Notes under the pieces: model-generated | The model's input: only the letters and a program-made list of their open reading frames with translations | Database searches by the model: none | What the model was told of the DNA's origin: nothing | Part shown: piece by piece, positions 1 to 64,000 of the stretch | Layout of the letters: every line of letters starts with the position of its first letter | Numbering within the stretch: the first letter of the stretch is position 1 | Source of the DNA: Bacteroidales bacterium UBA5433 | GTDB taxonomy: Bacteria; Bacteroidota; Bacteroidia; Bacteroidales; UBA932 | Reading direction: 5' to 3' | Length of the DNA stretch: 64,000 bases | Assembly (NCBI GenBank): GCA_002427525.1 | Contig: DIRP01000002.1 | Coordinates: 16,997-80,996, forward strand | Made by a program: the position numbers and the translations under genes

Positions 1-276
1 TTTGCCGAGGATCTGGACATAGCCCGCCATCTGGACAGGATGCCGGAATCGCTGTCGGGAGGGGAGAAGCAGCGGGTGGCCCTGGCGCGGACCCTGGTAA
101 TCCATCCCAAAGTGTTGCTGTTGGACGAGCCGCTCTCGGCCCTGGATGCTCCGTTACGGGACCAGTCGGCCCTGTTGTTGAAAAAGGTATCCGATACCGG
201 CATTACCATCCTGCACGTGACACACGATCCGTCAGAAGTGCGCATGCTGGCTAACCGTCAGGTTGCGATTACGTAA
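1..276 (+). CDS. ABC transporter ATP-binding protein, C-terminal fragment (5' end outside window)
   Basis: Frame +1 is open from base 1. It contains the ABC signature [13 protein letters not shown], Walker B LLLLDEP and an H-loop-like HVTHD. Substrate cannot be read from the fragment. Confidence 0.85.
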
Positions 277-283
277 CGGGTTC

Positions 284-1186
284 TTATTGCCCCAAAGAGC
301 GGAGGATTTTCTGCCCTCCGTCGGGGTCTGTTAAAAAGGCGGCGAATTTTTTGGCCAGTTGCGGGTTTTCTGCATTGTGGGGAATGGTAAAGCTGTACAC
401 AATGGGAGTCCCCGTTACTACGATGGAATCTCCCGGACTGCTTCCCCTGATTTTTAGTTGTGCTTGTGCATACTGTGCTGCCAGGGCGCTGTCTCCCAGG
501 TTGATATCGTCCGGTAGTTCTATATACCGCAGGCCGTGTTGCAGGGCCACCGATTTGTATATAAACATATAATCTATGGCCTGGCTGCCCAGCAAAGCCA
601 ATAAATCCACTTCTTTAGGGCGGATAAAGCGTTGGTCTTTTTCCGTGAAATCTTGTACAGTAAAGGGGGCAGGGCCGTCTGCCGGGGTATAATATTTCTC
701 TGCCAGTTGCAGCACAAAGACGGTGCGGTAGCCGCATGGGTCGGCATGGGGGTCTGACCGCCCGTAAAAGACATGGGGCAAGCGCAGTATTTCGTACCAG
801 TTGTCAGAGGTAATGTGGTCTGCTTCCCGCGATTTGTCTGTATAGGCAATGACGATGCTGTTGGTGGCAAAGTGTTGGTTTTCCGAGGCGTATTCGGGAA
901 TAAGCAATTGGTCAATGACCAGGTAATCTGCCGAGGCCAGGATGTCGCAGGAACGTCCCAGTTCTGTGATTTTGCGGGCGCAATCTATACTGCCGGCCGC
1001 TTCCATTTTAAATTCCGTACCCGGGTACATGGTGGTAAAGCTGTCTGCCAGCGCCTTCAGGGGCATGGCCAGGCTGCCTGCATGGAAAATAACCAGTTGT
1101 TTATCCGCTTGCTGCCGACATCCTAAAAAAGGTATTGCCAGGAGTACACACAACAGCACGCGCCACTTTTTTATATATAGGTTCAT
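284..1186 (-). CDS. WtpA/ModA-type tungstate/molybdate-binding periplasmic lipoprotein
   Basis: 300 aa with an ATG start and a lipoprotein signal (LAIPFLGC). The blocks FHAGSL, ILASADY..IPEYA, AYTDKS and DPCGYRT match my memory of WtpA-class oxyanion-binding proteins. It lies in a locus with a tungsten enzyme. Confidence 0.7.
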   Translation of the reverse strand: MNLYIKKWRVLLCVLLAIPFLGCRQQADKQLVIFHAGSLAMPLKALADSFTTMYPGTEFKMEAAGSIDCARKITELGRSCDILASADYLVIDQLLIPEYASENQHFATNSIVIAYTDKSREADHITSDNWYEILRLPHVFYGRSDPHADPCGYRTVFVLQLAEKYYTPADGPAPFTVQDFTEKDQRFIRPKEVDLLALLGSQAIDYMFIYKSVALQHGLRYIELPDDINLGDSALAAQYAQAQLKIRGSSPGDSIVVTGTPIVYSFTIPHNAENPQLAKKFAAFLTDPDGGQKILRSLGQ

Positions 1187-1197
1187 ATATCTGTCTG

Positions 1198-2295
1198 TTA
1201 GTTTTCACTATCGGTTAATCGGATTTCGCTCAGTCCTTTGATGCTTCTGTCTGCAAAGGCGTCGCATGCCGTATAGATGGCAAAGGAGGTTCCGTCCTGC
1301 CTTAGGAGGATTTCCCGGTGGTCGTTGCGGTTCACTATTTCAGACACAGAAAAGGCTGCCCTGAAGCCGTCCACGCCGGCAACGCTCAACATGCCTGTTT
1401 GGATGGTTTTGTAATCGTCAGCAGGAAACCAGGGAGCCAGCACGTCACGGAGCATAAGTCCCGAATATTCCCGCATGCCTTTATAACCCGTACTGTTGCC
1501 GTAAAAGAGTACGGGGTACGTGAGTGTGGGAAGGCCTTTGGGAAGTGATGTCAGTACGGCGGCGGTATCTTGCAAAGACATTTGAATGGCCAGGCGCCCG
1601 GGGTCGTTTTCCAGTACTTCCGGAGCCCTGTCCACTATGTAATTTCCTTTGAGTGAGCGGATGGTAATGTGTGTGGGACACGGAATGTTCCGGACAGAGA
1701 CCAGGTCTGTGGCTGCAATCAGTTTCATTTCTGTGGGCAGGTTCCACAATTCGCCTGTTTTTCCGGGAATTACGCGTGTGACCCTTTTGGCCACTACCAC
1801 ACCGTACATGTTGGCCGTATAAAACAGTTCCCCCCAGGAGAAAACAGCCGTATCGCCTGCATCGTTCCGTACTTCTATGTACAGATCTATGGGAGGCCAC
1901 AAGTCTTCTTTGCTTTCTTTGTCTACTTTAACAGCACTTAGGATATCACACAAGGCGTACCCCTCGTACCGGAAAGCTCCCAGAAACGCGATGGAATCGC
2001 CTTCTTTGCAGTACATGGCTTCTTTAACGGTTACCGTGCGCAACGGGAACTTGGACAATTTGATTTCTGTTGCCTGTTCTACTTCGCCGTCAATTACCAG
2101 TTTTTTAGGTCCTTGCAATGTGGTATAAGCTTCCCGGTTAAAGTAATTGTTAGAGCCCGAGTTCCAGATAAGGGTAGATCCGCTTACGGCGTCCAGTCCC
2201 ACGGTAACGCAGGAAGGTGTCAGGAAGAATACGGTCAGCAGGGCGCATACCGGCAGGATGTAGGATGGCAGGTGTTTTAAAAGAATTTTTTTCAT
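1198..2295 (-). CDS. hypothetical lipoprotein with two tandem domains faintly resembling the sulfite-oxidase/YedY-type molybdopterin-oxidoreductase fold
   Basis: 365 aa with an ATG start and a lipoprotein signal (LTPSC). Two internally similar halves each show a pattern like Y.G..L.D(I/V)L ... DG/AG D ... F.. .E. ... R.I..L..I. The stop is 11 nt upstream of the WtpA-like start. The domain call is tentative. Confidence 0.45.
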   Translation of the reverse strand: MKKILLKHLPSYILPVCALLTVFFLTPSCVTVGLDAVSGSTLIWNSGSNNYFNREAYTTLQGPKKLVIDGEVEQATEIKLSKFPLRTVTVKEAMYCKEGDSIAFLGAFRYEGYALCDILSAVKVDKESKEDLWPPIDLYIEVRNDAGDTAVFSWGELFYTANMYGVVVAKRVTRVIPGKTGELWNLPTEMKLIAATDLVSVRNIPCPTHITIRSLKGNYIVDRAPEVLENDPGRLAIQMSLQDTAAVLTSLPKGLPTLTYPVLFYGNSTGYKGMREYSGLMLRDVLAPWFPADDYKTIQTGMLSVAGVDGFRAAFSVSEIVNRNDHREILLRQDGTSFAIYTACDAFADRSIKGLSEIRLTDSEN

Positions 2296-2349
2296 AAATA
2301 TATAGGTATTCTTTGTAAAGCGATTTGTGTATTGGTGTAGGCAGGGTGC

Positions 2350-2553
2350 TTATCCGCCGCTAATCAGGTGAATGATGTCCAGGCGGTCTCCGTCCTTAAC
2401 CTGAACCGAGTCGTAGGTTCCTTTGGGAACAAGCTGTCCGTTTAGTTTGACTACGAGCATTTTAAAATGGAAAGATTTTTTTTCCATAATCTGTTCAATG
2501 GTCATGGAACTTGTTTGGAATTGTTCTTTTCTGTTGTTTAATAAAATGGTCAT
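2350..2553 (-). CDS. ThiS/MoaD-family sulfur-carrier protein
   Basis: 67 aa ending in the diagnostic C-terminal Gly-Gly (...IIHLISGG). The KLNGQLVP...V.DGDRLDI pattern is typical of ThiS/MoaD beta-grasp proteins. Its start overlaps the upstream E1-like stop (ATGA). Confidence 0.8.
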   Translation of the reverse strand: MTILLNNRKEQFQTSSMTIEQIMEKKSFHFKMLVVKLNGQLVPKGTYDSVQVKDGDRLDIIHLISGG

Positions 2554-3149
2554 AGGGGCTGCGGTATGTCTTTCAACAAAATTTCAAGTACCAGATCTGC
2601 CTGCATCATAGCCGTCTGGGTTACTCGCGGAGCCATCAAAGGTACGTCTTTTTGGTCGATTTCTTTTTGATGCCCGCATACATACAGGTTCCCGGCACGT
2701 TGTACCTGAACAAGGTGCGGGTCTCCCCATCCGGCAATGCCCGAACCCATAATTAAGGGGATGTGGGGGAGGTGCTGCGCCATCCAGGCAGCAAACCATT
2801 CCTTTTCCCCGGCTGCATCGAAAGCTTCTACCACAACATCGCACCCGGAAAAGAAGTTGTCGGCATTTCCGGATGTTACGCGCTCCGTAAATACCTGAAT
2901 ATCAAGGGTGGGGTTTATCCGCAACAGGTTTTCCCGCAAAGCAGCCACTTTGGTACGTCCTATTTGGTCTGTAAAATAGAATTGTCTGTTTAGGTTGTTT
3001 TGTGTAACCATATCAAAATCTGCAACAACCAGGTGTCCTATGCCGCTTCTGACCAGGGCGGCAGCTGCGTTGGATCCCAGACCTCCGGCTCCTGCAATTC
3101 CTACACGTTTTGAAGCCAGCCGGGTTTTTATATTTTGGATTACCGTCAA
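2550..3149 (-). CDS. ThiF/MoeB/HesA-family E1-like adenylyltransferase
   Basis: Has the Rossmann motif VGIAGAGGLGSN followed by VADFDMV..NNLNRQ. There is no ATG upstream of the motif. The ORF-track start at 3179 is TTG and lies under a minus-strand TATATTTG -7 box (3169-3176), so I prefer the in-frame TTG at 3149. The start remains uncertain (3149 or 3179). Confidence 0.8.
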   Translation of the reverse strand: MTVIQNIKTRLASKRVGIAGAGGLGSNAAAALVRSGIGHLVVADFDMVTQNNLNRQFYFTDQIGRTKVAALRENLLRINPTLDIQVFTERVTSGNADNFFSGCDVVVEAFDAAGEKEWFAAWMAQHLPHIPLIMGSGIAGWGDPHLVQVQRAGNLYVCGHQKEIDQKDVPLMAPRVTQTAMMQADLVLEILLKDIPQPL

Positions 3150-3155
3150 TTTCTC

Positions 3156-3163
3156 TATTTTTG
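3156..3163 (+). promoter_or_regulatory. Bacteroidota-type -7 promoter box (TATTTTTG) for the aor gene
   Basis: Exact TAnnTTTG match 30 nt upstream of the ATG at 3194. Confidence 0.45.
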
Positions 3164-3168
3164 TAAGA

Positions 3169-3176
3169 CAAATATA
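3169..3176 (-). promoter_or_regulatory. Bacteroidota-type -7 promoter box (TATATTTG on minus strand) for the thiF-like operon
   Basis: Exact TAnnTTTG match on the minus strand, 19 nt upstream of the TTG at 3149. Confidence 0.4.
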
Positions 3177-3193
3177 CAATTAAAAGATTTTCT

Positions 3194-5344
3194 ATGAATG
3201 CTTTACTTAATAACCGGGAAGTGCTGGCCCGGATTCCTTATACATGGAAACCGCTTGATAAAGGGTATTCAGACCAGAGTTTGTATGTGGATTTGAGTAC
3301 CTACAGTGCAGCAGTACGCCCGGTTCCACCTGAAGTAAGGGAGAAATTTATAGGCGGCAAAGGGTACGGTTTGCGTATGTTATGGGATGCCGTCACACCG
3401 AATACGACATGGAAAGATCCTGAAAATGAAATTGTTATTTCCGGAGGTCCCGTATGCGGTATTACCCAGTATGCGGGGTCGGGAAAAAGCATTTGCGTGG
3501 GGTTGTCCCCGTTGACGGAAGGGGTAGTGGATTCCAACGTGGGAGGTCACTTTGGCCCGCATTTGAAATTTGCCGGGTTTGATGCCCTGGAAGTGCAGGG
3601 AATTGCTCCGCGCGAAGTGATTGTGTATATCAACGGAGTGGACCACCAAATAGAGTTTTTTGTTCCTCCGGCAGGCATGCATATTGATTCACACCTGCTT
3701 GCTGAAGAATTGCATGAAATGTTTGCAGACAATGAGAAAGACAAGCTGAACGTATCGGTGGTGTCGGCCGGAAAGGCAGCCGATCACTCGCTTATTGGTA
3801 TGCTTAATTTTTCTTTTTATGACGTCAAACGCAAGAAAATAAGGCTTAAACAAGCCGGCAGAGGCGGATTGGGCACTTTGTTGCGCCATAAGAACGTGCG
3901 TGCTATTGTGGCTAAAGTCCCGCAAGTATCGGGGAATTTGGTGAATGTAGTGGATATGCCGGCCATTATGGAGCGTGGCAAGCGTTTTACCCGGGAAATG
4001 ATAGAGCTGGATGATGAGCAATGCCAAATGAGAAAATTGGGAACGGCTCATCTGATGGGTGTTATGGAGAAATACGACTTGTTGCCGGTGATGAATTTTA
4101 AATTCGGAGACCATAAGGATTGCCATAAGATTGATATGGAAGTCTGGAAAACTTATTTTACGCAGGGAGTTCCGGACGGTTGCTGGCTGGGCTGTACCAT
4201 GATGTGCGCCAAGGGGGTGGATGATTTTGAATTGAGAACAGGTCCCTATAAAGGAACTAAGGTGTTGGTGGACGGGCCCGAATACGAAACTGCCGCCGCA
4301 CTCGGCTCCAACCTGGCTGTTTTTGATCCGCTGTACGTTATTGAACAGAATTTCTATTGCGATACGTACGGCATTTGTACCATATCCTGGGGCAACATTG
4401 TCGCTTTTATGATGGAATGCTGGGAAGCAGGCATCCTGGATAAAGAAAAAACAGGCGGCCTGGACTTTACCTGGGGAAATGCAGAAGATGCGTTGGAATG
4501 CATGCACCAGTTGGCACGCGGGGAAGGGTTTGGTTTGGTAGCCGGCCTGGGGGTACGTAAAATGAAAGAGCTGTTTATTGAAAAAGGATGGGGCGATGCC
4601 GGTTTTCTGCAGGATATTGCCATGGAGAACAAGGGTATGGAGTATTCCATGTACATATCTAAGGAATCACTGGCCCAGCAAGGCGGGTATGCCATGACAA
4701 ACAAAGGCCCCCAGCACGACGAGGCCTGGCTTATTTTTATGGATATGGTCAACAACGCGATTCCCACGTTTGAAGACAAAGCCGAGGCGTTGCATTATTT
4801 TCCCATGTTCAGAACGTGGTTTGGTCTGGCGGGTTTTTGTAAACTCTGTTGGAACGACATAGAACCGGCAGACAATGCCCAAACAGCCGAACCCAACAAA
4901 GTTCCGGAACACGTAGACAATTACGTAACTGTTTTTAAGGCGGTTACAGGTCTGGACTTTGATAAGGAAGAACTCATCCGCATGTCGGAACGTGTGTACA
5001 ATTTCCAACGCGTATTTAATATCAGGATGGGATACGGCTTGCGTAAGCACGATGCGCAACCTTACCGTGCCTGCGGTCCCGTAACGGCGGAAGAGTACCT
5101 CTCCAGGGAGGAAAGGTATGACAAGCAGCTGAAAGAAGAAGTGGGTGTGGACCCCGCAACCATGACGCTGGATGAAAAACGCAAGGCATTACGAACCTTC
5201 CGCGAAGACAGGTACGAGAAATTGCTGGATGCCGTTTACAAACGCCGCGGATGGAACAGCAACGGGGTTCCCCGCGTTGAGTTCCTGAAAGGTATTGGTA
5301 TGGACCTGCCGGAACTCATAGAGGTTGTTGCCCCGTTGCAGTAG
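3194..5344 (+). CDS. aor: tungsten-containing aldehyde:ferredoxin oxidoreductase (AOR family)
   Basis: 716 aa. Carries the N-terminal AOR motif GGKGYGLRMLW, a cysteine cluster DGCWLGCTMMCAKG, PEYETAAALGSN, and the C-terminal Y..RGWN.NGVP..E.L..IG ending typical of AOR-family enzymes. Confidence 0.9.
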   Translation: MNALLNNREVLARIPYTWKPLDKGYSDQSLYVDLSTYSAAVRPVPPEVREKFIGGKGYGLRMLWDAVTPNTTWKDPENEIVISGGPVCGITQYAGSGKSICVGLSPLTEGVVDSNVGGHFGPHLKFAGFDALEVQGIAPREVIVYINGVDHQIEFFVPPAGMHIDSHLLAEELHEMFADNEKDKLNVSVVSAGKAADHSLIGMLNFSFYDVKRKKIRLKQAGRGGLGTLLRHKNVRAIVAKVPQVSGNLVNVVDMPAIMERGKRFTREMIELDDEQCQMRKLGTAHLMGVMEKYDLLPVMNFKFGDHKDCHKIDMEVWKTYFTQGVPDGCWLGCTMMCAKGVDDFELRTGPYKGTKVLVDGPEYETAAALGSNLAVFDPLYVIEQNFYCDTYGICTISWGNIVAFMMECWEAGILDKEKTGGLDFTWGNAEDALECMHQLARGEGFGLVAGLGVRKMKELFIEKGWGDAGFLQDIAMENKGMEYSMYISKESLAQQGGYAMTNKGPQHDEAWLIFMDMVNNAIPTFEDKAEALHYFPMFRTWFGLAGFCKLCWNDIEPADNAQTAEPNKVPEHVDNYVTVFKAVTGLDFDKEELIRMSERVYNFQRVFNIRMGYGLRKHDAQPYRACGPVTAEEYLSREERYDKQLKEEVGVDPATMTLDEKRKALRTFREDRYEKLLDAVYKRRGWNSNGVPRVEFLKGIGMDLPELIEVVAPLQ

Positions 5345-7192
5345 TCACTTGATGATATCCACACTTCTTTTTATAAACGTGTTCAGGGCTTCTCCTTTTA
5401 ACAGGTTGTTGGCCAGCAGGGCCAGATCACATACCTGATGTACCAGGTCTTTGTCTTTGGATTCCCTTATGCGTTCTACCAAAGGATGTTGTACGTTTAC
5501 GGCCAGGTTGTAGGATTCCGGCATAGTGCCCATAAAATTCATTCCGCCACCCAGGGCCGACATTTCACGGTAGCGGCGCATCCATTCACCTTGTGTAATG
5601 ATAACGGGCAATTGTTGTTCTCCCATGTTTTCAAAGGTTACGGTAAACGTAACGTCTTTGGGCAGGGCCTCTGTGAATAAGGCTTGCAATTCTTTTTCTT
5701 CCTCTTCCTGCATTTCCGGTTTGTCGGCTTCTTCCTTCAGGATAAGCTTTTCCGGTATGTCTGAGTCAACGCGTACAAAGCGTACGTCTTTCATCTTGGA
5801 TTCCAAGAGGTTGACAAAATGAGCCGAGAGGGGAGAGTCCAGTAGAAGTACGTCGTAGCCTTTGTCTTTTGCCGCGCTTATGTAGGCAAACTGTTCTTCT
5901 GCATGGGTCGCATACAGGTAGATCAGGTTGTTGTCTTTGTCTTTCTGGTTGGGTTCTATGAATGTGGCGTATTCGTCAAAACTCAGGTATTTTTCGTCGG
6001 TATTTTTTAACAAGGCAAATTTTACGGCTCTATCGTAGAATTTGTCTTCCGTCATCATGCCGTATTCAATGAAAAGCTTCAGGTTGTCCCATTTTTCTTC
6101 CAGGGCAGGTCGGTCGTTTTTAAAGATTTCTTCCAACCGGTCAGCCACCTTGCGTGTGATGTGTGACGAAATCTTCTTTACGTTGGAATCGCTTTGCAGG
6201 TAACTGCGCGATACGTTCAGCGGAATATCCGGAGAATCAATTACTCCGTGCAGTAAAGTCAGAAAATCCGGGACAATATGTTCGATATTGTCGGTGACAA
6301 ACACCTGATTGCAATAGAGTTGAATTTTGTTGCGTGTTACTTCCAGACGGTCTTTAATCTTGGGGAAATAAAGTATCCCGGTGAGCTTGAACGGGTAGTC
6401 TACGTTCAAGTGAATCCAGAAAAGCGGCTCTTCTGCCATGGGGTACAGTTTGCTGTAAAAAGCCTTGTAATCCTCGTCTTTCAGCTCGGCAGGCTTGCGG
6501 GTCCACAGGGGATTGGTATCGTTTACTATCCTGTCTTTGTCCAGCTCAATTTCTTTTCCGTCTTTCCATTCTTTTTCTTTTCCAAAGGCAATTTCAACGG
6601 GCAGAAAACTGCAGTATTTGTGCAGCAACATGTTGATGCTGTCTTCTTCTGCATACGATTTATGCTCGGCATACAAATACAGGATAATATCTGTTCCCCG
6701 GCTTTCCTTTTTCGTAGGTTCCATGGTATATTCCGGCGTACCTTTGCACGTCCACTTGACGGCCTCTGCTCCTTCCTGCCAGGATTGGGTGATGATTTCC
6801 ACCTTTTTGGCTACCATAAAACTGGAATAAAATCCCAGACCAAAATGACCTATAATGTTGTTTTCCTGGTCTTTGTATTTTTCCAGGAATTCACCGGCAC
6901 TGGAGAATGCAATCTGGTTGATGTATTTGTCCACCTCTTCTGCCGTCATGCCAATCCCTTTGTCAGAGATGGTCAGGGTAGCATTGTCTTTATCTGCACT
7001 TACGCGAATGGTCAGATCTCCCAGTTCTTCTTTAAATTCTCCTTTGGCAGCCAGGGCCTTGATCTTTTGTGTAGCATCTACTGCGTTGGAAATCAATTCC
7101 CTCAAGAAAATTTCATGGTCTGAATACAGGAATTTCTTGATTACAGGAAAAATGTCGTGGGTGGTTACCCCAATAGTACCTTTATTTTTCAT
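5345..7192 (-). CDS. htpG: molecular chaperone HtpG (Hsp90)
   Basis: 615 aa. The N-terminus FLYSDHEIFLRELISNAVDA and GHFGLGFYS form the GHKL ATPase motifs of Hsp90. Confidence 0.95.
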   Translation of the reverse strand: MKNKGTIGVTTHDIFPVIKKFLYSDHEIFLRELISNAVDATQKIKALAAKGEFKEELGDLTIRVSADKDNATLTISDKGIGMTAEEVDKYINQIAFSSAGEFLEKYKDQENNIIGHFGLGFYSSFMVAKKVEIITQSWQEGAEAVKWTCKGTPEYTMEPTKKESRGTDIILYLYAEHKSYAEEDSINMLLHKYCSFLPVEIAFGKEKEWKDGKEIELDKDRIVNDTNPLWTRKPAELKDEDYKAFYSKLYPMAEEPLFWIHLNVDYPFKLTGILYFPKIKDRLEVTRNKIQLYCNQVFVTDNIEHIVPDFLTLLHGVIDSPDIPLNVSRSYLQSDSNVKKISSHITRKVADRLEEIFKNDRPALEEKWDNLKLFIEYGMMTEDKFYDRAVKFALLKNTDEKYLSFDEYATFIEPNQKDKDNNLIYLYATHAEEQFAYISAAKDKGYDVLLLDSPLSAHFVNLLESKMKDVRFVRVDSDIPEKLILKEEADKPEMQEEEEKELQALFTEALPKDVTFTVTFENMGEQQLPVIITQGEWMRRYREMSALGGGMNFMGTMPESYNLAVNVQHPLVERIRESKDKDLVHQVCDLALLANNLLKGEALNTFIKRSVDIIK

Positions 7193-7256
7193 AGTTGTTG
7201 CATTGTGATTTTGATGTCACCTATGTCAAAAACCATTCCAACGGTACATATACTGA

Positions 7257-10200
7257 CTATTTGTCAGTTTGAAAGAAATCCAGGCATTGTTGTACCAATT
7301 GTAGCCGTTCCCGGTGGCTGCTTATGGTTTCCAAAGGGAAGCCCAGCGTGATTACCTTGTAATCACCTTCCCAGGCGACGCCTGCACTCAGGCGGTTTTC
7401 CCGGTAACGTAAAATGGTATAGGCATCTTCTGTAGCCGGTTCAAAGGCATCGGGTGACTCTGCCGGGTAGGAGTGCTGGTTCAGTTGTGTATAAAAGGTG
7501 AAATCGGCTGCATGGGCCGGAATTCCTTTGTAAAATGCAGGAAAGGGAGAGGGCGAGGCAATGACTTCTCCCGTATGGGTAGCCCGGTTGCTTCTGTGTT
7601 CTACTTTTAACACTTCTTTAGCAAATTGCTGGGAGAGGGTGTCGGGTTTGGGGCCTTCCCAGAGGTCTGACGTAACGTAGGAACCGCTGAGCAGCAAATT
7701 GCCTCCGTTTTCTGCATATTTTGTCAGTTGCTGTTGCAGGGCGGCCGGGAAGGTAGCAAAGTCTGCCTTTCCTGTTTCTGTTCCGCCACGTAGTACGTGT
7801 TTTTGCTTGCCCAGGATCACGTCGATAGCAAAGTAATCCTCGTACCCCTCCGATGCGTTAAATGCATCCAGGCTGGACGTAACATACGTATATCCTTCCT
7901 GCGCAAAGCACATTCCGTGCACAATGGGGTAATCAAACGTATTTCCGGGTAAGACAGCTTTTTCCCAATCTGCATGGCTGGCTCCAAAGCCGGGTGCGTC
8001 GTCGTCTTTCCAGGGAATGGTACGGCGGAATTGAAATTGCGAGCCTATGTAGGAGATATCACGCAGGTACGGTACGCCGTGGTCTGATTTGTCCAGAAAA
8101 CCTGCAAAAAGTGTGTCTTCCGAGGCAAAACTGTCGGGAGCAGATACCCGGGTGAAGCCGTTCACAATAAGCACCTTCCCTTTTTCTTCTTCTCCGGGAA
8201 CCTTGTACAGGCTTACCGTTTCAGAAGGAAAACTTTCTCCGCCCGCGTTGACGGCAGTAACCTTGAAACTGTAATGAATTCCCGGTTCTATAGGAATCTC
8301 GGCCCGGTTAGATGCCACGTACATACCGCTGTCAAAGGGTTGGGAAAGGTCTCCTTTTCGGGTATAAACCACATAGCCTTCAGCTGTAGCCGTAGGTTCC
8401 AGTGAATCGGTTACAGGAATCCAGGTGAGCAGGGCGGTGCCGGGTGTTTTCAGTTCTACAGCCGGGGCACGGACGGGCAGGGGCTGCACGCAGTAGTCAA
8501 ATCCCAGGGAATGGCTCAGGTACCGGAGCATGCCCTTGTAAATGGCCCGGCTTACTGTAAAGCGGAACCGGGGGTCCAGTCCGTAACGCATATCGGCAAA
8601 GTTTTGGTGGGAAAGGAGTTCCAGGAGCATGGAGGGTACTTGTGCCGAGCGGCTTTCTGCATAGGAACGGTTCCATATCCCGCGCCGTGTCCAGTCGGGA
8701 TTCCATTCCCGGCGAATATCGTCAACAATCTGGGTTTGAACCAGATCTGTTAAGTCACGGGATGTCATGCGGCTGTGCCCGGTAGGGAGCAATTCTGTAC
8801 CGTCGCTGTCCCGTGTATAAATGGCCAGGGTGCCAATGATGCTGTCGTTCTTTGTTGTTCCGGCATCTGTATGGAAGGCCAGCGATAGGTCAACGGGGAT
8901 ATGCAAACCCGGATTGCCGGGGTATTTTTCCGAGCCTCCGGCCAGGGCATTTACCCACCGTCCCCGGGAAGAAAAGTCGTCGTTGTAATCGTTTGTTCCT
9001 TCATAATAGGTATAAACAGAGTCTGCAAAGCCGGCCCATTGGAGCCAGTAGCGGGATCCTTCCGTAAAACGGGGATAATTGCTGATTTGCGGGGATATAT
9101 CTATGTTACCGTAAGATGCGAGCAGAAAGGTATCCTGAATAAAACGGCCTATGTTACCCATGCCGCCGCCAAATTTTACGGCATCTGCCGTAACTACGGC
9201 ATTGACTTCCCGGCTTTCGTTGGAGAGCGTTACTTTTCCGTGCATGTTCCGGCCTTCATCAAAGAAGAACGTACCCAGGTAAACCCAGGTGCCTCCGCCC
9301 ATTTGCTGGTTTACACGAAACACATCTTTCCCTCCTTTGTGGTGAACGGTATAGCGTGCATCCCGTGCACTCTCCGGGATACTGGCATAGGAAACATATA
9401 CGGCGTATTCTCCGGCCTGTGGGATTTGAGGAACCCATTCGGCAAAAGCCGGTTGCATGGACGCCCTTTTGCTCAGGTTTGGGTTGTGGGTGGTGACTCT
9501 GCGGTACGTACCCATCCGGAACGGGTTGTCCACATGTGTGTAGACGTCTTTCTTATTGGCAAACCCGCGGGGGTCTGTTTCATCGGTACGCCACAAGTAG
9601 GTACCGGATTGTTCGCTGTAGCCGCTGGATGGGTCGTCGTTGTCCACCAGGACTTCGTGCACCTGCGTATCCCGTTCCCGTGGCAACAGGACGGTGGCTC
9701 CCGCGTTTTCCAGCATAGGTACAAGAAAAGGCAGTACATACGACATAGTATAAAGATCCTCAACGGTTTGGAACAGGCGTGCCCGCTGCCATTCCCACCG
9801 GGCCAGCTTTTGTTCGTAATACAGGCCGTGGCTGTGCCACAAGGCAATATGCCTGTTTTGCAGTCCGTTGGTTATGTTGTAGGGTTTATTTTCTTTTATA
9901 ATAAGCGGAGTTGGTCCCAGGTCCGGCCACTGGTGCCGGTTGCGTTTGCGCATATCTTTTTTCTGCTGTTCCAGTGCTTTCTCTTTTTGCCGGTTGACAG
10001 CTGCCTGACGGGCTGCCAGCTGTTGCTGCAGGGCTATTTCTTTGGGTGTACCTTGTCTCGGCTTTTGTTGTACCGGGGGTTTTTTGCCGGGATTAACGGC
10101 AGCTGCATGGTCTTTTTTGTTTTTATCCAGTTGTTTTTTTGTCAGCGGTTGGTATTGCGTGTTGTAATAGGCCGGTATGAGTTCTTCCAGCTTTTTCCCG

Positions 10201-10553
10201 TCTGTTGTCATGGTAATGGTATACCGGCTGAACTCTTCGGGAAGGAAATGAAGGATGGCTTGCCGGACAAGGGGTATTTTTTCTTCCCGTATGGGGTAAT
10301 CTGCCATGCCGTTTGAAAAGCGGAAAGTCAGCACCCGGTGTTTATTATCGATTTCAATATTCCGGATACTAATACGGGAGATACGCATTACTCCGTCTGA
10401 AAGAAGCACCTGCAAAGAATCGGTCAGGTTCCTGACTGCCGTACTGTCCGGCAGAGGATACAATGCATGGTTTCGGGCAAACTGATTGCTCTGTGCCAGT
10501 GCGCCAATAGTGAAACATGTGAAAGTCAGCAATAAAAGGATACGATTTTTCAT
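7257..10553 (-). CDS. large secreted multidomain protein with an Amidase_3 (MurNAc-L-Ala amidase)-like core and a fibronectin-III-like domain
   Basis: 1098 aa with a signal peptide (CFTIGALAQ). Has a K/Q-rich low-complexity linker (about residues 138-208). LSLAFHTDAG and SMLLELLSHQN resemble Amidase_3 metal and catalytic blocks. An FN3-like stretch (LTWIPV...YVVYT...YSFKVTAVNAGGES) follows. Function is uncertain. Confidence 0.5.
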   Translation of the reverse strand: MKNRILLLLTFTCFTIGALAQSNQFARNHALYPLPDSTAVRNLTDSLQVLLSDGVMRISRISIRNIEIDNKHRVLTFRFSNGMADYPIREEKIPLVRQAILHFLPEEFSRYTITMTTDGKKLEELIPAYYNTQYQPLTKKQLDKNKKDHAAAVNPGKKPPVQQKPRQGTPKEIALQQQLAARQAAVNRQKEKALEQQKKDMRKRNRHQWPDLGPTPLIIKENKPYNITNGLQNRHIALWHSHGLYYEQKLARWEWQRARLFQTVEDLYTMSYVLPFLVPMLENAGATVLLPRERDTQVHEVLVDNDDPSSGYSEQSGTYLWRTDETDPRGFANKKDVYTHVDNPFRMGTYRRVTTHNPNLSKRASMQPAFAEWVPQIPQAGEYAVYVSYASIPESARDARYTVHHKGGKDVFRVNQQMGGGTWVYLGTFFFDEGRNMHGKVTLSNESREVNAVVTADAVKFGGGMGNIGRFIQDTFLLASYGNIDISPQISNYPRFTEGSRYWLQWAGFADSVYTYYEGTNDYNDDFSSRGRWVNALAGGSEKYPGNPGLHIPVDLSLAFHTDAGTTKNDSIIGTLAIYTRDSDGTELLPTGHSRMTSRDLTDLVQTQIVDDIRREWNPDWTRRGIWNRSYAESRSAQVPSMLLELLSHQNFADMRYGLDPRFRFTVSRAIYKGMLRYLSHSLGFDYCVQPLPVRAPAVELKTPGTALLTWIPVTDSLEPTATAEGYVVYTRKGDLSQPFDSGMYVASNRAEIPIEPGIHYSFKVTAVNAGGESFPSETVSLYKVPGEEEKGKVLIVNGFTRVSAPDSFASEDTLFAGFLDKSDHGVPYLRDISYIGSQFQFRRTIPWKDDDAPGFGASHADWEKAVLPGNTFDYPIVHGMCFAQEGYTYVTSSLDAFNASEGYEDYFAIDVILGKQKHVLRGGTETGKADFATFPAALQQQLTKYAENGGNLLLSGSYVTSDLWEGPKPDTLSQQFAKEVLKVEHRSNRATHTGEVIASPSPFPAFYKGIPAHAADFTFYTQLNQHSYPAESPDAFEPATEDAYTILRYRENRLSAGVAWEGDYKVITLGFPLETISSHRERLQLVQQCLDFFQTDK

Positions 10554-10574
10554 AACAAGGGTTTAAACAAACAA

Positions 10575-10582
10575 CAAATATA
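10575..10582 (-). promoter_or_regulatory. -7 promoter box (TATATTTG on minus strand) for the 1098-aa gene
   Basis: Exact TAnnTTTG match on the minus strand, 21 nt upstream of the ATG at 10553. Confidence 0.4.
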
Positions 10583-10583
10583 A

Positions 10584-10591
10584 TAACTTTG
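10584..10591 (+). promoter_or_regulatory. -7 promoter box (TAACTTTG) for the DUF3810-like gene
   Basis: Exact TAnnTTTG match only 5 nt upstream of the ATG at 10597. This implies either a leaderless transcript or a downstream true start. Confidence 0.3.
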
Positions 10592-10596
10592 CCTTC

Positions 10597-11733
10597 ATGA
10601 AAATACGTAAGGTTTTACCGGTACTGGGCTTTAGCCTGTTTTTGTTGTTACTCTTTAAGCTGTTTCCGGTTTTGATGGATACCGTTTACAGCAGTTTTTT
10701 ATACAGGTACGTAGCACAGGGTGTGTCTGTAATTATGGCCTTTTTTCCTTTTTCCCTTGCCGAGGTGGTTCTTTTTCTTACTGTTTTTTTTCTGCTCTTT
10801 TTTTTGGTGAAAGCAGTGGTTTTGCTTATCAGACTTCCGTTTGCACAGGTGTGGGTCCGGTGGAAAGTTTGGCTGCGCAACCTGCTGGTGCTCTTTTTAT
10901 ACGGGGTTTCCGTGTTTCTGCTTACCTGCGGTGTTCATTACCACCGTGTACCCCTGGAGAATCACCTGGGGTATCCGAAGGAGCAGGCTTCTGCTGAAGA
11001 ATTGGCTGCGTTGGCCTTTGATTTGGTACAGGAGGTGAATCTGGCCGGTTCTTATACCCGACGTAATATAAACGGGGATATGATTCCCAGTGAGACGTTT
11101 GACGGGTATAAAAAAGCCATTGCGCTGGCGTATGATTCACTGGCTGTTACATCGGGACTTGCGGTACATGGCAGGTTCCCGGCTACCAAACAGGTATTTG
11201 TTTCCAAGGGCATGTCTTACGCTTTTTTGAGCGGCTTTTTCTTTCCGTGGACGTTGGAAGCCAACATTAACAAAGATGTTCCCATTTTTCGAATGCCGGC
11301 CATCATGGCGCACGAACAGGCACATGTACGTGGCTTTATGCGGGAAAATGAAGCCAATTTTCTGACGTACCTGATTGCCCGCCATACCAGAAACGGTGAT
11401 TTGAAGTATTCGTGCTTGCTGCTGTCTTTTAATTACGTGATGAACGCTCTTTACAAGGCGTCAAAAGAACAGCACCGGGAAGTCCTGGAAAAACTTTCTC
11501 CGCGGGTTTTGCACGATTTGCGCAGCGAGCAGGCATACTGGGAAAAATACCGTACCTCTTTTGCCGTTGCATCACAAAAGATCAACAATGCCTATTTGAA
11601 AGCCAATGCACAGCATGATGGAGTTGCCAGTTACGGCAGGGTAATAGACATGATGGTCTCTGAACATAAAATGCACCGGAAAGAAATGCAACAAAATCAG
11701 GACACTTCCGTTCATATAGTTGAAGGCATTTAA
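10597..11733 (+). CDS. DUF3810-like membrane protein with an HExxH zinc-peptidase-like motif
   Basis: 378 aa with several N-terminal TM segments. AIMAHEQAHVRGFMRENEANF matches my memory of the DUF3810 family. Confidence 0.65.
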   Translation: MKIRKVLPVLGFSLFLLLLFKLFPVLMDTVYSSFLYRYVAQGVSVIMAFFPFSLAEVVLFLTVFFLLFFLVKAVVLLIRLPFAQVWVRWKVWLRNLLVLFLYGVSVFLLTCGVHYHRVPLENHLGYPKEQASAEELAALAFDLVQEVNLAGSYTRRNINGDMIPSETFDGYKKAIALAYDSLAVTSGLAVHGRFPATKQVFVSKGMSYAFLSGFFFPWTLEANINKDVPIFRMPAIMAHEQAHVRGFMRENEANFLTYLIARHTRNGDLKYSCLLLSFNYVMNALYKASKEQHREVLEKLSPRVLHDLRSEQAYWEKYRTSFAVASQKINNAYLKANAQHDGVASYGRVIDMMVSEHKMHRKEMQQNQDTSVHIVEGI

Positions 11734-11746
11734 TAACGGAACAGGC

Positions 11747-12301
11747 ATGGATCAGGCATCCTTTTACAGGGAGCACCACAAAAGCATTTATTACACGTGT
11801 TTGCGGATAGTACGCTCTCCCAGGGATGCCGAGGAATGTATGCACGATGCCTTTGTTAAATTGTTTACAAGGGGCAACATGCACTATATCAATGATAAAG
11901 CTTGTTACGGCTGGCTAAAAAAAGTAGCAGTACGGGGGGCTATTGACCGTTTGCGCTCCCTGGACTTCAGGATGGCAAAAGAAACAGAACGCATTGACAG
12001 CCAAGTAGTGAACCGGGTTTTCGACGGGGAGGAACCGGACGGTACAACAAACGCGGAAGAAAAAGGGGAGCAGGCAGCAGCCTTGGTTGTTCTGATAAAG
12101 GAATTGCTCCATTCTTTTCCTTCGGGGTACCGCACCATTTTAAGCCTTTACCTTTTTGAAGGGTATGATTTTGAGGAAATAGCAGAAATAACAAAACTAA
12201 AGCCGGCTTCTGTCAGGAGTGCCTACAGCCGTGGCAGAAGAAAGCTTCAGGAAGAAATACAGCATCATGGATTCGTTACAGGCATTTATTCAGGAAAATA
12301 A
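11747..12301 (+). CDS. ECF (sigma-70 family) RNA polymerase sigma factor
   Basis: Region 2-like segment (Y..CLRIV....DAEECMHDAFVKLF) and region 4 HTH (L...YR.ILSLYLFEGYDFEEIAEITKLKPASVRSAYSRGRRKL). The ORF-track start at 11720 is TTG and overlaps the upstream gene, so I chose the first ATG at 11747. Confidence 0.85.
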   Translation: MDQASFYREHHKSIYYTCLRIVRSPRDAEECMHDAFVKLFTRGNMHYINDKACYGWLKKVAVRGAIDRLRSLDFRMAKETERIDSQVVNRVFDGEEPDGTTNAEEKGEQAAALVVLIKELLHSFPSGYRTILSLYLFEGYDFEEIAEITKLKPASVRSAYSRGRRKLQEEIQHHGFVTGIYSGK

Positions 12302-12722
12302 GGAATTGTTTGAACAGGAACCGCTTCCTGACGGACACGAAATCCGCTTTGCGGAACGGTTAAAAAAGAGAAAACAAAGGAAATCTAAGGTGCTAATCTA
12401 TAGCTCTGTAGCAGCTTCATTGCTACTAATGATTACGGTAGCTATTCACTTGAGTAAACCGTGTTTGACAGGCTCAGGCAGTTGTTACTACCAACAAATC
12501 ACCCGGCTTTCGGACCAGATTGAGCGGAGTACACGAGATCTTCCGGAGTACCGGCGCAGGGAAATACTTTTAACTGTGGCATCCATCTTGCCGTATTCAA
12601 AAGAAGAGTTCTCTGAAATGCTCCCTTCAGAAGTAAATAGCAAAGATGCAAAACGCTTAAATAAAGAATATTACCAGCAGTTATATGAAGGAATGAAAGA
12701 GATTGCAACATTAACAAAATAA
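12267..12722 (+). CDS. single-pass membrane protein, putative anti-sigma factor
   Basis: Overlaps the sigma gene by 35 nt. Has one TM segment (VLIYSSVAASLLLMITVAIHL). There is no zinc-binding anti-sigma motif, so the assignment rests on position only. The ORF-track start at 12219 is GTG; the first ATG is 12267. Confidence 0.45.
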   Translation: MDSLQAFIQENKELFEQEPLPDGHEIRFAERLKKRKQRKSKVLIYSSVAASLLLMITVAIHLSKPCLTGSGSCYYQQITRLSDQIERSTRDLPEYRRREILLTVASILPYSKEEFSEMLPSEVNSKDAKRLNKEYYQQLYEGMKEIATLTK

Positions 12723-12733
12723 ATTAGTGAATT

Positions 12734-13555
12734 ATGAAAAAATATGTAGTATTAGCAGCAACCCTTATCTGCGGCACATGGCTGTGGGGAAAGGAAACGG
12801 TTACCCGGCATTACCAGCTGGAACCTTTTACTTCCATTGATGCTTCCTTCTTGTACCAGATAGAGGTGGTAAAAGGCACGGCTTGCGAAATGGAATTGGA
12901 AATTCCGGAAGATCTGGTTAACGATTTGACCATCAAAGTATCTAAAAATACATTGTACCTGGGAGTAACCAGAGAATGGTGGCGTACAACAAAGAATGCC
13001 TTTAACAAAAGGTACGCGATTACGGCACGTATTACCATGCCGGAACTGGAGGGTGTTTCTTTGTCCAATGCCGCCCGGCTTTTTGCCAAAGATGGCTTTA
13101 TGCCGGATAATTTTCAGATCAAACTAACCGGGGCATCCGAGGCTTCTATTCACGTAATTACACATACAGTAAACGTTGATATAAATGGAGCTTCTAAATT
13201 AGAGATGAATGGATTGGCAGCTGAAACAAAAGCGTATGTCAACGGGGCCTCTTCCTTGAAATATTACCAGGAAACAAACACAATGGATGTGCAGGCTGGT
13301 GGGGCATCCGCCGTGGTCCTTTCCGGAAGCTCTGTATCTGCTGTTCTCAAAATTTCAGGTGCCAGCAGCGTCAAGGCTTTTGATTTTGAAACGGAAGATG
13401 TAGTTGTAAAGTGTTCAGGAGCTTCAAAAGCAGAGATTTTTGCGACAAATACCATTGCGGTGACCGCTTCCGGTGCTTCTGCTGTTCGTGTTAAGGGCAA
13501 TCCCAGGTATAGTAAGTCATCATCTACCGGTGCTTCGGTTATCAAACCTTATTAA
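12734..13555 (+). CDS. DUF2807-like (head GIN domain) secreted beta-helix protein
   Basis: Signal peptide followed by eight periodic (S/T/N/G)GAS.. repeats (TGASEASI, NGASKLEM, NGASSLKY, GGASAVVL, SGASSVKA, SGASKAEI, SGASAVRV, TGASVIKP). Confidence 0.6.
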   Translation: MKKYVVLAATLICGTWLWGKETVTRHYQLEPFTSIDASFLYQIEVVKGTACEMELEIPEDLVNDLTIKVSKNTLYLGVTREWWRTTKNAFNKRYAITARITMPELEGVSLSNAARLFAKDGFMPDNFQIKLTGASEASIHVITHTVNVDINGASKLEMNGLAAETKAYVNGASSLKYYQETNTMDVQAGGASAVVLSGSSVSAVLKISGASSVKAFDFETEDVVVKCSGASKAEIFATNTIAVTASGASAVRVKGNPRYSKSSSTGASVIKPY

Positions 13556-13564
13556 CAGAGCGTT

Positions 13565-14407
13565 ATGAAAAGAACAGCTACATTATTTGTTTTGCTTACA
13601 CTTGTAAGCACGTTGGCTTTTGCTCAAAAGGAAGTTATTGAAAAAAGGCAGTTTCAACCGGGTATTTTTACCGGAGTGGATTTGTCGGGAATTGTGCATG
13701 TGGTCATTGAAAAATCAGATGTACATACTTTGTCTGTTGAAACGTATGCAGACGTATTCGATTACCTGAAGGTCACAAACCGCAATGGCGTACTCTGTAT
13801 TGGGTTGCAAGACGGAGGGCTTCCAAAGTCTATACAGCGGAAATACAAAGATTTAGAGGTGTTATGTAAAGTAACACTTCCGGAATTGAAATGGATTCAG
13901 ACGAGTGGGGTGGTCCACCTTTCCGTCCGGGATGCTTTCCGGACAGACAAGATGGAAATTGAATTATCGGGTGTCACCAAAGTAGATATGAAGTACCTGG
14001 AATGTAATGAGTTGGAAATTGAGGTTTCCGGAGTTTCTGAAATCAGCCTGTACGGCCAGACAGATCAATTGAGTGCAGAATTGAGCGGGGCTTCCAAGGG
14101 ATATTTTTCGTTGGAAGGAAAAACCCTTACATTTGCAGCGGTAAAGCTAAGCGGCACCGGGAAGCTAACGCTTGAAGGGAAAGCGGTGCGGGCAGATTTG
14201 GATGCCAGCGGAACAGCAGCATTTGAAGGAGGAGGGTTTGAAGTTGAGTCCATGAGGGCGGCGGTCAGCGGGGTCTCAAAGGCCCGGGTACGGGTGCTGG
14301 GATCATTGGAACCAACACTTTCAGGTGCTTCCAAACTGCATTACAACAGGCAGGCCCGGCTTAGGAATGTAAATACAAGCGGTGCATCACGATTGACTTA
14401 TTATTGA
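13565..14407 (+). CDS. DUF2807-like (head GIN domain) secreted beta-helix protein, tandem paralog
   Basis: Signal peptide (LAFAQ) and the same periodic SG(V/A)S/GAS repeats. Starts 9 nt after the previous gene. Confidence 0.6.
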   Translation: MKRTATLFVLLTLVSTLAFAQKEVIEKRQFQPGIFTGVDLSGIVHVVIEKSDVHTLSVETYADVFDYLKVTNRNGVLCIGLQDGGLPKSIQRKYKDLEVLCKVTLPELKWIQTSGVVHLSVRDAFRTDKMEIELSGVTKVDMKYLECNELEIEVSGVSEISLYGQTDQLSAELSGASKGYFSLEGKTLTFAAVKLSGTGKLTLEGKAVRADLDASGTAAFEGGGFEVESMRAAVSGVSKARVRVLGSLEPTLSGASKLHYNRQARLRNVNTSGASRLTYY

Positions 14408-14433
14408 TATAAAAACCATTGACCGGAAATACC

Positions 14434-15516
14434 ATGACAGCAAAAGAAATCCATGACTCAATCTTTGTACTTGATTCCCATTGCGATACACCCATACTAT
14501 TGCGCAGAAAAGGCGTAGATATCGGCCAAAAATTGCAGACGGGACACGTAGATTTGGTAAGAATGAAAGAAGGAGGCCTGGATGCCTCGTTCTTTGCTAT
14601 TTACGTTTCCAACAAATGGGAGCCATACGAGTGTACGTTCAAAGCATTGGAGGCATGTGCTTCTGTTTACGACGTTTTGGACCGCCATCCGGACAAAGTG
14701 GGGTTGGCCACCAATGCCAAAACGGCCCGGGAATTGAAGAAACAAGGCCGGATTGCCCTCTTCCTGGGAATGGAGAATGCAGGCCCCATTCATAAAGACC
14801 TGTCTTTATTGCGTTTGTTCCACAAGCTGGGTGTTCGTTATATAACCCTTACGCATACGGGTAATAACGAAGTCTGCGACAGTTCGGCAACTAAGGAAAA
14901 GCGTTGGAACGGAGTAAGTCCCTTTGGCAGGGAATTGATTGCAGAGATGAACCGGCTGGGTATCCTGGTGGACGTGGCCCATATTTCTGATGCGGCTTTT
15001 TATGATGTTTTGAAATATTCCACGCGTCCGGTAGTATCAACCCACTCTTGCTGCAGAGCTTTATGTGATGTTCCCAGAAATCTTACAGATCAGATGATTA
15101 AAGATTTGGCTGCACAAGGAGGTGTGTTGCAGGTTACGTTCTATCCTACGTTTCTTGATAAAGAATATTCAGTAGCTGCAGGGCCTTTGCTGGATGCCTA
15201 CGAAGAAGCACAGGATTTGTATGATGCTGACCCCGTCGCCAACGAAAAATGCCTTAAAGAGGCTGAAAAGGCCCTTTTTGCACTGCCCAGACCTTCTTAC
15301 AAGAAAGTGGTAGATCACATTGACCATGTTGTGGGCCTGGTAGGGCCTGACCATGTGGGGTTTGGGTCTGATTTTGATGGTATTGACGTATGTCCGGCCG
15401 GCCTGGAAGACGTATCGTACATCCCCGTGCTTACAGAAGAACTCCATGCCCGGGGATATACACCCCGGGATATAGAGAAAATCATGGGAGGAAATTTCCT
15501 GCGTTTGCTGGAATAA
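14434..15516 (+). CDS. membrane dipeptidase (peptidase family M19)
   Basis: VLDSHCDTP, FFAIY, ITLTHTGNNE, VDVAH and GSDFDG are the metal-ligand blocks of renal-type dipeptidases. The first ATG is 14434 (the ORF-track start at 14419 is TTG). Confidence 0.85.
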   Translation: MTAKEIHDSIFVLDSHCDTPILLRRKGVDIGQKLQTGHVDLVRMKEGGLDASFFAIYVSNKWEPYECTFKALEACASVYDVLDRHPDKVGLATNAKTARELKKQGRIALFLGMENAGPIHKDLSLLRLFHKLGVRYITLTHTGNNEVCDSSATKEKRWNGVSPFGRELIAEMNRLGILVDVAHISDAAFYDVLKYSTRPVVSTHSCCRALCDVPRNLTDQMIKDLAAQGGVLQVTFYPTFLDKEYSVAAGPLLDAYEEAQDLYDADPVANEKCLKEAEKALFALPRPSYKKVVDHIDHVVGLVGPDHVGFGSDFDGIDVCPAGLEDVSYIPVLTEELHARGYTPRDIEKIMGGNFLRLLE

Positions 15517-15544
15517 TCAGGTCGTTCGCCGGGATAATCAGGTT

Positions 15545-16636
15545 TTACAGAAGACCGGCCGTGTGCAGGATATTTTCCAGCGCTTCCACGGTTTCTTCCC
15601 GTTCAAAGTCTCGGGTAGAGAAAATCAGAAGCAGGACTTCCGATTCAGGATACCTGCCCGCATATATCTTAAAACCGCCGTTATCGCCTGTATGGAAAAT
15701 CTTTTCTTTTCCGTAAGCTTGTCCAACAAACCAGCCGTATCCGTAGCCTGTATCGGGGAGATCTGTTGCTATATGAGCCGTGTGGGCACTTTCCGTCATT
15801 TCGGTTCCCAGCAGGGTGTTGTTTCTTAGGGCCAGTTCCCACTGCATGAATTCTTCTACAGACGTGTACAAAGCACCGTCTGCCTTGGAAGCAAAGAACG
15901 AGGTTTCTCCGTAGTCGTACTCATCCCATGTTTCGGTTTGTTCATTAAAACGGTAGCCGTGTGCCATGCGGGGAATCTCTCGTCCTTCTTCAAAATACAC
16001 GGTTTCCGGCATACCGGCCGTGTCAAAAATAACTTCTCTCATGTACGTTTCAAAAGGCATACCGGACGCTTGTTCAATCACAGTATACAGGAGCTGGAAT
16101 GTTGGGTTCATGTATTCGTAGGAAGTTCCCGGTTCAAAATTCAGAAAACTTAGTGTGTCCAGGTAGGAATACGATTCAACATCGGTTGAATGGTATACGT
16201 ATGCGCTGTCTGTACGCGGCCTGACATCGGGTATTCCGGAGGTATGCGACAGCAGGTGTTTCAGGGTTATGTCGTTGAAAAACTTTGCCTTAAAATGAGG
16301 GAAAAACTTTGAGACAGGATCTTCCAATGACAGTTTCCCTTCTTCTGCCAGACGCAGTGTGGCAAGGGCGGCAAACTGCTTGGAAACAGAGGCAATACAA
16401 AAGAATGTTTCAGGTGTAACTTGTGTGACGGGGTCTGTTGTTGCCAATCCGTATCCTTTTTTCAGCAGGACACGGTCTCCTTTCAAAAGAAGAACAGCTC
16501 CTCCCGGTTCTTCAGCAGGCCATAGGGTAACCAGCAGGTCATCTATTTGTTGAACAGCTTTATCAGCCCTGTTGTTGCAGGCAGCAAGCAGGAGGCCCAA
16601 AGCCATAAACAGTACGGTAATGTGTTTTCCAGACAT
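15545..16636 (-). CDS. serine hydrolase of the beta-lactamase (class C / PBP4*-like) family
   Basis: Lipoprotein signal (LLLAAC) and an SxxK active-site motif (IASVSKQF) in the usual position. 363 aa. Confidence 0.8.
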   Translation of the reverse strand: MSGKHITVLFMALGLLLAACNNRADKAVQQIDDLLVTLWPAEEPGGAVLLLKGDRVLLKKGYGLATTDPVTQVTPETFFCIASVSKQFAALATLRLAEEGKLSLEDPVSKFFPHFKAKFFNDITLKHLLSHTSGIPDVRPRTDSAYVYHSTDVESYSYLDTLSFLNFEPGTSYEYMNPTFQLLYTVIEQASGMPFETYMREVIFDTAGMPETVYFEEGREIPRMAHGYRFNEQTETWDEYDYGETSFFASKADGALYTSVEEFMQWELALRNNTLLGTEMTESAHTAHIATDLPDTGYGYGWFVGQAYGKEKIFHTGDNGGFKIYAGRYPESEVLLLIFSTRDFEREETVEALENILHTAGLL

Positions 16637-16658
16637 AAAGCAAAAGATTAAGTAAATG

Positions 16659-17684
16659 TTATTTGTCTATATATTTCAGTATTTTACGTACAAAACCCGG
16701 ACCTTCGTAGATAAATCCGGTATAGATCTGGATTAGCGAGGCTCCGGCATCCAGCATATCCTTGGCATCTTGCGGTGACATAATACCGCCCACTCCAATA
16801 ATCGGAAGGTTTCCTTCTGTTTTTTCATGGATGTACCGGATGGCTGCCAGAGCTTTCTCTTTTAAGGGGGCACCGCTCAAACCTCCGTCCCCAATAGCTT
16901 TTACCTTGTTTTTTCCTGTTACAAGTCCTTCTCTGGAGGTGGTGGTATTGCATGCAATGACACCGTCCAGACCGGAAAGCATAATCACTTCAATCAATTC
17001 GTCCATCATAGCCGGAGTCAGGTCGGGAGAAATCTTTAGCAGTATGGGCCTGTACACGTCACAATACCTGCGGATGTCAGTAAGGTGCCTGATAATCTGT
17101 GTTAAATCACTGACTGATTGCAAACTGCGTAAATCCTTAACATTGGGACAGCTTACGTTGATTACAAAATAATCTACATAATCGTACAACTGGGCAAAAG
17201 CTTTTTCAAAATCTTTGTATGCCAGGTCATTGGGTGTTGTTGTGTTTTTAGAGATGTTGCCGCCAATCAGTACACCCGGTTTCGTTTTTCGCAAGTTGCT
17301 GATTGTGTTTTTTACACCCAGATTGTTGATTCCCATTCTGTTAACAAGGGCTTTGTCCTTAACAAGCCTGAAACTCCTGGGTTTGGGATTTCCCGGTTGG
17401 GGCAGGGGTGTTACAGATCCCACTTCAATGAATCCAAAACCCAAAGCCCCCAGCTGGTTGTAAGCTGTAGCGTTTTTGTCAAGGCCTGCAGCCAATCCCA
17501 CGGGATTTGGGAAATCTATTCCCATGACCCGGCGGTGCAATGTAGGGGAGTCGTAAGAAAAAAACAATTTGAGAAGCCGGGTTCCGAAAGGAATGTATTT
17601 CAACGCTCCCAGGGCTTTAAAAGTAAATTTATGTGCTGTTTCCGGCGGCAGCAGGAACAACAGCGGCCTGATGAGTTTGTACAT
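16659..17684 (-). CDS. pyrD: dihydroorotate dehydrogenase (quinone), class 2
   Basis: N-terminus MYKLIRPLLF.LPPETAH, plus GLAAGLDKN, GFIEVGSVT, NISKNT and GVGGI blocks. Confidence 0.9.
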   Translation of the reverse strand: MYKLIRPLLFLLPPETAHKFTFKALGALKYIPFGTRLLKLFFSYDSPTLHRRVMGIDFPNPVGLAAGLDKNATAYNQLGALGFGFIEVGSVTPLPQPGNPKPRSFRLVKDKALVNRMGINNLGVKNTISNLRKTKPGVLIGGNISKNTTTPNDLAYKDFEKAFAQLYDYVDYFVINVSCPNVKDLRSLQSVSDLTQIIRHLTDIRRYCDVYRPILLKISPDLTPAMMDELIEVIMLSGLDGVIACNTTTSREGLVTGKNKVKAIGDGGLSGAPLKEKALAAIRYIHEKTEGNLPIIGVGGIMSPQDAKDMLDAGASLIQIYTGFIYEGPGFVRKILKYIDK

Positions 17685-17718
17685 ACGTGCGCAATTTAGG
17701 TTACCTGATGATGCGCAG

Positions 17719-17726
17719 CAAAGATA
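17719..17726 (-). promoter_or_regulatory. -7 promoter box (TATCTTTG on minus strand) for pyrD
   Basis: Exact TAnnTTTG match on the minus strand, 34 nt upstream of the ATG at 17684. Confidence 0.4.
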
Positions 17727-17763
17727 GCTGTTTAATGCGAATAGTCAACCGGCAAACAGGCCA

Positions 17764-18258
17764 TTATTTATCGGGGATAAACTCAGAAAAGGTATTGTCT
17801 GAATAGAATAACAGTACTTTTTCAAGTTTGGGGCTTGCTGCGGGTACGTGTACCTGAGGTGGCATTTGCTGTTGCTGTTGCTGTTCCGGTTGCCGTCCCA
17901 GCTGTTGTCCCAGCTGTTGATCTTGCTGTTGTTGTTGTTCTTGTTGTTGTTGTTCAGGTTGTTGCAGGGATTGCACAGGTGAGAAAATGTCTTGTTCTGT
18001 TGTCGGCACAGCGCTTTCTTCAACCGGGAACAACTCTGCAGACTTTATCTCTTTATACATTTTTCCTTTGCCTGTCATCAACCATTCAGCGTTTAGGGAA
18101 GGGTAGCAAAGTAACATGCTTTCGATAAAATCAAATCCCGGCTTGTTTCTTCCTGCCAGGACGTGGGATACGCCCGAGCGTTGTATGCCAATCCGGTCTG
18201 CAAAGCGGGCCGGTGTAAGGTCTTCAGCCTGTAAAAATTGTTGCAAACGAGTTTTCAT
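17764..18258 (-). CDS. XRE-like helix-turn-helix DNA-binding protein with a Q-rich linker
   Basis: MKTRLQQFLQAEDLTPARFADRIGIQRSGVSHVLAGRNKPGFDFIESMLLCYPSLNAEWLMTGKG is a common Bacteroidota HTH N-domain. I chose the ATG at 18258. The 41-codon extension to 18381 in the ORF track translates AT-rich intergenic DNA. Confidence 0.8.
   Translation of the reverse strand: MKTRLQQFLQAEDLTPARFADRIGIQRSGVSHVLAGRNKPGFDFIESMLLCYPSLNAEWLMTGKGKMYKEIKSAELFPVEESAVPTTEQDIFSPVQSLQQPEQQQQEQQQQQDQQLGQQLGRQPEQQQQQQMPPQVHVPAASPKLEKVLLFYSDNTFSEFIPDK
17866..17970 (-). repeat. CAG/CAA (Gln) codon-rich tract with a perfect 12-bp tandem duplication
   Basis: Encodes QQPEQQQQEQQQQQDQQLGQQLGRQPEQQQQQQ. gtcccagctgtt occurs twice in tandem at 17895-17906 and 17907-17918. 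Confidence 0.9.
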
Positions 18259-18273
18259 AATTGGATACAAATT

Positions 18274-18310
18274 TTTACAAATGTAACATAAATAATGTTT
18301 ACAAATGTAG
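18274..18310. repeat. two direct copies of TTTACAAATGTA(A/G), 24 bp apart; each contains a minus-strand TACATTTG -7 box
   Basis: Copies at 18274-18286 and 18298-18310. The reverse complement of each includes TACATTTG, 19 and 43 nt upstream of the HTH ATG at 18258. Confidence 0.6.
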
Positions 18311-18600
18311 AGATATGGTAAAATACATATGTAAACTTTAAATAAAAGATCTATTACAGAATACTTGACTGTCAATAACATCAGGAAGTTTTCAGAGCAG
18401 GCTCTCTATAAGATGTAATACTATAGATAAATTATGTAAAATACAGGGTTTTAAGTGTGTATAAACTTATATTCACTTAAACAACACGGTTTATCCACAA
18501 AACAGAGCAAAATGAAGAAAAGTACCTATAGAAATAGTATAAATAAATTCATTAAAATACTGGGTATAAGCATATTAATTTGCAATAAAAGTAAGATTTA

Positions 18601-18620
18601 GAAATGTAAATTTACAAAAG
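18601..18620. repeat. perfect 12-bp palindrome TGTAAATTTACA within GAAATGTAAATTTACAAAAG
   Basis: The palindrome occupies 18605-18616. It shares the ATGTAA / TTTACAAA half-sites of the other copies. Confidence 0.6.
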
Positions 18621-18685
18621 AAGAGTAATGGAATTGCTCCTGGGTTAACTGCTCTGTAGGGTTACAAAAGTAACCAAATAAGGTA

Positions 18686-18710
18686 GAAATGTAATTTACA
18701 AATGTAAATT
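18686..18710. repeat. GAAATGTAATTTACAAATGTAAATT: an 11-bp palindrome (TGTAATTTACA) plus a third TTTACAAATGTAA copy
   Basis: The palindrome is at 18690-18700. The TTTACAAATGTAA copy is at 18695-18707. Confidence 0.6.
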
Positions 18711-18807
18711 AGCACCTAAAGCAATACTTTAAGTAAAGTTTTATTCAAAATTCCTACCTTAGCCACTTGTTATGCCATCCTTTTATATTCCTATACCCGG
18801 TATCAGC

Positions 18808-20001
18808 ATGGATGATTATTCCTACGATCTTCCGGAAGAACGTATTGCCAAATATCCGCTCCCGGTTCGTCACGATTCAAAACTTCTTGTTTTAAAAGAC
18901 GAAAAGATCCGGGACGCGGCTTTTACGGATATTGTACAATTGCTGCCGAAAAACAGCCTGGTAGTTTTCAACCGTTCCAAAGTAGTCCCTGCCCGGTTGC
19001 TTTTTCAAAAAGAAACCGGTGCTATCATTGAAATTTTTTGCCTGGAACCGGCTTTTCCTCCCGAATACAACCTGGCCTTTCTTCAGGAAAACTCATGCAC
19101 GTGGTATTGTACAGTGGGAAATGTGAAAAAATGGAAAACAAAACCTCTTTTCTTGCACAATCCCGACAACAACCCGGCTATACAGGATATGAAACTGCAG
19201 GCCTTCCTGCTGGGGCAGGATGCCGACAGGTATTTGGTCCGGTTTGATTGGCAGAACGGAGTTTCTTTTTCTTCTGTACTGGAAACAGCCGGGAAAGTTC
19301 CCATACCGCCCTATTTAAAGCGTCAGGCTGAGCCATCGGATACCGAACGGTACCAGACTGTCTATGCACGTGACAGAGGCTCTGTAGCGGCTCCTACGGC
19401 CGGTCTTCATTTTTCTGATGCATTGATGGATGAAATGGGGAAGAAGGGGATTGCTACGGCGTTTTTAAGCCTTCACGTGGGGGCAGGTACGTTCAAACCT
19501 GTTAAAGCACAGGATATCAGGGACCATACTATGCATAGCGAACCTTTTTGCGTACCGGTTCGTTTTATCCGGCAGCTTATTTCCCACAACGGCCCCCTTG
19601 TTTCTGTGGGAACCACAACGTGCAGGTGTCTGGAAAGTTTGTATTATTTGGGGCTGCAGGTCGCTGCAGGAAAGGATCCTCTTTTTGTAGGTCAATGGGA
19701 GCCGTATGTAACCCCGGGTAAGATTTCCTACAAAGAATCCCTTACTCACTTGTTGGCGTATGCAGAAAAAAATGAAAAGGAATCTATTGAAGCCGCCACA
19801 CAAATTATCATGGCTCCCGGTTTTTTATTTCGTTCCACCGATGTTTTGATCACCAATTTTCACCAGCCAAATTCTACGTTGTTATTGCTTGTATCTGCTC
19901 TTATCGGAGAAAGGTGGAAGGATGTTTATGCACATGCTTTGGCGCATCAGTACCGTTTTTTAAGTTACGGTGACTCGTGCATGTTCTTTAATCCTAAGTA
20001 A
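18808..20001 (+). CDS. queA: S-adenosylmethionine:tRNA ribosyltransferase-isomerase
   Basis: MDDYSYDLPEERIAKYP....DSKLLVL is the canonical QueA N-terminus. Also has PIPPYL, ERYQTVYA, GSVAAPTAGLHF and TNFHQP blocks. I chose the ATG at 18808 over 18772. Confidence 0.9.
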   Translation: MDDYSYDLPEERIAKYPLPVRHDSKLLVLKDEKIRDAAFTDIVQLLPKNSLVVFNRSKVVPARLLFQKETGAIIEIFCLEPAFPPEYNLAFLQENSCTWYCTVGNVKKWKTKPLFLHNPDNNPAIQDMKLQAFLLGQDADRYLVRFDWQNGVSFSSVLETAGKVPIPPYLKRQAEPSDTERYQTVYARDRGSVAAPTAGLHFSDALMDEMGKKGIATAFLSLHVGAGTFKPVKAQDIRDHTMHSEPFCVPVRFIRQLISHNGPLVSVGTTTCRCLESLYYLGLQVAAGKDPLFVGQWEPYVTPGKISYKESLTHLLAYAEKNEKESIEAATQIIMAPGFLFRSTDVLITNFHQPNSTLLLLVSALIGERWKDVYAHALAHQYRFLSYGDSCMFFNPK

Positions 20002-20102
20002 GTGAAAATCAATAAACAACGTTTCAATATAACATGTGTGTTATATAATGTAACAATAATGTTGTACTCTTAGTAAATAGAGTAAAATCAGGCTGTTACG
20101 AT

Positions 20103-21596
20103 CTAGAGATACGAATCTACACCCAGGTTCTCGTACGTTTCTTTCAACGCCTTTTCATCATCAGAAATTATGAGCAGTGTATCCTTTTCCAGGATCTCTG
20201 TATTGCCCCTGGGAATGAAAAAAGAGTCTCCTCTTTTTACCATTACTACAAGTGTTTTATCGGGCAGGGGAATGTCCATCATCTTGTTTCCAAAACGAAG
20301 GCTATCCGCAGTAACGACTACCTCGTTCATGGCAGATTTAATATCCTCGGAAAATTCAAGTTCAAAGGCTGACCGACCAATTTTCTTGTGGGGAAATGCC
20401 ACATGCAGCTTTCTGGCAATCCAGGGTATGGAAGTTCCTTGTACGAGCAACGACAGGATGGTGATGAAAAAAACGATATTGAAAAGGACATTGGCTCCCG
20501 GAACGCCATACAATAAGGGGTAGGTAGCAAAGATAATGGGCACAGCACCCCGTAACCCTACCCAGCAGGTAAAAATACGGGAAGGAAAGGTCATGTTGCG
20601 GAAAGGCCAAAGGGAAAGCAACACAGCTGCAGGTCTGGCAAAAACAATCATAAATACACCAATGAGCAATCCAATACCCGCTACGGGCCACAATTCGGAA
20701 GGATTTACCAGCAGTCCCAGGGTAAGGAACATAATGATCTGAGCCAGCCAGGAAAGTCCGTCAAAAAAGTTTTTGGCCGTTTTTCTGTGGGGGAAACGTG
20801 AATTTCCAATTACAAGACCTCCAATGTACACGGCAAGGAATCCGTTACCTTGTATAAGATCTGTGAGCGAATAAATAAACAGACAAAATGCAAAAATAAG
20901 AATGGGGTATAGGGCATCGTTGATGATGTTCATTCTTCGTAAAAAGAAAGCACAAAGCTTGCCCAACAGGTATCCGGCTATACCACCTACAATCATTTGG
21001 TAGAAGAACATAAGGACCACTAACCAGATTTTAGCCTGCCCTTCTGCCATAATAACCTGAATGAGGGTAATGGTAAGCATGTAGGCCATGGGGTCGTTGC
21101 TTCCGCTTTCCAGCTCCAGGAGGGGCCGTAAGTTGTGTTTAAGCTTCAGTTCTTTAGATCGGAGGATGGCAAAAACCGAAGCCGAGTCTGTAGAAGACAT
21201 CAGGCTGCCCAGCAGCAGACATACAGGAAGAGGCATATCAAATCCGGGCAACATTTGGGCCAGGAAGTAAATGAAAAAACCTGTTAGGATAGCTGTCAAT
21301 AAGACTCCCAGGGTAGCCAGAATGATTCCTTCTTTTGCTACCGGTTTGATTTCCTCGTACCGGGTATCCATGCCACCGGAAAAAAGAATGATGCTTAGAG
21401 CTACCACACCAATAAATTGTGCTGTTTTTTGGCTTGAGAATTGCAGTCCAACGCCTTCGCTGCCAAATACCATTCCTACAAGAAGAAACAGCAAGAGGGT
21501 GGGAACACCAAATTTATAGCCTGTCTTGCCTGCCAGTAAACTAAAGAAGAGAAGTACAGAGCCAATCAGAAGGATGTTTTCAGCGGTGATCGTCAT
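20103..21596 (-). CDS. K+/H+ antiporter (CPA1, NhaP2/CvrA-like) with a C-terminal TrkA-C (RCK_C) domain
   Basis: About 12 TM segments and a LESGSNDP motif. The C-terminal soluble domain (VVMVKRGDSFFIPRGNTEILEKDTLLII) is typical of TrkA-C. Confidence 0.85.
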   Translation of the reverse strand: MTITAENILLIGSVLLFFSLLAGKTGYKFGVPTLLLFLLVGMVFGSEGVGLQFSSQKTAQFIGVVALSIILFSGGMDTRYEEIKPVAKEGIILATLGVLLTAILTGFFIYFLAQMLPGFDMPLPVCLLLGSLMSSTDSASVFAILRSKELKLKHNLRPLLELESGSNDPMAYMLTITLIQVIMAEGQAKIWLVVLMFFYQMIVGGIAGYLLGKLCAFFLRRMNIINDALYPILIFAFCLFIYSLTDLIQGNGFLAVYIGGLVIGNSRFPHRKTAKNFFDGLSWLAQIIMFLTLGLLVNPSELWPVAGIGLLIGVFMIVFARPAAVLLSLWPFRNMTFPSRIFTCWVGLRGAVPIIFATYPLLYGVPGANVLFNIVFFITILSLLVQGTSIPWIARKLHVAFPHKKIGRSAFELEFSEDIKSAMNEVVVTADSLRFGNKMMDIPLPDKTLVVMVKRGDSFFIPRGNTEILEKDTLLIISDDEKALKETYENLGVDSYL

Positions 21597-21614
21597 GGTT
21601 TTGTTCTAATTGGA

Positions 21615-21622
21615 CAAAAGTA
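21615..21622 (-). promoter_or_regulatory. -7 promoter box (TACTTTTG on minus strand) for the antiporter gene
   Basis: Exact TAnnTTTG match on the minus strand, 18 nt upstream of the ATG at 21596. Confidence 0.4.
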
Positions 21623-21654
21623 CACTTTTTTTACAAAAATATGCAACCATTCGT

Positions 21655-21662
21655 TATCTTTG
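21655..21662 (+). promoter_or_regulatory. -7 promoter box (TATCTTTG) for the lysine-fermentation operon
   Basis: Exact TAnnTTTG match 24 nt upstream of the ATG at 21687. Confidence 0.45.
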
Positions 21663-21686
21663 CAGAATAATAATAAAAATACAAAT

Positions 21687-22334
21687 ATGAACAAATTGAT
21701 ACCATTGCAAGACGCGGTTTCTAAGATTAAATCGGGCATGACCGTTATGATAGGAGGTTTTCTGACGGTCGGAGGTCCAAACCTTCTGCTGGATGCAGTT
21801 CTTGAAACCGATGTTACAGACCTTACCATTATTGCCAATGATACTGCTTATGCAGACAAGGGATTTGGTAAACTGATTGCGGCACGCAAAGTTACTAAGG
21901 TCATAACAAGCCACATTGGCACCAATATAGCCACAGGCCAACAATATCACGCCGGAGAACTGGAAATTGAGTTTGTACCTCAGGGGACACTCATTGAAAG
22001 AATTCGTTGTGCAGGAGCCGGGCTGGGCGGTGTTCTTACGCCAACAGGTCTGGGAACTATTGTACAAGAGGGAAAAGATATCATCAACCTGGACGGAAAG
22101 GATTATTTGCTGGAAAGACCTTTGAGAGCAGATATTGCCCTTATTGGTGCGTCACTTGCAGATGAAGAAGGCAATTTGTTCCACCGTGGTACAACGCGGA
22201 ATTTTAATTCACTCATGGCTATGGCTGCAGATACGGTTATTGCCGAAGTGCGCGACATTGTGAAAGCCGGTGAAATTCTTCCGGAACACGTTCATACACA
22301 AGCTATTTTTGTAGATTATCTGATTAAATTATAA
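21687..22334 (+). CDS. atoD: 3-oxoacid / acetoacetate CoA-transferase subunit A
   Basis: MNKLIPLQDAVSKIKSGMTVMIGGF...GGP, followed by ELE.VPQGTL.ERIR.GGAG. The first ATG is 21687 (the ORF-track start at 21660 is TTG). Confidence 0.85.
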   Translation: MNKLIPLQDAVSKIKSGMTVMIGGFLTVGGPNLLLDAVLETDVTDLTIIANDTAYADKGFGKLIAARKVTKVITSHIGTNIATGQQYHAGELEIEFVPQGTLIERIRCAGAGLGGVLTPTGLGTIVQEGKDIINLDGKDYLLERPLRADIALIGASLADEEGNLFHRGTTRNFNSLMAMAADTVIAEVRDIVKAGEILPEHVHTQAIFVDYLIKL

Positions 22335-22373
22335 CTTTTAATATTACACAACTATTTTAAATATTACACAACT

Positions 22374-23618
22374 ATGTCAAAGAAATTGAAGCTGGAATTA
22401 TCCGACAAAATGTACGAAGACGCCCTTAAGATTATTCCCGGGGCTATTGCAGGTATTCGCCGTCCTTACAACTTTGTTCCGGGGGAATACCCCATTTATT
22501 TTGATCATGCAAAGGGAGGCAGGGTTACCGATGTGGACGGGAATGAATACATTGATATGCTTTGTGCATATGGTCCCATCATTATTGGGCACAGGGAAGA
22601 GGAAATAGATAACGCAGTCATTGAACAGATGCAGAACAAAGGGTTCTGTTTCTCCCTCACGCAACCCATTCAGAACACTTTGGCGGAAAAGCTCATTGAA
22701 TTGATACCTTCTGCAGAAATGGCCGTTTTCGTAAAAACAGGCTCCGATGCTACTTCTGTGGCTATTCGGGTGGCTCGTGCCAGCACGGGAAGACTGAAGG
22801 TCATGCGCTGCGGATACCACGGTTGGCATGACTGGTGTGTAGAAGTCAAAGGAGGTGTTCCCCAAAAATTGTGGGAAGACACTCATGAATTCCATTACAA
22901 CGACCTGGAAGGGCTGGAAGACCTGCTTAAAGCACACGGTGACGATACAGCTGCTATTATAATTACCCCTGTAGGGCATCCCCTGGCAGAAAAAGTGGAA
23001 ATGCCCAAACCGGGTTTTCTGGAAGGTGTTCGTGCTTTGGCAGATAAATACGGAATTGTTCTTGTTTTTGATGAAATCAGAAGCGGTTTCCGCTACGATT
23101 TGGGAGGTGCACAAAAACTCTTTGGCGTAACTCCGGATCTCTCCGTGTTTGGAAAAGCCATGGCCAACGGGTACCCCATTGGAGCCGTAGTTGGTAAGGA
23201 AGAACATATGAAAGTACTGGCAGACAAAGTATTTTTGTCATCCACCTTCTTCCCCAACAGCCTGGAACAGGTTGCTGCCCTTAAGACTATTGAAATACTG
23301 GAAAGAGACAATATTCTGGAAAAAATAAAGCAGAAAGGAGAAGTTTTTGGTGCCAGGCTGGAAAAGATAGTCAAGAATGTACCTTACGATGTTGAAGTTT
23401 CCGGAATTCCGCTGATGCCGTTTATTACCTTTAACAGGGACAAGGATGGCTTGTACAAGAAGCTGCGTCCGGGATTCTATACCGAACTCATCCGCCGGGG
23501 TGTTTTCCTGCAACCGTTCCACCACGGATATGTGGCATACCGCCATACAGATGAAGATATACAGTATGCGGCTGATATGGTTGAAGAATCTTTCAGAGAA
23601 TTGAAAAAATATATTTAA
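22374..23618 (+). CDS. kat: class-III (GSA-aminomutase-like) PLP aminotransferase; candidate 3-aminobutyryl-CoA aminotransferase (Kat)
   Basis: The fold assignment comes from GYHGWHDW, FDEIRSGFR and FGKAMANGYP (PLP lysine). The Kat function is inferred from its position inside the lysine-fermentation operon and the absence of a kal-like gene there. Confidence 0.6.
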   Translation: MSKKLKLELSDKMYEDALKIIPGAIAGIRRPYNFVPGEYPIYFDHAKGGRVTDVDGNEYIDMLCAYGPIIIGHREEEIDNAVIEQMQNKGFCFSLTQPIQNTLAEKLIELIPSAEMAVFVKTGSDATSVAIRVARASTGRLKVMRCGYHGWHDWCVEVKGGVPQKLWEDTHEFHYNDLEGLEDLLKAHGDDTAAIIITPVGHPLAEKVEMPKPGFLEGVRALADKYGIVLVFDEIRSGFRYDLGGAQKLFGVTPDLSVFGKAMANGYPIGAVVGKEEHMKVLADKVFLSSTFFPNSLEQVAALKTIEILERDNILEKIKQKGEVFGARLEKIVKNVPYDVEVSGIPLMPFITFNRDKDGLYKKLRPGFYTELIRRGVFLQPFHHGYVAYRHTDEDIQYAADMVEESFRELKKYI

Positions 23619-23636
23619 GCTAACACACAACGAACT

Positions 23637-24464
23637 ATGAATAAATTGATAATTACCGCAGCTATCTGTGGTGCTGAAGTACTTAAAGAACACAATCCTG
23701 CCGTACCTTATACGGTTGAAGAATGTGTACGGGAAGCACGTTCGGCCTACGATGCCGGGGCAAGCATCATTCACCTTCATGTCCGTTATGACGATGGTAC
23801 TCCCACGCAAGATAAGGAGAGGTACCGTGTGATCATGGAAGGCATTGAGAAAGCGTGTCCGGGTATTATTATCCAACCTTCAACGGGCGGAGCCGTAGGC
23901 ATGAGCAATGATGAAAGGTTGCAACCTACCGAGCTGAATCCGGAAATGGCGACCCTTGATTGTGGAACACTCAATTTTGGCGGAGACGAGATTTTTGAGA
24001 ATACAGAAAACACCATCAAGTATTTTGGAAAACGCATGATAGAACGCGGTATTAAACCGGAGCTGGAAGTGTTTGACAAGAGCATGATTGAAATGGCGCT
24101 GCGTCTGCACAAACAAGGATATATTTTGAAACCACTTCATTTTGACTTTGTTATGGGAGTCAACGGCGGTATTGGCGGTTCGCTCAGGGATTTTGTCTTC
24201 CTGCGTGGCAGCATTCCCTCCGATGCTACCTATACGGTAGGCGGCCTGGGAAGGTACGAAATGCCTTTGGCTGCTGCTGCCATCATTGACGGAGGTCATG
24301 TGAGGGTGGGATTTGAGGACAACGTATACCTCTCCCGCGGAGTATTGGCCAAATCAAATGGTGAGCTGGTTGAGAAAGTAGTACGTCTTGCACGTGAACT
24401 TGGTCGGGAAATTGCTACTCCTGATGAAGCAAGAGAAATTCTAGGGCTTCCTAAAAGAAAATAA
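23637..24464 (+). CDS. kce: 3-keto-5-aminohexanoate cleavage enzyme (BKACE/DUF849 family)
   Basis: Matches the characterised Kce as I remember it, nearly block for block: LIITAAI.GAE, IIHLH.R.DDG.P.Q, STGGAVG, PEMATL..GTLNFG, GGH.R.GFEDN, ATP..AREIL. Confidence 0.92.
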   Translation: MNKLIITAAICGAEVLKEHNPAVPYTVEECVREARSAYDAGASIIHLHVRYDDGTPTQDKERYRVIMEGIEKACPGIIIQPSTGGAVGMSNDERLQPTELNPEMATLDCGTLNFGGDEIFENTENTIKYFGKRMIERGIKPELEVFDKSMIEMALRLHKQGYILKPLHFDFVMGVNGGIGGSLRDFVFLRGSIPSDATYTVGGLGRYEMPLAAAAIIDGGHVRVGFEDNVYLSRGVLAKSNGELVEKVVRLARELGREIATPDEAREILGLPKRK

Positions 24465-24465
24465 T

Positions 24466-25509
24466 ATGAAAAAAGGTAATAAATATGGCTTGCACCGGGT
24501 TATTGAGCCGGCAGGTGTACTGCCACAGCCCGCTAACAGGCTGGATAATAACATGGATGAGATTTACGATAACGAAATTCTCATAGATGTTAAAACACTT
24601 AATGTAGACTCGGCCAGTTTTACACAAATTCAGGAACAGGCCGGAGGCGATAAAGCCAAAATAGCAGAAATTATGCTCGGCATAGTGGCCAAGCAGGGAA
24701 AACACAGAAACCCTGTTACCGGTTCGGGCGGCATGCTATTGGGTGTTGTAGAAAAAATAGGCAGCGCACTGGAAGGTAAGATAGACCTTAAACCGGGTGA
24801 CAGGATTGCCACCTTGGTTTCTTTGTCCCTGACACCGTTGCGTATAGATAAAATAAAAGATATACGCCCCGACATTGATCAGGTGGATATAGACGGGAAA
24901 GCTATCTTGTTTGAAAGTGGCATTTACGCAAAAATCCCGGATGATATGCCGGAAACTCTGGCACTGTCTGCCCTTGACGTAGCGGGAGCTCCTGCTCAGA
25001 CTGCCAAGCTGGTAAAACCGGGCGATACAGTTTTGATTATCGGAGCCGGTGGGAAGTCGGGGATGCTATGCAGTTACGAGGCTAAGAAAAGGGCCGGTGT
25101 TACAGGAACAGTAATTGGCCTGTGCCACAGCCAGCGCTCTACGCAACGTATGATAGACCTGGGTTTCTGCGATCACGTTTTTTCTGCTAACGCAACGCAA
25201 CCTGTTGCTGTCCTGGAAAAAATTGAAGAGTTAACCGGAGGTAAACTTTGTGACGTTACCATCAATAACGTGAATATCACAGATACTGAAATGACATCCA
25301 TTCTTTGCACAAAAGACACCGGGGTTGTGTATTTCTTTTCCATGGCAACCAGTTTTACGAAAGCAGCTCTTGGAGCAGAAGGAGTAGGATCTGATGTAAC
25401 TATGATTGTAGGGAATGGTTATACAAAAGGCCATGCAGAGATTACACTTCAGATACTCAGAGAAAGCGAAAAACTGCGTAAGGTTTTCACAGAATTGTAC
25501 GCATCGTAA
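24466..25509 (+). CDS. kdd: L-erythro-3,5-diaminohexanoate dehydrogenase
   Basis: The N-terminus YGLHRVIEPAGVLPQPA.RLDN...IYDNEILIDV..LN.DSASF and the Rossmann motif IIGAGGKSG match my memory of Kdd. It sits directly after kce with a 1-nt gap. Confidence 0.85.
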   Translation: MKKGNKYGLHRVIEPAGVLPQPANRLDNNMDEIYDNEILIDVKTLNVDSASFTQIQEQAGGDKAKIAEIMLGIVAKQGKHRNPVTGSGGMLLGVVEKIGSALEGKIDLKPGDRIATLVSLSLTPLRIDKIKDIRPDIDQVDIDGKAILFESGIYAKIPDDMPETLALSALDVAGAPAQTAKLVKPGDTVLIIGAGGKSGMLCSYEAKKRAGVTGTVIGLCHSQRSTQRMIDLGFCDHVFSANATQPVAVLEKIEELTGGKLCDVTINNVNITDTEMTSILCTKDTGVVYFFSMATSFTKAALGAEGVGSDVTMIVGNGYTKGHAEITLQILRESEKLRKVFTELYAS

Positions 25510-25521
25510 GCAAGTAATGAA

Positions 25522-26769
25522 ATGAAAGAAAACAGACGAAAACAGTTGTTTCCCGAGGTGACGGATCAGGAATGGAATGATTGGAAATGGCAGATACGTA
25601 ACAGGATTGTTAACGTAACGCAACTGAAGAAGTACATTGCTCTTACTCCGGAAGAAGAGGAAGGCGTAGAGCAGTCTCTTAAGCTGTTACGTATGGCCAT
25701 TACTCCTTATTACCTAAGTCTGATAGATCCGGACAATCCGGAATGTCCCATCCGTAAGCAGGCTATTCCTACAAAAAATGAAATGTACCGTTCTCCTGCA
25801 GATTTGCTGGACCCGTTGCATGAAGATGAAGATTCGCCGGTTCCGGGGCTTACCCACAGGTATCCGGACAGGGTGCTGTTACTTATAACAGACCAGTGCT
25901 CTATGTATTGCAGGCATTGTACGCGCAGGCGTTTTGCCGGTCAGAAAGACCACGAGGCTACCGGAGAAAGAATTCAGGCTGCGATTGATTACATTGCCCG
26001 TACTCCCCAGGTACGGGATGTTTTGCTGTCCGGCGGAGACCCGCTGACCATGAGTGACAGCAAACTGGAATCCATCATTAAACGAATTAGGGAGATACCG
26101 CACGTTGAAATTATCCGGATTGGTACACGCGTACCTGTGGTATGCCCGCAACGGATTACTCCGGAGCTTATGCAGATGCTGAGAAAATACCATCCCGTCT
26201 GGATCAATACGCACTTTAACCACCCCAATGAAATTACAGAAACCTCGTCTGCAGCATGTGAAATGATGGCAGATGCCGGATTCCCGTTGGGCAACCAAAG
26301 TGTGCTGTTGCGTGGTGTGAACGACTGTGTTTATACCATGAAAGACCTGGTCAGAAAATTAGTCATGATACGGGTTCGTCCGTATTACATTTACCAATGC
26401 GACTTGTCCATGGGACTGGAACATTTCAGAACACCTGTGTCTAAAGGAATAGAGATTATTGAAGGTTTGCGGGGGCATACTTCCGGGTATGCCGTGCCTA
26501 CTTTTGTTGTGGATGCACCGGGCGGGGGCGGTAAAATACCGGTTATGCCTACGTACCTTATCAGCCAGTCACCCGGCCGGGTGGTTTTGCGTAATTACGA
26601 AGGTGTGATTACAACATATACAGAACCTGCTAATTATGAAAACACCTGCCGTTGCGAACCTTGTAATGATCAGGAATCGCTGGAAGGTGTGTCGGGTATT
26701 TTGCAGGGACAACAATTATCCCTTGAACCTTCTCATTTGCAAAGAAAGGAACGCAATCACAAGAAGTGA
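25522..26769 (+). CDS. kamA: L-lysine 2,3-aminomutase (radical SAM)
   Basis: [12 protein letters not shown] radical-SAM cluster motif (25897-25920), plus [17 protein letters not shown] and RPYYIYQCD blocks typical of KamA. Confidence 0.93.
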
Positions 26770-26773
26770 CTGA

Positions 26774-27790
26774 ATGCCCTTTGTTGATCAGATACTCCGC
26801 TATAAAAGCCTCTCAGTTGTAGGGCTGGGAAAGAATACCGGCAAGACAGAGTGTTTGCGGTATATTATCAGGCGGTTGTATGAACTCAACAAAGTACCGG
26901 CAGTCACATCTATTGGCATTGACGGAGAGGGGGTTGATCGTGTTACAGCTACACCCAAGCCGGAAATACTTCTTGAAAAAGGCATGTATTTTACGACAGT
27001 AGGTTCGTTTTATTTGCAGAAACGTTTTACTGCCGAGATATGCCATGTAGAAGAAATACCGACCATTTTTGGGAAAATGTTGACGGCCAGGGCACTGGAA
27101 AGGGGGACCATGGTAATTGCCGGTCCCTCGGATACGTTTTCCCTCCAACGCTGGATTGCGGATACACCCCAACGGTTTCCCGTTGACATATGCCTTGTTG
27201 ACGGGGCCGTATCGCGTCTGAGTCCCGCTTCGCCTGCCGTAACACAATCCATGGTGTTGGCAACAGGAGCAGCTTATTCTGCCAATTTAAAAACCCTGGT
27301 TGCCGGTACAAAATTTGTGTATGATACCATTCAACTTCCGGCAGCGCCGGAAGAAATCAGGATGCAATTGGAACATACCACAAAGGGGATACGGTTCCTT
27401 GGAGAAGACGGAAGCATGGAAGATCCGGGTATTGACTCGGCTTTGACTCCGGAACAAATTAAAAAAGTTGTGGAAACGGGCCGGGAGCATATATACATTC
27501 CGGGTGTAGTGAGCAATGCGTTGCTGAAAGCTTTGCTGGAAAGAAAGGATACGAATAAAATTTGTCTGTATATCAGGGATTTTTCTCGTATTTTTGCAGA
27601 ACCTCAAACTTTTTATGCTTTTTTGCGTAAAGGAGGACGGTTTTTTCAGTTGCTTAAAGCAAATTTGCTGGCTGTATGTGTAAACCCGGTTTCTCCGGAA
27701 GGCTATCGTTTGCGTTCCAAAGAACTGGTTGCCAGCATGCAGGATGCTTTAGGCATACCGGTGTACGATATTAAAGAATCAGGAATATGA
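26774..27790 (+). CDS. uncharacterised P-loop protein in the lysine aminomutase gene string
   Basis: 338 aa with a Walker-A-like VVGLGKNTGKTE (26822-26851) and a possible Walker B CLVDGA. I recognise no other family. The gene is 4 nt after kamA and has an ATGA overlap with the next gene. Confidence 0.5.
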   Translation: MPFVDQILRYKSLSVVGLGKNTGKTECLRYIIRRLYELNKVPAVTSIGIDGEGVDRVTATPKPEILLEKGMYFTTVGSFYLQKRFTAEICHVEEIPTIFGKMLTARALERGTMVIAGPSDTFSLQRWIADTPQRFPVDICLVDGAVSRLSPASPAVTQSMVLATGAAYSANLKTLVAGTKFVYDTIQLPAAPEEIRMQLEHTTKGIRFLGEDGSMEDPGIDSALTPEQIKKVVETGREHIYIPGVVSNALLKALLERKDTNKICLYIRDFSRIFAEPQTFYAFLRKGGRFFQLLKANLLAVCVNPVSPEGYRLRSKELVASMQDALGIPVYDIKESGI

Positions 27791-29223
27791 CTTTTTCCCG
27801 TTTTGCTGACAAAATTGACGGTCTGCACTACCTGGCAGAAAAAATGGAGTTATCCGGTTCTCGTGTACGCAGGTACCTCATGAAAACTCCGTTTTGTACC
27901 AAGGCAGAAGTACTTGAAAGCCATTTTGATATACTCCAAAAGGCGTTCGATATACTGGAAACTCCGGGAACCGGTCCGGTTGTAATGCAATTGAAGCATT
28001 TGTTCACAACGGTACATGATATCAGCGGGACGCTGGAGGATTTGAAACAGCACCGTGTGCTGGATGAAATAGCCTTGTTTGAAATTAAGTACTTTGCCTC
28101 TTTGTGCCGGGATTTCAGGCTTTTATGCGAAAAACTTGATTTCACGAGCCAGGCACCGGATTGCCTGCAGCCTGTTTTTGATTTGCTGGATCCTGATAGT
28201 ACGGGAACGGCAGGTTTCTACATCTACGATTCGTACAGTAAATCCTTGGCCTATGCCCGGAAAAAAGCGGCTGCCACAGACCCTGATAAAGATTTGGCTC
28301 TCTGGGGCAGAGCCACCGACCGGGTACTGCAGGAAGAGTTGCTGGTAAGGAAGGAGTTGTCTGCTAAACTAAGCCGGATGTACGATGTCTTGCAAAGCAA
28401 TTTTGACAGGCTGGCTTATCTGGAACTATGGTTTGCCAAAGCAGAATTGGCCGGGAAGTATGGGATGGTACGCCCTGTCATAGTTCCCGCTACAGGAACC
28501 GGTACGGAAGTTTTCTCTGTTGATGGTATGGTGAATCCTGTTATAGCGGATATTCTGGCAGCAGACGGTATGACATTTCAACCGGTTTCCCTTATGCTGC
28601 AACAGGGACCGTGCCTGCTTACAGGAGCCAATATGAGCGGGAAGACGGTTGTTTTGAAAACTTTGGCTCTGGTACAGGCCCTTACGCAATTCTCATTCTT
28701 TATTCCTGCCCGCAAGGCGGTAATTCCGCTTGTAAAGGACGTTTTCCTTGTGATTGGCGACAAACAGGACCATTACAGGGGGTTGTCTTCGTATGCGGCT
28801 GAAATGCTTGAATTGGACAAAATAATGGGCATAGTTAAAGAGGGGGCAGATGTCCTGGTTTTGGCAGATGAACCGGCAAGAACTACAAATCCTGCAGAAG
28901 GGGCTGCTATTTTGTGTGCCCTTATTGCATTCCTGCAGCAATACAACGTAAGATCTCTGGTAAGTACGCATTACGGCGAGCTGGACGTGTCTGTACGCAA
29001 GCTCAGGGTGGCAGGATTTGAAGGAGGCAAGGCAACAGGGCGCCTGGATCCGGCCTCTGTCAGTAAATATATGAATTATAGCTTAATTGAAGATAAAGAT
29101 GATGCTGTACCAAAAGAAGCCCTGCTGATTGCACAGTTGCTTGGTGTAGATGCATCGTTTATTCAGATGGCACAGAATTTTTTGAAAAAGAACGGTAATG
29201 AAAGAATCCAAACTGGGGCTTGA
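27787..29223 (+). CDS. MutS domain-V-like ATPase lacking mismatch-binding domains
   Basis: 478 aa. LLTGANMSGKTVVLKTLAL (Walker A at 28624-28647), GLSSYAAEM, VLADEPARTTNP and STHY parallel MutS ATPase blocks (GPNMGGKS / STF..EM / DE.GRGT / ATHY). The N-terminal 270 aa do not resemble MutS domains I-IV. Confidence 0.7.
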   Translation: MTFSRFADKIDGLHYLAEKMELSGSRVRRYLMKTPFCTKAEVLESHFDILQKAFDILETPGTGPVVMQLKHLFTTVHDISGTLEDLKQHRVLDEIALFEIKYFASLCRDFRLLCEKLDFTSQAPDCLQPVFDLLDPDSTGTAGFYIYDSYSKSLAYARKKAAATDPDKDLALWGRATDRVLQEELLVRKELSAKLSRMYDVLQSNFDRLAYLELWFAKAELAGKYGMVRPVIVPATGTGTEVFSVDGMVNPVIADILAADGMTFQPVSLMLQQGPCLLTGANMSGKTVVLKTLALVQALTQFSFFIPARKAVIPLVKDVFLVIGDKQDHYRGLSSYAAEMLELDKIMGIVKEGADVLVLADEPARTTNPAEGAAILCALIAFLQQYNVRSLVSTHYGELDVSVRKLRVAGFEGGKATGRLDPASVSKYMNYSLIEDKDDAVPKEALLIAQLLGVDASFIQMAQNFLKKNGNERIQTGA

Positions 29224-30754
29224 TTTTGTAAAAGTAGAAAAAGCCAGAAATAAGGCGAAAGGAATCGCAGATCAGGTGCAAGACTTTGTAGAAGACTACA
29301 CCACTGTAGCGGTAGAAAGGACGCTTTGCCGCCTGATGGGTATTGACGGAACAGACCGGGATGGTGTTCCTTTGCCCAATGTGGTAGTTGACCACTTGAA
29401 GGAAAAGGGGATTCTGGGCGACGGCGTGCTTCATTTTCTGGGCAATGCACTTTACAATACAGGAAAGTCTCCTGTACAGGTTGCACAAGAAATGGCTGCC
29501 GGGAAATCAGATTTTATTTTTAAAGAAACGGCTCCGGCTGCTAAGATGCAGGAAGTGTTGCAACCCTTTGTGGATACCAGTGTGGCCAGAATCAGAGAGA
29601 AAAGACAGGTACGGGAGTCGCGTCTGGAGAGGTTGGGAGAAAGTCCCAAACCTTACGTGTACGTAATTGTGGCAACGGGGAATATTTATGAAGATGCTGT
29701 GCAGGCCACGGCGGCAGCCCGGCAGGGAGCAGACGTGATTGCCGTAATACGAACTACGGGTCAGTCGCTGCTTGATTACGTCCCGTACGGAGCCACTACA
29801 GAAGGCTTTGGTGGAACGTACGCCACCCAGGAAAATTTCAGGATTATGAGGCAAGCCCTTGACAAAGCCGGGGATGATGTGGGAAGGTACATCAGGTTGT
29901 GCAACTATTGTTCCGGGCTTTGTATGCCGGAGATTGCCGTGATGGGCGCTTTTGAAGGTCTGGATATGATGCTTAACGATGCGCTGTACGGAATCCTGTT
30001 CCGCGACATCAATATGCAAAGAACGCTCGTAGACCAATACTTTTCCAGAATGATTAACGGTTTTGCCGGGGTCATTATCAATACGGGCGAAGACAATTAC
30101 CTTACCACGGCAGATGCGGTGGAAGAGGCGCACACCGTGCTTGCCTCGGATTTTATAAACGAACAGCTGGCAAAGATTGCGGGGCTTCCCGAGGAACAGA
30201 TGGGGCTGGGACATGCCTTTGAAATTGATCCGGAACTGGAAAATTCGTTCCTCTACGAATTGGCACAGGCACAGATGATCCGGGAAATCTTTCCCAAAGC
30301 GCCGTTAAAATACATGCCGCCCACCAAATTTATGACAGGCAATATTTTTAAAGGACACATTCAGGATGCTCTTTTCAATCTGGCCGGAATCTGGACCGGG
30401 CAGGGGATTCAGTTGCTGGGTATGCCAACAGAGGCTATCCACACTCCATTTATGAGTGACAGGTTCCTGGCTATTGAAAATGCACGGTACATTTTTTCAG
30501 CCTTTAAGGATATTGGACAAGAAGTTTCTTTTGCCAAAGACGGTTTTATTCGCAACAGAGCCACAGAGGTTCTTGGCAATGCTTACACACTGCTTGAAAA
30601 AGTAGAGAAAGAAGGGTTGTTTACGGCATTGGAGAAAGGGTATTTCGCCAACGTGCGTCGCCCGCGTACCGGGGGAAAGGGGCTGGAAGGCGTTACACGT
30701 AAGTCTCCGGTTTATAGGAATCCGTATATTGAACTGTTTAAAGGAAATAGATGA
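29198..30754 (+). CDS. kamD: lysine 5,6-aminomutase alpha subunit
   Basis: MKESKLGLDFVKVEKARNKAKGIA...TTVAVERT.CRL.GIDG matches my memory of the KamD N-terminus. 518 aa. It overlaps the previous gene by 26 nt. Confidence 0.92.
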   Translation: MKESKLGLDFVKVEKARNKAKGIADQVQDFVEDYTTVAVERTLCRLMGIDGTDRDGVPLPNVVVDHLKEKGILGDGVLHFLGNALYNTGKSPVQVAQEMAAGKSDFIFKETAPAAKMQEVLQPFVDTSVARIREKRQVRESRLERLGESPKPYVYVIVATGNIYEDAVQATAAARQGADVIAVIRTTGQSLLDYVPYGATTEGFGGTYATQENFRIMRQALDKAGDDVGRYIRLCNYCSGLCMPEIAVMGAFEGLDMMLNDALYGILFRDINMQRTLVDQYFSRMINGFAGVIINTGEDNYLTTADAVEEAHTVLASDFINEQLAKIAGLPEEQMGLGHAFEIDPELENSFLYELAQAQMIREIFPKAPLKYMPPTKFMTGNIFKGHIQDALFNLAGIWTGQGIQLLGMPTEAIHTPFMSDRFLAIENARYIFSAFKDIGQEVSFAKDGFIRNRATEVLGNAYTLLEKVEKEGLFTALEKGYFANVRRPRTGGKGLEGVTRKSPVYRNPYIELFKGNR

Positions 30755-31512
30755 CCATGCTTGATAAAACACTGAATTTAACAGAAGTAAAGCCTTACGG
30801 CGATACCATGAACGATGGTAAGGTACAGCTTAGTTTTACATTACCCGTTCCTATAGGGCCCGAAGCCATAGAGGCAGCCAAGCAGTTGTTGCGAACCATG
30901 GGGTTAGACAATCCGTTGGTAGTGTATACGGTGGAACTTACTCCGGGGTTTACTTTTTTTAACTGTTACGGGAATTTGCAACATACGGTCAATTATTTGT
31001 CCATACAGGTTCCTAAAGTAGATGCTGTAGTTATGGATATGGCAGAAGCAGATGCTTATATCAAAGAACATATCGGTCGTAAATTGGTTATGGTTGGAGC
31101 CAGTACAGGAACCGATGCCCATACGGTGGGCATTGATGCCATCATGAACATGAAAGGGTACGCCGGTCATTTTGGATTGGAACGTTATGGAATGATTGAA
31201 GCCTACAACCTGGGATCTCAGGTTGCCAACGAGGAATTGATTGCAAAAGCCATAGAATTGAGAGCAGATGCCATCCTTATTTCACAAACGGTAACCCAAA
31301 AAGACGTTCATATTGAAAACCTGACCCGGTTTATTGAAATGGCCGAGGCGGAAGGGATCCGGGATCGGATGGTGCTCGTCTGCGGAGGCCCCAGAATTTC
31401 GCATGAATTAGCAAAAGAACTGGGATTTGATGCCGGTTTTGGAGTGAATACCTACGCAACGGATGTGTCCTCTTATGTGGCTCAGGAAATTGTAAGAAGA
31501 TCAACTAAATAA
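30751..31512 (+). CDS. kamE: lysine 5,6-aminomutase beta subunit (B12- and PLP-binding)
   Basis: VKPYGDTMNDGKVQLSFTLP matches KamE. The cobalamin-binding DxHxxG motif is DAHTVG (31114-31131). ATGA overlap with kamD. Confidence 0.9.
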   Translation: MTMLDKTLNLTEVKPYGDTMNDGKVQLSFTLPVPIGPEAIEAAKQLLRTMGLDNPLVVYTVELTPGFTFFNCYGNLQHTVNYLSIQVPKVDAVVMDMAEADAYIKEHIGRKLVMVGASTGTDAHTVGIDAIMNMKGYAGHFGLERYGMIEAYNLGSQVANEELIAKAIELRADAILISQTVTQKDVHIENLTRFIEMAEAEGIRDRMVLVCGGPRISHELAKELGFDAGFGVNTYATDVSSYVAQEIVRRSTK

Positions 31513-31544
31513 TAAATAGTAATAACATTCAGAAAAAAAACATC

Positions 31545-32201
31545 ATGGATAAAAATCAGATCAGGGAAACCATTGCGCGCCGCGCCGCCAGTGAATTGAA
31601 AAAAGGTGACGTAGTAAATTTGGGCATTGGATTGCCCACAGAGGTATTAAGGTATATACCTTCAGATATTAAAGTGACCATGCAATCTGAAAATGGTTGC
31701 ATGGGAATGGGAAATCCGCCTGAAGCCGGTCAGGAAGATCCTGATCTGATAGATGCAGGCGGTGGATATATTACCTTGAAAAAAGGGGCATCCTGTTTTG
31801 ATACGGCTACTTCTTTTTCTATCATCCGCGGGGGCCACGTTGATATTACTATGCTGGGCTCGTTGCAGGTAGATGAAAAAGGCAATATTGCCAATTGGTC
31901 CATTCCGGGTAAACTGACTCCGGGAATGGGAGGTGCCATGGATTTGATAGTAGGTGCGAAAAAGGTCATAGTCATCATGGAGCATACCGCAAAGGGTAAG
32001 CATAAGATCTTGGACGTCTGCACGCTCCCTTTAACAGCAGCGGGGCAGGTTGATCGCATTATAACAGAGATGGGAGTAATGGACGTTACTCCGGAAGGGC
32101 TTGTTCTTCAAGAGCTAAATGAATTCTTTACCTTTGAAGAGATTCAGGCCGCAACAGGCTGCAAGTTGATTCTTGCAGAAGATTGGAAACCTATGAATTA
32201 A
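31545..32201 (+). CDS. atoA: 3-oxoacid / acetoacetate CoA-transferase subunit B
   Basis: ARRAA.EL..GDVVNLGIGLPT and SENG (catalytic Glu region, MQSENGCMGMG), followed by MGGAMDL. Confidence 0.88.
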   Translation: MDKNQIRETIARRAASELKKGDVVNLGIGLPTEVLRYIPSDIKVTMQSENGCMGMGNPPEAGQEDPDLIDAGGGYITLKKGASCFDTATSFSIIRGGHVDITMLGSLQVDEKGNIANWSIPGKLTPGMGGAMDLIVGAKKVIVIMEHTAKGKHKILDVCTLPLTAAGQVDRIITEMGVMDVTPEGLVLQELNEFFTFEEIQAATGCKLILAEDWKPMN

Positions 32202-32222
32202 TTAATCATTTTAAAGTTAGAT

Positions 32223-33425
32223 ATGGAAAAAGTGTATATTATTGCGGCTAAAAGAACAGCCATTGGAAAAATGTTGGGTTCACTCACAGGAGTCGCTCCC
32301 GCTACTATGGCAGCAACCGTTATCAAAAACATTCTGGAAGAAACAAAAATTGACCCTGCAAAGATTGATGAAGTCATTGTGGGAAACATCCTCATGGCAG
32401 GACAAAAGCAAGGGGTGGCACGTCAGGCTGCCGTTCAGGCAGGAATCCCGCATCATGTCCCGGCTTATGGGGTGAACATGATTTGTGGCAGCGGAATGAA
32501 ATCCATAATGAACGGATACCAGTCCATTCTAAGCGGCCATGCCTCCCTTGTTCTGGCCGGCGGGGTAGAAAATATGTCGGATGCCGGGTTCGTCATGCAA
32601 GGAGTTCGTCAGGGCATTAAGATGGGTGATTTTAAAGCCATTGACCATATGGTATGTGATGGACTTACAGATGCTTTCGGCAATTACCACATGGGAATTA
32701 CAGCAGAAAATATTGCTGAAAAATACGGAATTAGCCGGGAAGAACAGGATGCATTTTCCTACAAATCTCAGCAAAAAGCCATTCGGGCTATTGATACCGG
32801 AATGTTTAAAGACGAAATAGTACCTCTGGAGATTGCACGCAGAAAAGAAACGTTTGTTTTTGATACGGATGAATTTCCCAACAGAACAACCACATTGGAA
32901 AAAATGTCCGGTTTACGGCCTGCATTTAAAAAAGACGGAACCGTGACTGCAGCCAATGCGTCCGGAATCAACGACGGCGCTTCCTTTGTTTTACTGGCCT
33001 CGGAAAAAACCGTTAAAGAATTGGGACTTAAGCCACTGGCCGAGATTGTAGCGGCCGATCAGGGAGGTGTGGACCCGGCATATATGGGCATGGGCCCGGT
33101 TCCTGCGATAGGTAAGGTGTTGAAAAGGGCAGGCATGAAACTCGGTCAGATGGATTTGCTGGAACTGAACGAGGCTTTTGCTGCGCAGTCGCTGGGTGTG
33201 ATTCATGAGCTGAAGGAACAGCATGGAGTAGATAACGGATGGTTCGATTCCCATTGTAATGTGAACGGGGGTGCTATAGCGCTGGGGCATCCTATCGGAG
33301 CTTCCGGAAACAGGATTACCGTAACCTTGATTTATGAGATGAAGCGCAGGAATGCAATGTACGGGATGGCTTCGTTATGTATTGGCGGGGGAATGGGAAC
33401 AGCTCTGATTCTTAAGAACGTATAA
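32223..33425 (+). CDS. thl: acetyl-CoA C-acetyltransferase (thiolase II)
   Basis: VYIIAAKRTAIGK, NMICGSGMKS (active-site Cys), NVNGGAIALGHPIGASG and CIGGGMG signatures. Confidence 0.92.
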   Translation: MEKVYIIAAKRTAIGKMLGSLTGVAPATMAATVIKNILEETKIDPAKIDEVIVGNILMAGQKQGVARQAAVQAGIPHHVPAYGVNMICGSGMKSIMNGYQSILSGHASLVLAGGVENMSDAGFVMQGVRQGIKMGDFKAIDHMVCDGLTDAFGNYHMGITAENIAEKYGISREEQDAFSYKSQQKAIRAIDTGMFKDEIVPLEIARRKETFVFDTDEFPNRTTTLEKMSGLRPAFKKDGTVTAANASGINDGASFVLLASEKTVKELGLKPLAEIVAADQGGVDPAYMGMGPVPAIGKVLKRAGMKLGQMDLLELNEAFAAQSLGVIHELKEQHGVDNGWFDSHCNVNGGAIALGHPIGASGNRITVTLIYEMKRRNAMYGMASLCIGGGMGTALILKNV

Positions 33426-33511
33426 TTTATAACGTATAACTTATTAGCGTGCTCCGGGCTGCTGTATCTAAAAAATAGTTTTTTTGTGTTGAAAGTTTTA
33501 AATCTTTGATT

Positions 33512-35158
33512 ATGAAAACACATTATCTAGAATATATTAGAGACAGTATGGTTAAGGCGTGGGATTCGCCGGCAATGACCAATTACAACAAGAATTCCTA
33601 TACCTACGGAGAAGTAGCCCGGAATATAGCACGTCTTCAAATTTTATTTGAAAAAACCGGATTAAAAAAAGGCGATAAAGTAGCACTTTGCGGGCCCAAC
33701 AGTGCCGAGTGGGGTATTGCCTTTTTAGCGGTTACCAGTTACGAATCGGTAGCAGTGCCTTTACTGAATGATTTTCTTCCTGAAAGCATCATGACGCTGA
33801 CAGACCACTCCGAGGCACGTTTTTTATTTGTAAGTAAAGATATCTGGGAAAAGATGGATGTTGCCCGCATACCTTTGCTGGAGCTGGCAATTTGTTTGGA
33901 AAACAATGGCATTCTGTTTTCTAAAAACCCCGACTTCGTTGCAATTCACAACCACATAGATGAACTGTTCAGTCAAAAATATCCGGACGGTTTTGGACCG
34001 GAGCATGTAGATTATCCTACCGATAACCTGGATGATCTGGTATTGATAAATTACACTTCAGGTACTACAAGTGCTCCCAAGGGAGTAATGTTGACAAACC
34101 GCAATATTTCTTCTAACATACAGTATGGGCAAAGTGAAATACCCAACGGGCCGGAAGATACCCTGGTTTCTATGCTTCCTATGGCCCATATGTATGGGAT
34201 GGCTTTTGAGTTTTTATACCAATTGGCAGGCGGAACACAGGTTTTCTTCCTGGGGAAAGTTCCGTCACCCAAAGTTCTGTTTAATGCCCTGGCTACTGTA
34301 AAACCCTACATGATTATTACAGTACCTTTGGTTATTGAAAAAATCTTTAAAAGCTCTGTGTTTCCGACCATTCATAAACCTATAATTAAAGTTCTTATGA
34401 AGGTTCCCGGTCTGGCGGCTGTACTACATGCACAGATAAGAAAGAAGTTGTTGCATGCTTTTGGAGGCAATTTGCGTACACTGATTATTGGAGGAGCTGC
34501 CATCAATCAGGAAGTGGAAGATTTGATGAAAGCTATTAAACTGCCTTATACGGTAGGGTACGGAATGACAGAATGTGCACCGATTCTTGCTTATGAGGAT
34601 GTCTCAAAATTTGTAAAAAAATCATGTGGCAAGCCTGTGCACCGTATGTCATTGAGGGTAGCTTCACCGGATCCGGAAACAGGTATTGGAGAGTTGCAGG
34701 CACGCGGAGACAACGTAATGATGGGGTATTATAAAAATCCTGAAGCCACGGCTGCTGCGTTCACTAAAGACGGTTGGCTGCGGACCGGGGACCTGGGATA
34801 TATAGATAAAAAAAATAACGTGTTTATTAAAGGACGTAGCAAGAACCTGATTGTGGGAGCCAACGGCCAAAACATTTATCCGGAAGAAATTGAAGACAAA
34901 CTTAACAACCAGCCTTATGTCATTGAGTCCGTTGTTGTGGAACGGGACAAAAAGCTGGTGGCTTTGGTATTTCCGGATTACGACCGGGTATCTCAGGAAT
35001 CTCTGGATTCTACAGGTTTGTCAAGCCTGATGGAAGAAAATCGGTTGAGATTGAATATGTTGTTACCTGTTTTTAGCAGGATTGCTAAAATTGAACTACA
35101 AGACGAAGCTTTTGAAAAAACGCCCAAACGCAGTATCAAGCGGTTTTTGTACAAATAA
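33512..35158 (+). CDS. AMP-dependent acyl-CoA synthetase (long-chain fatty acid-CoA ligase-like)
   Basis: YTSGTTSAPKGV AMP-binding motif, GYGMTE, and TGDLG...D....FIKGRSKN. The first ATG is 33512 (the ORF-track start at 33506 is TTG). Confidence 0.85.
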   Translation: MKTHYLEYIRDSMVKAWDSPAMTNYNKNSYTYGEVARNIARLQILFEKTGLKKGDKVALCGPNSAEWGIAFLAVTSYESVAVPLLNDFLPESIMTLTDHSEARFLFVSKDIWEKMDVARIPLLELAICLENNGILFSKNPDFVAIHNHIDELFSQKYPDGFGPEHVDYPTDNLDDLVLINYTSGTTSAPKGVMLTNRNISSNIQYGQSEIPNGPEDTLVSMLPMAHMYGMAFEFLYQLAGGTQVFFLGKVPSPKVLFNALATVKPYMIITVPLVIEKIFKSSVFPTIHKPIIKVLMKVPGLAAVLHAQIRKKLLHAFGGNLRTLIIGGAAINQEVEDLMKAIKLPYTVGYGMTECAPILAYEDVSKFVKKSCGKPVHRMSLRVASPDPETGIGELQARGDNVMMGYYKNPEATAAAFTKDGWLRTGDLGYIDKKNNVFIKGRSKNLIVGANGQNIYPEEIEDKLNNQPYVIESVVVERDKKLVALVFPDYDRVSQESLDSTGLSSLMEENRLRLNMLLPVFSRIAKIELQDEAFEKTPKRSIKRFLYK

Positions 35159-35159
35159 A

Positions 35160-35723
35160 TCAGATAGAAAACACACACCCGCAATACGTCTGTCTGTACA
35201 GATGTTCTTTTTGGGATAACTCTACAGAACGCCTGAATCCGTCTTTCTTTTTAAAATCTGAAGGAAGGTAGGAAATACCTCCTGTCCGGCAGGCTGTTTC
35301 TTCCCCCAAAGTATTAATTAGTTTTGCGTTTTTGTGCGGACTAAGTGTTAGCGTGGTGCAAAAGAAGTCAAAATTGTTTTCTTTGGCATACCGTGCTGTT
35401 TCCTGCAACCGCAAACGAAAACAAATTTCACACCTGCGACCTCCTTCCGGTTCGTTTTCATAACCCCGGACAGCTTCCAGGAAAAGTGCAGGGTCTGCAT
35501 TTCCTGCAACAAACGGAATTTTTGAACCATAAGTCTGCTGTATGTACCTCTCGGCTTCGTTTTTCCTTTTATCGTATTCTGCATTTGGCGCAATGTTGGG
35601 GTTGAAAAAGAAAACGGATACAGCATAGTGCGGAACCAAACGTTCCAACACTGTTGTAGAACAGGGTCCGCAACAGACATGAAGCAATAACCGGGGAAGT
35701 TTGTTTTCCATAGGAATATTCAT
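35160..35723 (-). CDS. queH: epoxyqueuosine reductase QueH (DUF208)
   Basis: LLLHVCCGPCS, plus RC..CF..RL and YRQ.YCGC cysteine motifs characteristic of DUF208/QueH. The true start may be the second Met (35711). Confidence 0.85.
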   Translation of the reverse strand: MNIPMENKLPRLLLHVCCGPCSTTVLERLVPHYAVSVFFFNPNIAPNAEYDKRKNEAERYIQQTYGSKIPFVAGNADPALFLEAVRGYENEPEGGRRCEICFRLRLQETARYAKENNFDFFCTTLTLSPHKNAKLINTLGEETACRTGGISYLPSDFKKKDGFRRSVELSQKEHLYRQTYCGCVFSI

Positions 35724-35743
35724 TCAAATATAATGAATTTGAT

Positions 35744-35751
35744 TACTTTTG
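35744..35751 (+). promoter_or_regulatory. -7 promoter box (TACTTTTG) for the RND efflux operon
   Basis: Exact TAnnTTTG match 18 nt upstream of the ATG at 35770. Confidence 0.4.
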
Positions 35752-35769
35752 CACCTAATATAATGTAAC

Positions 35770-36822
35770 ATGATGAAATCAATAAATAATCAGACCGTAC
35801 TGGTTTTATCTGCCTTGCTTTTTTTTGTGACTTCCTGCCATTCCGGGACCTCTAATCAGAAGCAGGCTGGGGGGCCTGTGAAGGTTAAGGTTCATACTGT
35901 TTCTGAAAACAGTATGAAGTCAGAAAGGGAGTACGTTGGCGTGGTAGAAGAGGCTAGTAATGTAGCTTTGAGTTTTCCGTCACCCGGTAAGATTAAAAAG
36001 GTGTATGTTTCTGTTGGACAGCATGTACGTGAAGGACAGGTGTTGGCTTGTACCGATTCGGAAACTTTGGAAAATATGCACGCTACTTCGCTGGCAATGC
36101 TCAAACAAGCAGAAGATGCCTGGGACAGGATGACGCTTCTTTATGAATCGGGTACTTTACCGGAAATTCAGTACGTTGAAATTCGGACCAAACTGGAGCA
36201 AGCGAGAGCTTCAGAAAGGATTGCTGCCCGGGCGCTGGCAGAAACAGAATTAAGAGCGCCTATGGAAGGAATAGTAGGCAGGCGCATGGTAGAAGTAGGA
36301 ATGAACGTACTGCCTGACCAGCCTGTAATGACCCTGCTGAATACACGCAGACCTGTAGTCAACATTTCCGTTCCTGAAAATGAGGTGTTTGATACAAAAA
36401 CAGGACAGACCTCCCGGATACAGGTTGGTGCTTTGAAAAACCTGGAATTAACCGGAAAGGTAACGGAAAAAGGTGTGAAGGCACACCCTTATACACACGG
36501 GTACGGAGTGAAAATTACCCTTGACAGGGAAGTTCCCGGCTTGCTTCCGGGCATGGTATGTAAGGTATATCTTAACAATGTACCTGTGGAAAGCAACGTA
36601 GTGGTTCCGCCACGTGCCATTATTCCGGAAGCATATAAACGGGGACATTATGTGTGGGTACTGGACAATGAAAATGAAGTTCACAAAAGAACGGTACGTA
36701 TTGGAGGAATTGTTCCCGGAGGAATAACAATCAAAGAAGGAGTATCACCGGGAGAAAGGGTGGTTGAAGAAGGCCACCAGAGAGTAAGTGAAAATATTAA
36801 AGTAGAGGTAGTCAATGAGTAA
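35770..36822 (+). CDS. RND efflux periplasmic adaptor (membrane fusion protein)
   Basis: Lipoprotein signal (FFVTSC), a biotinyl/lipoyl-like hairpin (G.I..V.V..G..V..GQVL) and L.AP..G.V motifs. Overlaps the RND pump gene by 8 nt. Confidence 0.85.
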   Translation: MMKSINNQTVLVLSALLFFVTSCHSGTSNQKQAGGPVKVKVHTVSENSMKSEREYVGVVEEASNVALSFPSPGKIKKVYVSVGQHVREGQVLACTDSETLENMHATSLAMLKQAEDAWDRMTLLYESGTLPEIQYVEIRTKLEQARASERIAARALAETELRAPMEGIVGRRMVEVGMNVLPDQPVMTLLNTRRPVVNISVPENEVFDTKTGQTSRIQVGALKNLELTGKVTEKGVKAHPYTHGYGVKITLDREVPGLLPGMVCKVYLNNVPVESNVVVPPRAIIPEAYKRGHYVWVLDNENEVHKRTVRIGGIVPGGITIKEGVSPGERVVEEGHQRVSENIKVEVVNE

Positions 36823-39800
36823 CAAAAGAAGAGGCGTTGTTGAATGGACAATGCACTACCATAAGATTGTCTTGCTTCTTGTTGCCTTTTTGGTAGTACT
36901 GGGCATTTTTGCTCTACCCAATATGCCAAAGAAAGAATACCCGGATTTTACCATAAGAAATGCCCTGGTACTGGGTATATATCCCGGGGCTTCCTCGGAA
37001 CAGGTAGAAGCACAGCTTACCATCCCTCTTGAAAAACATCTTCTTAGTTATAAGGGAGTTGACCGTGAAAAGACTTATTCAATTACCAGAGACGGTCTGG
37101 TATATTTTGTTTTGGATCTGAAGGAAAGCGAGAAATCTCCCCGTAACTTTTATGCTACCTTGAGAATAGATCTGGAAGAGTTCCAGATGCAGCTTCCCTC
37201 AGGCGTTTTACCCATTATGGTACTCAGTGAATTTGGAGAAACGTCAGCCATCCTCATTACATTGGAAAGCGAAGCTTTATCTTACGAAAATCTGGAAGAT
37301 TTGCTGAGTACACTGGAGGGACGTTTGAGTACCCTGCCCATTGTAACAAATCTTAAAAGTTACGGACACCAGAACGAGCAAGCCAACCTGTATCTTGATA
37401 AAGAGAAACTGGCTGCCTATGCCATCAATGCACAACAGGTGCTGGCACAGCTTTTTTCCGGAGGTTTTGTAACGTCAGCCGGCTCACTTAATTTAAGTAG
37501 CGGTCTTATTCCCATACACCTGTACAACTCATACCAGAGTGAAGAGGAAATACTGGAGCAACCCCTTTATTTTGATGAATCCGGCAATGTGCTGCGTGTC
37601 AAAGATCTGGGTTACATCCTGCATGAATATCCTGAACCGACAAGCTACATCACCAATAATGGTAAAAAATGCCTGCTTCTTTCTCTGGAAATGAGCTATG
37701 GATACAATATGGTTGAACTTGGAAAGCAGGTGGATACTATCTTGAAAGAATTTGAAAATGAATTGCCGGCAGATGTAGGTGTTTACCGTATTTCAGATCA
37801 GCCGCGTGTTGTTTCAGATTCCGTTTATTCTTTTTTAAGGGATATGCTCATTTCTGTCCTGACAGTAATAGCTGTCATGGTACTTATGCTGCCCATGAGG
37901 GTGGCTTCTGTAGCTGCTACGTCTATTCCTATAACTATATTCATCTCCCTTGGGATAATGTATGTTTTTGGTTTTGAGATAAATACGGTTACATTGGCTT
38001 CGCTTTTGGTAGTCCTTGGCATGGTAGTGGACGATAGCATTGTAGTCATTGACAATTACCTGAATTACCTGGATTACGGCATGAGCCGGTGGAAGGCATC
38101 TATAACAGCTGCCAATTCTTATTTCCGGTCCATCTTCTCGGCAACCATGGCTATAAGTATTACTTTTTTCCCTTTCCTTTTTACATTACCCGAGAATTTT
38201 GCTGAGTTTATATTCATGGCGCCCTGGGCCATATTTATTTCGTTAATGGTTTCCATGGGAGTAGCTATGTTATACATTCCTTATTTCCAATATTTTACTA
38301 TACGAAAAGGAATTCAACAGGTAGTTGAAAAACAAAGGCAGAAAAGCAAAAAAGGCATTTCTTTACTGGAATTGTTTGGTGTTTTCTATGAAAAATCCTT
38401 AAAAAAGGCTTTTGCACATCCTGTTGTTGTGGTAGTAACTGTTGTTTTGTTTTTGGTCCTTCCGGTTTTTGTTTACCAGAAGATGCCCAAACGGCTGATG
38501 CCCATGGCCGACAGAAATCAATTTGTTATAGAAATGTACCTGCCTTTTGGATCTTCGGTAAAAGAAACAGAAGTCGTTGCCGATTCGTTACGCAGGATGA
38601 TCCAGGAAGACGAACGGGTTCTTGCCGTTACTTCCTTTATTGGAACCAGTGCACCCAGGTTTCAGGGATCTTATGCCCCGCAGATACCGGGGCCACATTT
38701 TGGCCAGTTTATTGTAAATACCCCTTCTTCCAAAGCAACAGTACAACTTGTTAAAGAGTTCCAGAAGAAATACATACATTATTTTCCCGGAACATACGTT
38801 CGTGTAAGGCAGTTGGATTATTCCATGTTAACAGATAATGAAGTGGAAGTGAGGTTGATAGGAGAAGACAAAGACGCCCTTATACAGCTTGCAGATTCTT
38901 TGCAACATGTGATTGCCGGGATTCCCTACGTGGCTAATGTACGTTCCGATTTTGGCGGTTATCAGTATGGATTGAATTTGCAAGCAGATCCTGTGAGAGC
39001 TGCCCGTACCGGCATCAACCCCGGTTTGCTGTCTTTGAATCTGGCATCCAGGTTTGCAGGAATACCTGTTACTTCCCTTATACAGGATGGAAAGAGTATT
39101 CCGGTGGTACTGCATATTGACGGACAAGAAGGAACTATTGCGCCGGAAACTCTGGGTAATGAATATTTTCAGGGAATTGTTCCGGGAGCCGGTGTCCCGC
39201 TCAGACAAATTGCAGATCTGGAACCGGAATGGAATATTTCCCAGATTGTCAGAAGAAACGGATATCCCACACTTACGTTGATGGTAGATCTGGATCACGG
39301 AAGGGTGTCAACGGATGTATTTGATCGTGTAGTAGAGGTTATGGAGCATACTATAATTCCAGATGGAGTCCGTTATGAATACGCAGGAACATATAAGGCA
39401 GATAAAGATATGATGCCCGGGATTATGCAAGGCGTGGGTATTGCTGTTTTTCTTATTTTTCTAATCCTTCTTTTCCATTTCAAAAAAGTATCCTTGGCGG
39501 TTATGGTTTTGGGCTCTACAACACTGAGTGTTTTGGGGGCTCTTGTAGGAACGTGGATCATGAACCTGCACATTAGCCTGACAACTTATCTGGGGTTGGT
39601 TACGCTGATAGGTCTTGTTGTAAAAAACGGTATCATTATGTTTGATTATGCAGAATTATTAAGGCTCAAAGGGTATTCGGTTAAAGAGGCAGCCTATATG
39701 GCCGGTTGCAGGCGTATAAGGCCTATTTTTCAAACGTCTGCATCAACAGCTGTAGCTGTCATACCTATGTTGGTTACAAGGGATTCTTTATGGGCTCCTA

Positions 39801-39940
39801 TGGCCGCAACTATTTTCTTTGGAATCTTAACCTCTATGTTCTTTGTTTCTCTTTTTATGCCGGTTATTTATTGGCTGGTTTATAGAAAACAGGATGCATT
39901 AAAAAAAATCAAAGAACCAAAAAACAGGATATTGCCATGA
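36815..39940 (+). CDS. RND family efflux permease (AcrB/HAE1-like)
   Basis: 1041 aa with 12 predicted TM segments in a 1+5/1+5 arrangement around two large periplasmic loops. LGMVVDDSIVVIDN is the conserved TM4 proton-relay block. Confidence 0.93.
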   Translation: MSNKRRGVVEWTMHYHKIVLLLVAFLVVLGIFALPNMPKKEYPDFTIRNALVLGIYPGASSEQVEAQLTIPLEKHLLSYKGVDREKTYSITRDGLVYFVLDLKESEKSPRNFYATLRIDLEEFQMQLPSGVLPIMVLSEFGETSAILITLESEALSYENLEDLLSTLEGRLSTLPIVTNLKSYGHQNEQANLYLDKEKLAAYAINAQQVLAQLFSGGFVTSAGSLNLSSGLIPIHLYNSYQSEEEILEQPLYFDESGNVLRVKDLGYILHEYPEPTSYITNNGKKCLLLSLEMSYGYNMVELGKQVDTILKEFENELPADVGVYRISDQPRVVSDSVYSFLRDMLISVLTVIAVMVLMLPMRVASVAATSIPITIFISLGIMYVFGFEINTVTLASLLVVLGMVVDDSIVVIDNYLNYLDYGMSRWKASITAANSYFRSIFSATMAISITFFPFLFTLPENFAEFIFMAPWAIFISLMVSMGVAMLYIPYFQYFTIRKGIQQVVEKQRQKSKKGISLLELFGVFYEKSLKKAFAHPVVVVVTVVLFLVLPVFVYQKMPKRLMPMADRNQFVIEMYLPFGSSVKETEVVADSLRRMIQEDERVLAVTSFIGTSAPRFQGSYAPQIPGPHFGQFIVNTPSSKATVQLVKEFQKKYIHYFPGTYVRVRQLDYSMLTDNEVEVRLIGEDKDALIQLADSLQHVIAGIPYVANVRSDFGGYQYGLNLQADPVRAARTGINPGLLSLNLASRFAGIPVTSLIQDGKSIPVVLHIDGQEGTIAPETLGNEYFQGIVPGAGVPLRQIADLEPEWNISQIVRRNGYPTLTLMVDLDHGRVSTDVFDRVVEVMEHTIIPDGVRYEYAGTYKADKDMMPGIMQGVGIAVFLIFLILLFHFKKVSLAVMVLGSTTLSVLGALVGTWIMNLHISLTTYLGLVTLIGLVVKNGIIMFDYAELLRLKGYSVKEAAYMAGCRRIRPIFQTSASTAVAVIPMLVTRDSLWAPMAATIFFGILTSMFFVSLFMPVIYWLVYRKQDALKKIKEPKNRILP

Positions 39941-41217
39941 GGAAAGCACTTTATATCTTATTCCTGGTTTGTTTTCCGGCTTTGCAATACCTCCATGCCC
40001 AACCCTATACCCTGGAAGATTGTCGGAGGATAGCTCTTGAAAGAAATGCCATGGTACAGGAAGTCAAGCTGGGCGAAGAAGTGGCAAAGCAAACAAGAAA
40101 CCAGGCCATTACGTATTATTTTCCCGATATTTCCCTTATGGGATTTGGTTTTCAGGCATCCAACCCCATGATGAATATTGATCTTGGGATGTTGGGAAAT
40201 ATGGCTTTGCTGAAAGACGGAATTTTGGCAAGTGCTGTGGCTGTTCAGCCGGTATTTACAGGTGGTAAGATATTGTATGGAAACAAATTGGCTAAAACCG
40301 GGATCTTTGCCAGTGAGCTTTTTACTGCCATGAAGCAGGATGAGGTGCTGGCACAAACAGAAGAATACTACTGGTTGTTGTACTCTTTGTATGAAAAACA
40401 AAATACCGTTTCGAGTATGAAACAGGTATTGGATACCCTTACCAAAGACGTGCAACAGGCTTACAAAGCAGGAGTACTGGGACAGCATGAAGTATTAAAG
40501 GTTCAGCTTCAAAAAAATACGCTTGAGAATAAAAACGTAGAATTGGAAAACGGGATTTTTCTGGCAACTATGGCTTTGGCTCATCAGATGGGGTTGCCGG
40601 TAGATTCTCTGGACGGGTTCCGGCTGCATTTTCCGTCAGACTTACAGGTACGTGATCCTATGGAATTGTATGCAGACCCTGCGTCTGTAATTGCCTCCAG
40701 AACAGAATACAAATTGTTGCAAACAGGAGTACGCGCTGCAGAGCTGGAAACAAAAATGGAACGCTCGGCTTACTTGCCCAAAGTAGGAGTTGGTGCTATG
40801 TACTATTATGAGAATTTATTGGACAAAAACAATTGGAACGGTGCTGTTATGGCAGCCGTTCAGGTTCCAATTTCCAGTTGGGGCAGGGGGTCGTTTGCCA
40901 TCCGTCAGAAAAAGATTGAAGAAAAACGTGCCCGTATCCGTGAAGAAGACGGGCATCAACAACTGCTCATGCAAATACAGCAGGCCTGGGGGACGTATGT
41001 AGAAGCCTACTTGAAATACGAGTTGGCAGAACTGGCCGTTTCAGCCTCTGAAGAAAATGCCAGAATTAACGAACAATACTTCAAAGCCGGAACAGTTAAT
41101 CTTACGGAATTATTAGCTGCACGAGGAGGACTTCAACAAAGCCGGGATAATAAGACAGATGCCCTGAAAGATTACCAACTGGCTAAGAGTAAGTATTTGC
41201 AGGTAACAGGCCGTTAA
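39937..41217 (+). CDS. TolC-family outer-membrane efflux protein
   Basis: Signal peptide and two repeats of the coiled-coil/beta architecture. The Y.PD.SL..F start and the AG..N.TELL.A....Q......AL.DY ending are typical of OEP family members. ATGA overlap with the pump gene. Confidence 0.85.
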   Translation: MRKALYILFLVCFPALQYLHAQPYTLEDCRRIALERNAMVQEVKLGEEVAKQTRNQAITYYFPDISLMGFGFQASNPMMNIDLGMLGNMALLKDGILASAVAVQPVFTGGKILYGNKLAKTGIFASELFTAMKQDEVLAQTEEYYWLLYSLYEKQNTVSSMKQVLDTLTKDVQQAYKAGVLGQHEVLKVQLQKNTLENKNVELENGIFLATMALAHQMGLPVDSLDGFRLHFPSDLQVRDPMELYADPASVIASRTEYKLLQTGVRAAELETKMERSAYLPKVGVGAMYYYENLLDKNNWNGAVMAAVQVPISSWGRGSFAIRQKKIEEKRARIREEDGHQQLLMQIQQAWGTYVEAYLKYELAELAVSASEENARINEQYFKAGTVNLTELLAARGGLQQSRDNKTDALKDYQLAKSKYLQVTGR

Positions 41218-41235
41218 GGTTTTACACGAAATCTG

Positions 41236-42933
41236 TTAAGGATCTACACGAAACACTTGTTGCGTACGAAACGGTACGCCTTCTTTGCTCATGCCTTCCG
41301 CCACAACAACAAAGGTTCCCGTAGTCTCTGCCGTTTTCAGCAACAGGGTTACTGATTCATTGGCATGCAAATCTACACGGGGATTCCAGTACAAGGTATG
41401 GCGCAGGTCCGGTAAGCGGCTTCCTTCAGGTACCACCCCAAAAGTCCGCGGATGTTGTACGCCCTGGAAATCCTGAATTCGCATAGATTCTTCCAGCTCA
41501 AGCTCGGGGAAGTCTCCCCGGTACGTTTTCAGGAAAATGATTCCGTTATAGTAAATCGGACCAAAAGCATATTTATCGGGATAAATGGTAATTTCTTTAA
41601 CCAGACTGGGAGGGTAATTGTATATCTTGTTGTGGTTTGGAACCGGTATCCCATCCAGTAAAACCAGGGGAGGCGTAGGATCTTCCACTTCAAAAGCAAC
41701 TCCGTGAGCATCCCGCAAACGTACTTGCAGTTTTCGTTCTCCTTTAACAGTACGGAAACGAACTTCCTGAATGAATTCTACCACAACTTCTGCCATCGTA
41801 GGGAAACGTGTATATTCGTCCAGCTTGTAAACTATTCCAGAGTTTTCAAAAAGAAGGTTGTTTTCATAGGGTATAACAGGAGATAACGTATCCATCCGGA
41901 AAGTCTGGTATACCTGTACAGCCAGACTTCTGTCCGTTAAAATACCTGCTTGTTTTTCATCCAGGCTCAAAGTGGGCAGTTCTTCTACAGTTGGATGCAG
42001 GTAAATGGAATCCAGCACAAGATGGTATTTTTTTTCGGTAAGCGAGGGCACATGGCTTACCAAAGTACCGTTGCCGTGCAGGTTGGAAGTAAAAAACCTG
42101 ACCTTTCCGTTTTCTCTTATTTCTCCTGTGAAATATTGGATTTCACTGCCTGCAATAGATAAATACGTACCAAACCCTTCTACATAGGGTGTTGGTACGT
42201 TGTTTTCATCTACAATATGTCCGTGAATCACTTCACCTGTATAATCAACCCTGTGGAACTTAAAATCTGATGTTTGTTCATGCAAAGTGCTATCAACAAC
42301 AGTTGTTATAGACGGGTTTTTATGGTAGTTCAGGCCGTCTGCGTGAAAAACCGAAACAGAAGCAGACACAAAATCCGGTAACAGATTTTTCAGAGTAAGC
42401 TTAACTTCCTGTTGCGTTTTAAACTGTTTTTTGTTTGTAGAAATCTGAAACAATTTACTTTCTTCATCCTGCATATCATATGATGCGGTAACTTCTTCCT
42501 GTTCCTTGCCAATGGCAGTCACATTATCTGAACGGATCGATGACAAAGGGTTGTAGATAGTAAGGTACTTTGAATAGTAATTCAATGCATTTTCGGAATA
42601 CATATAGCGTGTATATCCCGTAAGCCTGTAAATACCGGTAGGCAATGTTGCGGGTAAGAGAACCATGCCGTTGCCACGGCCTTTTTTCAAAGCAATCTTG
42701 GATTGTACCAGGGAACTTGTGAGGTTTTGAATTTCCAGGTATGCAACTGCACTAACAGCAGAAGGTTTTCCTGTTGTCGCGTCGTAGCAAAAAGCTGAAA
42801 CCCATAAAGGTTCTCCGGCAAGGTAGCATTCTTTATCCGTACTCAGGTAAAGGCGTTCATGTGGTATGTCCGTTTGTGCAACCAGTGAAGAACCCTGAAG
42901 AATAAATAAAATAGGTATAAGGATACGTTTCAT
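41236..42933 (-). CDS. secreted hypothetical protein with an N-terminal MG2 (alpha-2-macroglobulin)-like segment
   Basis: I chose the ATG at 42933, which gives the signal peptide MKRILIPILFILQGSSLVAQ. LYLSTDKECYLAGEPLWVSAF resembles the TD+.iY+PGe.v start of MG2 domains. The rest is unrecognised. Confidence 0.4.
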   Translation of the reverse strand: MKRILIPILFILQGSSLVAQTDIPHERLYLSTDKECYLAGEPLWVSAFCYDATTGKPSAVSAVAYLEIQNLTSSLVQSKIALKKGRGNGMVLLPATLPTGIYRLTGYTRYMYSENALNYYSKYLTIYNPLSSIRSDNVTAIGKEQEEVTASYDMQDEESKLFQISTNKKQFKTQQEVKLTLKNLLPDFVSASVSVFHADGLNYHKNPSITTVVDSTLHEQTSDFKFHRVDYTGEVIHGHIVDENNVPTPYVEGFGTYLSIAGSEIQYFTGEIRENGKVRFFTSNLHGNGTLVSHVPSLTEKKYHLVLDSIYLHPTVEELPTLSLDEKQAGILTDRSLAVQVYQTFRMDTLSPVIPYENNLLFENSGIVYKLDEYTRFPTMAEVVVEFIQEVRFRTVKGERKLQVRLRDAHGVAFEVEDPTPPLVLLDGIPVPNHNKIYNYPPSLVKEITIYPDKYAFGPIYYNGIIFLKTYRGDFPELELEESMRIQDFQGVQHPRTFGVVPEGSRLPDLRHTLYWNPRVDLHANESVTLLLKTAETTGTFVVVAEGMSKEGVPFRTQQVFRVDP

Positions 42934-42944
42934 ATCAAGTACAT

Positions 42945-44126
42945 TCAATACCGCGGCCATTCTGCAGGCCAGAAAGAGGGTATATTTATAGTTCCGCCCT
43001 TACTCCGGCAATCAATGCACCGTGTAAGGTTCCAGTAGCTGGCCTTGGCCAGGGGATCAACCAAATAAGGCGAGTATCCTTCTTGTTTCAGACGGGCCAG
43101 GCTTTGTGCACTTGCACTTAGCGGCATAAGGGTATCTTCCGGCAACCTTTCACGCGGGTACCCCGGAAGGCCCATACAGGAAATAAAGAGTCTTTTACTA
43201 ACTGAATTGCATACAGAAACAAAGCCAATCGCCCGGACAGAAGGATCAGATACACAACGGATGTTGCCGCTTATTTCATTGGGTTGCGGAGAGAAAAGAT
43301 CTCCAATGTCGTTCGAATTCTTTTTCATATTCTGCATATAAGCATAGGCGTCCCGGTCAAGTACCGTCTGAATTACTTCAATGGAATAGTGCTGCGTAAT
43401 ACGAATATCTCTGAAATTAATGGTGTGTAACACTAGGTCATTGATCCGGTCTTCGGAAAGGGATGATGTTTCTACAAGGAGAATCTCTGAAGATTCCCTG
43501 TTGTCCCAGCAACGGTACATCCAGGGCCTGAAGTCTTCTGTTTCCTTGACTATATTGTTATCCAGAAAAGCCAAAGACATAATTTGGGAAACATAATCCC
43601 ATGATTCCCTGAACTTCCAGTTGTAATGTGTAGATTCTCCTGAAATATCATAGGTGTCAACATAGATTATTAATTTCTCCTGTAAGGTATCTATTTTGTA
43701 ATGAAGTTCCATACTGCTGCTGTGCCTGGCTTTTCTAAAATCAGACTCATAGGTAGTTCCGTCTTGCAATTCAATAACAAGCTGGTATTCGCTCTGCAGA
43801 TCGGGAGATTGATCAGAAAAATCAAAATGGTATTCTCCATAAGCTGAATGGGATTCAGAAGTATAGACAGTCCCATACCTATCCCTCACATACACCAGTG
43901 CGTTGCGTTCGTAGTGAATAGATCCGGGACTTGAACTTGTTGTGGGGAGGGCTGCGCTGCGGGTAATCTGGATGTCAAAGGGACCGGTGATGGAAATGTT
44001 TCCTTCAACTACCAGGATTCCTTCTTTGTTAAGCAATTCCCCGGGTTCATAGGGAACAATGCAGGATACAGCCAACAGTGCCGGAAAAACAATACCAAGT
44101 ATTTTTAACAAGTATTTTTTGTACAT
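42945..44126 (-). CDS. DUF4249-like lipoprotein
   Basis: Lipoprotein signal (LLAVSC), then Y.P.......ILVVEGNIS....F.IQITRS as in DUF4249. It sits immediately downstream of a TonB-dependent receptor, the usual context. The ATG at 44126 is preferred (the ORF-track start at 44135 is TTG). Confidence 0.6.
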   Translation of the reverse strand: MYKKYLLKILGIVFPALLAVSCIVPYEPGELLNKEGILVVEGNISITGPFDIQITRSAALPTTSSSPGSIHYERNALVYVRDRYGTVYTSESHSAYGEYHFDFSDQSPDLQSEYQLVIELQDGTTYESDFRKARHSSSMELHYKIDTLQEKLIIYVDTYDISGESTHYNWKFRESWDYVSQIMSLAFLDNNIVKETEDFRPWMYRCWDNRESSEILLVETSSLSEDRINDLVLHTINFRDIRITQHYSIEVIQTVLDRDAYAYMQNMKKNSNDIGDLFSPQPNEISGNIRCVSDPSVRAIGFVSVCNSVSKRLFISCMGLPGYPRERLPEDTLMPLSASAQSLARLKQEGYSPYLVDPLAKASYWNLTRCIDCRSKGGTINIPSFWPAEWPRY

Positions 44127-44131
44127 AAAGA

Positions 44132-46894
44132 TCAAAACTTAATATTGTAAGTAACATAAGGTATGGGACAACCAAAAATAGAGAGCATATATGATCTTAC
44201 CGTATTGTTTTCTGTCTTGAAAAATACAGAATATGGATTTTTTCGCCCGGTAACATTATAAACTCCAATAGTGATAGAACTATGTGTAAGCAAAGTCAGT
44301 TTATGAGAGGGTTCAATGTTGAAAGCAATATCCAGACGGAAGTAATCAGGTATGCGGTGTGCATTTCGGTCACTATACAGCAGCCTCCATCCACCCGCAT
44401 AATAATACGTTCCAACAGGCATGGTTATGGGCCTTCCCGTACTGTAATCCAGGTTCATGGACAAGCTGAAGCGGTGGGTAAATTTGAAATTTCCTACAAA
44501 TTTCAGGTCGTGAGGCTTGTCATAAGGTGCAGGGTACCAGTTACCTCCGTTAACGGGGTCCTGTATGGAGGGATCGCTCTGACACAATTCTGTACGGGAA
44601 TAAGTATAGGATAGCCATCCGTTAAGCCTGCCTGCAGAACGTTTGATCATCAGTTCTATACCATAGGCTCTTCCTTGTGTTTCAATTACATCTGTTTCTA
44701 TATGATGGTTCATCAGCAACTTGGCAGAAGGAGCATAATCCAGGTAGCGGTCCATTTCTTTGTAATAACCTTCCAAAGATACTTCCACTGTATTGTTATA
44801 TATGTTTTTATATAAGCCAAGTGCTGTTTGCCAGCCTTTTTGCGGACGGATATTGGCATCTGACAGTTTCCATATATCGGTAGGGGAGATTACGGTGGTA
44901 TTGGATAACATATGAATGTTTTGCCTCATGCTGTTGAATCCGGCTTTGATTGAAAAATCTCCTGTAAAAGCATACCGGGCAGAAATCCTGAACTCCGGAG
45001 CATGGTAGGGAGCTACCATTTTTCCGCTTCCCAGAGAAAGGCTGTCTGTACGGGTTTCTTTTGATTTAGGGACATCCGGTGCATAGGTATAATAGTCCTT
45101 GGGACCTAATGCGGTATAAAAACCATAACGGATTCCTGCCTCAATAGAAAATTCAGGTGTTATTTCCCACGTATCTCCAAGATAAACAGCAGTCTCTACA
45201 GCACGCTCTCTTTGCAACATATCGGGAACAACCAATGACCTGTTATCCAGTGGCAGGAAAGAGCCGGGGTCAAGGAAATAGTACAAGGCATTAAGACCGT
45301 AGTTCAGCGTGTGACCTCCACCGGGTTTTGTGGTAAAATCTGCTTTCAGGCTGGTCTGTTGCAATGAAAAGGACATGTTGTATCCCATTCCAATGTTGGT
45401 GCTGTCCAGCGTATGGTAATTGTATTTGTCGTATGTACCGGAAAGTACCATATTTGTATGGTCGCGCAGTACACTGCGGTAGCGGACAGAGGTGTTAATA
45501 TTCTGGTAACGGTAAGAAACTTGCGGGTCAAATGAAAAATTATCTCTTGAGAAATACCCATTTACAAACAACTGATTTTTGTTGTCAAATCTGTGTGAAA
45601 CGCCCAGATTCAGATCGTAAAAATTAGCCGTGCCGTTGTTGTAGCCGCTTCCTTCCGGGATTAGCTTCATAAGCCAGTCCGAGTATGTTGTACGTCCTGC
45701 CAGTAAAACAGAAGTCCTGTCTTTTACAATGGGACCTTCCAGAGTAAATTTTGTTGTCAGCAAACCAATTCCGGCCGATCCGGTAAAATTGTTTTTATTC
45801 CCTTCTCTGGTATTTACTTCCAATACAGAAGAAATACGGCCTCCGTACCTTACAGGAATGGAACTCTTGTAAAGTTCCAGGTTGCTGATTACGTCGTTGT
45901 TAAACAAAGAGAAAAGACCAAAAAGATGCGACGAGTTGTAAATCGTTCCCTGATTGTAAAGCACCAGATTTTGATCCGTGGCACCACCCCTGACGTTAAA
46001 ACCTCCGGATGCTTCGCCAACCGATTTCACTCCCGGAAGCGTCAGCACTGCCTTGATTACGTCAGCCTCGCCAAAAGCCATAGGTATGTGACGGATCCTG
46101 TCTGCCCGTACGCGTTCCAATCCCAGGCGTACGTTTCGGACGTTTTCCATTTTTTCTGCAGAGATGACAATACCTTGCAACGAGAAAACTTCTTCTTCTA
46201 TGTTCAGATCCAGCGACCCTTCTGAAAAGACACGTACGTACCTATGGGAATCTTTGTAGCCAAATCCTCTGATATGTAGCGTATTGTATCCTCTGGGCAA
46301 GGTTAGCGAATAGAACCCATACGTATCTGACATGGTATAGTGTTTTTTGTCCTCTGTCATGACAGTCATTCCGGATACAGGTTCTCCGTTCACATGGTCC
46401 CGGATGTATCCGGTGATTCGAACAATACCTTCTGTCCCTGAGAGTTCCGGGTTTCCCAGTGTGTACAGGCGGTTCTCAGAGTCGGCCGTTATTTTTTCTT
46501 CCTGTACCATCAGCGACAATTCTTCTTCTTTGTGCCTGCCGTTTTCCAACGAATCCTTAAAAAAGGCCTGGTGTATTTCTTGTTGGAGGTTGCCTTTAAG
46601 TATGAGCCATTTGGTACCACCTATGTGGTAAAAAGAAAACCCGTTCTTATGTAATTCCTTTTCCAGAACATCAAGCGCCTTGTGTTTTTCTGCCTGCAGG
46701 TTTAGGAGCAACGTATCTGTTTGTGAAGGGGCAAAATAAAAGCGAACAGGCAGTTGTTTTTCCAATGTGTTAACAATAGAATCCAGGGTGGAAAAACGGA
46801 AATTGTACGTTTCCTGCGCAAAGACCTGATGGGGAATGAGCCATGTAATGATCAGCAAGAAAGAAATGGTTAAAGTGCTTTTCTTCAGTATCAT
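44132..46894 (-). CDS. TonB-dependent receptor with an N-terminal STN-like domain and a carboxypeptidase-regulatory-like domain
   Basis: 920 aa with a signal peptide and an STN-like segment (LDSIVNTLEKQLPVRFYF...). Also has a CarbopepD_reg-like segment (ITGYIRD..NGEPVSGMTV....K.YTMSD..G.YSL.L) and a plug (GEADVIKAVLTLPGV). The C-terminal beta-barrel ends in an aromatic residue (...YNIKF). Confidence 0.88.
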   Translation of the reverse strand: MILKKSTLTISFLLIITWLIPHQVFAQETYNFRFSTLDSIVNTLEKQLPVRFYFAPSQTDTLLLNLQAEKHKALDVLEKELHKNGFSFYHIGGTKWLILKGNLQQEIHQAFFKDSLENGRHKEEELSLMVQEEKITADSENRLYTLGNPELSGTEGIVRITGYIRDHVNGEPVSGMTVMTEDKKHYTMSDTYGFYSLTLPRGYNTLHIRGFGYKDSHRYVRVFSEGSLDLNIEEEVFSLQGIVISAEKMENVRNVRLGLERVRADRIRHIPMAFGEADVIKAVLTLPGVKSVGEASGGFNVRGGATDQNLVLYNQGTIYNSSHLFGLFSLFNNDVISNLELYKSSIPVRYGGRISSVLEVNTREGNKNNFTGSAGIGLLTTKFTLEGPIVKDRTSVLLAGRTTYSDWLMKLIPEGSGYNNGTANFYDLNLGVSHRFDNKNQLFVNGYFSRDNFSFDPQVSYRYQNINTSVRYRSVLRDHTNMVLSGTYDKYNYHTLDSTNIGMGYNMSFSLQQTSLKADFTTKPGGGHTLNYGLNALYYFLDPGSFLPLDNRSLVVPDMLQRERAVETAVYLGDTWEITPEFSIEAGIRYGFYTALGPKDYYTYAPDVPKSKETRTDSLSLGSGKMVAPYHAPEFRISARYAFTGDFSIKAGFNSMRQNIHMLSNTTVISPTDIWKLSDANIRPQKGWQTALGLYKNIYNNTVEVSLEGYYKEMDRYLDYAPSAKLLMNHHIETDVIETQGRAYGIELMIKRSAGRLNGWLSYTYSRTELCQSDPSIQDPVNGGNWYPAPYDKPHDLKFVGNFKFTHRFSLSMNLDYSTGRPITMPVGTYYYAGGWRLLYSDRNAHRIPDYFRLDIAFNIEPSHKLTLLTHSSITIGVYNVTGRKNPYSVFFKTENNTVRSYMLSIFGCPIPYVTYNIKF

Positions 46895-47616
46895 GGCATA
46901 ATGTTTTTTTCATAGAACGCTGCACACAATGCATAAGAAACCTCTTTTTCTTCTGCTGAAAACTTAAGTTTATTTTCTCTTATAAAATGGTTGATTACAG
47001 AGCGCTTGTTCCTAAAAATCTTTAAAAAAGAAGATTTCCCTTTAAGCGAATGGAAGACTCCATTCCACAGAAGGTAGTAGTAATTGCTTTCAGAAAAAAC
47101 ATGCGATGCCTTTGACTCACTTGCCGCTGTTGTGTTGTTCATTCTTTTTATAGTCTTTTTGAGAATGGATATATCCTTACCAGAATACAAAACACGGTAG
47201 TAACCTTCGTCAGGAGCCTGCGGCCAATTTTCTTTCTTGATTTGAATGAATTCTTTATCGCCCAGAGTAAATGATGTAACATGTTGTTTCAACAGGATAG
47301 AGCTTGTATAATATTGGGGCATTCTGATATAGAGCTCATCAAGATGGGCATTAAGATTCAACAGAACCCCGGTGTAGAATTTACCATTATACTCAACTGA
47401 ACCTTCTGAATATTTCTCAGATTCTAAATAATATGTTCCTTCATACAGCTGCTTGTAGGCAGGAGGAATCTTTCCATTGTACAAGGGTGCATGGCCACCA
47501 CTTTGTTCCAGGTAGTATTTTACTACAGGGATGCAATTTTGTGCACCTAACCCGGGTGCAGTTATAGCGGCAATTAAAAGAAGGATTGGGATTGTTCTGG
47601 AGGCGGTACGGATCAT
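46891..47616 (-). CDS. secreted hypothetical protein, first gene of the TonB-receptor operon
   Basis: The ATG at 47616 gives the signal peptide MIRTASRTIPILLLIAAITAPGLGAQ. The longer ORF to 47670 would run over the divergent promoter box at 47659-47666. ATGA overlap with the receptor gene. I recognise no family. Confidence 0.45.
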   Translation of the reverse strand: MIRTASRTIPILLLIAAITAPGLGAQNCIPVVKYYLEQSGGHAPLYNGKIPPAYKQLYEGTYYLESEKYSEGSVEYNGKFYTGVLLNLNAHLDELYIRMPQYYTSSILLKQHVTSFTLGDKEFIQIKKENWPQAPDEGYYRVLYSGKDISILKKTIKRMNNTTAASESKASHVFSESNYYYLLWNGVFHSLKGKSSFLKIFRNKRSVINHFIRENKLKFSAEEKEVSYALCAAFYEKNIMP

Positions 47617-47658
47617 GCTAACTTTTATTATGAAGGACAAAAGTAGCCAAAAAGATTG

Positions 47659-47666
47659 TACATTTG
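47659..47666 (+). promoter_or_regulatory. -7 promoter box (TACATTTG) for the cell-wall salvage operon
   Basis: Exact TAnnTTTG match 33 nt upstream of the ATG at 47700. Confidence 0.4.
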
Positions 47667-47699
47667 CCATTTATATAGGATTTCTAATAATACAAACAC

Positions 47700-49154
47700 A
47701 TGAAAAGAATTGATTGTTTTCTCCCTGCTGCTTCCTATGAGCAAATTGCGGGAACTTTAGCTAATCTGGAGAATTTAGAATTGGTTAACAAAATCTACCT
47801 TCTTGTATCAGATGGTAAACACAACCTGGATAGTACGGGATATGAAATAATCCGGATTGATAACCTGAATTCTTCAGCCACCATTCAAAAAATTGCGGCC
47901 GTTGTTGCTACAGATTTTGCACTTATTTACACCAAATATACCCAGTTGGAACCGGGCTACCTGTCGTTGGAACGGTTTGTTCAGCTGGCAGACGATACAC
48001 GGGCCGGCATGTTGTATTCAGATCACTTTCAGATTATTGAGGGGAAGCGCAGAAAAATGCCTTTGATTGAATGCCAGGAGGGAGCATTGCGGGATGATTT
48101 CAATTTTGGTTCGGTACTTTTCTACAATGCTTTGTACTTAAAGAAAGCCGTTTCCATGTCTTTTACGGAATATGCTTATGCAGGTTTGTATTCCCTGCGT
48201 CTGGCAGTAAGCCGCATCGCTCCGCTTGTACATATTAATGAGTACCTGTATACAGAAATAGAAACAGATACACGAAAATCCGGAGAAAAACTCTTTGATT
48301 ACGTAGATCCCAAAAACAGAGAAGTTCAAATAGATATGGAAAAAGCTTGTACGGAACACCTGAAAGCCGTAGGAGCTTATCTGCCTCCTGTATTTACTCC
48401 TGTAAATCTGGATGAACGCAAGTTTGAATTTGAAGCTACCGTAATGATTCCTGTGTTTAACAGAGAACGTACCATTGAAGATGCGGTGAAATCTGCATTA
48501 AGTCAGAAGACCAGTTTTAAGTACAATGTTATTGTGGTCAACCACCATAGCACAGACAACACCGTATCCATTGTTGAAAAATATACAGGAGATTCTAAAT
48601 TGATTTTTATAACTCCGCCAAGAAGAGATTTGTTTGTAGGCGGGTTGTGGAATACGGCCCTGCACCATCCCAAATGCGGGAAATTCCTTGTTCAGCTGGA
48701 TAGCGACGACATGTATTCGGGGCCAGATTCACTGGAAACCATAGTCAAAGCTTTTTATGAGCAGCAATGTGCTATGGTTGTGGGAACATACCGTATGACA
48801 GATTTTGAATTGAATACTATCCCTCCGGGAGTTATTGATCACAGGGAATGGACCCCGGAAAACGGAAGAAACAATGCGTTGCGTATTAACGGGCTGGGAG
48901 CTCCGCGGGCGTTCTATACCCCCATTCTTCGTACCCTGTTGTTACCTAACACCAACTACGGGGAAGATTACGGGCTGGGCCTTCGTTTCTCCAGAAACTA
49001 CCAGATTGGCCGCATTTATGATGTGGTGTACAATTGCCGCCGTTGGGAGGGCAACTCGGATGCAGCCCTGGAACCGGAAAAAAATAATGCTAATAACCTT
49101 TATAAAGACAGATTGCGTACATGGGAACTTCAGGCAAGAAAACAATTGAGGTAG
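47700..49154 (+). CDS. two-module protein: unknown (possibly degenerate GT-A) N-terminal half plus a family-2 glycosyltransferase C-terminal half
   Basis: The C-terminal half has [30 protein letters not shown] and a QLDSDD DxD motif typical of GT2. The N-terminal ~230 aa have no motif I can name. Confidence 0.7.
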
Positions 49155-50476
49155 GCATTCTTTCTGCCCCTTGCATAGCCTTTCAGTTGGAAGGGAATTT
49201 CGGTCCTTTTGCGGGAGCTTTTGAAGCTACAGTACAGAACGGGGTTGTATGTGTAACAGGAAAGGAAGGCAGCAGCCATCCCGGGCAGCAGGCAGTCAAA
49301 GCGGCCCGGTGCATTTTTGAACCCTCAGATGAGAATATGTCTTTTGTTCTGAAAGACGTTGTCATAGGTATTGAATTTCATTGGGAGCGAAAGGAAGACC
49401 AACGTTTTAAAGGAGCGTTGGTCTTTGTGCCGGAAGATGGTCAGGTACGAGCCGTCAATGTACTTTCTGTAGAAGATTACCTGGTAAGTGTTATAGCATC
49501 AGAAATGAGTGCAACCAGCATGCCTGAATACCTAAAGGCACATGCGGTAATATCGCGTAGCTGGGTTCTTTCTCAAATGAAAAAAAGAGAACGTGCGGGA
49601 GGATCCGCTCCTGCATTATGCAGGGAAACGGCTGCTCCGTCAGAAATACGTACAGACGCTGAATGGATCAAATGGTGGGACAGGGAAGACCATACGTTAT
49701 TTGATGTATGTGCCGATGACCATTGTCAAAGGTACCAGGGGATCACACGGCCTTCGCAATCGTTGGATAATGTAAGCGGGGCCATTAAACAAACAGCCGG
49801 AGAGGTGCTTACTTCTGATGGAGAAATATGCGACGCCCGGTTTTCCAAATGCTGTGGCGGGATTATGGAACGTTTCTCTACTTGTTGGGAAGCGGTTGAT
49901 CCTCCTTATTTGCAGGGGAAATACGACGGTGAGGATTTTCCTGCCGAGATTCCGCTTCCGGACCTTACAGACCACGCACAGGCAGAAGTATGGATAGAAA
50001 GTACACCTCCTGCTTTTTGTAATACAGATGATACTGCCGTTCTTTCTCAGGTGCTGAACGATTACGATCAGGAAACAAAAGCTTTTTACCGCTGGGAGGT
50101 TTCTTATACTTCGGAAGAATTGGGAGATCTGATAAAAAACAGGATTGGCGAAGATTTGGGGTGTATTGAAGATTTGATACCCTTGGAAAGAGGCAGTTCC
50201 GGTCGTATTTCCAAACTAAAGATTATTGGTTCCAAAAGAACGCTCACCATAGGAAAGGAGCTCTTGATAAGAAAAGCCCTTTCGCCTACCCATTTGTATT
50301 CCTCGGCCTTTGTCCCCGTAAAACGCTCGTACGGTTTTGTTCTGTACGGAGCAGGCTGGGGCCACGGAGTAGGGCTTTGCCAGATTGGAGGAGCCGTTAT
50401 GGCCTCCCGGGGGTATTCCTATAAAGAAATTTTAGCACATTACTATCCCGGCTCGCGGATTGAAAAATTGTATTAA
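49121..50476 (+). CDS. SpoIID/LytB-domain protein (lytic transglycosylase / amidase-enhancer family)
   Basis: [14 protein letters not shown].....[20 protein letters not shown] and [13 protein letters not shown] are SpoIID-family blocks. There is no obvious signal peptide. It overlaps the GT2 gene by 34 nt. Confidence 0.8.
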
Positions 50477-51783
50477 TGAAAGAAATGCCTAAAACAAAAA
50501 CCAGGAATGCCTGGTCGTGGATCCCAACGTTGTATTTTGCACAGGGGTTGCCTTATGTGGCCGTGATGACCATAGCCGTAATCATGTACAAACGGCTTGG
50601 CCTTTCCAACACAGAAATCGCCTTGTACACCAGCTGGCTTTACCTGCCCTGGGTCATCAAGCCTCTTTGGAGCCCTTTTGTGGACCTGATTAAAACAAAA
50701 AGATTGTGGATAATTCTCATGCAAAGCTTTATAGCTGTGGGCTTTGCGGGAGTTGCTTTTTTTCTGCCCACTACTTTCTTTGTAAAAACCACCTTGGCTT
50801 TTTTCTGGCTTATTGCTTTCAGTTCTGCTACTCACGACATTGCTGCTGACGGCTTTTATATGCTGGGGCTTTCGCAAGGTGAACAATCTTTTTTTGTAGG
50901 TATCCGCAATACTTTTTACCGTTTTGCCACCATTTTTGGGCAAGGGGTACTTGTTATGCTGGCCGGTTTGCTGGAAGAAGGAAAGATTTTACCGCGAGTA
51001 GGCGGAAACATTCCGCTGGCCTGGAGCTTGACCTTTTATTTGCTGGCTGCCATTTTTCTTATTTTAACCCTCTACCATAGAGCTATACTTCCCAGGCCTG
51101 CTGCCGACGTGTCCAGAGACAACATTACCCCGTTGGGTCTTCTGAAAGACTTTTTTCTTACGTTTGGTTCGTTTTTCAAAAAGAACGACCTGGGGCTTGC
51201 TTTATTATTTATTCTTACCTACCGTTTGGGTGAATCACAACTTGTAAAAATTGCCACTCCTTTTTTACTGGATACTTCAGAAGCAGGAGGGTTGGGACTG
51301 CCAACGGCTACCGTGGGCATGGTATACGGAACCATTGGGGTGGTTGCTTTGCTCTTGGGTGGTGTGGTAGGCGGCATTGCCGTATCCCGGGGTGGACTGA
51401 AAAAATGGATTATTCCCATGGCTTTGGCCATCAATTTGCCTGACCTGTTGTACGTCTATATGGCTTCTACCATGCCGGACAACCTGTATGTGATTATCGC
51501 CTCTGTTGCCATGGAACAACTGGGTTATGGATTTGGGTTTACTGCGTTTATGTTGTACTTAATATATGTAGCCGACGGTCCGCACAAAACATCTCATTAT
51601 GCTATCGGGACCGGATTTATGGCACTGGGGATGATGTTGCCGGGTATGGCGGCTGGAGCCATTCAGGAAGCTATGGGCTACGAACTTTTCTTCCGGTTTG
51701 TTTGTTTGTGCACATTACCCGGTATAGTAGCTTCTATCTTGATAAGCAAAAGGTTACCGGCAGATTATGGAAAGAAAATCTAA
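50476..51783 (+). CDS. ampG: AmpG-family muropeptide MFS permease
   Basis: FAQGLPY, IKPLWSPFVD....KR.W and AFSSATHDIAADG parallel E. coli AmpG blocks (GLPLAL, FKFLWSPLMD, AFCSASQDIVFDA). About 12 TM segments. TAATG stop/start overlap with the upstream gene. Confidence 0.85.
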   Translation: MKEMPKTKTRNAWSWIPTLYFAQGLPYVAVMTIAVIMYKRLGLSNTEIALYTSWLYLPWVIKPLWSPFVDLIKTKRLWIILMQSFIAVGFAGVAFFLPTTFFVKTTLAFFWLIAFSSATHDIAADGFYMLGLSQGEQSFFVGIRNTFYRFATIFGQGVLVMLAGLLEEGKILPRVGGNIPLAWSLTFYLLAAIFLILTLYHRAILPRPAADVSRDNITPLGLLKDFFLTFGSFFKKNDLGLALLFILTYRLGESQLVKIATPFLLDTSEAGGLGLPTATVGMVYGTIGVVALLLGGVVGGIAVSRGGLKKWIIPMALAINLPDLLYVYMASTMPDNLYVIIASVAMEQLGYGFGFTAFMLYLIYVADGPHKTSHYAIGTGFMALGMMLPGMAAGAIQEAMGYELFFRFVCLCTLPGIVASILISKRLPADYGKKI

Positions 51784-51794
51784 TATGAATTGAT

Positions 51795-53042
51795 ATGAAA
51801 TACACACACAATTTCCTGCTTTTATTTGTTTCACTTTTTCTTGTATTATCCTGTCAGTCACAAGACCGTATTGTGAAAACAGGTATTGATGTCCTTCAGG
51901 AATCAGGGTTTGCCCTGTTGGAAGGAAAACGCGTAGGACTCATTACCAACCCTACCGGCGTGGACAGAAACCTGCGTTCTACCATAGATATTTTATTTGA
52001 AGCACCTAACGTAGAATTGGTAGCCTTGTACGGTCCGGAACACGGGGTACGCGGAGAAGTACATGCCGGAGACAGGATTGTATCGCAAACCGATCCCATT
52101 ACGGGGCTACCGGAATATTCGTTGTACGGAAGTACCAGAAGACCTACGGAAGACATGTTAGAGGGGCTGGATGTATTGGTTTACGATATTCAGGACATTG
52201 GTTCCCGATCTTTTACCTACATCTCTACCATGGGACTGGCCATGGAAGCTTGTGCTGAACTGGATATAGAATTTGTGGTTTTGGACAGACCCAATCCCAT
52301 TGGAGGTCTTAAAGTGGAAGGATGTTATGTGGAAGACGGCTGTTTTACGTTTGTGAGTCAGTACAGGATTCCTTATGTGTACGGCCTCACTTGTGGCGAA
52401 CTGGCTTTGCTTCTTAACGGGGAACGTATGCTGGGCTCGGGTGCACGCCCCGGTGAAAGTGCCCGGTGCAACCTTACGGTAGTTCCCATGGAAGGGTGGA
52501 AAAGAGATATGTTTTACGACCAAACAGGATTGCAATGGATTGCTTCTTCACCTCATATTCCGCAGGCCATAACGTCATTTTTCTACCCCCTGAGCGGCAT
52601 TGCCGGTGATCTGGCAGGCATATCCATAGGGGTTGGGTACACGTTGCCTTTCCAATTGTTTGCTCCCGTGGAAGAGAACATGGATCCGGAACAACTGGCA
52701 GCCAATTTAAACGCTCTGGACTTACCGGGGCTCTATTTCAGACCCATTTATTTCAGGCCTTTTTACAGCAGGGGGCAGGGGACCACACTGGGAGGAGTAC
52801 AGGTACACCTGACAGACCCGGCCGCTGCACCACTGACCGATGTGAATTTTTACGTAATGCAGGAAATGCATAAATTGAACCCCGAGATGGTATTCAACCT
52901 CAACAGGATCACAAAAGTGACCGGCAGTCCTTTTATAACTGAAAAATTCTCGGAAAGGTATATGTTTGAAGACATCAAAGAGTATTGGTACAAAGATGCA
53001 GAAGCTTTCCGTGAGCTTTCCGCGCGTTACTACCTTTACTAA
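51795..53042 (+). CDS. namZ: DUF1343-family exo-beta-N-acetylmuramidase (NamZ-like) lipoprotein
   Basis: Lipoprotein signal (LVLSC). GIDVL, GKRVGLITNPTGV, LYGPEHG.RG, YSLYG, VYDIQDIGSR.FTYI, VLDRPNP and LTCGELA are DUF1343/YbbC/NamZ blocks. Confidence 0.85.
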   Translation: MKYTHNFLLLFVSLFLVLSCQSQDRIVKTGIDVLQESGFALLEGKRVGLITNPTGVDRNLRSTIDILFEAPNVELVALYGPEHGVRGEVHAGDRIVSQTDPITGLPEYSLYGSTRRPTEDMLEGLDVLVYDIQDIGSRSFTYISTMGLAMEACAELDIEFVVLDRPNPIGGLKVEGCYVEDGCFTFVSQYRIPYVYGLTCGELALLLNGERMLGSGARPGESARCNLTVVPMEGWKRDMFYDQTGLQWIASSPHIPQAITSFFYPLSGIAGDLAGISIGVGYTLPFQLFAPVEENMDPEQLAANLNALDLPGLYFRPIYFRPFYSRGQGTTLGGVQVHLTDPAAAPLTDVNFYVMQEMHKLNPEMVFNLNRITKVTGSPFITEKFSERYMFEDIKEYWYKDAEAFRELSARYYLY

Positions 53043-53053
53043 AAGCACATCCC

Positions 53054-54193
53054 ATGAAGCGGTTTTACTTTTTAACGGTATTGTTGCTGTTGGTTGTATC
53101 GTGTGAGCGTGAAAAGGTAAAACCGGACCAAAATCCAGATACAGACCCCGACGTACCTGAAGTTTTTGTTCCGGAAAAGCGCATTGAAGGACGTGTGGCG
53201 TTATCTTATGTAACGTATTACAGTCAGGGAATTCCCGACCCCACATTACTCACGCACATTTGTTATGCTTTTGCCGAGTTGTATGTTGTAGGCGGTCAGT
53301 ACAGGAAATTTGCTTTACAAGGTGATCCATCACGTTTTGCTGCTGTGGCAGATTTGAAAAAAAACCATCCGCACCTGAAAATACTTTTAGCGTTTACCCA
53401 TACGGTTGATAATAAGGACAACGCACAAGGTGGTGGATTTTCCGCTATGAGCAGTACAGAAGAAGGCCGGCAGGCTTTTGCCCGGGATTGCCTGGAGTTT
53501 TTACAACAGTGGGGGATTGACGGAGTAGATATTGGCTGGGAATTTCCCGGTCTTTCCTGGAGCGGCCATGCTTCCAATCCCGCTGCAGATACGCAAAACC
53601 ATGTGTTGTTGCTGAAAGAGTTGCGCCGGACGTTGGGATCTGATTATTTGATAACATTTCCCGGATACATATCAGATGCTAAAACAATAGCAGAAGGAAC
53701 CCGTTATATTGATTTGAAGGCCGTAGAACCTTATGTAGATTTTGTGAACGTGATGACCTACGATATGGACCAGGCACCGCATCATCATTCGGCTTTGGAA
53801 GATTCCCGGGCCTATTGGGATTGCGTTAAAATGCTGGCGTCGTATAAAGCGGCAGGGTTTCCGCCGGAGAAGATGGTCCTGGGGATTCCTTTTTACGGAA
53901 GGATTTCCTTTTCCCAAAGTCCCACAGCTATTACTTACCGGCAGATTAAAAACCTGGATCCGGCAGTATATACTATCGGGAACTGGGATCCCACAGCTTC
54001 CGTACCGTACGTTACAAGAAAAGCCACGGGTGCTTTTTATTGCGGCTATGACAATCCGGCAAGTATAGCCATCAAGGGAGCGTGGCTTCTAGCCCATGGC
54101 ATGAAAGGCATGATGTGCTGGATGTACCATGGCGATGATGATAACGGAACCCTTAGGAAAGCTATGTGGAATGCTGTGATGAAACCCTTATGA
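53054..54193 (+). CDS. glycoside hydrolase family 18 lipoprotein with a non-canonical catalytic motif
   Basis: Lipoprotein signal (LVVSC). The GH18 core is THICYAFAE, GIDGVDIGWEFP (53519-53542) and VNVMTYDM. The canonical DxxDxDxE reads DGVDIGWE, with the third Asp replaced by Gly. Confidence 0.8.
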   Translation: MKRFYFLTVLLLLVVSCEREKVKPDQNPDTDPDVPEVFVPEKRIEGRVALSYVTYYSQGIPDPTLLTHICYAFAELYVVGGQYRKFALQGDPSRFAAVADLKKNHPHLKILLAFTHTVDNKDNAQGGGFSAMSSTEEGRQAFARDCLEFLQQWGIDGVDIGWEFPGLSWSGHASNPAADTQNHVLLLKELRRTLGSDYLITFPGYISDAKTIAEGTRYIDLKAVEPYVDFVNVMTYDMDQAPHHHSALEDSRAYWDCVKMLASYKAAGFPPEKMVLGIPFYGRISFSQSPTAITYRQIKNLDPAVYTIGNWDPTASVPYVTRKATGAFYCGYDNPASIAIKGAWLLAHGMKGMMCWMYHGDDDNGTLRKAMWNAVMKPL

Positions 54194-54235
54194 TTCCCTG
54201 CCTGTATCCATTTTTTTTGCTAATTTTACAACCTC

Positions 54236-55651
54236 ATGAAGCAACTTCAAACTCTTTTTAAAAGCTACACAGGTACCTCGGCTCACACGATTACCGAGTT
54301 GCCGTCTTCCGGAAGTAACAGACGGTATTTCAGGATGGAGGGTAACAAAAGAACGGTTATTGGGACGCTGGGCTCCTGTAAAGAAGAAAACCAGGCTTTT
54401 ATTGCTATTGCAATGCATTTCCGGAAGCAAGGCCTTTCGGTCCCGGAAGTTTTCTGCCATAACAAAGATTTTTCGTGTTACCTGCAACAGGATTTGGGAG
54501 ATGTTACGTTATACAATGCAGTAGAAACAGGGAGGTCAAAAGGTTCTTACGATGTAAAAGAGAAAGCCTTATTGCATAAAGCCATGGAAGCCTTACCGGC
54601 GTTGCAATTTAAAGGAGCAGACAAACTGGATTTTTCCGTGTGTTACCCACAGCCGGATTTTGATGCCAGAATGGTTTCTTTTGATCTGAATTACTTCAAG
54701 TATTGTTTTTTGAAAGCCACGGGGTTGGAATTTAGTGAAATACAACTTGAAAACGATTTCCAAAAACTTTCCGAAATTTTGTTGCACAATGCATCCGAGA
54801 CTTTTCTTTACCGGGATTTTCAGGCAAGAAATGTGATGCTTGTAAACGGAGAACCTTACTTTATTGATTTTCAGGGAGGGCGCAAAGGCCCCGTATATTA
54901 CGACGTAGCGTCGTTTGTGTGGCAGGCTCGGGCCAATTACTCGGAAGAACTCAAAGAGGAATTGATCCAAACCTACCTGGGTGCATTGAAACAGTTTATC
55001 CCTGTTGATGAAAATCAATTTCACCGGCAATTGCGGCACTTTGTTTTATTCCGAACACTTCAGGTTCTTGGTGCCTATGGGTTCCGGGGGTATTTTGAAA
55101 AGAAACCGCATTTTCTACGAAGTGTACCCTTTGCCATAGACAACCTGCGTAAGTTGTTGAAAGAGCCTTTTCGAGAGTACCCCTACTTGTCTTCCTTGTT
55201 ACTGGAGCTGACAACTATGCGCCAGTATGCCGAGATGGATAAAGAAAGAAAACTGCAGGTTACTGTGTGTAGTTTTGCCTACAAAAAAGGAATTCCAAAC
55301 GATTTGAGCGGGAACGGGGGAGGGTATATCTTTGATTGCCGGGGATTGGAAAATCCGGGTAAATACGATCACTACAAACATTTCACCGGTGAAGATCCGC
55401 AGGTGGTTCGTTTTTTGGAAGAAGATGGTGGTGTTGAAATTTTTTTAGATCATGCGTATGCGCTTATGGACAAGCACATACAAAGATACATTGAACGTAA
55501 ATTTACCCATTTGATGTGTTGTTTCGGGTGTACAGGAGGCCAACACCGTTCCGTTTACTGTGCCCGGCACATGGCTGAGTATATATCTAAAAAATACGAT
55601 ATCAACGTGCATTTATACCATCGTGAATTAGAAATAGAAGCAGACTTCTAA
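54236..55651 (+). CDS. amgK: AmgK-like anomeric MurNAc/GlcNAc kinase fused to a RapZ/YvcJ C-terminal domain
   Basis: The N-terminal ~335 aa carry SGSNRRYFRM, RDFQARNVML and YFIDFQGG (APH/AmgK kinase motifs). The C-terminal ~135 aa (from about 55250) carry SFAYKKGIP, FDCRGLENP, GCTGGQHRSVY and HRELE, which parallel E. coli RapZ SFGFKHGIP, FDVRFLPNP, GCTGGKHRSVY and HRTLE. Confidence 0.75.
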   Translation: MKQLQTLFKSYTGTSAHTITELPSSGSNRRYFRMEGNKRTVIGTLGSCKEENQAFIAIAMHFRKQGLSVPEVFCHNKDFSCYLQQDLGDVTLYNAVETGRSKGSYDVKEKALLHKAMEALPALQFKGADKLDFSVCYPQPDFDARMVSFDLNYFKYCFLKATGLEFSEIQLENDFQKLSEILLHNASETFLYRDFQARNVMLVNGEPYFIDFQGGRKGPVYYDVASFVWQARANYSEELKEELIQTYLGALKQFIPVDENQFHRQLRHFVLFRTLQVLGAYGFRGYFEKKPHFLRSVPFAIDNLRKLLKEPFREYPYLSSLLLELTTMRQYAEMDKERKLQVTVCSFAYKKGIPNDLSGNGGGYIFDCRGLENPGKYDHYKHFTGEDPQVVRFLEEDGGVEIFLDHAYALMDKHIQRYIERKFTHLMCCFGCTGGQHRSVYCARHMAEYISKKYDINVHLYHRELEIEADF

Positions 55652-55664
55652 ATACCAATACAGC

Positions 55665-56411
55665 ATGCAGGCAATGATACTGGCAGCCGGCCTGGGTACC
55701 CGCTTAAAACCCGTTACAGATTCAATCCCAAAAGCGTTGGTTCGTGTCAACCTGAAGGAGGGAGGAGACCAACCCCTGCTGGAAGGCTTGCTGGACAAAA
55801 TGATAGCTCAGGGATTTACCAGTATTGTTATTAATATTCACCACCTGGGTGGCCAGATTCGCTCTTTTGTCAGTGAGTATCTGGAACGGAAGAACCTTCC
55901 TGCCAAAATCTGTTTTTCAGATGAAAGTGACTTGTTGCTGGGGACAGGTGGAGCCATAAAGCATGCCTGTCCTTTTTTTATTCCGGATTTTCCGCTGCTT
56001 GTCCATAACGTTGATATTTTATCTGACTTGAATTTGCGTGCCTTTGTAGCGGGGCACAATCCCGAGACATTGGCCACCTTGCTGGTAAGCGAAAGGGTTA
56101 CAGACCGCCAGCTTATTTTTGACAAGGAGTGGCAGTTAATCGGTTGGACCAACATAAAAACCAAGCAGTACCGATGGGTTAAAGAAAAAGAACCGTGTAA
56201 CCCGGATGGTTGTATTTTGAGGGCTTTTTCCGGTATTTACATCCTTTCTCCGGAAGCTATGCCCCTTTTTGAACAGCAGCCCGATGTTTTTTCCATCATT
56301 GATTTTTTTCTGGAAACAGCTGCTAATTATACAATTAAAGGAGTTGAAATACCCGGTATTCAAGTGCTCGACATAGGAAAACCTGAAACATTGAAAAATA
56401 CGTTGTTATGA
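55665..56411 (+). CDS. murU: MurNAc-alpha-1-phosphate uridylyltransferase (MurU-like nucleotidyltransferase)
   Basis: MQAMILAAGLGTRLKP.T...PKALV is the sugar-1-P nucleotidyltransferase signature. GTGGAI follows. It lies directly downstream of the amgK-like gene, the known amgK-murU pairing. Confidence 0.8.
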   Translation: MQAMILAAGLGTRLKPVTDSIPKALVRVNLKEGGDQPLLEGLLDKMIAQGFTSIVINIHHLGGQIRSFVSEYLERKNLPAKICFSDESDLLLGTGGAIKHACPFFIPDFPLLVHNVDILSDLNLRAFVAGHNPETLATLLVSERVTDRQLIFDKEWQLIGWTNIKTKQYRWVKEKEPCNPDGCILRAFSGIYILSPEAMPLFEQQPDVFSIIDFFLETAANYTIKGVEIPGIQVLDIGKPETLKNTLL

Positions 56412-57589
56412 AATACGATTTTGATACCATTATTGACAGGCGTGGAACAGATGCCGTTAAACTAAGACGATTAAAAACTCTTTTTGGCAGGGAAGACCTG
56501 ATACCGCTTTGGGTGGCAGACATGGATTTTGCAACCCCACCGTTTATAAGGGAAGCGCTGGAAGACAGATTGAAACACCCTATTTATGGCTATACTGTGC
56601 TTCCTGAAGATTATTGGCAAGTCATAATAGAGTGGCAACACTATATGCATGGATGGGAAATACGGGAAGAGTGGCTTACTTTTATTGCCGGAATTGTCAA
56701 AGGCATTGGATTGGCTCTGCTTCATTTCACGGGCAAAGGTGATTCTGTAATTATCCAGCCACCTGTTTACCATCCGTTTAAACAAGTAATTGAAAACAAC
56801 GGAAGGGTAGTGATCAACAACCCGCTCCTGTGGGATGGTTCCCGTTACCATATGGATTTTGACCACCTGGAAGACATCCTAAAACGCCGCAGGTGTCCCT
56901 TGCTCATTTTGGCAAATCCGCACAATCCCGGAGGCTATATGTGGGATAGAGAAACGCTGGCTACCTTGGCTGAAATATGCCATAAATACAACGTTACGGT
57001 TATTTCTGATGAAATCCATGCAGATATGCCTCTCTACGGAAACAAACACATTCCTTTCACCACGGTATCACCGGAGGCAGCCCAGATAGGAGTTGTGTTC
57101 AATGCTCCTTCAAAGACATTCAATATTGCAGGACTTGTCAGCTCATACGCCATAGTTCCTAACCAACAGCTAAGAAAAGGGTTTTATGATTTTTTAAGTG
57201 CCAGTGACCTGAACGATTCAACTTTTGTTGCCACAATAGCAACCCGCGCTGCTTATACTCAAGGAAAGGAATGGCATAAACAAATGCTTACCTACGTTCA
57301 GAACAACATTGATTATGTTGTGGAGGAATTGCCGCGTTATATTCCATTAATCCATGCTTCGCGCCCCGATGCTTCCTTCCTCGTATGGTTGGATGCCAGG
57401 GATTTACAGAAAGTTGGCATAGACTGTATTCCTAAATTTTTTATTGATGCAGGTCTGGCTTTGAATGACGGAGCTATGTTTGGTCCCGGCGGGGAAGGGT
57501 TTATGCGTCTGAATGCCGGTTGTCCGCGTGCTGTATTGGAAAAAGCACTGGAGCAGTTGTACAGGCACTACAGACACGTTACTACTTGA
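56408..57589 (+). CDS. MalY/PatB-family PLP-dependent C-S lyase (class I/II aminotransferase fold)
   Basis: YDFDTIIDRRGTDAVKL......G.EDLIPLWVADMDFATPP is the MalY/PatB N-terminal signature. SPSK-like NAPSKTFNIAGL carries the PLP lysine. ATGA overlap with murU. Confidence 0.85.
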   Translation: MKYDFDTIIDRRGTDAVKLRRLKTLFGREDLIPLWVADMDFATPPFIREALEDRLKHPIYGYTVLPEDYWQVIIEWQHYMHGWEIREEWLTFIAGIVKGIGLALLHFTGKGDSVIIQPPVYHPFKQVIENNGRVVINNPLLWDGSRYHMDFDHLEDILKRRRCPLLILANPHNPGGYMWDRETLATLAEICHKYNVTVISDEIHADMPLYGNKHIPFTTVSPEAAQIGVVFNAPSKTFNIAGLVSSYAIVPNQQLRKGFYDFLSASDLNDSTFVATIATRAAYTQGKEWHKQMLTYVQNNIDYVVEELPRYIPLIHASRPDASFLVWLDARDLQKVGIDCIPKFFIDAGLALNDGAMFGPGGEGFMRLNAGCPRAVLEKALEQLYRHYRHVTT

Positions 57590-58325
57590 CAAAACGGGCA
57601 AGGTTTATGCGCTCCCACAGAAAACGCGGAATCAAATGCCATACACCAATTACCAGGCGGTAACGCCAGTCAATGACAATTTTCCTTTTCTTTTTCAGTA
57701 ACCCGTTAACAATTTTACGGGCTACATAAGAAACTTCCATTTGCATGGGGTATGCATAGCGGACAAATTCCGTTTTAACAAAGCCGGGCAGAATATCGGT
57801 AACGGAAATATTATATTTCATATTATTTGACAACTGCGTCAATGAAGACAGGTAGGACATTTGAAACCGCTTAGTAGCTGAATACGAGGCGTTCAAGCCA
57901 ATACCTCTGCATCCCGCTACGGAAGAAATAGCCGCAATATGCCCGTACTGCTGTTGGCGGAAAAAGTTGAAGGCATAATTGATTGTGGTTACAAAACCTG
58001 TTACGTTTGTATCTATTGTATCCAGTTCAATGTCCAAATTCAAAGATGTGTTTAATCTGCCATAGCCGGAAGAGTACAGGTATAAATCCATACCGCCAAG
58101 TGCATCAATCAATTTTTCCAGCAATTCCGGTGCGTCCTTTTTTGTAACGTCAATGACTTCAAATACTACCAATTCGGGAGCTTTTGCCTTTATTTCCTCT
58201 AACAATTCCCTGCGTCTTCCGGCAACTCCCACTTTCCACCCCTTTTGCAGGAGGATTAAGGCAATCTCTCTCCCCATACCGGACGTTGCTCCCATGATGA
58301 CAGCACGTTTCTGTTCTGCTTTCAT
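57582..58325 (-). CDS. short-chain dehydrogenase/reductase (SDR)
   Basis: VIMGATSGMGREIA (TGxxxGxG) and YSATK (YxxxK). ATGA overlap with the upstream Gfo/Idh/MocA gene. Its 3' end overlaps the convergent MalY-like gene by 8 nt. Confidence 0.85.
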   Translation of the reverse strand: MKAEQKRAVIMGATSGMGREIALILLQKGWKVGVAGRRRELLEEIKAKAPELVVFEVIDVTKKDAPELLEKLIDALGGMDLYLYSSGYGRLNTSLNLDIELDTIDTNVTGFVTTINYAFNFFRQQQYGHIAAISSVAGCRGIGLNASYSATKRFQMSYLSSLTQLSNNMKYNISVTDILPGFVKTEFVRYAYPMQMEVSYVARKIVNGLLKKKRKIVIDWRYRLVIGVWHLIPRFLWERINLARFVK

Positions 58326-59416
58326 TCAATAATCTTTTTTTTTCTTAATAAGCCGTATCCAATACGTTTATTATTTCTTCTTTCTTTTATTTCTTCCAGG
58401 GTCTCAAGATCCCCACGAACGGGCATCTCGTTTCCGGCAGCACTCTCCAGGAATTTCCATGCATAGGCAGAAGCAATGGCCGCGTCTTCTACTTTGGGAA
58501 GGGATGGATCACGTCGCCCTTCTGTTAGCGAACGGGCAAACAGGTGGAGCAAAATATCCAGGTTTTTATCTCCAAATGGTTTTTTTACCACCTGAGTTTT
58601 AGAAACTCCGTGCAACTCTACGGTTGCCGTAATGTAGTTGTGGCTCATTCTGGCAATCCCCTTTGTGCCAATAAGATCTACATATCCATTATGCGTCAGA
58701 TCTTTGGCAAGCTGCCCGTAAACGTGTCCCTGAGTTACGTCAAATACAATCCCGTTTTCAAAAGTACCGTGTACTTGCAACCACCAGGGTTCTTGGTAAT
58801 TCCACATCTTGATGCCCTGTGCATTCCAGGTTTTAAATTCACTTTGGGCATACCAGCGGGCAATGTCTACGTAATGCAGGCCGCAATCATGAAATAAAGG
58901 ACCTTCAGCCCAATGTCCTTCACCCGGGGCCAGTCCGGGAGTCATATGACACACCCTTATGATGGCAAGGTCTCCAATCTGTCCTGAATCAATAAATTCT
59001 TTAATGACTTTATGGTACCACGCATTTCTCAGTGGCAGGTTAACAGTAACCAGAATTTCACTGTTCTTTACCATTTCCAGCACTGCATTTTCTTCTTCAA
59101 TACTTGCTCCTATAGGTTTTTCTGTAATCACATGCTTTGCGTATTCCACAGCTTTGAAAAGATGGTCTTTCCGTGCATCTGCCAGGGTAGACAAGATAAC
59201 TACATCAATATCCTGTGAGCCGAAGATATCCATTTCATTCTCTGTCAGGAGTGTTCCTGCAGGTGCCTGGCGGGATGCTATTTGCAAAGCCTCCGGATCT
59301 ATATCACAAATAGCACGGATTTCCCAAAGCGGGCTTTTCATGATTTCCTTCAGGTATATTTCCCCCATGCGTCCGAAACCAACAATACCGGCTTTGATCT
59401 TTGGATACTCTTTCAT
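58322..59416 (-). CDS. Gfo/Idh/MocA-family NAD(P)-dependent oxidoreductase
   Basis: IKAGIVGFGRMG Rossmann start and a VITEKP motif. 364 aa. Confidence 0.85.
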   Translation of the reverse strand: MKEYPKIKAGIVGFGRMGEIYLKEIMKSPLWEIRAICDIDPEALQIASRQAPAGTLLTENEMDIFGSQDIDVVILSTLADARKDHLFKAVEYAKHVITEKPIGASIEEENAVLEMVKNSEILVTVNLPLRNAWYHKVIKEFIDSGQIGDLAIIRVCHMTPGLAPGEGHWAEGPLFHDCGLHYVDIARWYAQSEFKTWNAQGIKMWNYQEPWWLQVHGTFENGIVFDVTQGHVYGQLAKDLTHNGYVDLIGTKGIARMSHNYITATVELHGVSKTQVVKKPFGDKNLDILLHLFARSLTEGRRDPSLPKVEDAAIASAYAWKFLESAAGNEMPVRGDLETLEEIKERRNNKRIGYGLLRKKKIIE

Positions 59417-59476
59417 ACAACAATGATAAATACTATGAATCTACAAATATACGCATCTTTTCTGTGCAAATCTTGC

Positions 59477-59484
59477 TATTTTTG
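59477..59484 (+). promoter_or_regulatory. -7 promoter box (TATTTTTG)
   Basis: Exact TAnnTTTG match 20 nt upstream of the ATG at 59505. Confidence 0.4.
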
Positions 59485-59504
59485 CGAACAAAATACATTC
59501 AATT

Positions 59505-60422
59505 ATGGTCAAACGCATCTTGCTTCTTATTTTTCTGTGGACATGTTTTACACCCACATCGGCAACTCCTCGTGTGGAAGACAAAGCCGGTAATTCCCGG
59601 GAAAAAGATTCTCTGTCTTTTGTAAATGCACAATGGATTACAACCTCATATCATAAAGGAGGTATTAAGCTTAGGCAAGCAGCATTTAGCGACAGCTCCC
59701 TGTTTAACTCAAATCAGTTTATTTCGGTACTGGAGATCAGTTCTTCTTTCCGTTTTGACATAGTTGCAGATACTGTACTGGTTCATACAAGCGATTTTGT
59801 TGACTATGCGGGAGCATTGGCCGGAATAAACGGATCTTTTTTCGTGTGGTTTGCTCCTTGGAAATCAGATAATTACCTTAGAATAGACGGAAAAGAACTA
59901 GCACCAAACCAGACCACAAAAGAAGGGTTGCGGTCCTTCAGGCAATCCGGCTGCCTAGGTGTCTCCCCCAAAGGGAGGTTGTTGATTTTTAAAGTACCGG
60001 ACCACGTGCTGCCTACACAGGACAACGACCTGTGGGAAAAGAATACAGCATCGGAAGACCTGTTATCAAGCGGACCTGTACTCAGAATGAAAGGGAAAGA
60101 CGAGCCGGTTCTTCACCATTCTTTCAACACCACACGGCATCCCAGATCAGCTGTAGGTATAAGGAAAGGTGGCAAAGTGCTGCTGGTTGTGGCAGACGGG
60201 AGACACAAAGAAGCAGCCGGAGTGAGCATGGCAGAATTGCAACATATCATGCGCTGGCTTAAAGCATGGGATGCCATAAACCTGGACGGTGGCGGTTCCT
60301 CTACGCTTTGTGTTCGCAAAACAACACGTGATTCTGTAGAAATAGTCAACCACCCGTCAGACAACAAATTGTTTGACACAAAAGGTGAAAGACGGGTTGC
60401 CAATGCTCTTGTGGTAAAATAG
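59505..60422 (+). CDS. phosphodiester glycosidase-family (DUF2233 / NAGPA-like) secreted protein
   Basis: Signal peptide. GINGSFF, R.AVGI.....LLVVADGR and INLDGGGSST are DUF2233 blocks. Confidence 0.7.
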   Translation: MVKRILLLIFLWTCFTPTSATPRVEDKAGNSREKDSLSFVNAQWITTSYHKGGIKLRQAAFSDSSLFNSNQFISVLEISSSFRFDIVADTVLVHTSDFVDYAGALAGINGSFFVWFAPWKSDNYLRIDGKELAPNQTTKEGLRSFRQSGCLGVSPKGRLLIFKVPDHVLPTQDNDLWEKNTASEDLLSSGPVLRMKGKDEPVLHHSFNTTRHPRSAVGIRKGGKVLLVVADGRHKEAAGVSMAELQHIMRWLKAWDAINLDGGGSSTLCVRKTTRDSVEIVNHPSDNKLFDTKGERRVANALVVK

Positions 60423-60427
60423 ATTTT

Positions 60428-61738
60428 TTACACACCTGTTAATCCGTTTGTCCTTTTGTCTACGAGTTTTACCGCTTTTCGTGCTTTTTCATTGTATACT
60501 TCTGCTTTCAGGACTGCGTCAGACACAATTTCAACTTCCGGTGCAACACGCACTTTGGCACGGAACTTATCTTTTACTGCTTTAGTGATATCTTCGGGCA
60601 AATCGTTGGTATTTGTAAGCGATACCCGCACCAGAATATCGTCTGTTCCCAGTATGTTGTTGAGCAAAACAACCTGGTAGCAACTTACAAAAGGAATATC
60701 TTCCAACACATCAAATAGAGAAGGCGGATACAAAGTTGTTCCTTTGAATTTAATCATTTGATTTTTTCTTCCCAACAGAGGACTTATTCTCATGGTTTTT
60801 CTTCCGCATGCACAAGGTTCGTAATGGAAACGTACCAGATCGCCTGTACGGAAACGCAACAAAGGCATACCTTCAAGTCCAATATTGGTAACAACCAGTT
60901 CACCAACTTCACCTTCAGGTACTACACGGTCGTTGTCGTCAACCAATTCGCAAATGACCAGTTCCGGCAAGTGGTGGCCTCCTTTGCCGTACGGGCATTC
61001 ACAAAATGTAGCACCTAGTTCAGTTGAAGCATATGTAGAAATTAATTCAATATCCCATGCCTCCCGGATGTGTTTTCCCAGAATGTTCAAAGAAAAATCC
61101 TGATTTCGCAGGTTCTCTCCAATACAAACTGCTTTTTTAACACTGGAATTCTGATAATCAATGTCATGCTCCTGTGCATATTCTACCAATTTTAATATGA
61201 ACGAAGGAACACATATGATGGTATCCGGTTTCATTCTTTGAATGGTGTCCCACTGCAATTCGGGTATCCCGTTACCAACACGGATAATACCGGCTCCCAG
61301 TTTTCGAATACCTAAAAAATAGGCAAGACCTGCCACAAACCGCTTATCCATGGTGGTCATCAACTGAACCAGGTCTCCCGGTTTTGTTCCTGCACAGGCA
61401 AAAGATTCTTTTTCATTGTATGCCAATCTGTCCAGGTCCTTATCAGTTAGGGCATACGTGGCCGGGTCACTCAGGGTTCCCGAGGTTGTTACGTAGTCAA
61501 CCAGCTGACTCTTAGGAACACATAAAAAATCTTCGTTGTATTGCTGCAGGTCGCTTTTCTTTGTAAAGGGGATATACTGTAAGTCTTCAAGGGTACGGAT
61601 CTTTCTTATATCAACCCCTTCCTTGTTAAACATATTTTTATAAAAGGGTGACCTGTCGTTCAGATAGGAAATCTCTTTGCGCAGGAGGCTTTCCTGAAAC
61701 TGTTTGATTTCTTTTGTAGAAGTATATTTGATATCCAT
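60428..61738 (-). CDS. PaaK/F390-synthetase-like adenylate-forming ligase
   Basis: FTKKSDL, VTTSGTLSDP, STYASTE, RFRTGD and CACGR blocks are typical of the phenylacetate-CoA ligase family. The ATG at 61738 is preferred (the ORF-track start at 61747 is TTG). Confidence 0.8.
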   Translation of the reverse strand: MDIKYTSTKEIKQFQESLLRKEISYLNDRSPFYKNMFNKEGVDIRKIRTLEDLQYIPFTKKSDLQQYNEDFLCVPKSQLVDYVTTSGTLSDPATYALTDKDLDRLAYNEKESFACAGTKPGDLVQLMTTMDKRFVAGLAYFLGIRKLGAGIIRVGNGIPELQWDTIQRMKPDTIICVPSFILKLVEYAQEHDIDYQNSSVKKAVCIGENLRNQDFSLNILGKHIREAWDIELISTYASTELGATFCECPYGKGGHHLPELVICELVDDNDRVVPEGEVGELVVTNIGLEGMPLLRFRTGDLVRFHYEPCACGRKTMRISPLLGRKNQMIKFKGTTLYPPSLFDVLEDIPFVSCYQVVLLNNILGTDDILVRVSLTNTNDLPEDITKAVKDKFRAKVRVAPEVEIVSDAVLKAEVYNEKARKAVKLVDKRTNGLTGV

Positions 61739-61750
61739 AACAAGCAAATA

Positions 61751-62605
61751 TTAATTAAAATCGTTATTTTTCATCCATTGCAGAAAATCTGCCATCCAGT
61801 TCGCTGCTGTTTTATTTTTCCCGTTTGGCTCGTAACCAAAACCGTGTCCCCCAGCTTCAAACACATGAAATGTATGGGGAATTCCTTTTTCCAGGAGTGC
61901 TTCATTATACCGGTAGCTGTTTTCCGGGTTTACAACCGGATCGTCCTGACATGCCATAAGGAATACCGGTGGCATGTCGTCCCGTACATTTTTTTCTAAC
62001 GACATATACTGCCTTAGCGAGAGAGGCAGGTCCGATGGCAGCAAATTGTTCCTGGATTTTTTGTGTACAATTTCGTCCATCATGCTAATGACCGGATAAA
62101 TCATACCTACAAAGGCAGGTTTCAGCGACATAGAAGGAACAAGTCCGTACTTTACCAGATGGTTGTCATCAAAGTACGTTCCCATCCAGCCTGCCAGATG
62201 TCCTCCGGCTGAAAATCCAAGTACACCAATTTTATGGGGATCAACTCCGTACTCTTCTGCATGTTCCTGAATCCACATGACGGCCCGCTGGATATCTTCC
62301 ATCATAACCGGGTAGGAGTGTCCGTACATTCTGGTGCTGTACCTCAGCACAAAAGAGTTGTAGCCGTTTTGTGAAAGAAAACGCGCCACCGCGTGCCCTT
62401 CCTGACGGATACCCAGATGACGGTAACTGCCTCCCGGAAGTATAATAATACTTACCCCAGAATTGTCTTTCCCCGCCTGGTAATGCCACATACGCACCCG
62501 GCTTACGGGTCGGATGCCTTTCCAGGGGCGGATGATTTGTTGGGCAAAGGCATTTATTGAAAAAAGGATGAGGAACAGAAATAGCAGTAAGTGTTTACTC
62601 TTCAT
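61751..62605 (-). CDS. secreted alpha/beta hydrolase (esterase)
   Basis: Signal peptide (FSINAFAQQ), nucleophile elbow GFSAGGHLA, and a C-terminal GGHGF (His region). Confidence 0.8.
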   Translation of the reverse strand: MKSKHLLLFLFLILFSINAFAQQIIRPWKGIRPVSRVRMWHYQAGKDNSGVSIIILPGGSYRHLGIRQEGHAVARFLSQNGYNSFVLRYSTRMYGHSYPVMMEDIQRAVMWIQEHAEEYGVDPHKIGVLGFSAGGHLAGWMGTYFDDNHLVKYGLVPSMSLKPAFVGMIYPVISMMDEIVHKKSRNNLLPSDLPLSLRQYMSLEKNVRDDMPPVFLMACQDDPVVNPENSYRYNEALLEKGIPHTFHVFEAGGHGFGYEPNGKNKTAANWMADFLQWMKNNDFN

Positions 62606-62975
62606 GAAAAATGAGTTCTTTTATCTGAGTGTCTGTTAATTTTTCATACACAGGGTTGAGCAGTTCTCCGTCTTTATTTTCAAAAGTAACACGAAAATAC
62701 TCTTCCTGAAAAAAAGAAAGACGCGAGTGTGTGTCGGGGTTGCATTCAATATAAATTACCTTATCGGGGTCCAGGTCTTTGGCTTCACAGATTTGTTTTA
62801 ACAAAAGCCCCCCGGCATACGTTACGGAAGACCCGGGATTGTGGTTGTACAATTCTGTAGCTACCACAACAGGAGTGCCCTTGTGGTCCAGAATCTTCAA
62901 GCCACACTTTGAGGGGACATCCCATTTCCCTTTAAACTCAAATACTTCGTCAAAATGTTTGTGTTGAACTTCCAT
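62595..62975 (-). CDS. hypothetical 126-aa cytoplasmic protein
   Basis: ATG start 4 nt after the radical-SAM stop, overlapping the hydrolase start by 11 nt. It has no signal peptide and no motif I recognise. Confidence 0.5.
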   Translation of the reverse strand: MEVQHKHFDEVFEFKGKWDVPSKCGLKILDHKGTPVVVATELYNHNPGSSVTYAGGLLLKQICEAKDLDPDKVIYIECNPDTHSRLSFFQEEYFRVTFENKDGELLNPVYEKLTDTQIKELIFHEE

Positions 62976-62979
62976 CTTA

Positions 62980-64000
62980 TCAATTACTTCCTATGGTACG
63001 TATAACATCTTTACCAAAAGACTTGTTCATGAGTTTACGATTACGGGGTTTCCATGTTCCGTCTTCCATTTCACGTTTCATGACCCTTGTAAACAGTTTG
63101 GTCATTTTTAGTTCCTGTGATTCGTCTTTATAGAAGGAACTCCAGGCATATTCATACAATTCCTGCAATTTTTCTGCTGTGACTTGTGCAGGTTTGTACA
63201 CAACCTGTCCGGCGTTGTAGTGATCCCAATCGTAGTCCGTAATACGCCCTTTTCTCATAAGGTCATCGAAAGCTTTTGTATGCGGGAAAGGGGTGAGAAT
63301 CGTAAATTCTGCCAGGTCCAGGTCAATTTCCAGCAGAAAATCAATCAGGCGGCGCATGTCATCTTCCGATTGGTTATCAAGCCCCAGAAGGATTGTTCCT
63401 TCTACGCCAATTCCATAGTCGTGGTACCTTTTAATCCTTTCTTTGATATAATCCGAGGTGTCAAAAACGGCTTGATACACATACCAGGCACCGGCTTGTG
63501 CAGCCAGGTCCAGGATTTTGGGGTCGTCTTCAATAGTATGGCTGACCCACTTCTTTTTCAATGGTATAATTTCTTTGAAAAGCTGTATTTCCCATTCCTT
63601 GTCCTGCGCCAGTGAATTGTCAACAATAAACAGCCGGTTGTTATCGATACCTGCCATTTCTTCAATGACTTTATCGTAAGGACGGGGTCTGAAAGACCGG
63701 CCTCCCAGGTAAGAAACAGCACACGGATAGCAGTTAAAACGGCAACCGCGTGAAGCGTGGAACAAATCTACCATCTGCACACCTTTGTGGTTGTACAATT
63801 CCCTTTTGTACAAATCCCTTCTGGCAGGACCCACTATTCCAATGGGCGGATGTTGGCCCATATAGTTATATACTTTTTTCAATTTTCCGTTCTCCCAATC
63901 GGCAATAACCTCTTCCATACGTCCTTCCGCCTCTCCAAGGAAGATGGCATCTGCATGCTCCAGTGTTTCTTCTGCATGAAGCATGGTAGAAATGCCTCCA
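62980..64000 (-). CDS. B12-binding-domain radical SAM protein (class B), N-terminus outside window
   Basis: CRFNCYPC CxxxCxxC motif (63721-63744). The frame stays open to the window edge (...GGISTMLHAEE.L..ADAIFLGEAEG is the end of a cobalamin-binding domain). The C-terminal part resembles the DUF4070-type extension. Confidence 0.85.
   Translation of the reverse strand, partial: GGISTMLHAEETLEHADAIFLGEAEGRMEEVIADWENGKLKKVYNYMGQHPPIGIVGPARRDLYKRELYNHKGVQMVDLFHASRGCRFNCYPCAVSYLGGRSFRPRPYDKVIEEMAGIDNNRLFIVDNSLAQDKEWEIQLFKEIIPLKKKWVSHTIEDDPKILDLAAQAGAWYVYQAVFDTSDYIKERIKRYHDYGIGVEGTILLGLDNQSEDDMRRLIDFLLEIDLDLAEFTILTPFPHTKAFDDLMRKGRITDYDWDHYNAGQVVYKPAQVTAEKLQELYEYAWSSFYKDESQELKMTKLFTRVMKREMEDGTWKPRNRKLMNKSFGKDVIRTIGSN

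Follow-up and report, generated by a model that had tools for sequence, protein, structure and literature searches.

Two kinds of repair machine are known for B12 enzymes, one Hsp70-like (DdrAB/EutA) and the other a GTPase (MeaB). DdrAB/GdrAB and EutA release damaged cobalamin from suicide-inactivated adenosylcobalamin (AdoCbl) enzymes in an ATP-driven manner, and DdrB resembles a subunit of diol dehydratase. MeaB/MMAA is a G3E GTPase that acts as a chaperone of methylmalonyl-CoA mutase. MutS2 is an Smr-containing endonuclease and a ribosome-rescue ATPase. DdrAB and GdrAB are the reactivases of diol and glycerol dehydratase (Toraya and Mori 1999, as cited in PMC3958899 and PMC9081730).

Recombinant lysine 5,6-aminomutase (KamDE) by itself undergoes fast suicide inactivation (PMC3958899, PMC9081730). 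A classical protein fraction of the clostridial enzyme, E2, is described as an ATP-dependent activating or reactivating sulfhydryl protein (PMC3958899, PMC9081730). The effect of ATP on KamDE is reportedly also restored by OraS (PMC3958899, PMC9081730), so that several factors may lie behind the ATP effect of the classical work.

The kamB and kamC genes in the lysine operon

We analyzed a window of 64,000 nt, comprising positions 16,997-80,996 of the forward strand of contig DIRP01000002.1 from Bacteroidales bacterium UBA5433 (GCA_002427525.1). An earlier note on this DNA had singled out two open reading frames downstream of kamA, and both the frames and their spacing were borne out by the sequence. 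A gap of 4 nt (ctga) separates the kamA stop at 26769 from kamB, kamB and kamC share an ATGA at 27787-27790, and kamC overlaps kamD, which starts at 29198, by 26 nt (Table 1). Both kamB and kamC are real genes. Homologues of KamB amount to 2155 cluster representatives at E≤1e-3, and full-length homologues were found in the hundreds for each of the two proteins.

Table 1. Genes, domains and motifs of the kam locus. Positions refer to the 64,000-nt window, residues to the protein named.
Feature	Positions	Strand	Residues	Remarks
kamA	25522..26769	+		Lysine 2,3-aminomutase; TIGR03820, 614 bits (cut-off 525); directly upstream of kamB
kamB	26774..27790	+	338 aa	37.4 kDa; NF052386 reactivase_KamB, 296 bits (cut-off 210)
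KamB P-loop NTPase domain (predicted)			~1-190
KamB P-loop GLGKNTGKT	26822..26848	+	17-25
KamB C-terminal alpha/beta domain (predicted)			~200-338
kamC	27787..29223	+	478 aa	52.9 kDa; NF052383 ATPase_KamC, 389 bits (cut-off 300)
KamC core/lever, helical (predicted)			1-225
KamC lever-tip motif LDPD...FYIYDSYS	28186..28239	+	134-151	Where MutS proteins have the DNA clamp
KamC ATPase domain V (predicted)			~230-440	Followed by C-terminal helices
KamC Walker A GANMSGKT	28624..28647	+	280-287	Aligned with Taq MutS GPNMAGKS
KamC signature-like SSYAAEM	28786..28806	+	334-340	Aligned with Taq MutS STFMVEM
KamC Walker B LADEPARTTNP	28861..28893	+	359-369	Including following residues; aligned with Taq MutS LLDEVGRGT
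KamC His-loop STHY	28963..28974	+	393-396	Aligned with Taq MutS ATHY
kamD	29198..30754	+		NF052384, 889 bits (cut-off 600); Pfam Lys-AminoMut_A
kamE	30751..31512	+		NF052385, 399 bits (cut-off 280); Pfam OAM_dimer and B12-binding

We surveyed the 80 closest kamB loci, all of them Bacteroidota lysine clusters, together with two Clostridia genomes. The order kamA-kamB-kamC-kamD-kamE was present in almost all of the 80 loci: kamA lay upstream of kamB in every case (74/74), kamC lay downstream of it at 74 of 77 loci, and kamD followed kamC at 65 of the 70 loci with room for it. At four loci from MAGs the operon was interrupted after kamB or kamC. Clostridium estertheticum and Crassaminicella thermophila displayed the identical kamA-E order. 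The earlier note had pointed to similar pairs of a hypothetical and a MutS-like gene in lysine loci of Fusobacterium and clostridia. A 2011 paper drew the lysine clusters of Fusobacterium, one Bacteroidetes contig and Cloacimonas with "HP" and "mutS" genes. The conservation next to aminomutase genes means that the idea of a reactivase survives.

The junction between kamB and kamC is the tightest of the operon (median -1 nt), with overlapping genes at 45 and a distance of at most 20 nt at 66 of 77 loci, whereas the known partners kamD and kamE are spaced more loosely (median 44 nt). Median identity was 46% for KamB and 36% for KamC, compared with 73-75% for KamA, KamD and KamE. This faster evolution relative to the adjoining enzymes fits accessory factors. 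Within the 64-kb window, no further cobalamin genes (adenosyltransferase, transport) were found, and Rfam returned neither a cobalamin riboswitch nor another RNA at gathering score. Promoter and terminator counts between 20000 and 36000 were not above those of shuffled controls, the consensus used being ill-suited to Bacteroidota, and they did not help to delimit the operon.

Both proteins pass curated NCBIfam equivalogs, KamB that of the "lysine 5,6-aminomutase reactivase subunit KamB" (NF052386) and KamC that of the "reactivase ATPase KamC" (NF052383). KamB aligned to its model with residues 13-333 on positions 1-326 of 326 (296.3 bits). KamC matched in two stretches (389.1 bits), the better of which placed residues 179-465 on model positions 218-507. 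The clostridial neighbours of kamDE reached 433-642 bits on the same two models. These members occupy the same genomic position as kamB and kamC of the window. The window proteins align with the models end to end but are divergent members in score and, for KamC, in identity to clostridial KamC (~30-32%). Bacteroidota KamC is also shorter than that of Crassaminicella and lacks an insert at the clamp position. RefSeq and UniRef already use the KamB/KamC reactivase names for homologues. Several sources label KamC homologues "DNA mismatch repair protein MutS/MutS2". The two genes are thus not without a recognised role in lysine fermentation, as had been assumed, and the suggestion that the genes of the activating fraction were still unassigned fails because annotation already assigns kamB and kamC. 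The assignment was already known, and the reactivase proposal is a correct rediscovery. Searches of the open-access full-text literature turned up no paper in which KamB/KamC stand for aminomutase proteins or in which MutS is tied to lysine 5,6-aminomutase, and the searchable literature yielded no experiments on KamB or KamC.

KamB and KamC at the level of sequence and model

The P-loop residues G17, K20, N21, G23, K24 and T25 of KamB were invariant among 25 Bacteroidota sequences. After addition of Clostridia (44 sequences), the equivalents of the P-loop G, K, N, K and T remained invariant, and the glycine equivalent to G23 was kept in at least 90%. Pfam gave zero matches even at E<5 when 25 members were scanned, and a fold search with the AF2 model (pLDDT 88) gave zero solved structures at E≤0.001. 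The weak fold matches pointed to SIMIBI NTPases and to cyclic 2,3-diphosphoglycerate (cDPG) synthetase. The model thus suggests a SIMIBI-like P-loop NTPase as N-terminal domain, a fold stated at class level only because neither a solved structure nor a Pfam family matches. cDPG synthetase (PDB 8ork, 8oru) was the sole solved protein found for KamB by both profile and fold. Its matches are non-significant (profile E 0.16, KamB aa 6-67; fold E 0.02), span just the P-loop region and imply no functional link.

In KamC, Pfam recognized MutS_V alone (aa 277-407) and found no Smr domain. Comparison of the whole model with MutS2/MutS using Foldseek gave E values of 1e-22 to 1e-16 at TMq 0.62-0.74, and the KamC profile matched residues 473-701 of Taq MutS with E 2e-39. 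Sequence homology to MutS/MutS2 begins around residue 160-180, and in one clostridial KamC the alignment with the MutS2 model already begins at residue 5. The earlier view that the N-terminal 270 aa are unrelated is therefore wrong.

All motifs quoted in the earlier note, GLGKNTGKT of KamB as well as GANMSGKT, SSYAAEM, LADEPARTTNP and STHY of KamC, were located as quoted. Over 26 KamC homologues, Walker A, the Walker B Asp-Glu, the signature Ser and the His-loop were all invariant. This comprised TGANMxGK of Walker A, G332, L333, S334, S335 and E339 of the signature region, and H395 of the His-loop, and the invariance of D361 and E362 means that the catalytic Glu is kept. At the lever tip, L134, D135, P136, F144 and Y150 were invariant. 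In Crassaminicella, KamC carries an extra segment of ~65 aa directly after this motif, which the KamC of the window lacks.

KamC did not qualify as MutS1, scoring 87.6 bits on TIGR01070 (cut-off 641.7) and 112.8 bits on PRK05399 (cut-off 480), nor as MutS2, for which TIGR01069 gave 145 bits (cut-off 400) on model positions 244-455 of 790 only. The MutS1 models were matched at positions ~500 to 730 only, and a chain of 478 aa leaves no room for MutS domains I and II, which upholds the previous statement that there is no mismatch-recognition domain. The mismatch, connector and Smr parts are missing from KamC, as is the clamp in this lineage. Sequence and model together show KamC to be, over its full length, a truncated ABC ATPase of the MutS2 type in which all catalytic motifs are intact.

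A probable reactivase of lysine 5,6-aminomutase and its alternatives

We consider it highly likely that kamB and kamC encode a two-subunit ATP-dependent reactivase of the AdoCbl/PLP-dependent lysine 5,6-aminomutase and that this reactivase is the classical E2. For the reactivase assignment we rely on the curated annotation, on the neighbouring genes and on the classical biochemistry. The earlier note had proposed just such a B12-aminomutase reactivase and had linked it to the ATP-dependent fraction, and NF052386 and NF052383 name exactly this function. The masses of KamB and KamC add up to 90 kDa, roughly matching the ~80 kDa reported for E2. Counterpoints are that neither fold obviously accounts for the AdoCbl-synthetase activity reported for E2, that OraS reportedly restores the ATP effect as well, and that the operon is interrupted at the four MAG loci.

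Turnover would leave KamDE self-inactivated with oxidised cobalamin retained, and KamE is presumably the site of the damaged cofactor. KamC, which probably dimerizes as MutS does and forms composite ATP sites, might use ATP binding and hydrolysis to drive its lever arms, and the conserved tip motif that replaces the clamp may contact KamB or KamDE. The B12-binding domain of KamE would then be pried open to let the dead cofactor out and fresh AdoCbl in. KamB could act as a second nucleotide-dependent switch or as a cofactor-handling subunit, and the ATGA overlap might keep its synthesis in step with that of KamC.

KamBC could instead serve mainly as a chaperone for cofactor delivery, as MeaB does together with an adenosyltransferase for methylmalonyl-CoA mutase. 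It would then gate AdoCbl loading or aid adenosylation and eject no damaged cofactor. Such a role would suit the report that E2 has AdoCbl-synthetase activity and that label moved from ATP to E1 (PMC3958899), and the N-domain of KamB shares the SIMIBI class with MeaB, which appeared at rank 45 among the weak fold matches. We nevertheless regard it as unlikely: Pfam, NCBIfam and fold searches detected no adenosyltransferase fold or family in KamB or KamC, the likeness to MeaB is weak (E 0.23), G3E GTPase motifs were not seen in KamB, and the curated NCBIfam name is that of a reactivase. Delivery and reactivation by KamBC can coexist.

ATP was classically described as an allosteric effector that requires E2 (PMC3958899, PMC9081730), which would be consistent with KamBC acting solely as an ATP-dependent regulator that alters the Km or Vmax of KamDE with no cofactor exchange. 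Two NTPases with intact hydrolysis motifs would be costly for plain allostery, the quick inactivation of recombinant KamDE creates a clear need for repair (PMC3958899) and other AdoCbl enzymes are served by dedicated reactivases (PMC3958899, PMC9081730), so that we judge pure regulation very improbable. Hardly credible is a nucleic-acid-directed MutS2-like KamC that controls recombination or rescues ribosomes and has come to lie in the operon by chance. Its homology to MutS/MutS2 in sequence and fold and the mismatch repair labels of its homologues speak for such a role, but domain I, the connector, KOW and Smr are absent, this lineage has a deletion of the clamp segment, the scores are far under the cut-offs for MutS1 (88 vs 642 bits) and MutS2 (145 vs 400 bits) and the place of kamC between kamB and kamD is conserved across two phyla.

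As a reactivase, KamB and KamC would answer the old question of which genes encode E2, the ATP-dependent protein that activates lysine 5,6-aminomutase in clostridial lysine fermentation. This answer already stands in the NCBI family models and in RefSeq/UniRef names, and the window therefore gives no new assignment. Its remaining value is mechanistic, since a MutS-type ATPase that acts on protein instead of DNA would be an unusual repurposing. Rapid self-inactivation limits the use of KamDE as a biocatalyst, which makes co-expression of KamBC a practical idea, and the window offers a divergent, clamp-less Bacteroidales example for mechanistic and biocatalyst work.

Comparison with known repair systems and with MutS2

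The job proposed for KamBC is that of DdrAB/GdrAB and EutA, and KamBC and DdrAB/GdrAB both consist of two subunits encoded beside their client. They differ in the type of motor: DdrA, GdrA and EutA are ASKHA (Hsp70/actin-like) ATPases, whereas KamC is a MutS-type ABC ATPase and KamB a P-loop NTPase, and fold searches, Pfam and NCBIfam returned no ASKHA match for either protein. While DdrB mimics a client subunit, KamB shows no sequence sign of mimicry; hhalign probabilities against KamD and KamE were below 1%, and subunit mimicry is therefore unsupported at this level.

MeaB/MMAA and KamB are both P-loop NTPases of the broad SIMIBI class, and MeaB likewise is an accessory protein of a B12 mutase. 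The likeness is weak (E 0.23, TM ~0.22), and neither KamB nor KamC matched ArgK/MeaB or CobW in Pfam or NCBIfam, which argues against a G3E GTPase chaperone. The P-loop of KamB (GxxKNxGKT) differs from that of MeaB, KamB has an additional domain at its C-terminus, and MeaB is without a MutS-like partner.

With MutS2/MutS, KamC has in common the core/lever, domain V and the C-terminal helices, and all ATPase motifs align. KamC differs in that domains I/II, KOW and Smr are absent and the clamp is reduced or deleted, and its gene context is metabolic and unrelated to DNA or ribosomes. We lean towards viewing KamBC as a third, mechanistically distinct repair machine for B12 enzymes, in which a MutS2-derived ABC ATPase that has lost its DNA clamp and nuclease would clamp and remodel KamDE together with a previously unclassified P-loop partner.

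Gene order around kamB and kamC

The two genes lie in a lysine-fermentation operon, for which coordinates are given in the table. Direct reading of the junctions revealed a 4-nt spacer (ctga) between the kamA stop and kamB, an ATGA start/stop overlap of kamB and kamC and a 26-nt overlap of kamC with kamD. The start of kamD agrees with its family model (alignment from residue 5) as well as with the homologue N-terminus MESKLGLDF.... ORFs, junctions and sequence confirmed the coordinates, spacings and motifs that the earlier note had described for the pair. Of 1.84 billion cluster representatives, a KamB profile matched 2155 at E<=1e-3, 902 of them at E<=1e-30, and the exact KamB and KamC proteins are found on a Bacteroidales metagenome-assembled contig. 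kamB and kamC are real, widespread genes. The genes for the CoA-transferase A and B subunits stand at opposite operon ends, ~9 kb apart, a split that is kept in most related loci.

Coordinates of the operon genes in the window and positions of the KamB and KamC motifs
Feature	Position	Strand	Remark
CoA-transferase A subunit	21660-22334	+	lysine-fermentation operon member (Pfam/NCBIfam)
hemL-like class-III aminotransferase	22374-23618	+	lysine-fermentation operon member
kce	23637 (start)		lysine-fermentation operon member
kdd	24466 (start)		lysine-fermentation operon member
kamA	25522-26769	+	upstream flank of kamB
kamB (gene 1)	26774-27790	+	ORF, 338 aa
kamC (gene 2)	27787-29223	+	ORF, 478 aa
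kamD	29198-30754	+	downstream flank of kamC
kamE	30751-31512	+	after kamD
CoA-transferase B subunit	31545-32201	+	lysine-fermentation operon member
thiolase	32223 (start)		lysine-fermentation operon member
acyl-CoA ligase	33506 (start)		lysine-fermentation operon member
GLGKNTGKT	KamB aa 17-25		present as quoted
GANMSGKT	KamC aa 280-287		present as quoted
SSYAAEM	KamC aa 334-340		present as quoted
LADEPARTTNP	KamC aa 359-369		present as quoted
STHY	KamC aa 393-396		present as quoted

A genome scan with the KamB alignment yielded 585 relatives, and the window proteins were located in the loci of the best 80, all from Bacteroidota, and in two clostridial loci. Counting only loci with room for the neighbour, kamA lies directly upstream of kamB in 74/74, kamC directly downstream of kamB in 74/77 and kamD directly after kamC in 65/70. 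The proposed conservation of the pair beside aminomutase genes thus holds, and it extends to Clostridia, which were recovered by a profile of more distant KamB representatives: Clostridium estertheticum and Crassaminicella thermophila share the order kdd-kamA-kamB-kamC-kamD-kamE, and their proteins reach 433-642 bits with the KamB and KamC models. Of the three loci where no adjacent kamC was called, one contains a stretch of N, and in another, whose KamC is too diverged for the filter, a MutS_V gene occupies the expected place. At the kamD exceptions, kamC has unrelated genes after it, which in one locus separate it from kamD. "HP" and "mutS" genes of unassigned function had already been drawn in lysine clusters of Fusobacterium nucleatum, a Bacteroidetes contig and Ca. 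Cloacamonas (2011, PMC3149608); their neighbourhood could be seen from 2011 at the latest.

The kamB-kamC junction is the tightest of the operon (median -1 nt; overlap in 45/77 loci, <=20 nt in 66/77), the kamD-kamE junction having a median of 44 nt; these lengths are approximate, as start codons were set by rule. Median identity is 46% for KamB and 36% for KamC versus 73-75% for KamA, KamD and KamE. Tight junction and much faster divergence both fit an accessory heteromer.

Other features of the window and related loci

Unrelated genes interrupt the operon after kamB or kamC in five of the numbered loci, with an ATPase of ~475 aa in L032 and L040, two ORFs of > 1000 aa in L052, two ORFs between kamC and kamD in L077, and a further case in L068; these may be insertions or MAG binning/assembly artefacts (chimeras). 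In C. thermophila (L082, CP042243.1, 10746-12303) kamD is split into two ORFs of 231 aa and 277 aa in different frames, which may reflect a frameshift, a pseudogene or a sequencing error.

The window carries its hemL-like aminotransferase where more distant Bacteroidota loci have kal, as in L016, where the gene at 4425-4808 matches NF052388 (3-aminobutyryl-CoA ammonia lyase) with 197 bits (cut-off 160). The window arrangement agrees with the Kat variant of lysine fermentation (Perret et al. 2011, PMC3149608), and among the best 80 loci of the scan and the two clostridial ones a kat-like gene occurs only in the closest, L002-L009. The window has a single kdd; two tandem kdd-like genes, one ~74-90% and the other ~60% identical to the window Kdd, are present in L013, L015, L017, L028, L034, L035, L045, L051, L053, L056, L059, L061-L063, L066 and L075.

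Elsewhere in the window, solute-binding protein (SBP_bac_11), ThiF/MoeB-like and aldehyde:ferredoxin oxidoreductase genes are grouped at 284-5344 and suggest an enzyme dependent on a tungsten or molybdenum cofactor, along with its uptake/maturation genes. A set at 51795-56411 (+), encoding a NamZ exo-muramidase, a GH18 hydrolase, a nucleotidyl transferase and an APH-domain kinase-like/RapZ C-terminal fusion, looks like a MurNAc/peptidoglycan recycling cluster. Despite the B12-dependent operon, Rfam detected no family at gathering score in positions 1-64000, cobalamin riboswitch included, and the 64-kb window holds no cobalamin transport or adenosyltransferase gene.

Family membership and anatomy of KamB and KamC

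The pair had been described as having no recognised role in lysine fermentation. NCBIfam (release 20) equivalogs nevertheless name both genes: KamB matches NF052386 "lysine 5,6-aminomutase reactivase subunit KamB" over the full model (296 bits, cut-off 210) and KamC matches NF052383 "lysine 5,6-aminomutase reactivase ATPase KamC" (389 bits, cut-off 300). Homologues already carry these names, the clostridial ones being "reactivase subunit KamB" in NCBI and UniRef, and in entries that are older or automatic these proteins appear as "hypothetical" or "DNA mismatch repair protein MutS/MutS2". Because the pair belongs to already defined families, the earlier reading of it as a B12-aminomutase reactivase was sound and is supported by curated annotation, where it was already known.

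MutS_V (aa 277-407) is the sole Pfam match of KamC, and its N-terminal 270 aa had been considered unrelated to MutS. This view was not borne out. With single sequences, the match to solved MutS/MutS2 begins at ~residue 182 and runs to E. coli MutS residue 790, taking in C-terminal helices, and the family profile matches Taq MutS 473-701 from position 158 (E 2e-39), with consensus GANMSGKT, GLSSFAAEM, LIDEPARTTNP and TTHY equivalent to GPNMAGKS, GKSTFMVEM, LLDEVGRGT and ATHY. The AF2 model (pLDDT 88) superposes on MutS2 of B. subtilis, T. thermophilus and T. maritima and on Taq and E. coli MutS (TM 0.62-0.74 normalised to KamC, E down to 1e-22), more than the ATPase domain alone could yield, and in Crassaminicella KamC the alignment with the MutS2 model (positions 2-452) begins at residue 5. 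As these matches reach beyond the ATPase domain, KamC represents a MutS2-type core/lever plus ATPase; unlike MutS/MutS2 it has no domain I or II, KOW or Smr part, and its scores are far below the MutS1 and MutS2 family cut-offs. Since the Walker B Asp-Glu, signature Ser and His-loop His are invariant, KamC should hydrolyze ATP. Alignment with clostridial KamC revealed that ~65 residues of the Crassaminicella protein are missing from the window KamC and other Bacteroidota members, directly after the invariant LDPD...FYIYDSYS...RK motif, at the DNA clamp position of MutS proteins.

The AF2 model of KamB (pLDDT 88) has two domains, a P-loop domain at the N-terminus and an alpha/beta domain at the C-terminus. 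P-loop residues G17/K20/N21/G23/K24/T25, a GxDGE motif (aa 48-52), D143-G144-A145 and G165 are invariant in the Bacteroidota alignment, and most, not all, remain so once clostridial sequences are added. No Pfam match was obtained with 25 family members, even at E<5, and the fold search returned no solved structure at E<=0.001. The best weak fold matches were SIMIBI-class NTPases (Get3, Soj/MinD, SRP/FtsY, HypB; MeaB at rank 45), along with cyclic 2,3-diphosphoglycerate synthetase, also the sole marginal sequence match (E 0.16). Profile similarity of KamB to KamE, KamD or KamC was not found.

A putative reactivation mechanism

According to two reviews (PMC3958899; PMC9081730), lysine 5,6-aminomutase consists of the core enzyme E1 (alpha2beta2, KamDE) and an auxiliary sulfhydryl protein E2 of ~80 kDa, to which ATP-dependent activation or reactivation is attributed; recombinant KamDE is active alone but undergoes suicide inactivation, after which cob(III)alamin stays bound. 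KamB (37.4 kDa) and KamC (52.9 kDa) add up to 90 kDa, which is compatible with a 1:1 E2 and does not prove it. Most likely, we infer, KamC would form a MutS-like dimer whose levers move upon ATP binding and hydrolysis, the conserved lever tip in the clamp's place engaging KamB or KamDE. KamE would then open at its B12-binding domain, allowing the damaged cofactor to leave and AdoCbl to rebind, and KamB might act as a second nucleotide switch or in cofactor handling.

We consider it unlikely that KamBC is instead a loading chaperone, and a purely allosteric regulator appears highly improbable. There is hardly any probability that KamC serves a DNA- or ribosome-directed MutS2 function, as loss of the clamp-position segment within the family, judged by alignment, argues against a DNA-encircling role. 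In the open-access literature, we found no published experiment behind the KamB/KamC annotation.

Pfam, NCBIfam and fold searches detected neither an ASKHA fold nor a G3E signature in KamB/KamC. KamBC is like DdrAB/GdrAB, EutA and MeaB in its proposed function but differs from them in fold, belonging to none of these types.

Follow-up and report, generated by a model that had tools for sequence, protein, structure and literature searches.

Organization of the locus

The window analysed here, a stretch of 64,000 nucleotides from the genome of Bacteroidales bacterium UBA5433 (contig DIRP01000002.1), carries a same-strand run of genes in which a single open reading frame (ORF) joins an AmgK-like kinase to the C-terminal domain (CTD) of RapZ, directly upstream of a MurU-like gene (Table 1). 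A reading made from the sequence alone had proposed such a fused ORF, ending in IEADF and followed 13 nt later by murU, and a check of the ORF and of every motif quoted in that reading (SGSNRRYFRM, RDFQARNVML, YFIDFQGG, SFAYKKGIP, FDCRGLENP, TGEDPQVVRFL, GCTGGQHRSVY and HRELE) bore the proposal out.

The gene downstream matches MurU models of NCBIfam at E 3.1e-25 (NF045761) and 1.1e-23 (NF045697), in each case under the cut-off; its MurU score is 89 bits against 250. MurU is its top-scoring curated family, aligned over the full length. The coupling of the two genes is not peculiar to this genome. Of the 80 best species loci of the fusion, 63 contain a MurU-like gene; in 62 of them, from seven phyla, it follows the fusion directly on the same strand, and the usual spacing is a start/stop overlap of 4 or 1 nt. 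Moreover, AmgK, the RapZ CTD and MurU form one polypeptide in at least seven independent clusters at 50% identity and in one species locus, the C-terminus of the CTD serving as the attachment point for MurU in these triple fusions, two of which are 722 and 760 aa long.

The rest of the neighborhood is more variable. The four upstream genes, a peptidoglycan-scavenging run, have the same order in NCBI assembly GCA_012519735.1, which carries the identical fusion protein in the same gene neighborhood, and their context is lineage-specific (1-3 of 80 loci). The gene that closes the run scores 444 bits with TIGR04350 (cut-off 340) and is not conserved beside the fusion elsewhere in the 80 loci. Besides MurU, no third neighbor, be it a phosphatase, GlmR/YvcK or a transporter, recurs in these loci; the next most frequent cluster is found in 10. 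Scans for sigma-70 promoters and terminators gave chance-level results, and across the window the Bacteroidota -7 motif TAnnTTTG shows no enrichment. One copy of this motif lies 34 nt upstream of the ORF at 47700.

Table 1. Genes, domains and motifs at the fusion locus (positions in the window)
Feature	Position	Strand	Evidence or remark
SpoIID/LytB	49121-50476	+	upstream peptidoglycan-scavenging run
AmpG-family MFS	50476-51783	+	upstream peptidoglycan-scavenging run
NamZ exo-muramidase, GH171	51795-53042	+	upstream peptidoglycan-scavenging run
GH18	53054-54193	+	upstream peptidoglycan-scavenging run
Whole ORF: AmgK-like kinase, linker and RapZ C-terminal domain	54236-55651	+	471 aa, ATG start
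APH-fold anomeric sugar kinase domain, AmgK-like, residues 18-325	54287-55210	+	Pfam, NCBIfam, Foldseek
Kinase catalytic loop R193-D194-F-Q-A-R-N199 and metal-binding I210-D211-F-Q-G-G215	54812-54880	+	alignment conservation
Variable interdomain linker, residues 326-339	55211-55252	+	low identity, low pLDDT
RapZ C-terminal domain, residues 340-466	55253-55633	+	Pfam PF22740, AF2/Foldseek
Gly-rich insertion S358-G-N-G-G-G363, family-specific	55307-55324	+	no E. coli RapZ counterpart; inserted after I175-D176
Strand Y364-I-F-D367 (RapZ dimerization strand Y179-V-F-D182), then C368, R369 (E. coli V183, R184)	55325-55342	+	
Anion (phosphate)-binding loop G431-C-T-G-G-Q-H-R-S439 (RapZ G246-C247-T248-G249-G250-K251-H252-R253-S254)	55526-55552	+	sequence equivalence
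Short acidic C-terminus I-E-A-D-F and stop, replacing the basic RapZ tail (E. coli ...EKRKP)	55634-55651	+	
MurU-like MurNAc-alpha-1-P uridylyltransferase gene	55665-56411	+	starts 13 nt past the fusion stop; NCBIfam, Pfam NTP_transferase
PatB-family C-S lyase gene	56408-57589	+	overlaps murU stop by 4 nt; ends the same-strand run

Domain architecture

The ORF encodes an APH-fold, AmgK-like kinase fused to a complete RapZ C-terminal domain, and the domain matches exceed chance by far. In Pfam, residues 18-248 match APH (PF01636, E 1.4e-14), and residues 340-466 match PapZ_C/RapZ_C (PF22740, E 4.3e-33 for the whole ORF) with all 121 positions of the profile aligned. With NCBIfam, AmgK is the top-scoring curated family for the kinase, which is aligned in full: model NF045759 matches residues 27-325 (E 1.2e-23) with 83.8 bits (cut-off 550), and a second AmgK model, NF045698, gives 46.5 bits (cut-off 500). 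In the PDB, the APH-family structure 3csv matches residues 19-305 (E 1.5e-12) and the CTD of E. coli RapZ, 5o5s, matches residues 336-466 (E 1.2e-14).

The sequence-only reading had named the last part of the protein a RapZ C-terminal domain that lacks the P-loop N-domain, and both halves of that statement stand. When the C-terminal 136 aa are searched alone, PF22740 is found with E 2.6e-34, a significant RapZ-family match; the RapZ model NF003828 is matched only through positions 148-278 of its 278. A P-loop (Walker A) NTPase domain like that of RapZ gives no Pfam match in the ORF, whose N-terminal 335 aa have the APH fold.

Occurrence of the fusion

In public, independent assemblies, 451 indexed blocks contain the identical 471-aa protein, and the 22 contigs examined share the same neighbors. 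Both domains are present in 120 of the 120 best homologs, most of the 150 best representatives at 50% identity align as a single stretch (residues ~3-467), and the architecture recurs in over 120 clusters defined at 50% identity. Indeed, the full-length fusion occurs in every one of the 80 best species loci, from Bacteroidota, Acidobacteriota, Gemmatimonadota, Elusimicrobiota, Ignavibacteriales, Eremiobacterota and Verrucomicrobiota. Members of the fusion clusters include Paludibacteraceae and Parabacteroides sp. AM08-6. Judged from these sequences, the fusion is real, ancient and widespread, spanning at least seven phyla; it is very common in Bacteroidota and beyond, and no rarity.

The architecture has been in public databases already under other names, "phosphotransferase" or, for several NCBI homologs, "RNase adapter RapZ". 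With the RapZ model the present protein reaches 100.3 bits, far from the cut-off of 244, so that the second label is not warranted for these homologs. In the literature searched we found no discussion of a pairing of AmgK with RapZ or of an extra domain on AmgK.

Conservation of the two domains

Conservation was measured on 123 representatives of the fusion family and on an alignment of 55 sequences (alignment A3). In the kinase, R193, D194, Q196, R198, N199, D211 and Q213 are invariant in alignment A3 and at least 95% conserved in the representatives; since D194, N199 and D211 are among the invariant residues, the kinase is probably catalytically competent. The linker varies in length from 9 to 56 residues, with a mean pairwise identity of 0.09. 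The CTD, by contrast with the kinase, is the better conserved domain: its mean pairwise identity is 0.49 vs 0.38 for the kinase, and of the 55 positions conserved at 95% or more in the representatives, 27 fall within it. On this pattern of conservation, the CTD is functional and not decaying.

The reference sequence of E. coli RapZ agrees with 22 of 22 residue numbers given in papers, and the E. coli RapZ strings quoted in the sequence-only reading are correct. In the representatives, every position of the anion loop except 436 is at least 98% conserved. The sulfate/malonate (putative GlcN6P) pocket of RapZ comprises H190, T248, G249, H252 and R253, with C247 close by; five of these six residues are conserved (C432, T433, G434, H437 and R438), and the sixth, H190, is Gly in 120 of 123. 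In the Gly-rich insertion, G361, G362 and G363 are 98-99% conserved; in and just after the dimerization strand, F366 and D367 are 98%, C368 100% and R369 99% conserved. The conservation of the loop residues C, T, G, G, H, R and S at 98% or more suggests that a phosphate pocket has been kept.

Residues newly invariant in the fusion family are G361-G363, C368, R421 and F423. These lie at or beside the counterparts of I175, N236 and S239, which are described as lining the pocket of E. coli RapZ, where I175 adjoins the sulfate pocket (PMC9841335); N236 is Arg in the fusion. For this reason we consider the pocket to be remodeled rather than degraded. The highly conserved polar residues (two Cys, His, Arg and Asp) would also suit the active site of an enzyme.

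A different pattern is seen for the basic RNA-binding surface of RapZ, made up of K170, R184, K194, R196, R211, R238 and K251 with the ...KRK tail. In E. coli numbering, R238 is replaced by Phe and, in this protein, K251 by Gln; K194 and R211 are also not conserved, although K170 stays Lys or Arg in 107 of 123 representatives and R184 is invariant. A tail with a net charge of +3 or more is found in only 2% of the representatives, and the net charge of the CTD is -4 in this protein and ~0 in the family vs +5 in E. coli RapZ. The replacement of H190 by Gly and of R238 by Phe, the variability of K194 and R211, the loss of the basic tail and a charge near zero together indicate that the RNA-binding function has been lost from the CTD. 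The sequence-only reading had suggested, from the acidic end of the protein, ligand sensing or allostery instead of RNA binding. This suggestion would fit both the loss of RNA-contact residues and basic tail and the retention of the pocket loop and the dimer strand.

Predicted structure

In the full-length AF2 model (pTM 0.69), pLDDT is mostly >85 in the kinase domain and falls below 50 at residues 332-337, within the linker. The top Foldseek match of this model is 3csv (E 6.7e-13, target-normalized TM 0.75). Because the list of matches was filled by APH kinases and therefore uninformative on the CTD, the CTD was modeled separately (pLDDT 90.9). The resemblance to RapZ predicted by the sequence-only reading is evident in this second model, with a TM of 0.84 (query-normalized, 8b0j) to 0.92 (target-normalized, 5o5s), an rmsd of 1.5-2.1 A and 32-34% identity to RapZ structures. 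RapZ entries are the sole significant matches of the CTD model among the 50 listed, the next having E > 0.4. No PTP-like, LMW-PTP-like or ArsC fold around the C432-x5-R438-S loop is among those 50 matches; at the level of the fold the phosphatase idea is dropped, and the local resemblance of the motif stays a lead.

Comparison with RapZ and YvcJ

The CTD shares with E. coli RapZ (PDB 5o5s, 5o5o and 8b0i) its fold, the C-T-G-G-x-H-R-S loop, the YVFD strand, D182/R184 and H276. It differs in the Gly-rich insertion (~5 residues), in an additional invariant Cys, in its neutral to acidic charge and in the lack of a basic RNA-binding tail, and the N-domain, kinase-like with a P-loop in RapZ, is here an unrelated APH kinase. 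In E. coli, the RapZ CTD binds GlcN6P with a KD of ~10 nM, and the GlmY/GlmZ system in which it acts is described as enterobacterial (PMC7073468). Sulfate or malonate is bound in the loop pocket, where GlcN6P is proposed to bind as well, and RapZ is inactivated by the substitutions C247A/S and R253A (PMC5737377, PMC9841335); mutations in the YVFD strand abolish self-interaction of the CTD (PMC5737377). Considering that H190, essential in RapZ, is replaced in the fusion family, GlcN6P itself may not be the ligand here.

Bacillus subtilis YvcJ is a RapZ-family protein that likewise has no C-terminal RNA-binding consensus, and it has been linked to sensing of a cell-wall precursor, UDP-GlcNAc, rather than to sRNAs (PMC7525490). 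Unlike the fusion, YvcJ retains the P-loop N-domain, and its binding of UDP-GlcNAc needs the Walker A lysine. Its partner is GlmR (YvcK), while the fusion has a sugar kinase and MurU instead.

Comparison with AmgK/MurU salvage systems

Proteobacterial AmgK is a single-domain protein of ~340 aa. The kinase described here resembles AmgK of Pseudomonas putida in its APH fold, its catalytic motifs and the MurU-like gene directly downstream; it differs by the extra 130-aa RapZ-type domain and is a distant relative (84 vs 550 bits). That the proteobacterial enzymes work without a RapZ-type domain implies that the domain is dispensable for catalysis as such. AmgK and MurU form a MurNAc salvage route that bypasses MurA/MurB (PMC8054146, PMC5790795), and the intrinsic resistance of Pseudomonas to fosfomycin rests on this bypass (PMC5371407).

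A closer and functionally validated case is that of Tannerella forsythia, which shares the order-level lineage of the source of the fusion. This MurNAc auxotroph is without MurA/MurB, AmgK/MurU being its proposed route to UDP-MurNAc (PMC7670621, PMC5790795), and its AmgK/MurU pair, a labeling tool in E. coli, turns MurNAc into UDP-MurNAc in vivo (PMC10941766, PMC13046382). Orthologs in Tannerella sp. metagenome-assembled genomes (MAGs) are 58% identical over residues 1-471, carry both PF01636 and PF22740 and have MurU directly downstream. A homology search from one such ortholog gave proteins of Tannerella sp., Tannerellaceae and Parabacteroides, all fused, and no entry named T. forsythia. Since the Tannerella sp. 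orthologs are fused, the validated T. forsythia AmgK probably shares the fusion architecture. The sequence-only reading knew of no characterized example of this architecture; that remains apt for the extra domain, on which we found no publication, and probably not for the enzyme as a whole.

Proposed function and alternatives

What might a RapZ-type domain do on a salvage kinase? The explanation we favor, and hold to be somewhat more probable than its rivals taken together, is that the protein is an AmgK-type salvage kinase carrying a dimerizing, phospho-amino-sugar-binding RapZ-type module that tunes or couples the AmgK-to-MurU steps, and not an RNase adaptor. The upstream SpoIID, AmpG, NamZ and GH18 proteins would release and import MurNAc, and the APH-fold domain in the cytoplasm would use ATP to convert MurNAc, possibly also GlcNAc, to the sugar alpha-1-phosphate. 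The translationally coupled MurU would then make UDP-MurNAc from MurNAc-alpha-1-P and supply cell-wall synthesis. The RapZ-type domain, on its flexible linker, may homodimerize the kinase through the conserved beta-strand, and its pocket may bind a phosphorylated amino sugar, for which GlcN6P, MurNAc-P, UDP-MurNAc and UDP-GlcNAc are candidates. Such binding could act allosterically, matching salvage flux to precursor supply, or could hold MurNAc-1-P for MurU.

The most serious rival, which we regard as unlikely, is that the RapZ-type domain is itself catalytic, using its Cys and Arg on a sugar phosphate (for example as a MurNAc-6-P phosphatase replacing MupP, a mutase or an isomerase) in a three-step AmgK, RapZ_C and MurU line. 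The invariant C432-x5-R438-S439 sits between a beta-strand and a helix, the equivalent loop of RapZ holds sulfate by backbone atoms and the Arg side chain, and the C-x5-R-S motif may, in our own reading, be likened to phosphatase phosphate-binding loops. E. coli RapZ with C247S is inactive; the authors of that work suggest a catalytic thiol and report that the pocket holds a "chemically transformed product" of GlcN6P (PMC9841335), and phosphatase activity has been reported for B. subtilis YvcJ (PMC7525490). Many polar residues are invariant, including the second Cys, C368, and in triple fusions the domain lies between kinase and MurU. Against this, Foldseek relates the CTD only to RapZ and to no tyrosine-phosphatase, low-molecular-weight phosphatase or arsenate-reductase fold, isolated RapZ CTDs have no demonstrated catalysis, and a salvage route from free MurNAc requires no third enzyme.

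A broader view, to which we would give only a small chance, is that the RapZ C-terminal domain goes back to an ancient module, an enzyme or a sensor for phospho-amino sugars, that has a kinase as its primary partner, and that enterobacterial RNA binding is a later co-option. The AmgK-RapZ_C(-MurU) fusion would then have preserved the metabolic role of the module, for example a thiol/Arg-dependent transformation of MurNAc phosphate or its hand-over from kinase to uridylyltransferase.

Slightly less likely than catalysis by the domain is a purely structural role, in which it dimerizes or scaffolds AmgK with MurU and the pocket is kept for fold stability, with no response to ligand. The dimer strand of the RapZ CTD is conserved, tight translational coupling and the triple fusions suggest an AmgK-MurU complex, and the linker is flexible. 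One would not, however, expect a mere scaffold to retain an exposed anion loop together with ~25 polar or Gly positions conserved at 95% or more over seven phyla, nor to be conserved above the catalytic domain.

It is improbable, though less so than any RNA-related role, that the kinase and nucleotidyltransferase act on a sugar other than MurNAc, such as GlcNAc, GalNAc or another substrate of a hexosamine 1-phosphate route. Both proteins score far under the AmgK and MurU equivalog cut-offs, so the identity of the substrate rests on context and on orthology with Tannerella. P. putida AmgK takes GlcNAc too, as its curated name, N-acetylmuramate/N-acetylglucosamine kinase, records, and the context past MurU is unconserved in most phyla. 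However, AmgK and MurU are the top curated families over full length, NamZ, an exo-muramidase that releases MurNAc, lies with AmpG in the same operon, and the Tannerella pair works on MurNAc (PMC10941766), with Tannerella sp. orthologs 58% identical to the protein described here. MurU coupling, the triple fusions, NamZ/AmpG and the Tannerella pair are our grounds for assigning the MurNAc pathway.

A role as RNA-binding RNase adaptor in the manner of RapZ, which the NCBI names of several homologs and the retained K170 and R184 might suggest, is very improbable. There is no P-loop N-domain; H190 has become Gly, while H190A kills RapZ; the domain, neutral to acidic, no longer has R238, K194, R211, K251 or the basic tail; the score lies far under the RapZ equivalog cut-off; GlmY/GlmZ belongs to enterobacteria; and no RNA binding is seen with YvcJ, from which the tail motif is likewise absent (PMC7525490). 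Finally, the worry raised in the sequence-only reading, that an assembly error or frameshift joined two genes, is refuted by the 451 blocks, 22 contigs, 120 homologs and 80 loci cited above.

Implications

Thousands of database entries are called "RNase adapter RapZ" from the CTD alone, a name that is very probably wrong. Conservation of RapZ/YvcJ proteins extends well past the bacteria with GlmY/GlmZ sRNAs, and the fusion ties the RapZ C-terminal domain to amino-sugar-phosphate metabolism in which RNA is not involved. With kinase activity as the read-out, it offers a simple in vitro system for the ligand or the chemistry of RapZ domains. If the domain should prove to be the ancient module considered above, a conserved and long-sought function of RapZ/YvcJ proteins outside GlmY/GlmZ would be revealed, and the MurNAc bypass would gain a third component. 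If AmgK of the Bacteroidota type is regulated through its RapZ domain, this would bear on drug targets and on metabolic labeling with Tannerella AmgK/MurU.

Domain architecture of the fusion protein

The fusion is a single ORF of 471 aa with an ATG start. The sequence-only reading of it, an AmgK-like kinase joined to a RapZ C-terminal domain (CTD), is borne out by Pfam, NCBIfam, PDB searches and structure models, so that the observation is confirmed in full. All of the motifs it had quoted are present in the translated ORF, and the next ORF indeed begins 13 nt past the fusion stop codon. The top curated NCBIfam families are AmgK (NF045759) and RapZ (NF003828), the latter aligned only over model positions 148-278 of 278; the P-loop half of RapZ is thus absent, as had been claimed. 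PDB sequence searches found, for residues 336-466, the E. coli RapZ CTD 5o5s (E 1.2e-14), along with 3csv, a structure of the APH family (E 1.5e-12). In the AlphaFold2 model of the whole protein (mean pLDDT 87, with low confidence at linker residues 332-337), the kinase half resembles 3csv and other small-molecule kinases. When the C-terminal 140 residues are modeled alone (pLDDT 90.9), RapZ structures are the sole significant matches (TM 0.84 normalized to the query and 0.92 normalized to 5o5s, rmsd 1.5-2.1 A, identity 32-34%); everything beyond the RapZ entries has E > 0.4.

Features of the fusion, its operon, related triple fusions and other genes (window coordinates unless stated)
Feature	Position	Strand	Remarks
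Fusion ORF	54236-55651	+	
APH phosphotransferase domain	residues 18-248	+	Pfam, E 1.4e-14
AmgK NF045759	residues 27-325	+	NCBIfam, E 1.2e-23
RapZ C-terminal domain PF22740	residues 340-466	+	Pfam, profile positions 1-121 of 121, E 4.3e-33
-7 promoter motif	47659-47666	+	TACATTTG, matches TAnnTTTG
GT2 glycosyltransferase	start 47700	+	
SpoIID/LytB protein	start 49121	+	
AmpG-family MFS permease	start 50476	+	
Exo-beta-N-acetylmuramidase NamZ (GH171)	start 51795	+	lipoprotein-like signal sequence (...LSC)
GH18 hydrolase	53054-54193	+	lipoprotein-like signal sequence (...VSC)
MurU-like uridylyltransferase	start 55665	+	
PatB-family C-S lyase	56408-57589	+	444 bits, above cut-off
Triple fusions AmgK-RapZ_C-MurU			P0126, P0127, P0131, P0169, P0233, P0251, P0263; 712-816 aa
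Triple fusion AmgK-RapZ_C-MurU	L028 8001-10283		760 aa, GTDB species genome
Aldehyde:ferredoxin oxidoreductase, tungsten-type	3194-5344	+	AFOR_N + AFOR_C
Golvesin C-terminal/Amidase_3 protein	7257-10553	-	1098 aa
Lysine-fermentation cluster	22374-33425	+	class-III aminotransferase, beta-keto acid cleavage enzyme (BKACE), zinc-type dehydrogenase, lysine 2,3-aminomutase; MutS-domain-V protein, D-lysine 5,6-aminomutase alpha and B12-binding beta subunits, CoA transferase, thiolase
RND efflux system	35770-41217	+	HlyD-like adaptor, AcrB-family pump, outer-membrane factor
NAGPA-domain protein	59505-60422	+	phosphodiester glycosidase, 'uncovering enzyme'-like

Distribution and annotation

The fusion is neither an artefact nor rare. 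A check for frameshift or assembly error found the identical protein indexed in 451 blocks of public assemblies, with the same neighbors on the 22 contigs examined (including NCBI MAG assembly GCA_012519735.1), and each of the 120 best homologues, at 66-100% identity, has both Pfam domains and a length of about 471 aa. HMMER, run exhaustively against 1.84 billion representatives clustered at 50% identity, yielded 825 matches at E <= 1e-30. The best 150 of these are nearly all 470-490 aa with one continuous match over residues ~3-467, and such full-span matches reach as low as 36% identity. Two representatives, P0136 (718 aa) and P0264 (520 aa), have odd architectures (a 3'-5' exonuclease domain before AmgK-RapZ_C, and an APH kinase with a UvrB-interaction domain behind it), which may reflect merged gene calls or chimeric contigs, not true fusions. 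When each GTDB species was scanned through one genome, there were at least 600 pattern matches, and the full-length fusion is encoded in 80 of the best 80 loci, which were analyzed. These include Bacteroidales (Muribaculaceae, Tannerella sp., Phocaeicola plebeius DSM 17135, Alloprevotella rava DSM 22548, Prevotella and Paludibacteraceae), other Bacteroidota (Prolixibacteraceae, Chitinophagaceae, Sphingobacteriales) and, outside that phylum, Ignavibacteriales, many Acidobacteriota, Gemmatimonadota, Elusimicrobia, Eremiobacteraceae and Opitutaceae.

Database sources name these proteins 'phosphotransferase', 'RapZ C-terminal domain-containing protein' or 'RNase adapter RapZ'. Many homologues are labeled 'RNase adapter RapZ' or 'glmZ(sRNA)-inactivating NTPase', for example WP_122274214.1 (Parabacteroides sp. 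AM08-6) and HNX11866.1 (Paludibacteraceae). Homologues so labeled have neither the P-loop domain nor the RNA-binding determinants, and their score is 100 bits where the RapZ cut-off is 244. Because domain, determinants and cut-off all fail, the fusion, judged by sequence, is not of the RapZ family in a functional sense, and these names look like a systematic misannotation.

The MurU partner and the salvage operon

A MurU-like gene is found in 63 of the 80 species loci, directly downstream on the same strand in 62, and the junction is usually a 4-nt or 1-nt start-stop overlap or a gap of less than 30 nt. No other family recurs in more than 10 of the 80 loci. Moreover, at least seven independent 50%-identity clusters and one species locus have AmgK, RapZ_C and MurU on one polypeptide, with the uridylyltransferase starting ~10-15 residues after the end of RapZ_C. 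With MurU as the sole conserved neighbor and triple fusions in existence, the conserved unit is [kinase-RapZ_C] + MurU.

In the window, the fusion is the sixth of eight closely spaced or overlapping genes on one strand. Together with AmgK/MurU, the SpoIID/LytB, AmpG-family, NamZ and GH18 genes (49121-54193, +) look like a complete peptidoglycan-scavenging operon, in which NamZ, AmpG and GH18 are a lineage-specific addition that fits such scavenging. A published survey described NamZ as mostly absent where the AmgK/MurU route is present (PMC8054146), whereas this operon has both. The PatB-family gene overlaps the murU stop by 4 nt (ATGA) and is therefore probably co-translated with the salvage genes; it adjoins the fusion in none of the 80 other loci. 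A Bacteroidota-type -7 motif, TACATTTG, lies in a divergent intergenic region 34 nt upstream of the 47700 ORF, and the 42-nt gap before the fusion gene has no TAnnTTTG motif, which suggests a single long transcript from ~47.7 to 57.6 kb; across the window, the motif shows no enrichment.

Function of the kinase

The kinase catalytic residues D194, N199 and D211 are invariant in the alignments, and the N-domain is therefore expected to have kinase activity. Its most likely reaction is 1-phosphorylation of MurNAc (possibly also of GlcNAc). This assignment draws on AmgK being the best family over the full domain length, but at 84 bits, far below the equivalog cut-off of 550; on the near-universal coupling to a MurU-like gene; on NamZ and AmpG in the same operon; and on Tannerella forsythia, whose AmgK/MurU pair makes UDP-MurNAc from MurNAc in vivo (PMC10941766, PMC13046382, PMC7670621). 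Orthologues in Tannerella sp. MAGs have exactly the same fusion architecture at 58% identity. A substrate sugar other than MurNAc is a separate, smaller doubt, and improbable.

Conservation and role of the RapZ-type domain

E. coli RapZ was placed in an alignment of 123 diverse two-domain representatives; the RapZ sequence used agrees with published residue numbers in 22 of 22 cases. The CTD is the better conserved half: mean pairwise identity is 0.49 there, 0.38 in the kinase and 0.09 in the linker (9 to 56 residues), and 27 of the 55 positions conserved at 95% or more fall in the CTD. The anion loop is kept (G431-C-T-G-G-x-H-R-S439, E. coli RapZ G246-S254). In RapZ, T248, G249, H252 and R253 of this loop bind sulfate or malonate, C247 is next to these residues and cannot be replaced even by Ser, and GlcN6P is proposed to bind in this pocket (PMC5737377, PMC9841335); in isolation, the E. 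coli CTD has a KD for GlcN6P of ~10 nM (PMC7073468). Also kept are R369 (RapZ R184), H462 (RapZ H276) and the dimer strand Y364-I-F-D367, whose RapZ counterpart, Y179-V-F-D182, abolishes CTD dimerization when mutated (PMC5737377).

Other determinants are gone. The position of RapZ H190, where Ala inactivates the protein, is Gly in 120 of the 123 sequences, that of K251 is mostly Gln, that of R238 is Phe, and those of K194 and R211 hold varied or acidic residues. The basic tail is missing, tails with a net charge of at least +3 occurring in only 2% of members, and the CTD is neutral on average and -4 in the fusion, compared to +5 in E. coli RapZ. Invariant features that E. coli RapZ does not have were gained: a Gly-rich insertion (S-G-N-G361-G-G363) straight after the I175 position, a second Cys, C368 (E. 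coli V183), and R421 (E. coli N236), Y418 and F430; RapZ I175, N236 and S239 are described as adjoining the pocket (PMC9841335). The surroundings of the pocket therefore look remodeled under strong selection, not decayed, and phosphate binding would be retained with a changed ligand.

Our preferred reading, somewhat more likely than not, is a CTD that would dimerize the fusion, bind a phospho-amino-sugar and tune or couple the kinase-to-MurU step. A domain that is itself catalytic is unlikely: it sits between two enzymes, the Cys is essential in RapZ, 'chemically transformed' GlcN6P density has been reported for RapZ (PMC9841335) and phosphatase activity for YvcJ (PMC7525490), but the CTD-only model matches no phosphatase-like fold. 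About as unlikely is a mere scaffold, which is difficult to reconcile with the conservation pattern. An RNA adaptor is scarcely credible in a family lacking the RNA-binding determinants.

Other genes in the window

The lysine-fermentation cluster is typical of anaerobic amino-acid fermenters. The 1098-aa protein, with a Golvesin C-terminal domain and a weak N-acetylmuramoyl-L-alanine amidase match, is a possible further cell-wall-degrading protein. The NAGPA-domain protein, ~2 kb downstream of the salvage operon, has no NCBIfam match. The aldehyde:ferredoxin oxidoreductase and RND efflux genes are ordinary.

Relation to known systems and significance

The fusion would work in the manner of AmgK + MurU, as a distant member of the AmgK family with an added domain. 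With RapZ it shares the C-terminal fold, anion loop and dimer strand alone. Its nearest conceptual parallel is B. subtilis YvcJ, a UDP-GlcNAc-responsive RapZ homologue without the RNA motif (PMC7525490). Canonical RapZ also combines a kinase-like domain with the same C-terminal domain (PMC5737377), while the fusion has an unrelated kinase fold in that position; this suggests that the basic job of the domain is tied to phosphoryl chemistry on amino sugars.

Our literature search found no paper connecting AmgK and RapZ, and the literature found on Tannerella AmgK does not mention the RapZ-type domain. The architecture is already visible in databases and very common, so this is not the discovery of a rare object. 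The finding corrects a widespread annotation error, and the fusion is a useful, testable lead on what the RapZ C-terminal domain does in general and on how the MurNAc salvage bypass is regulated.
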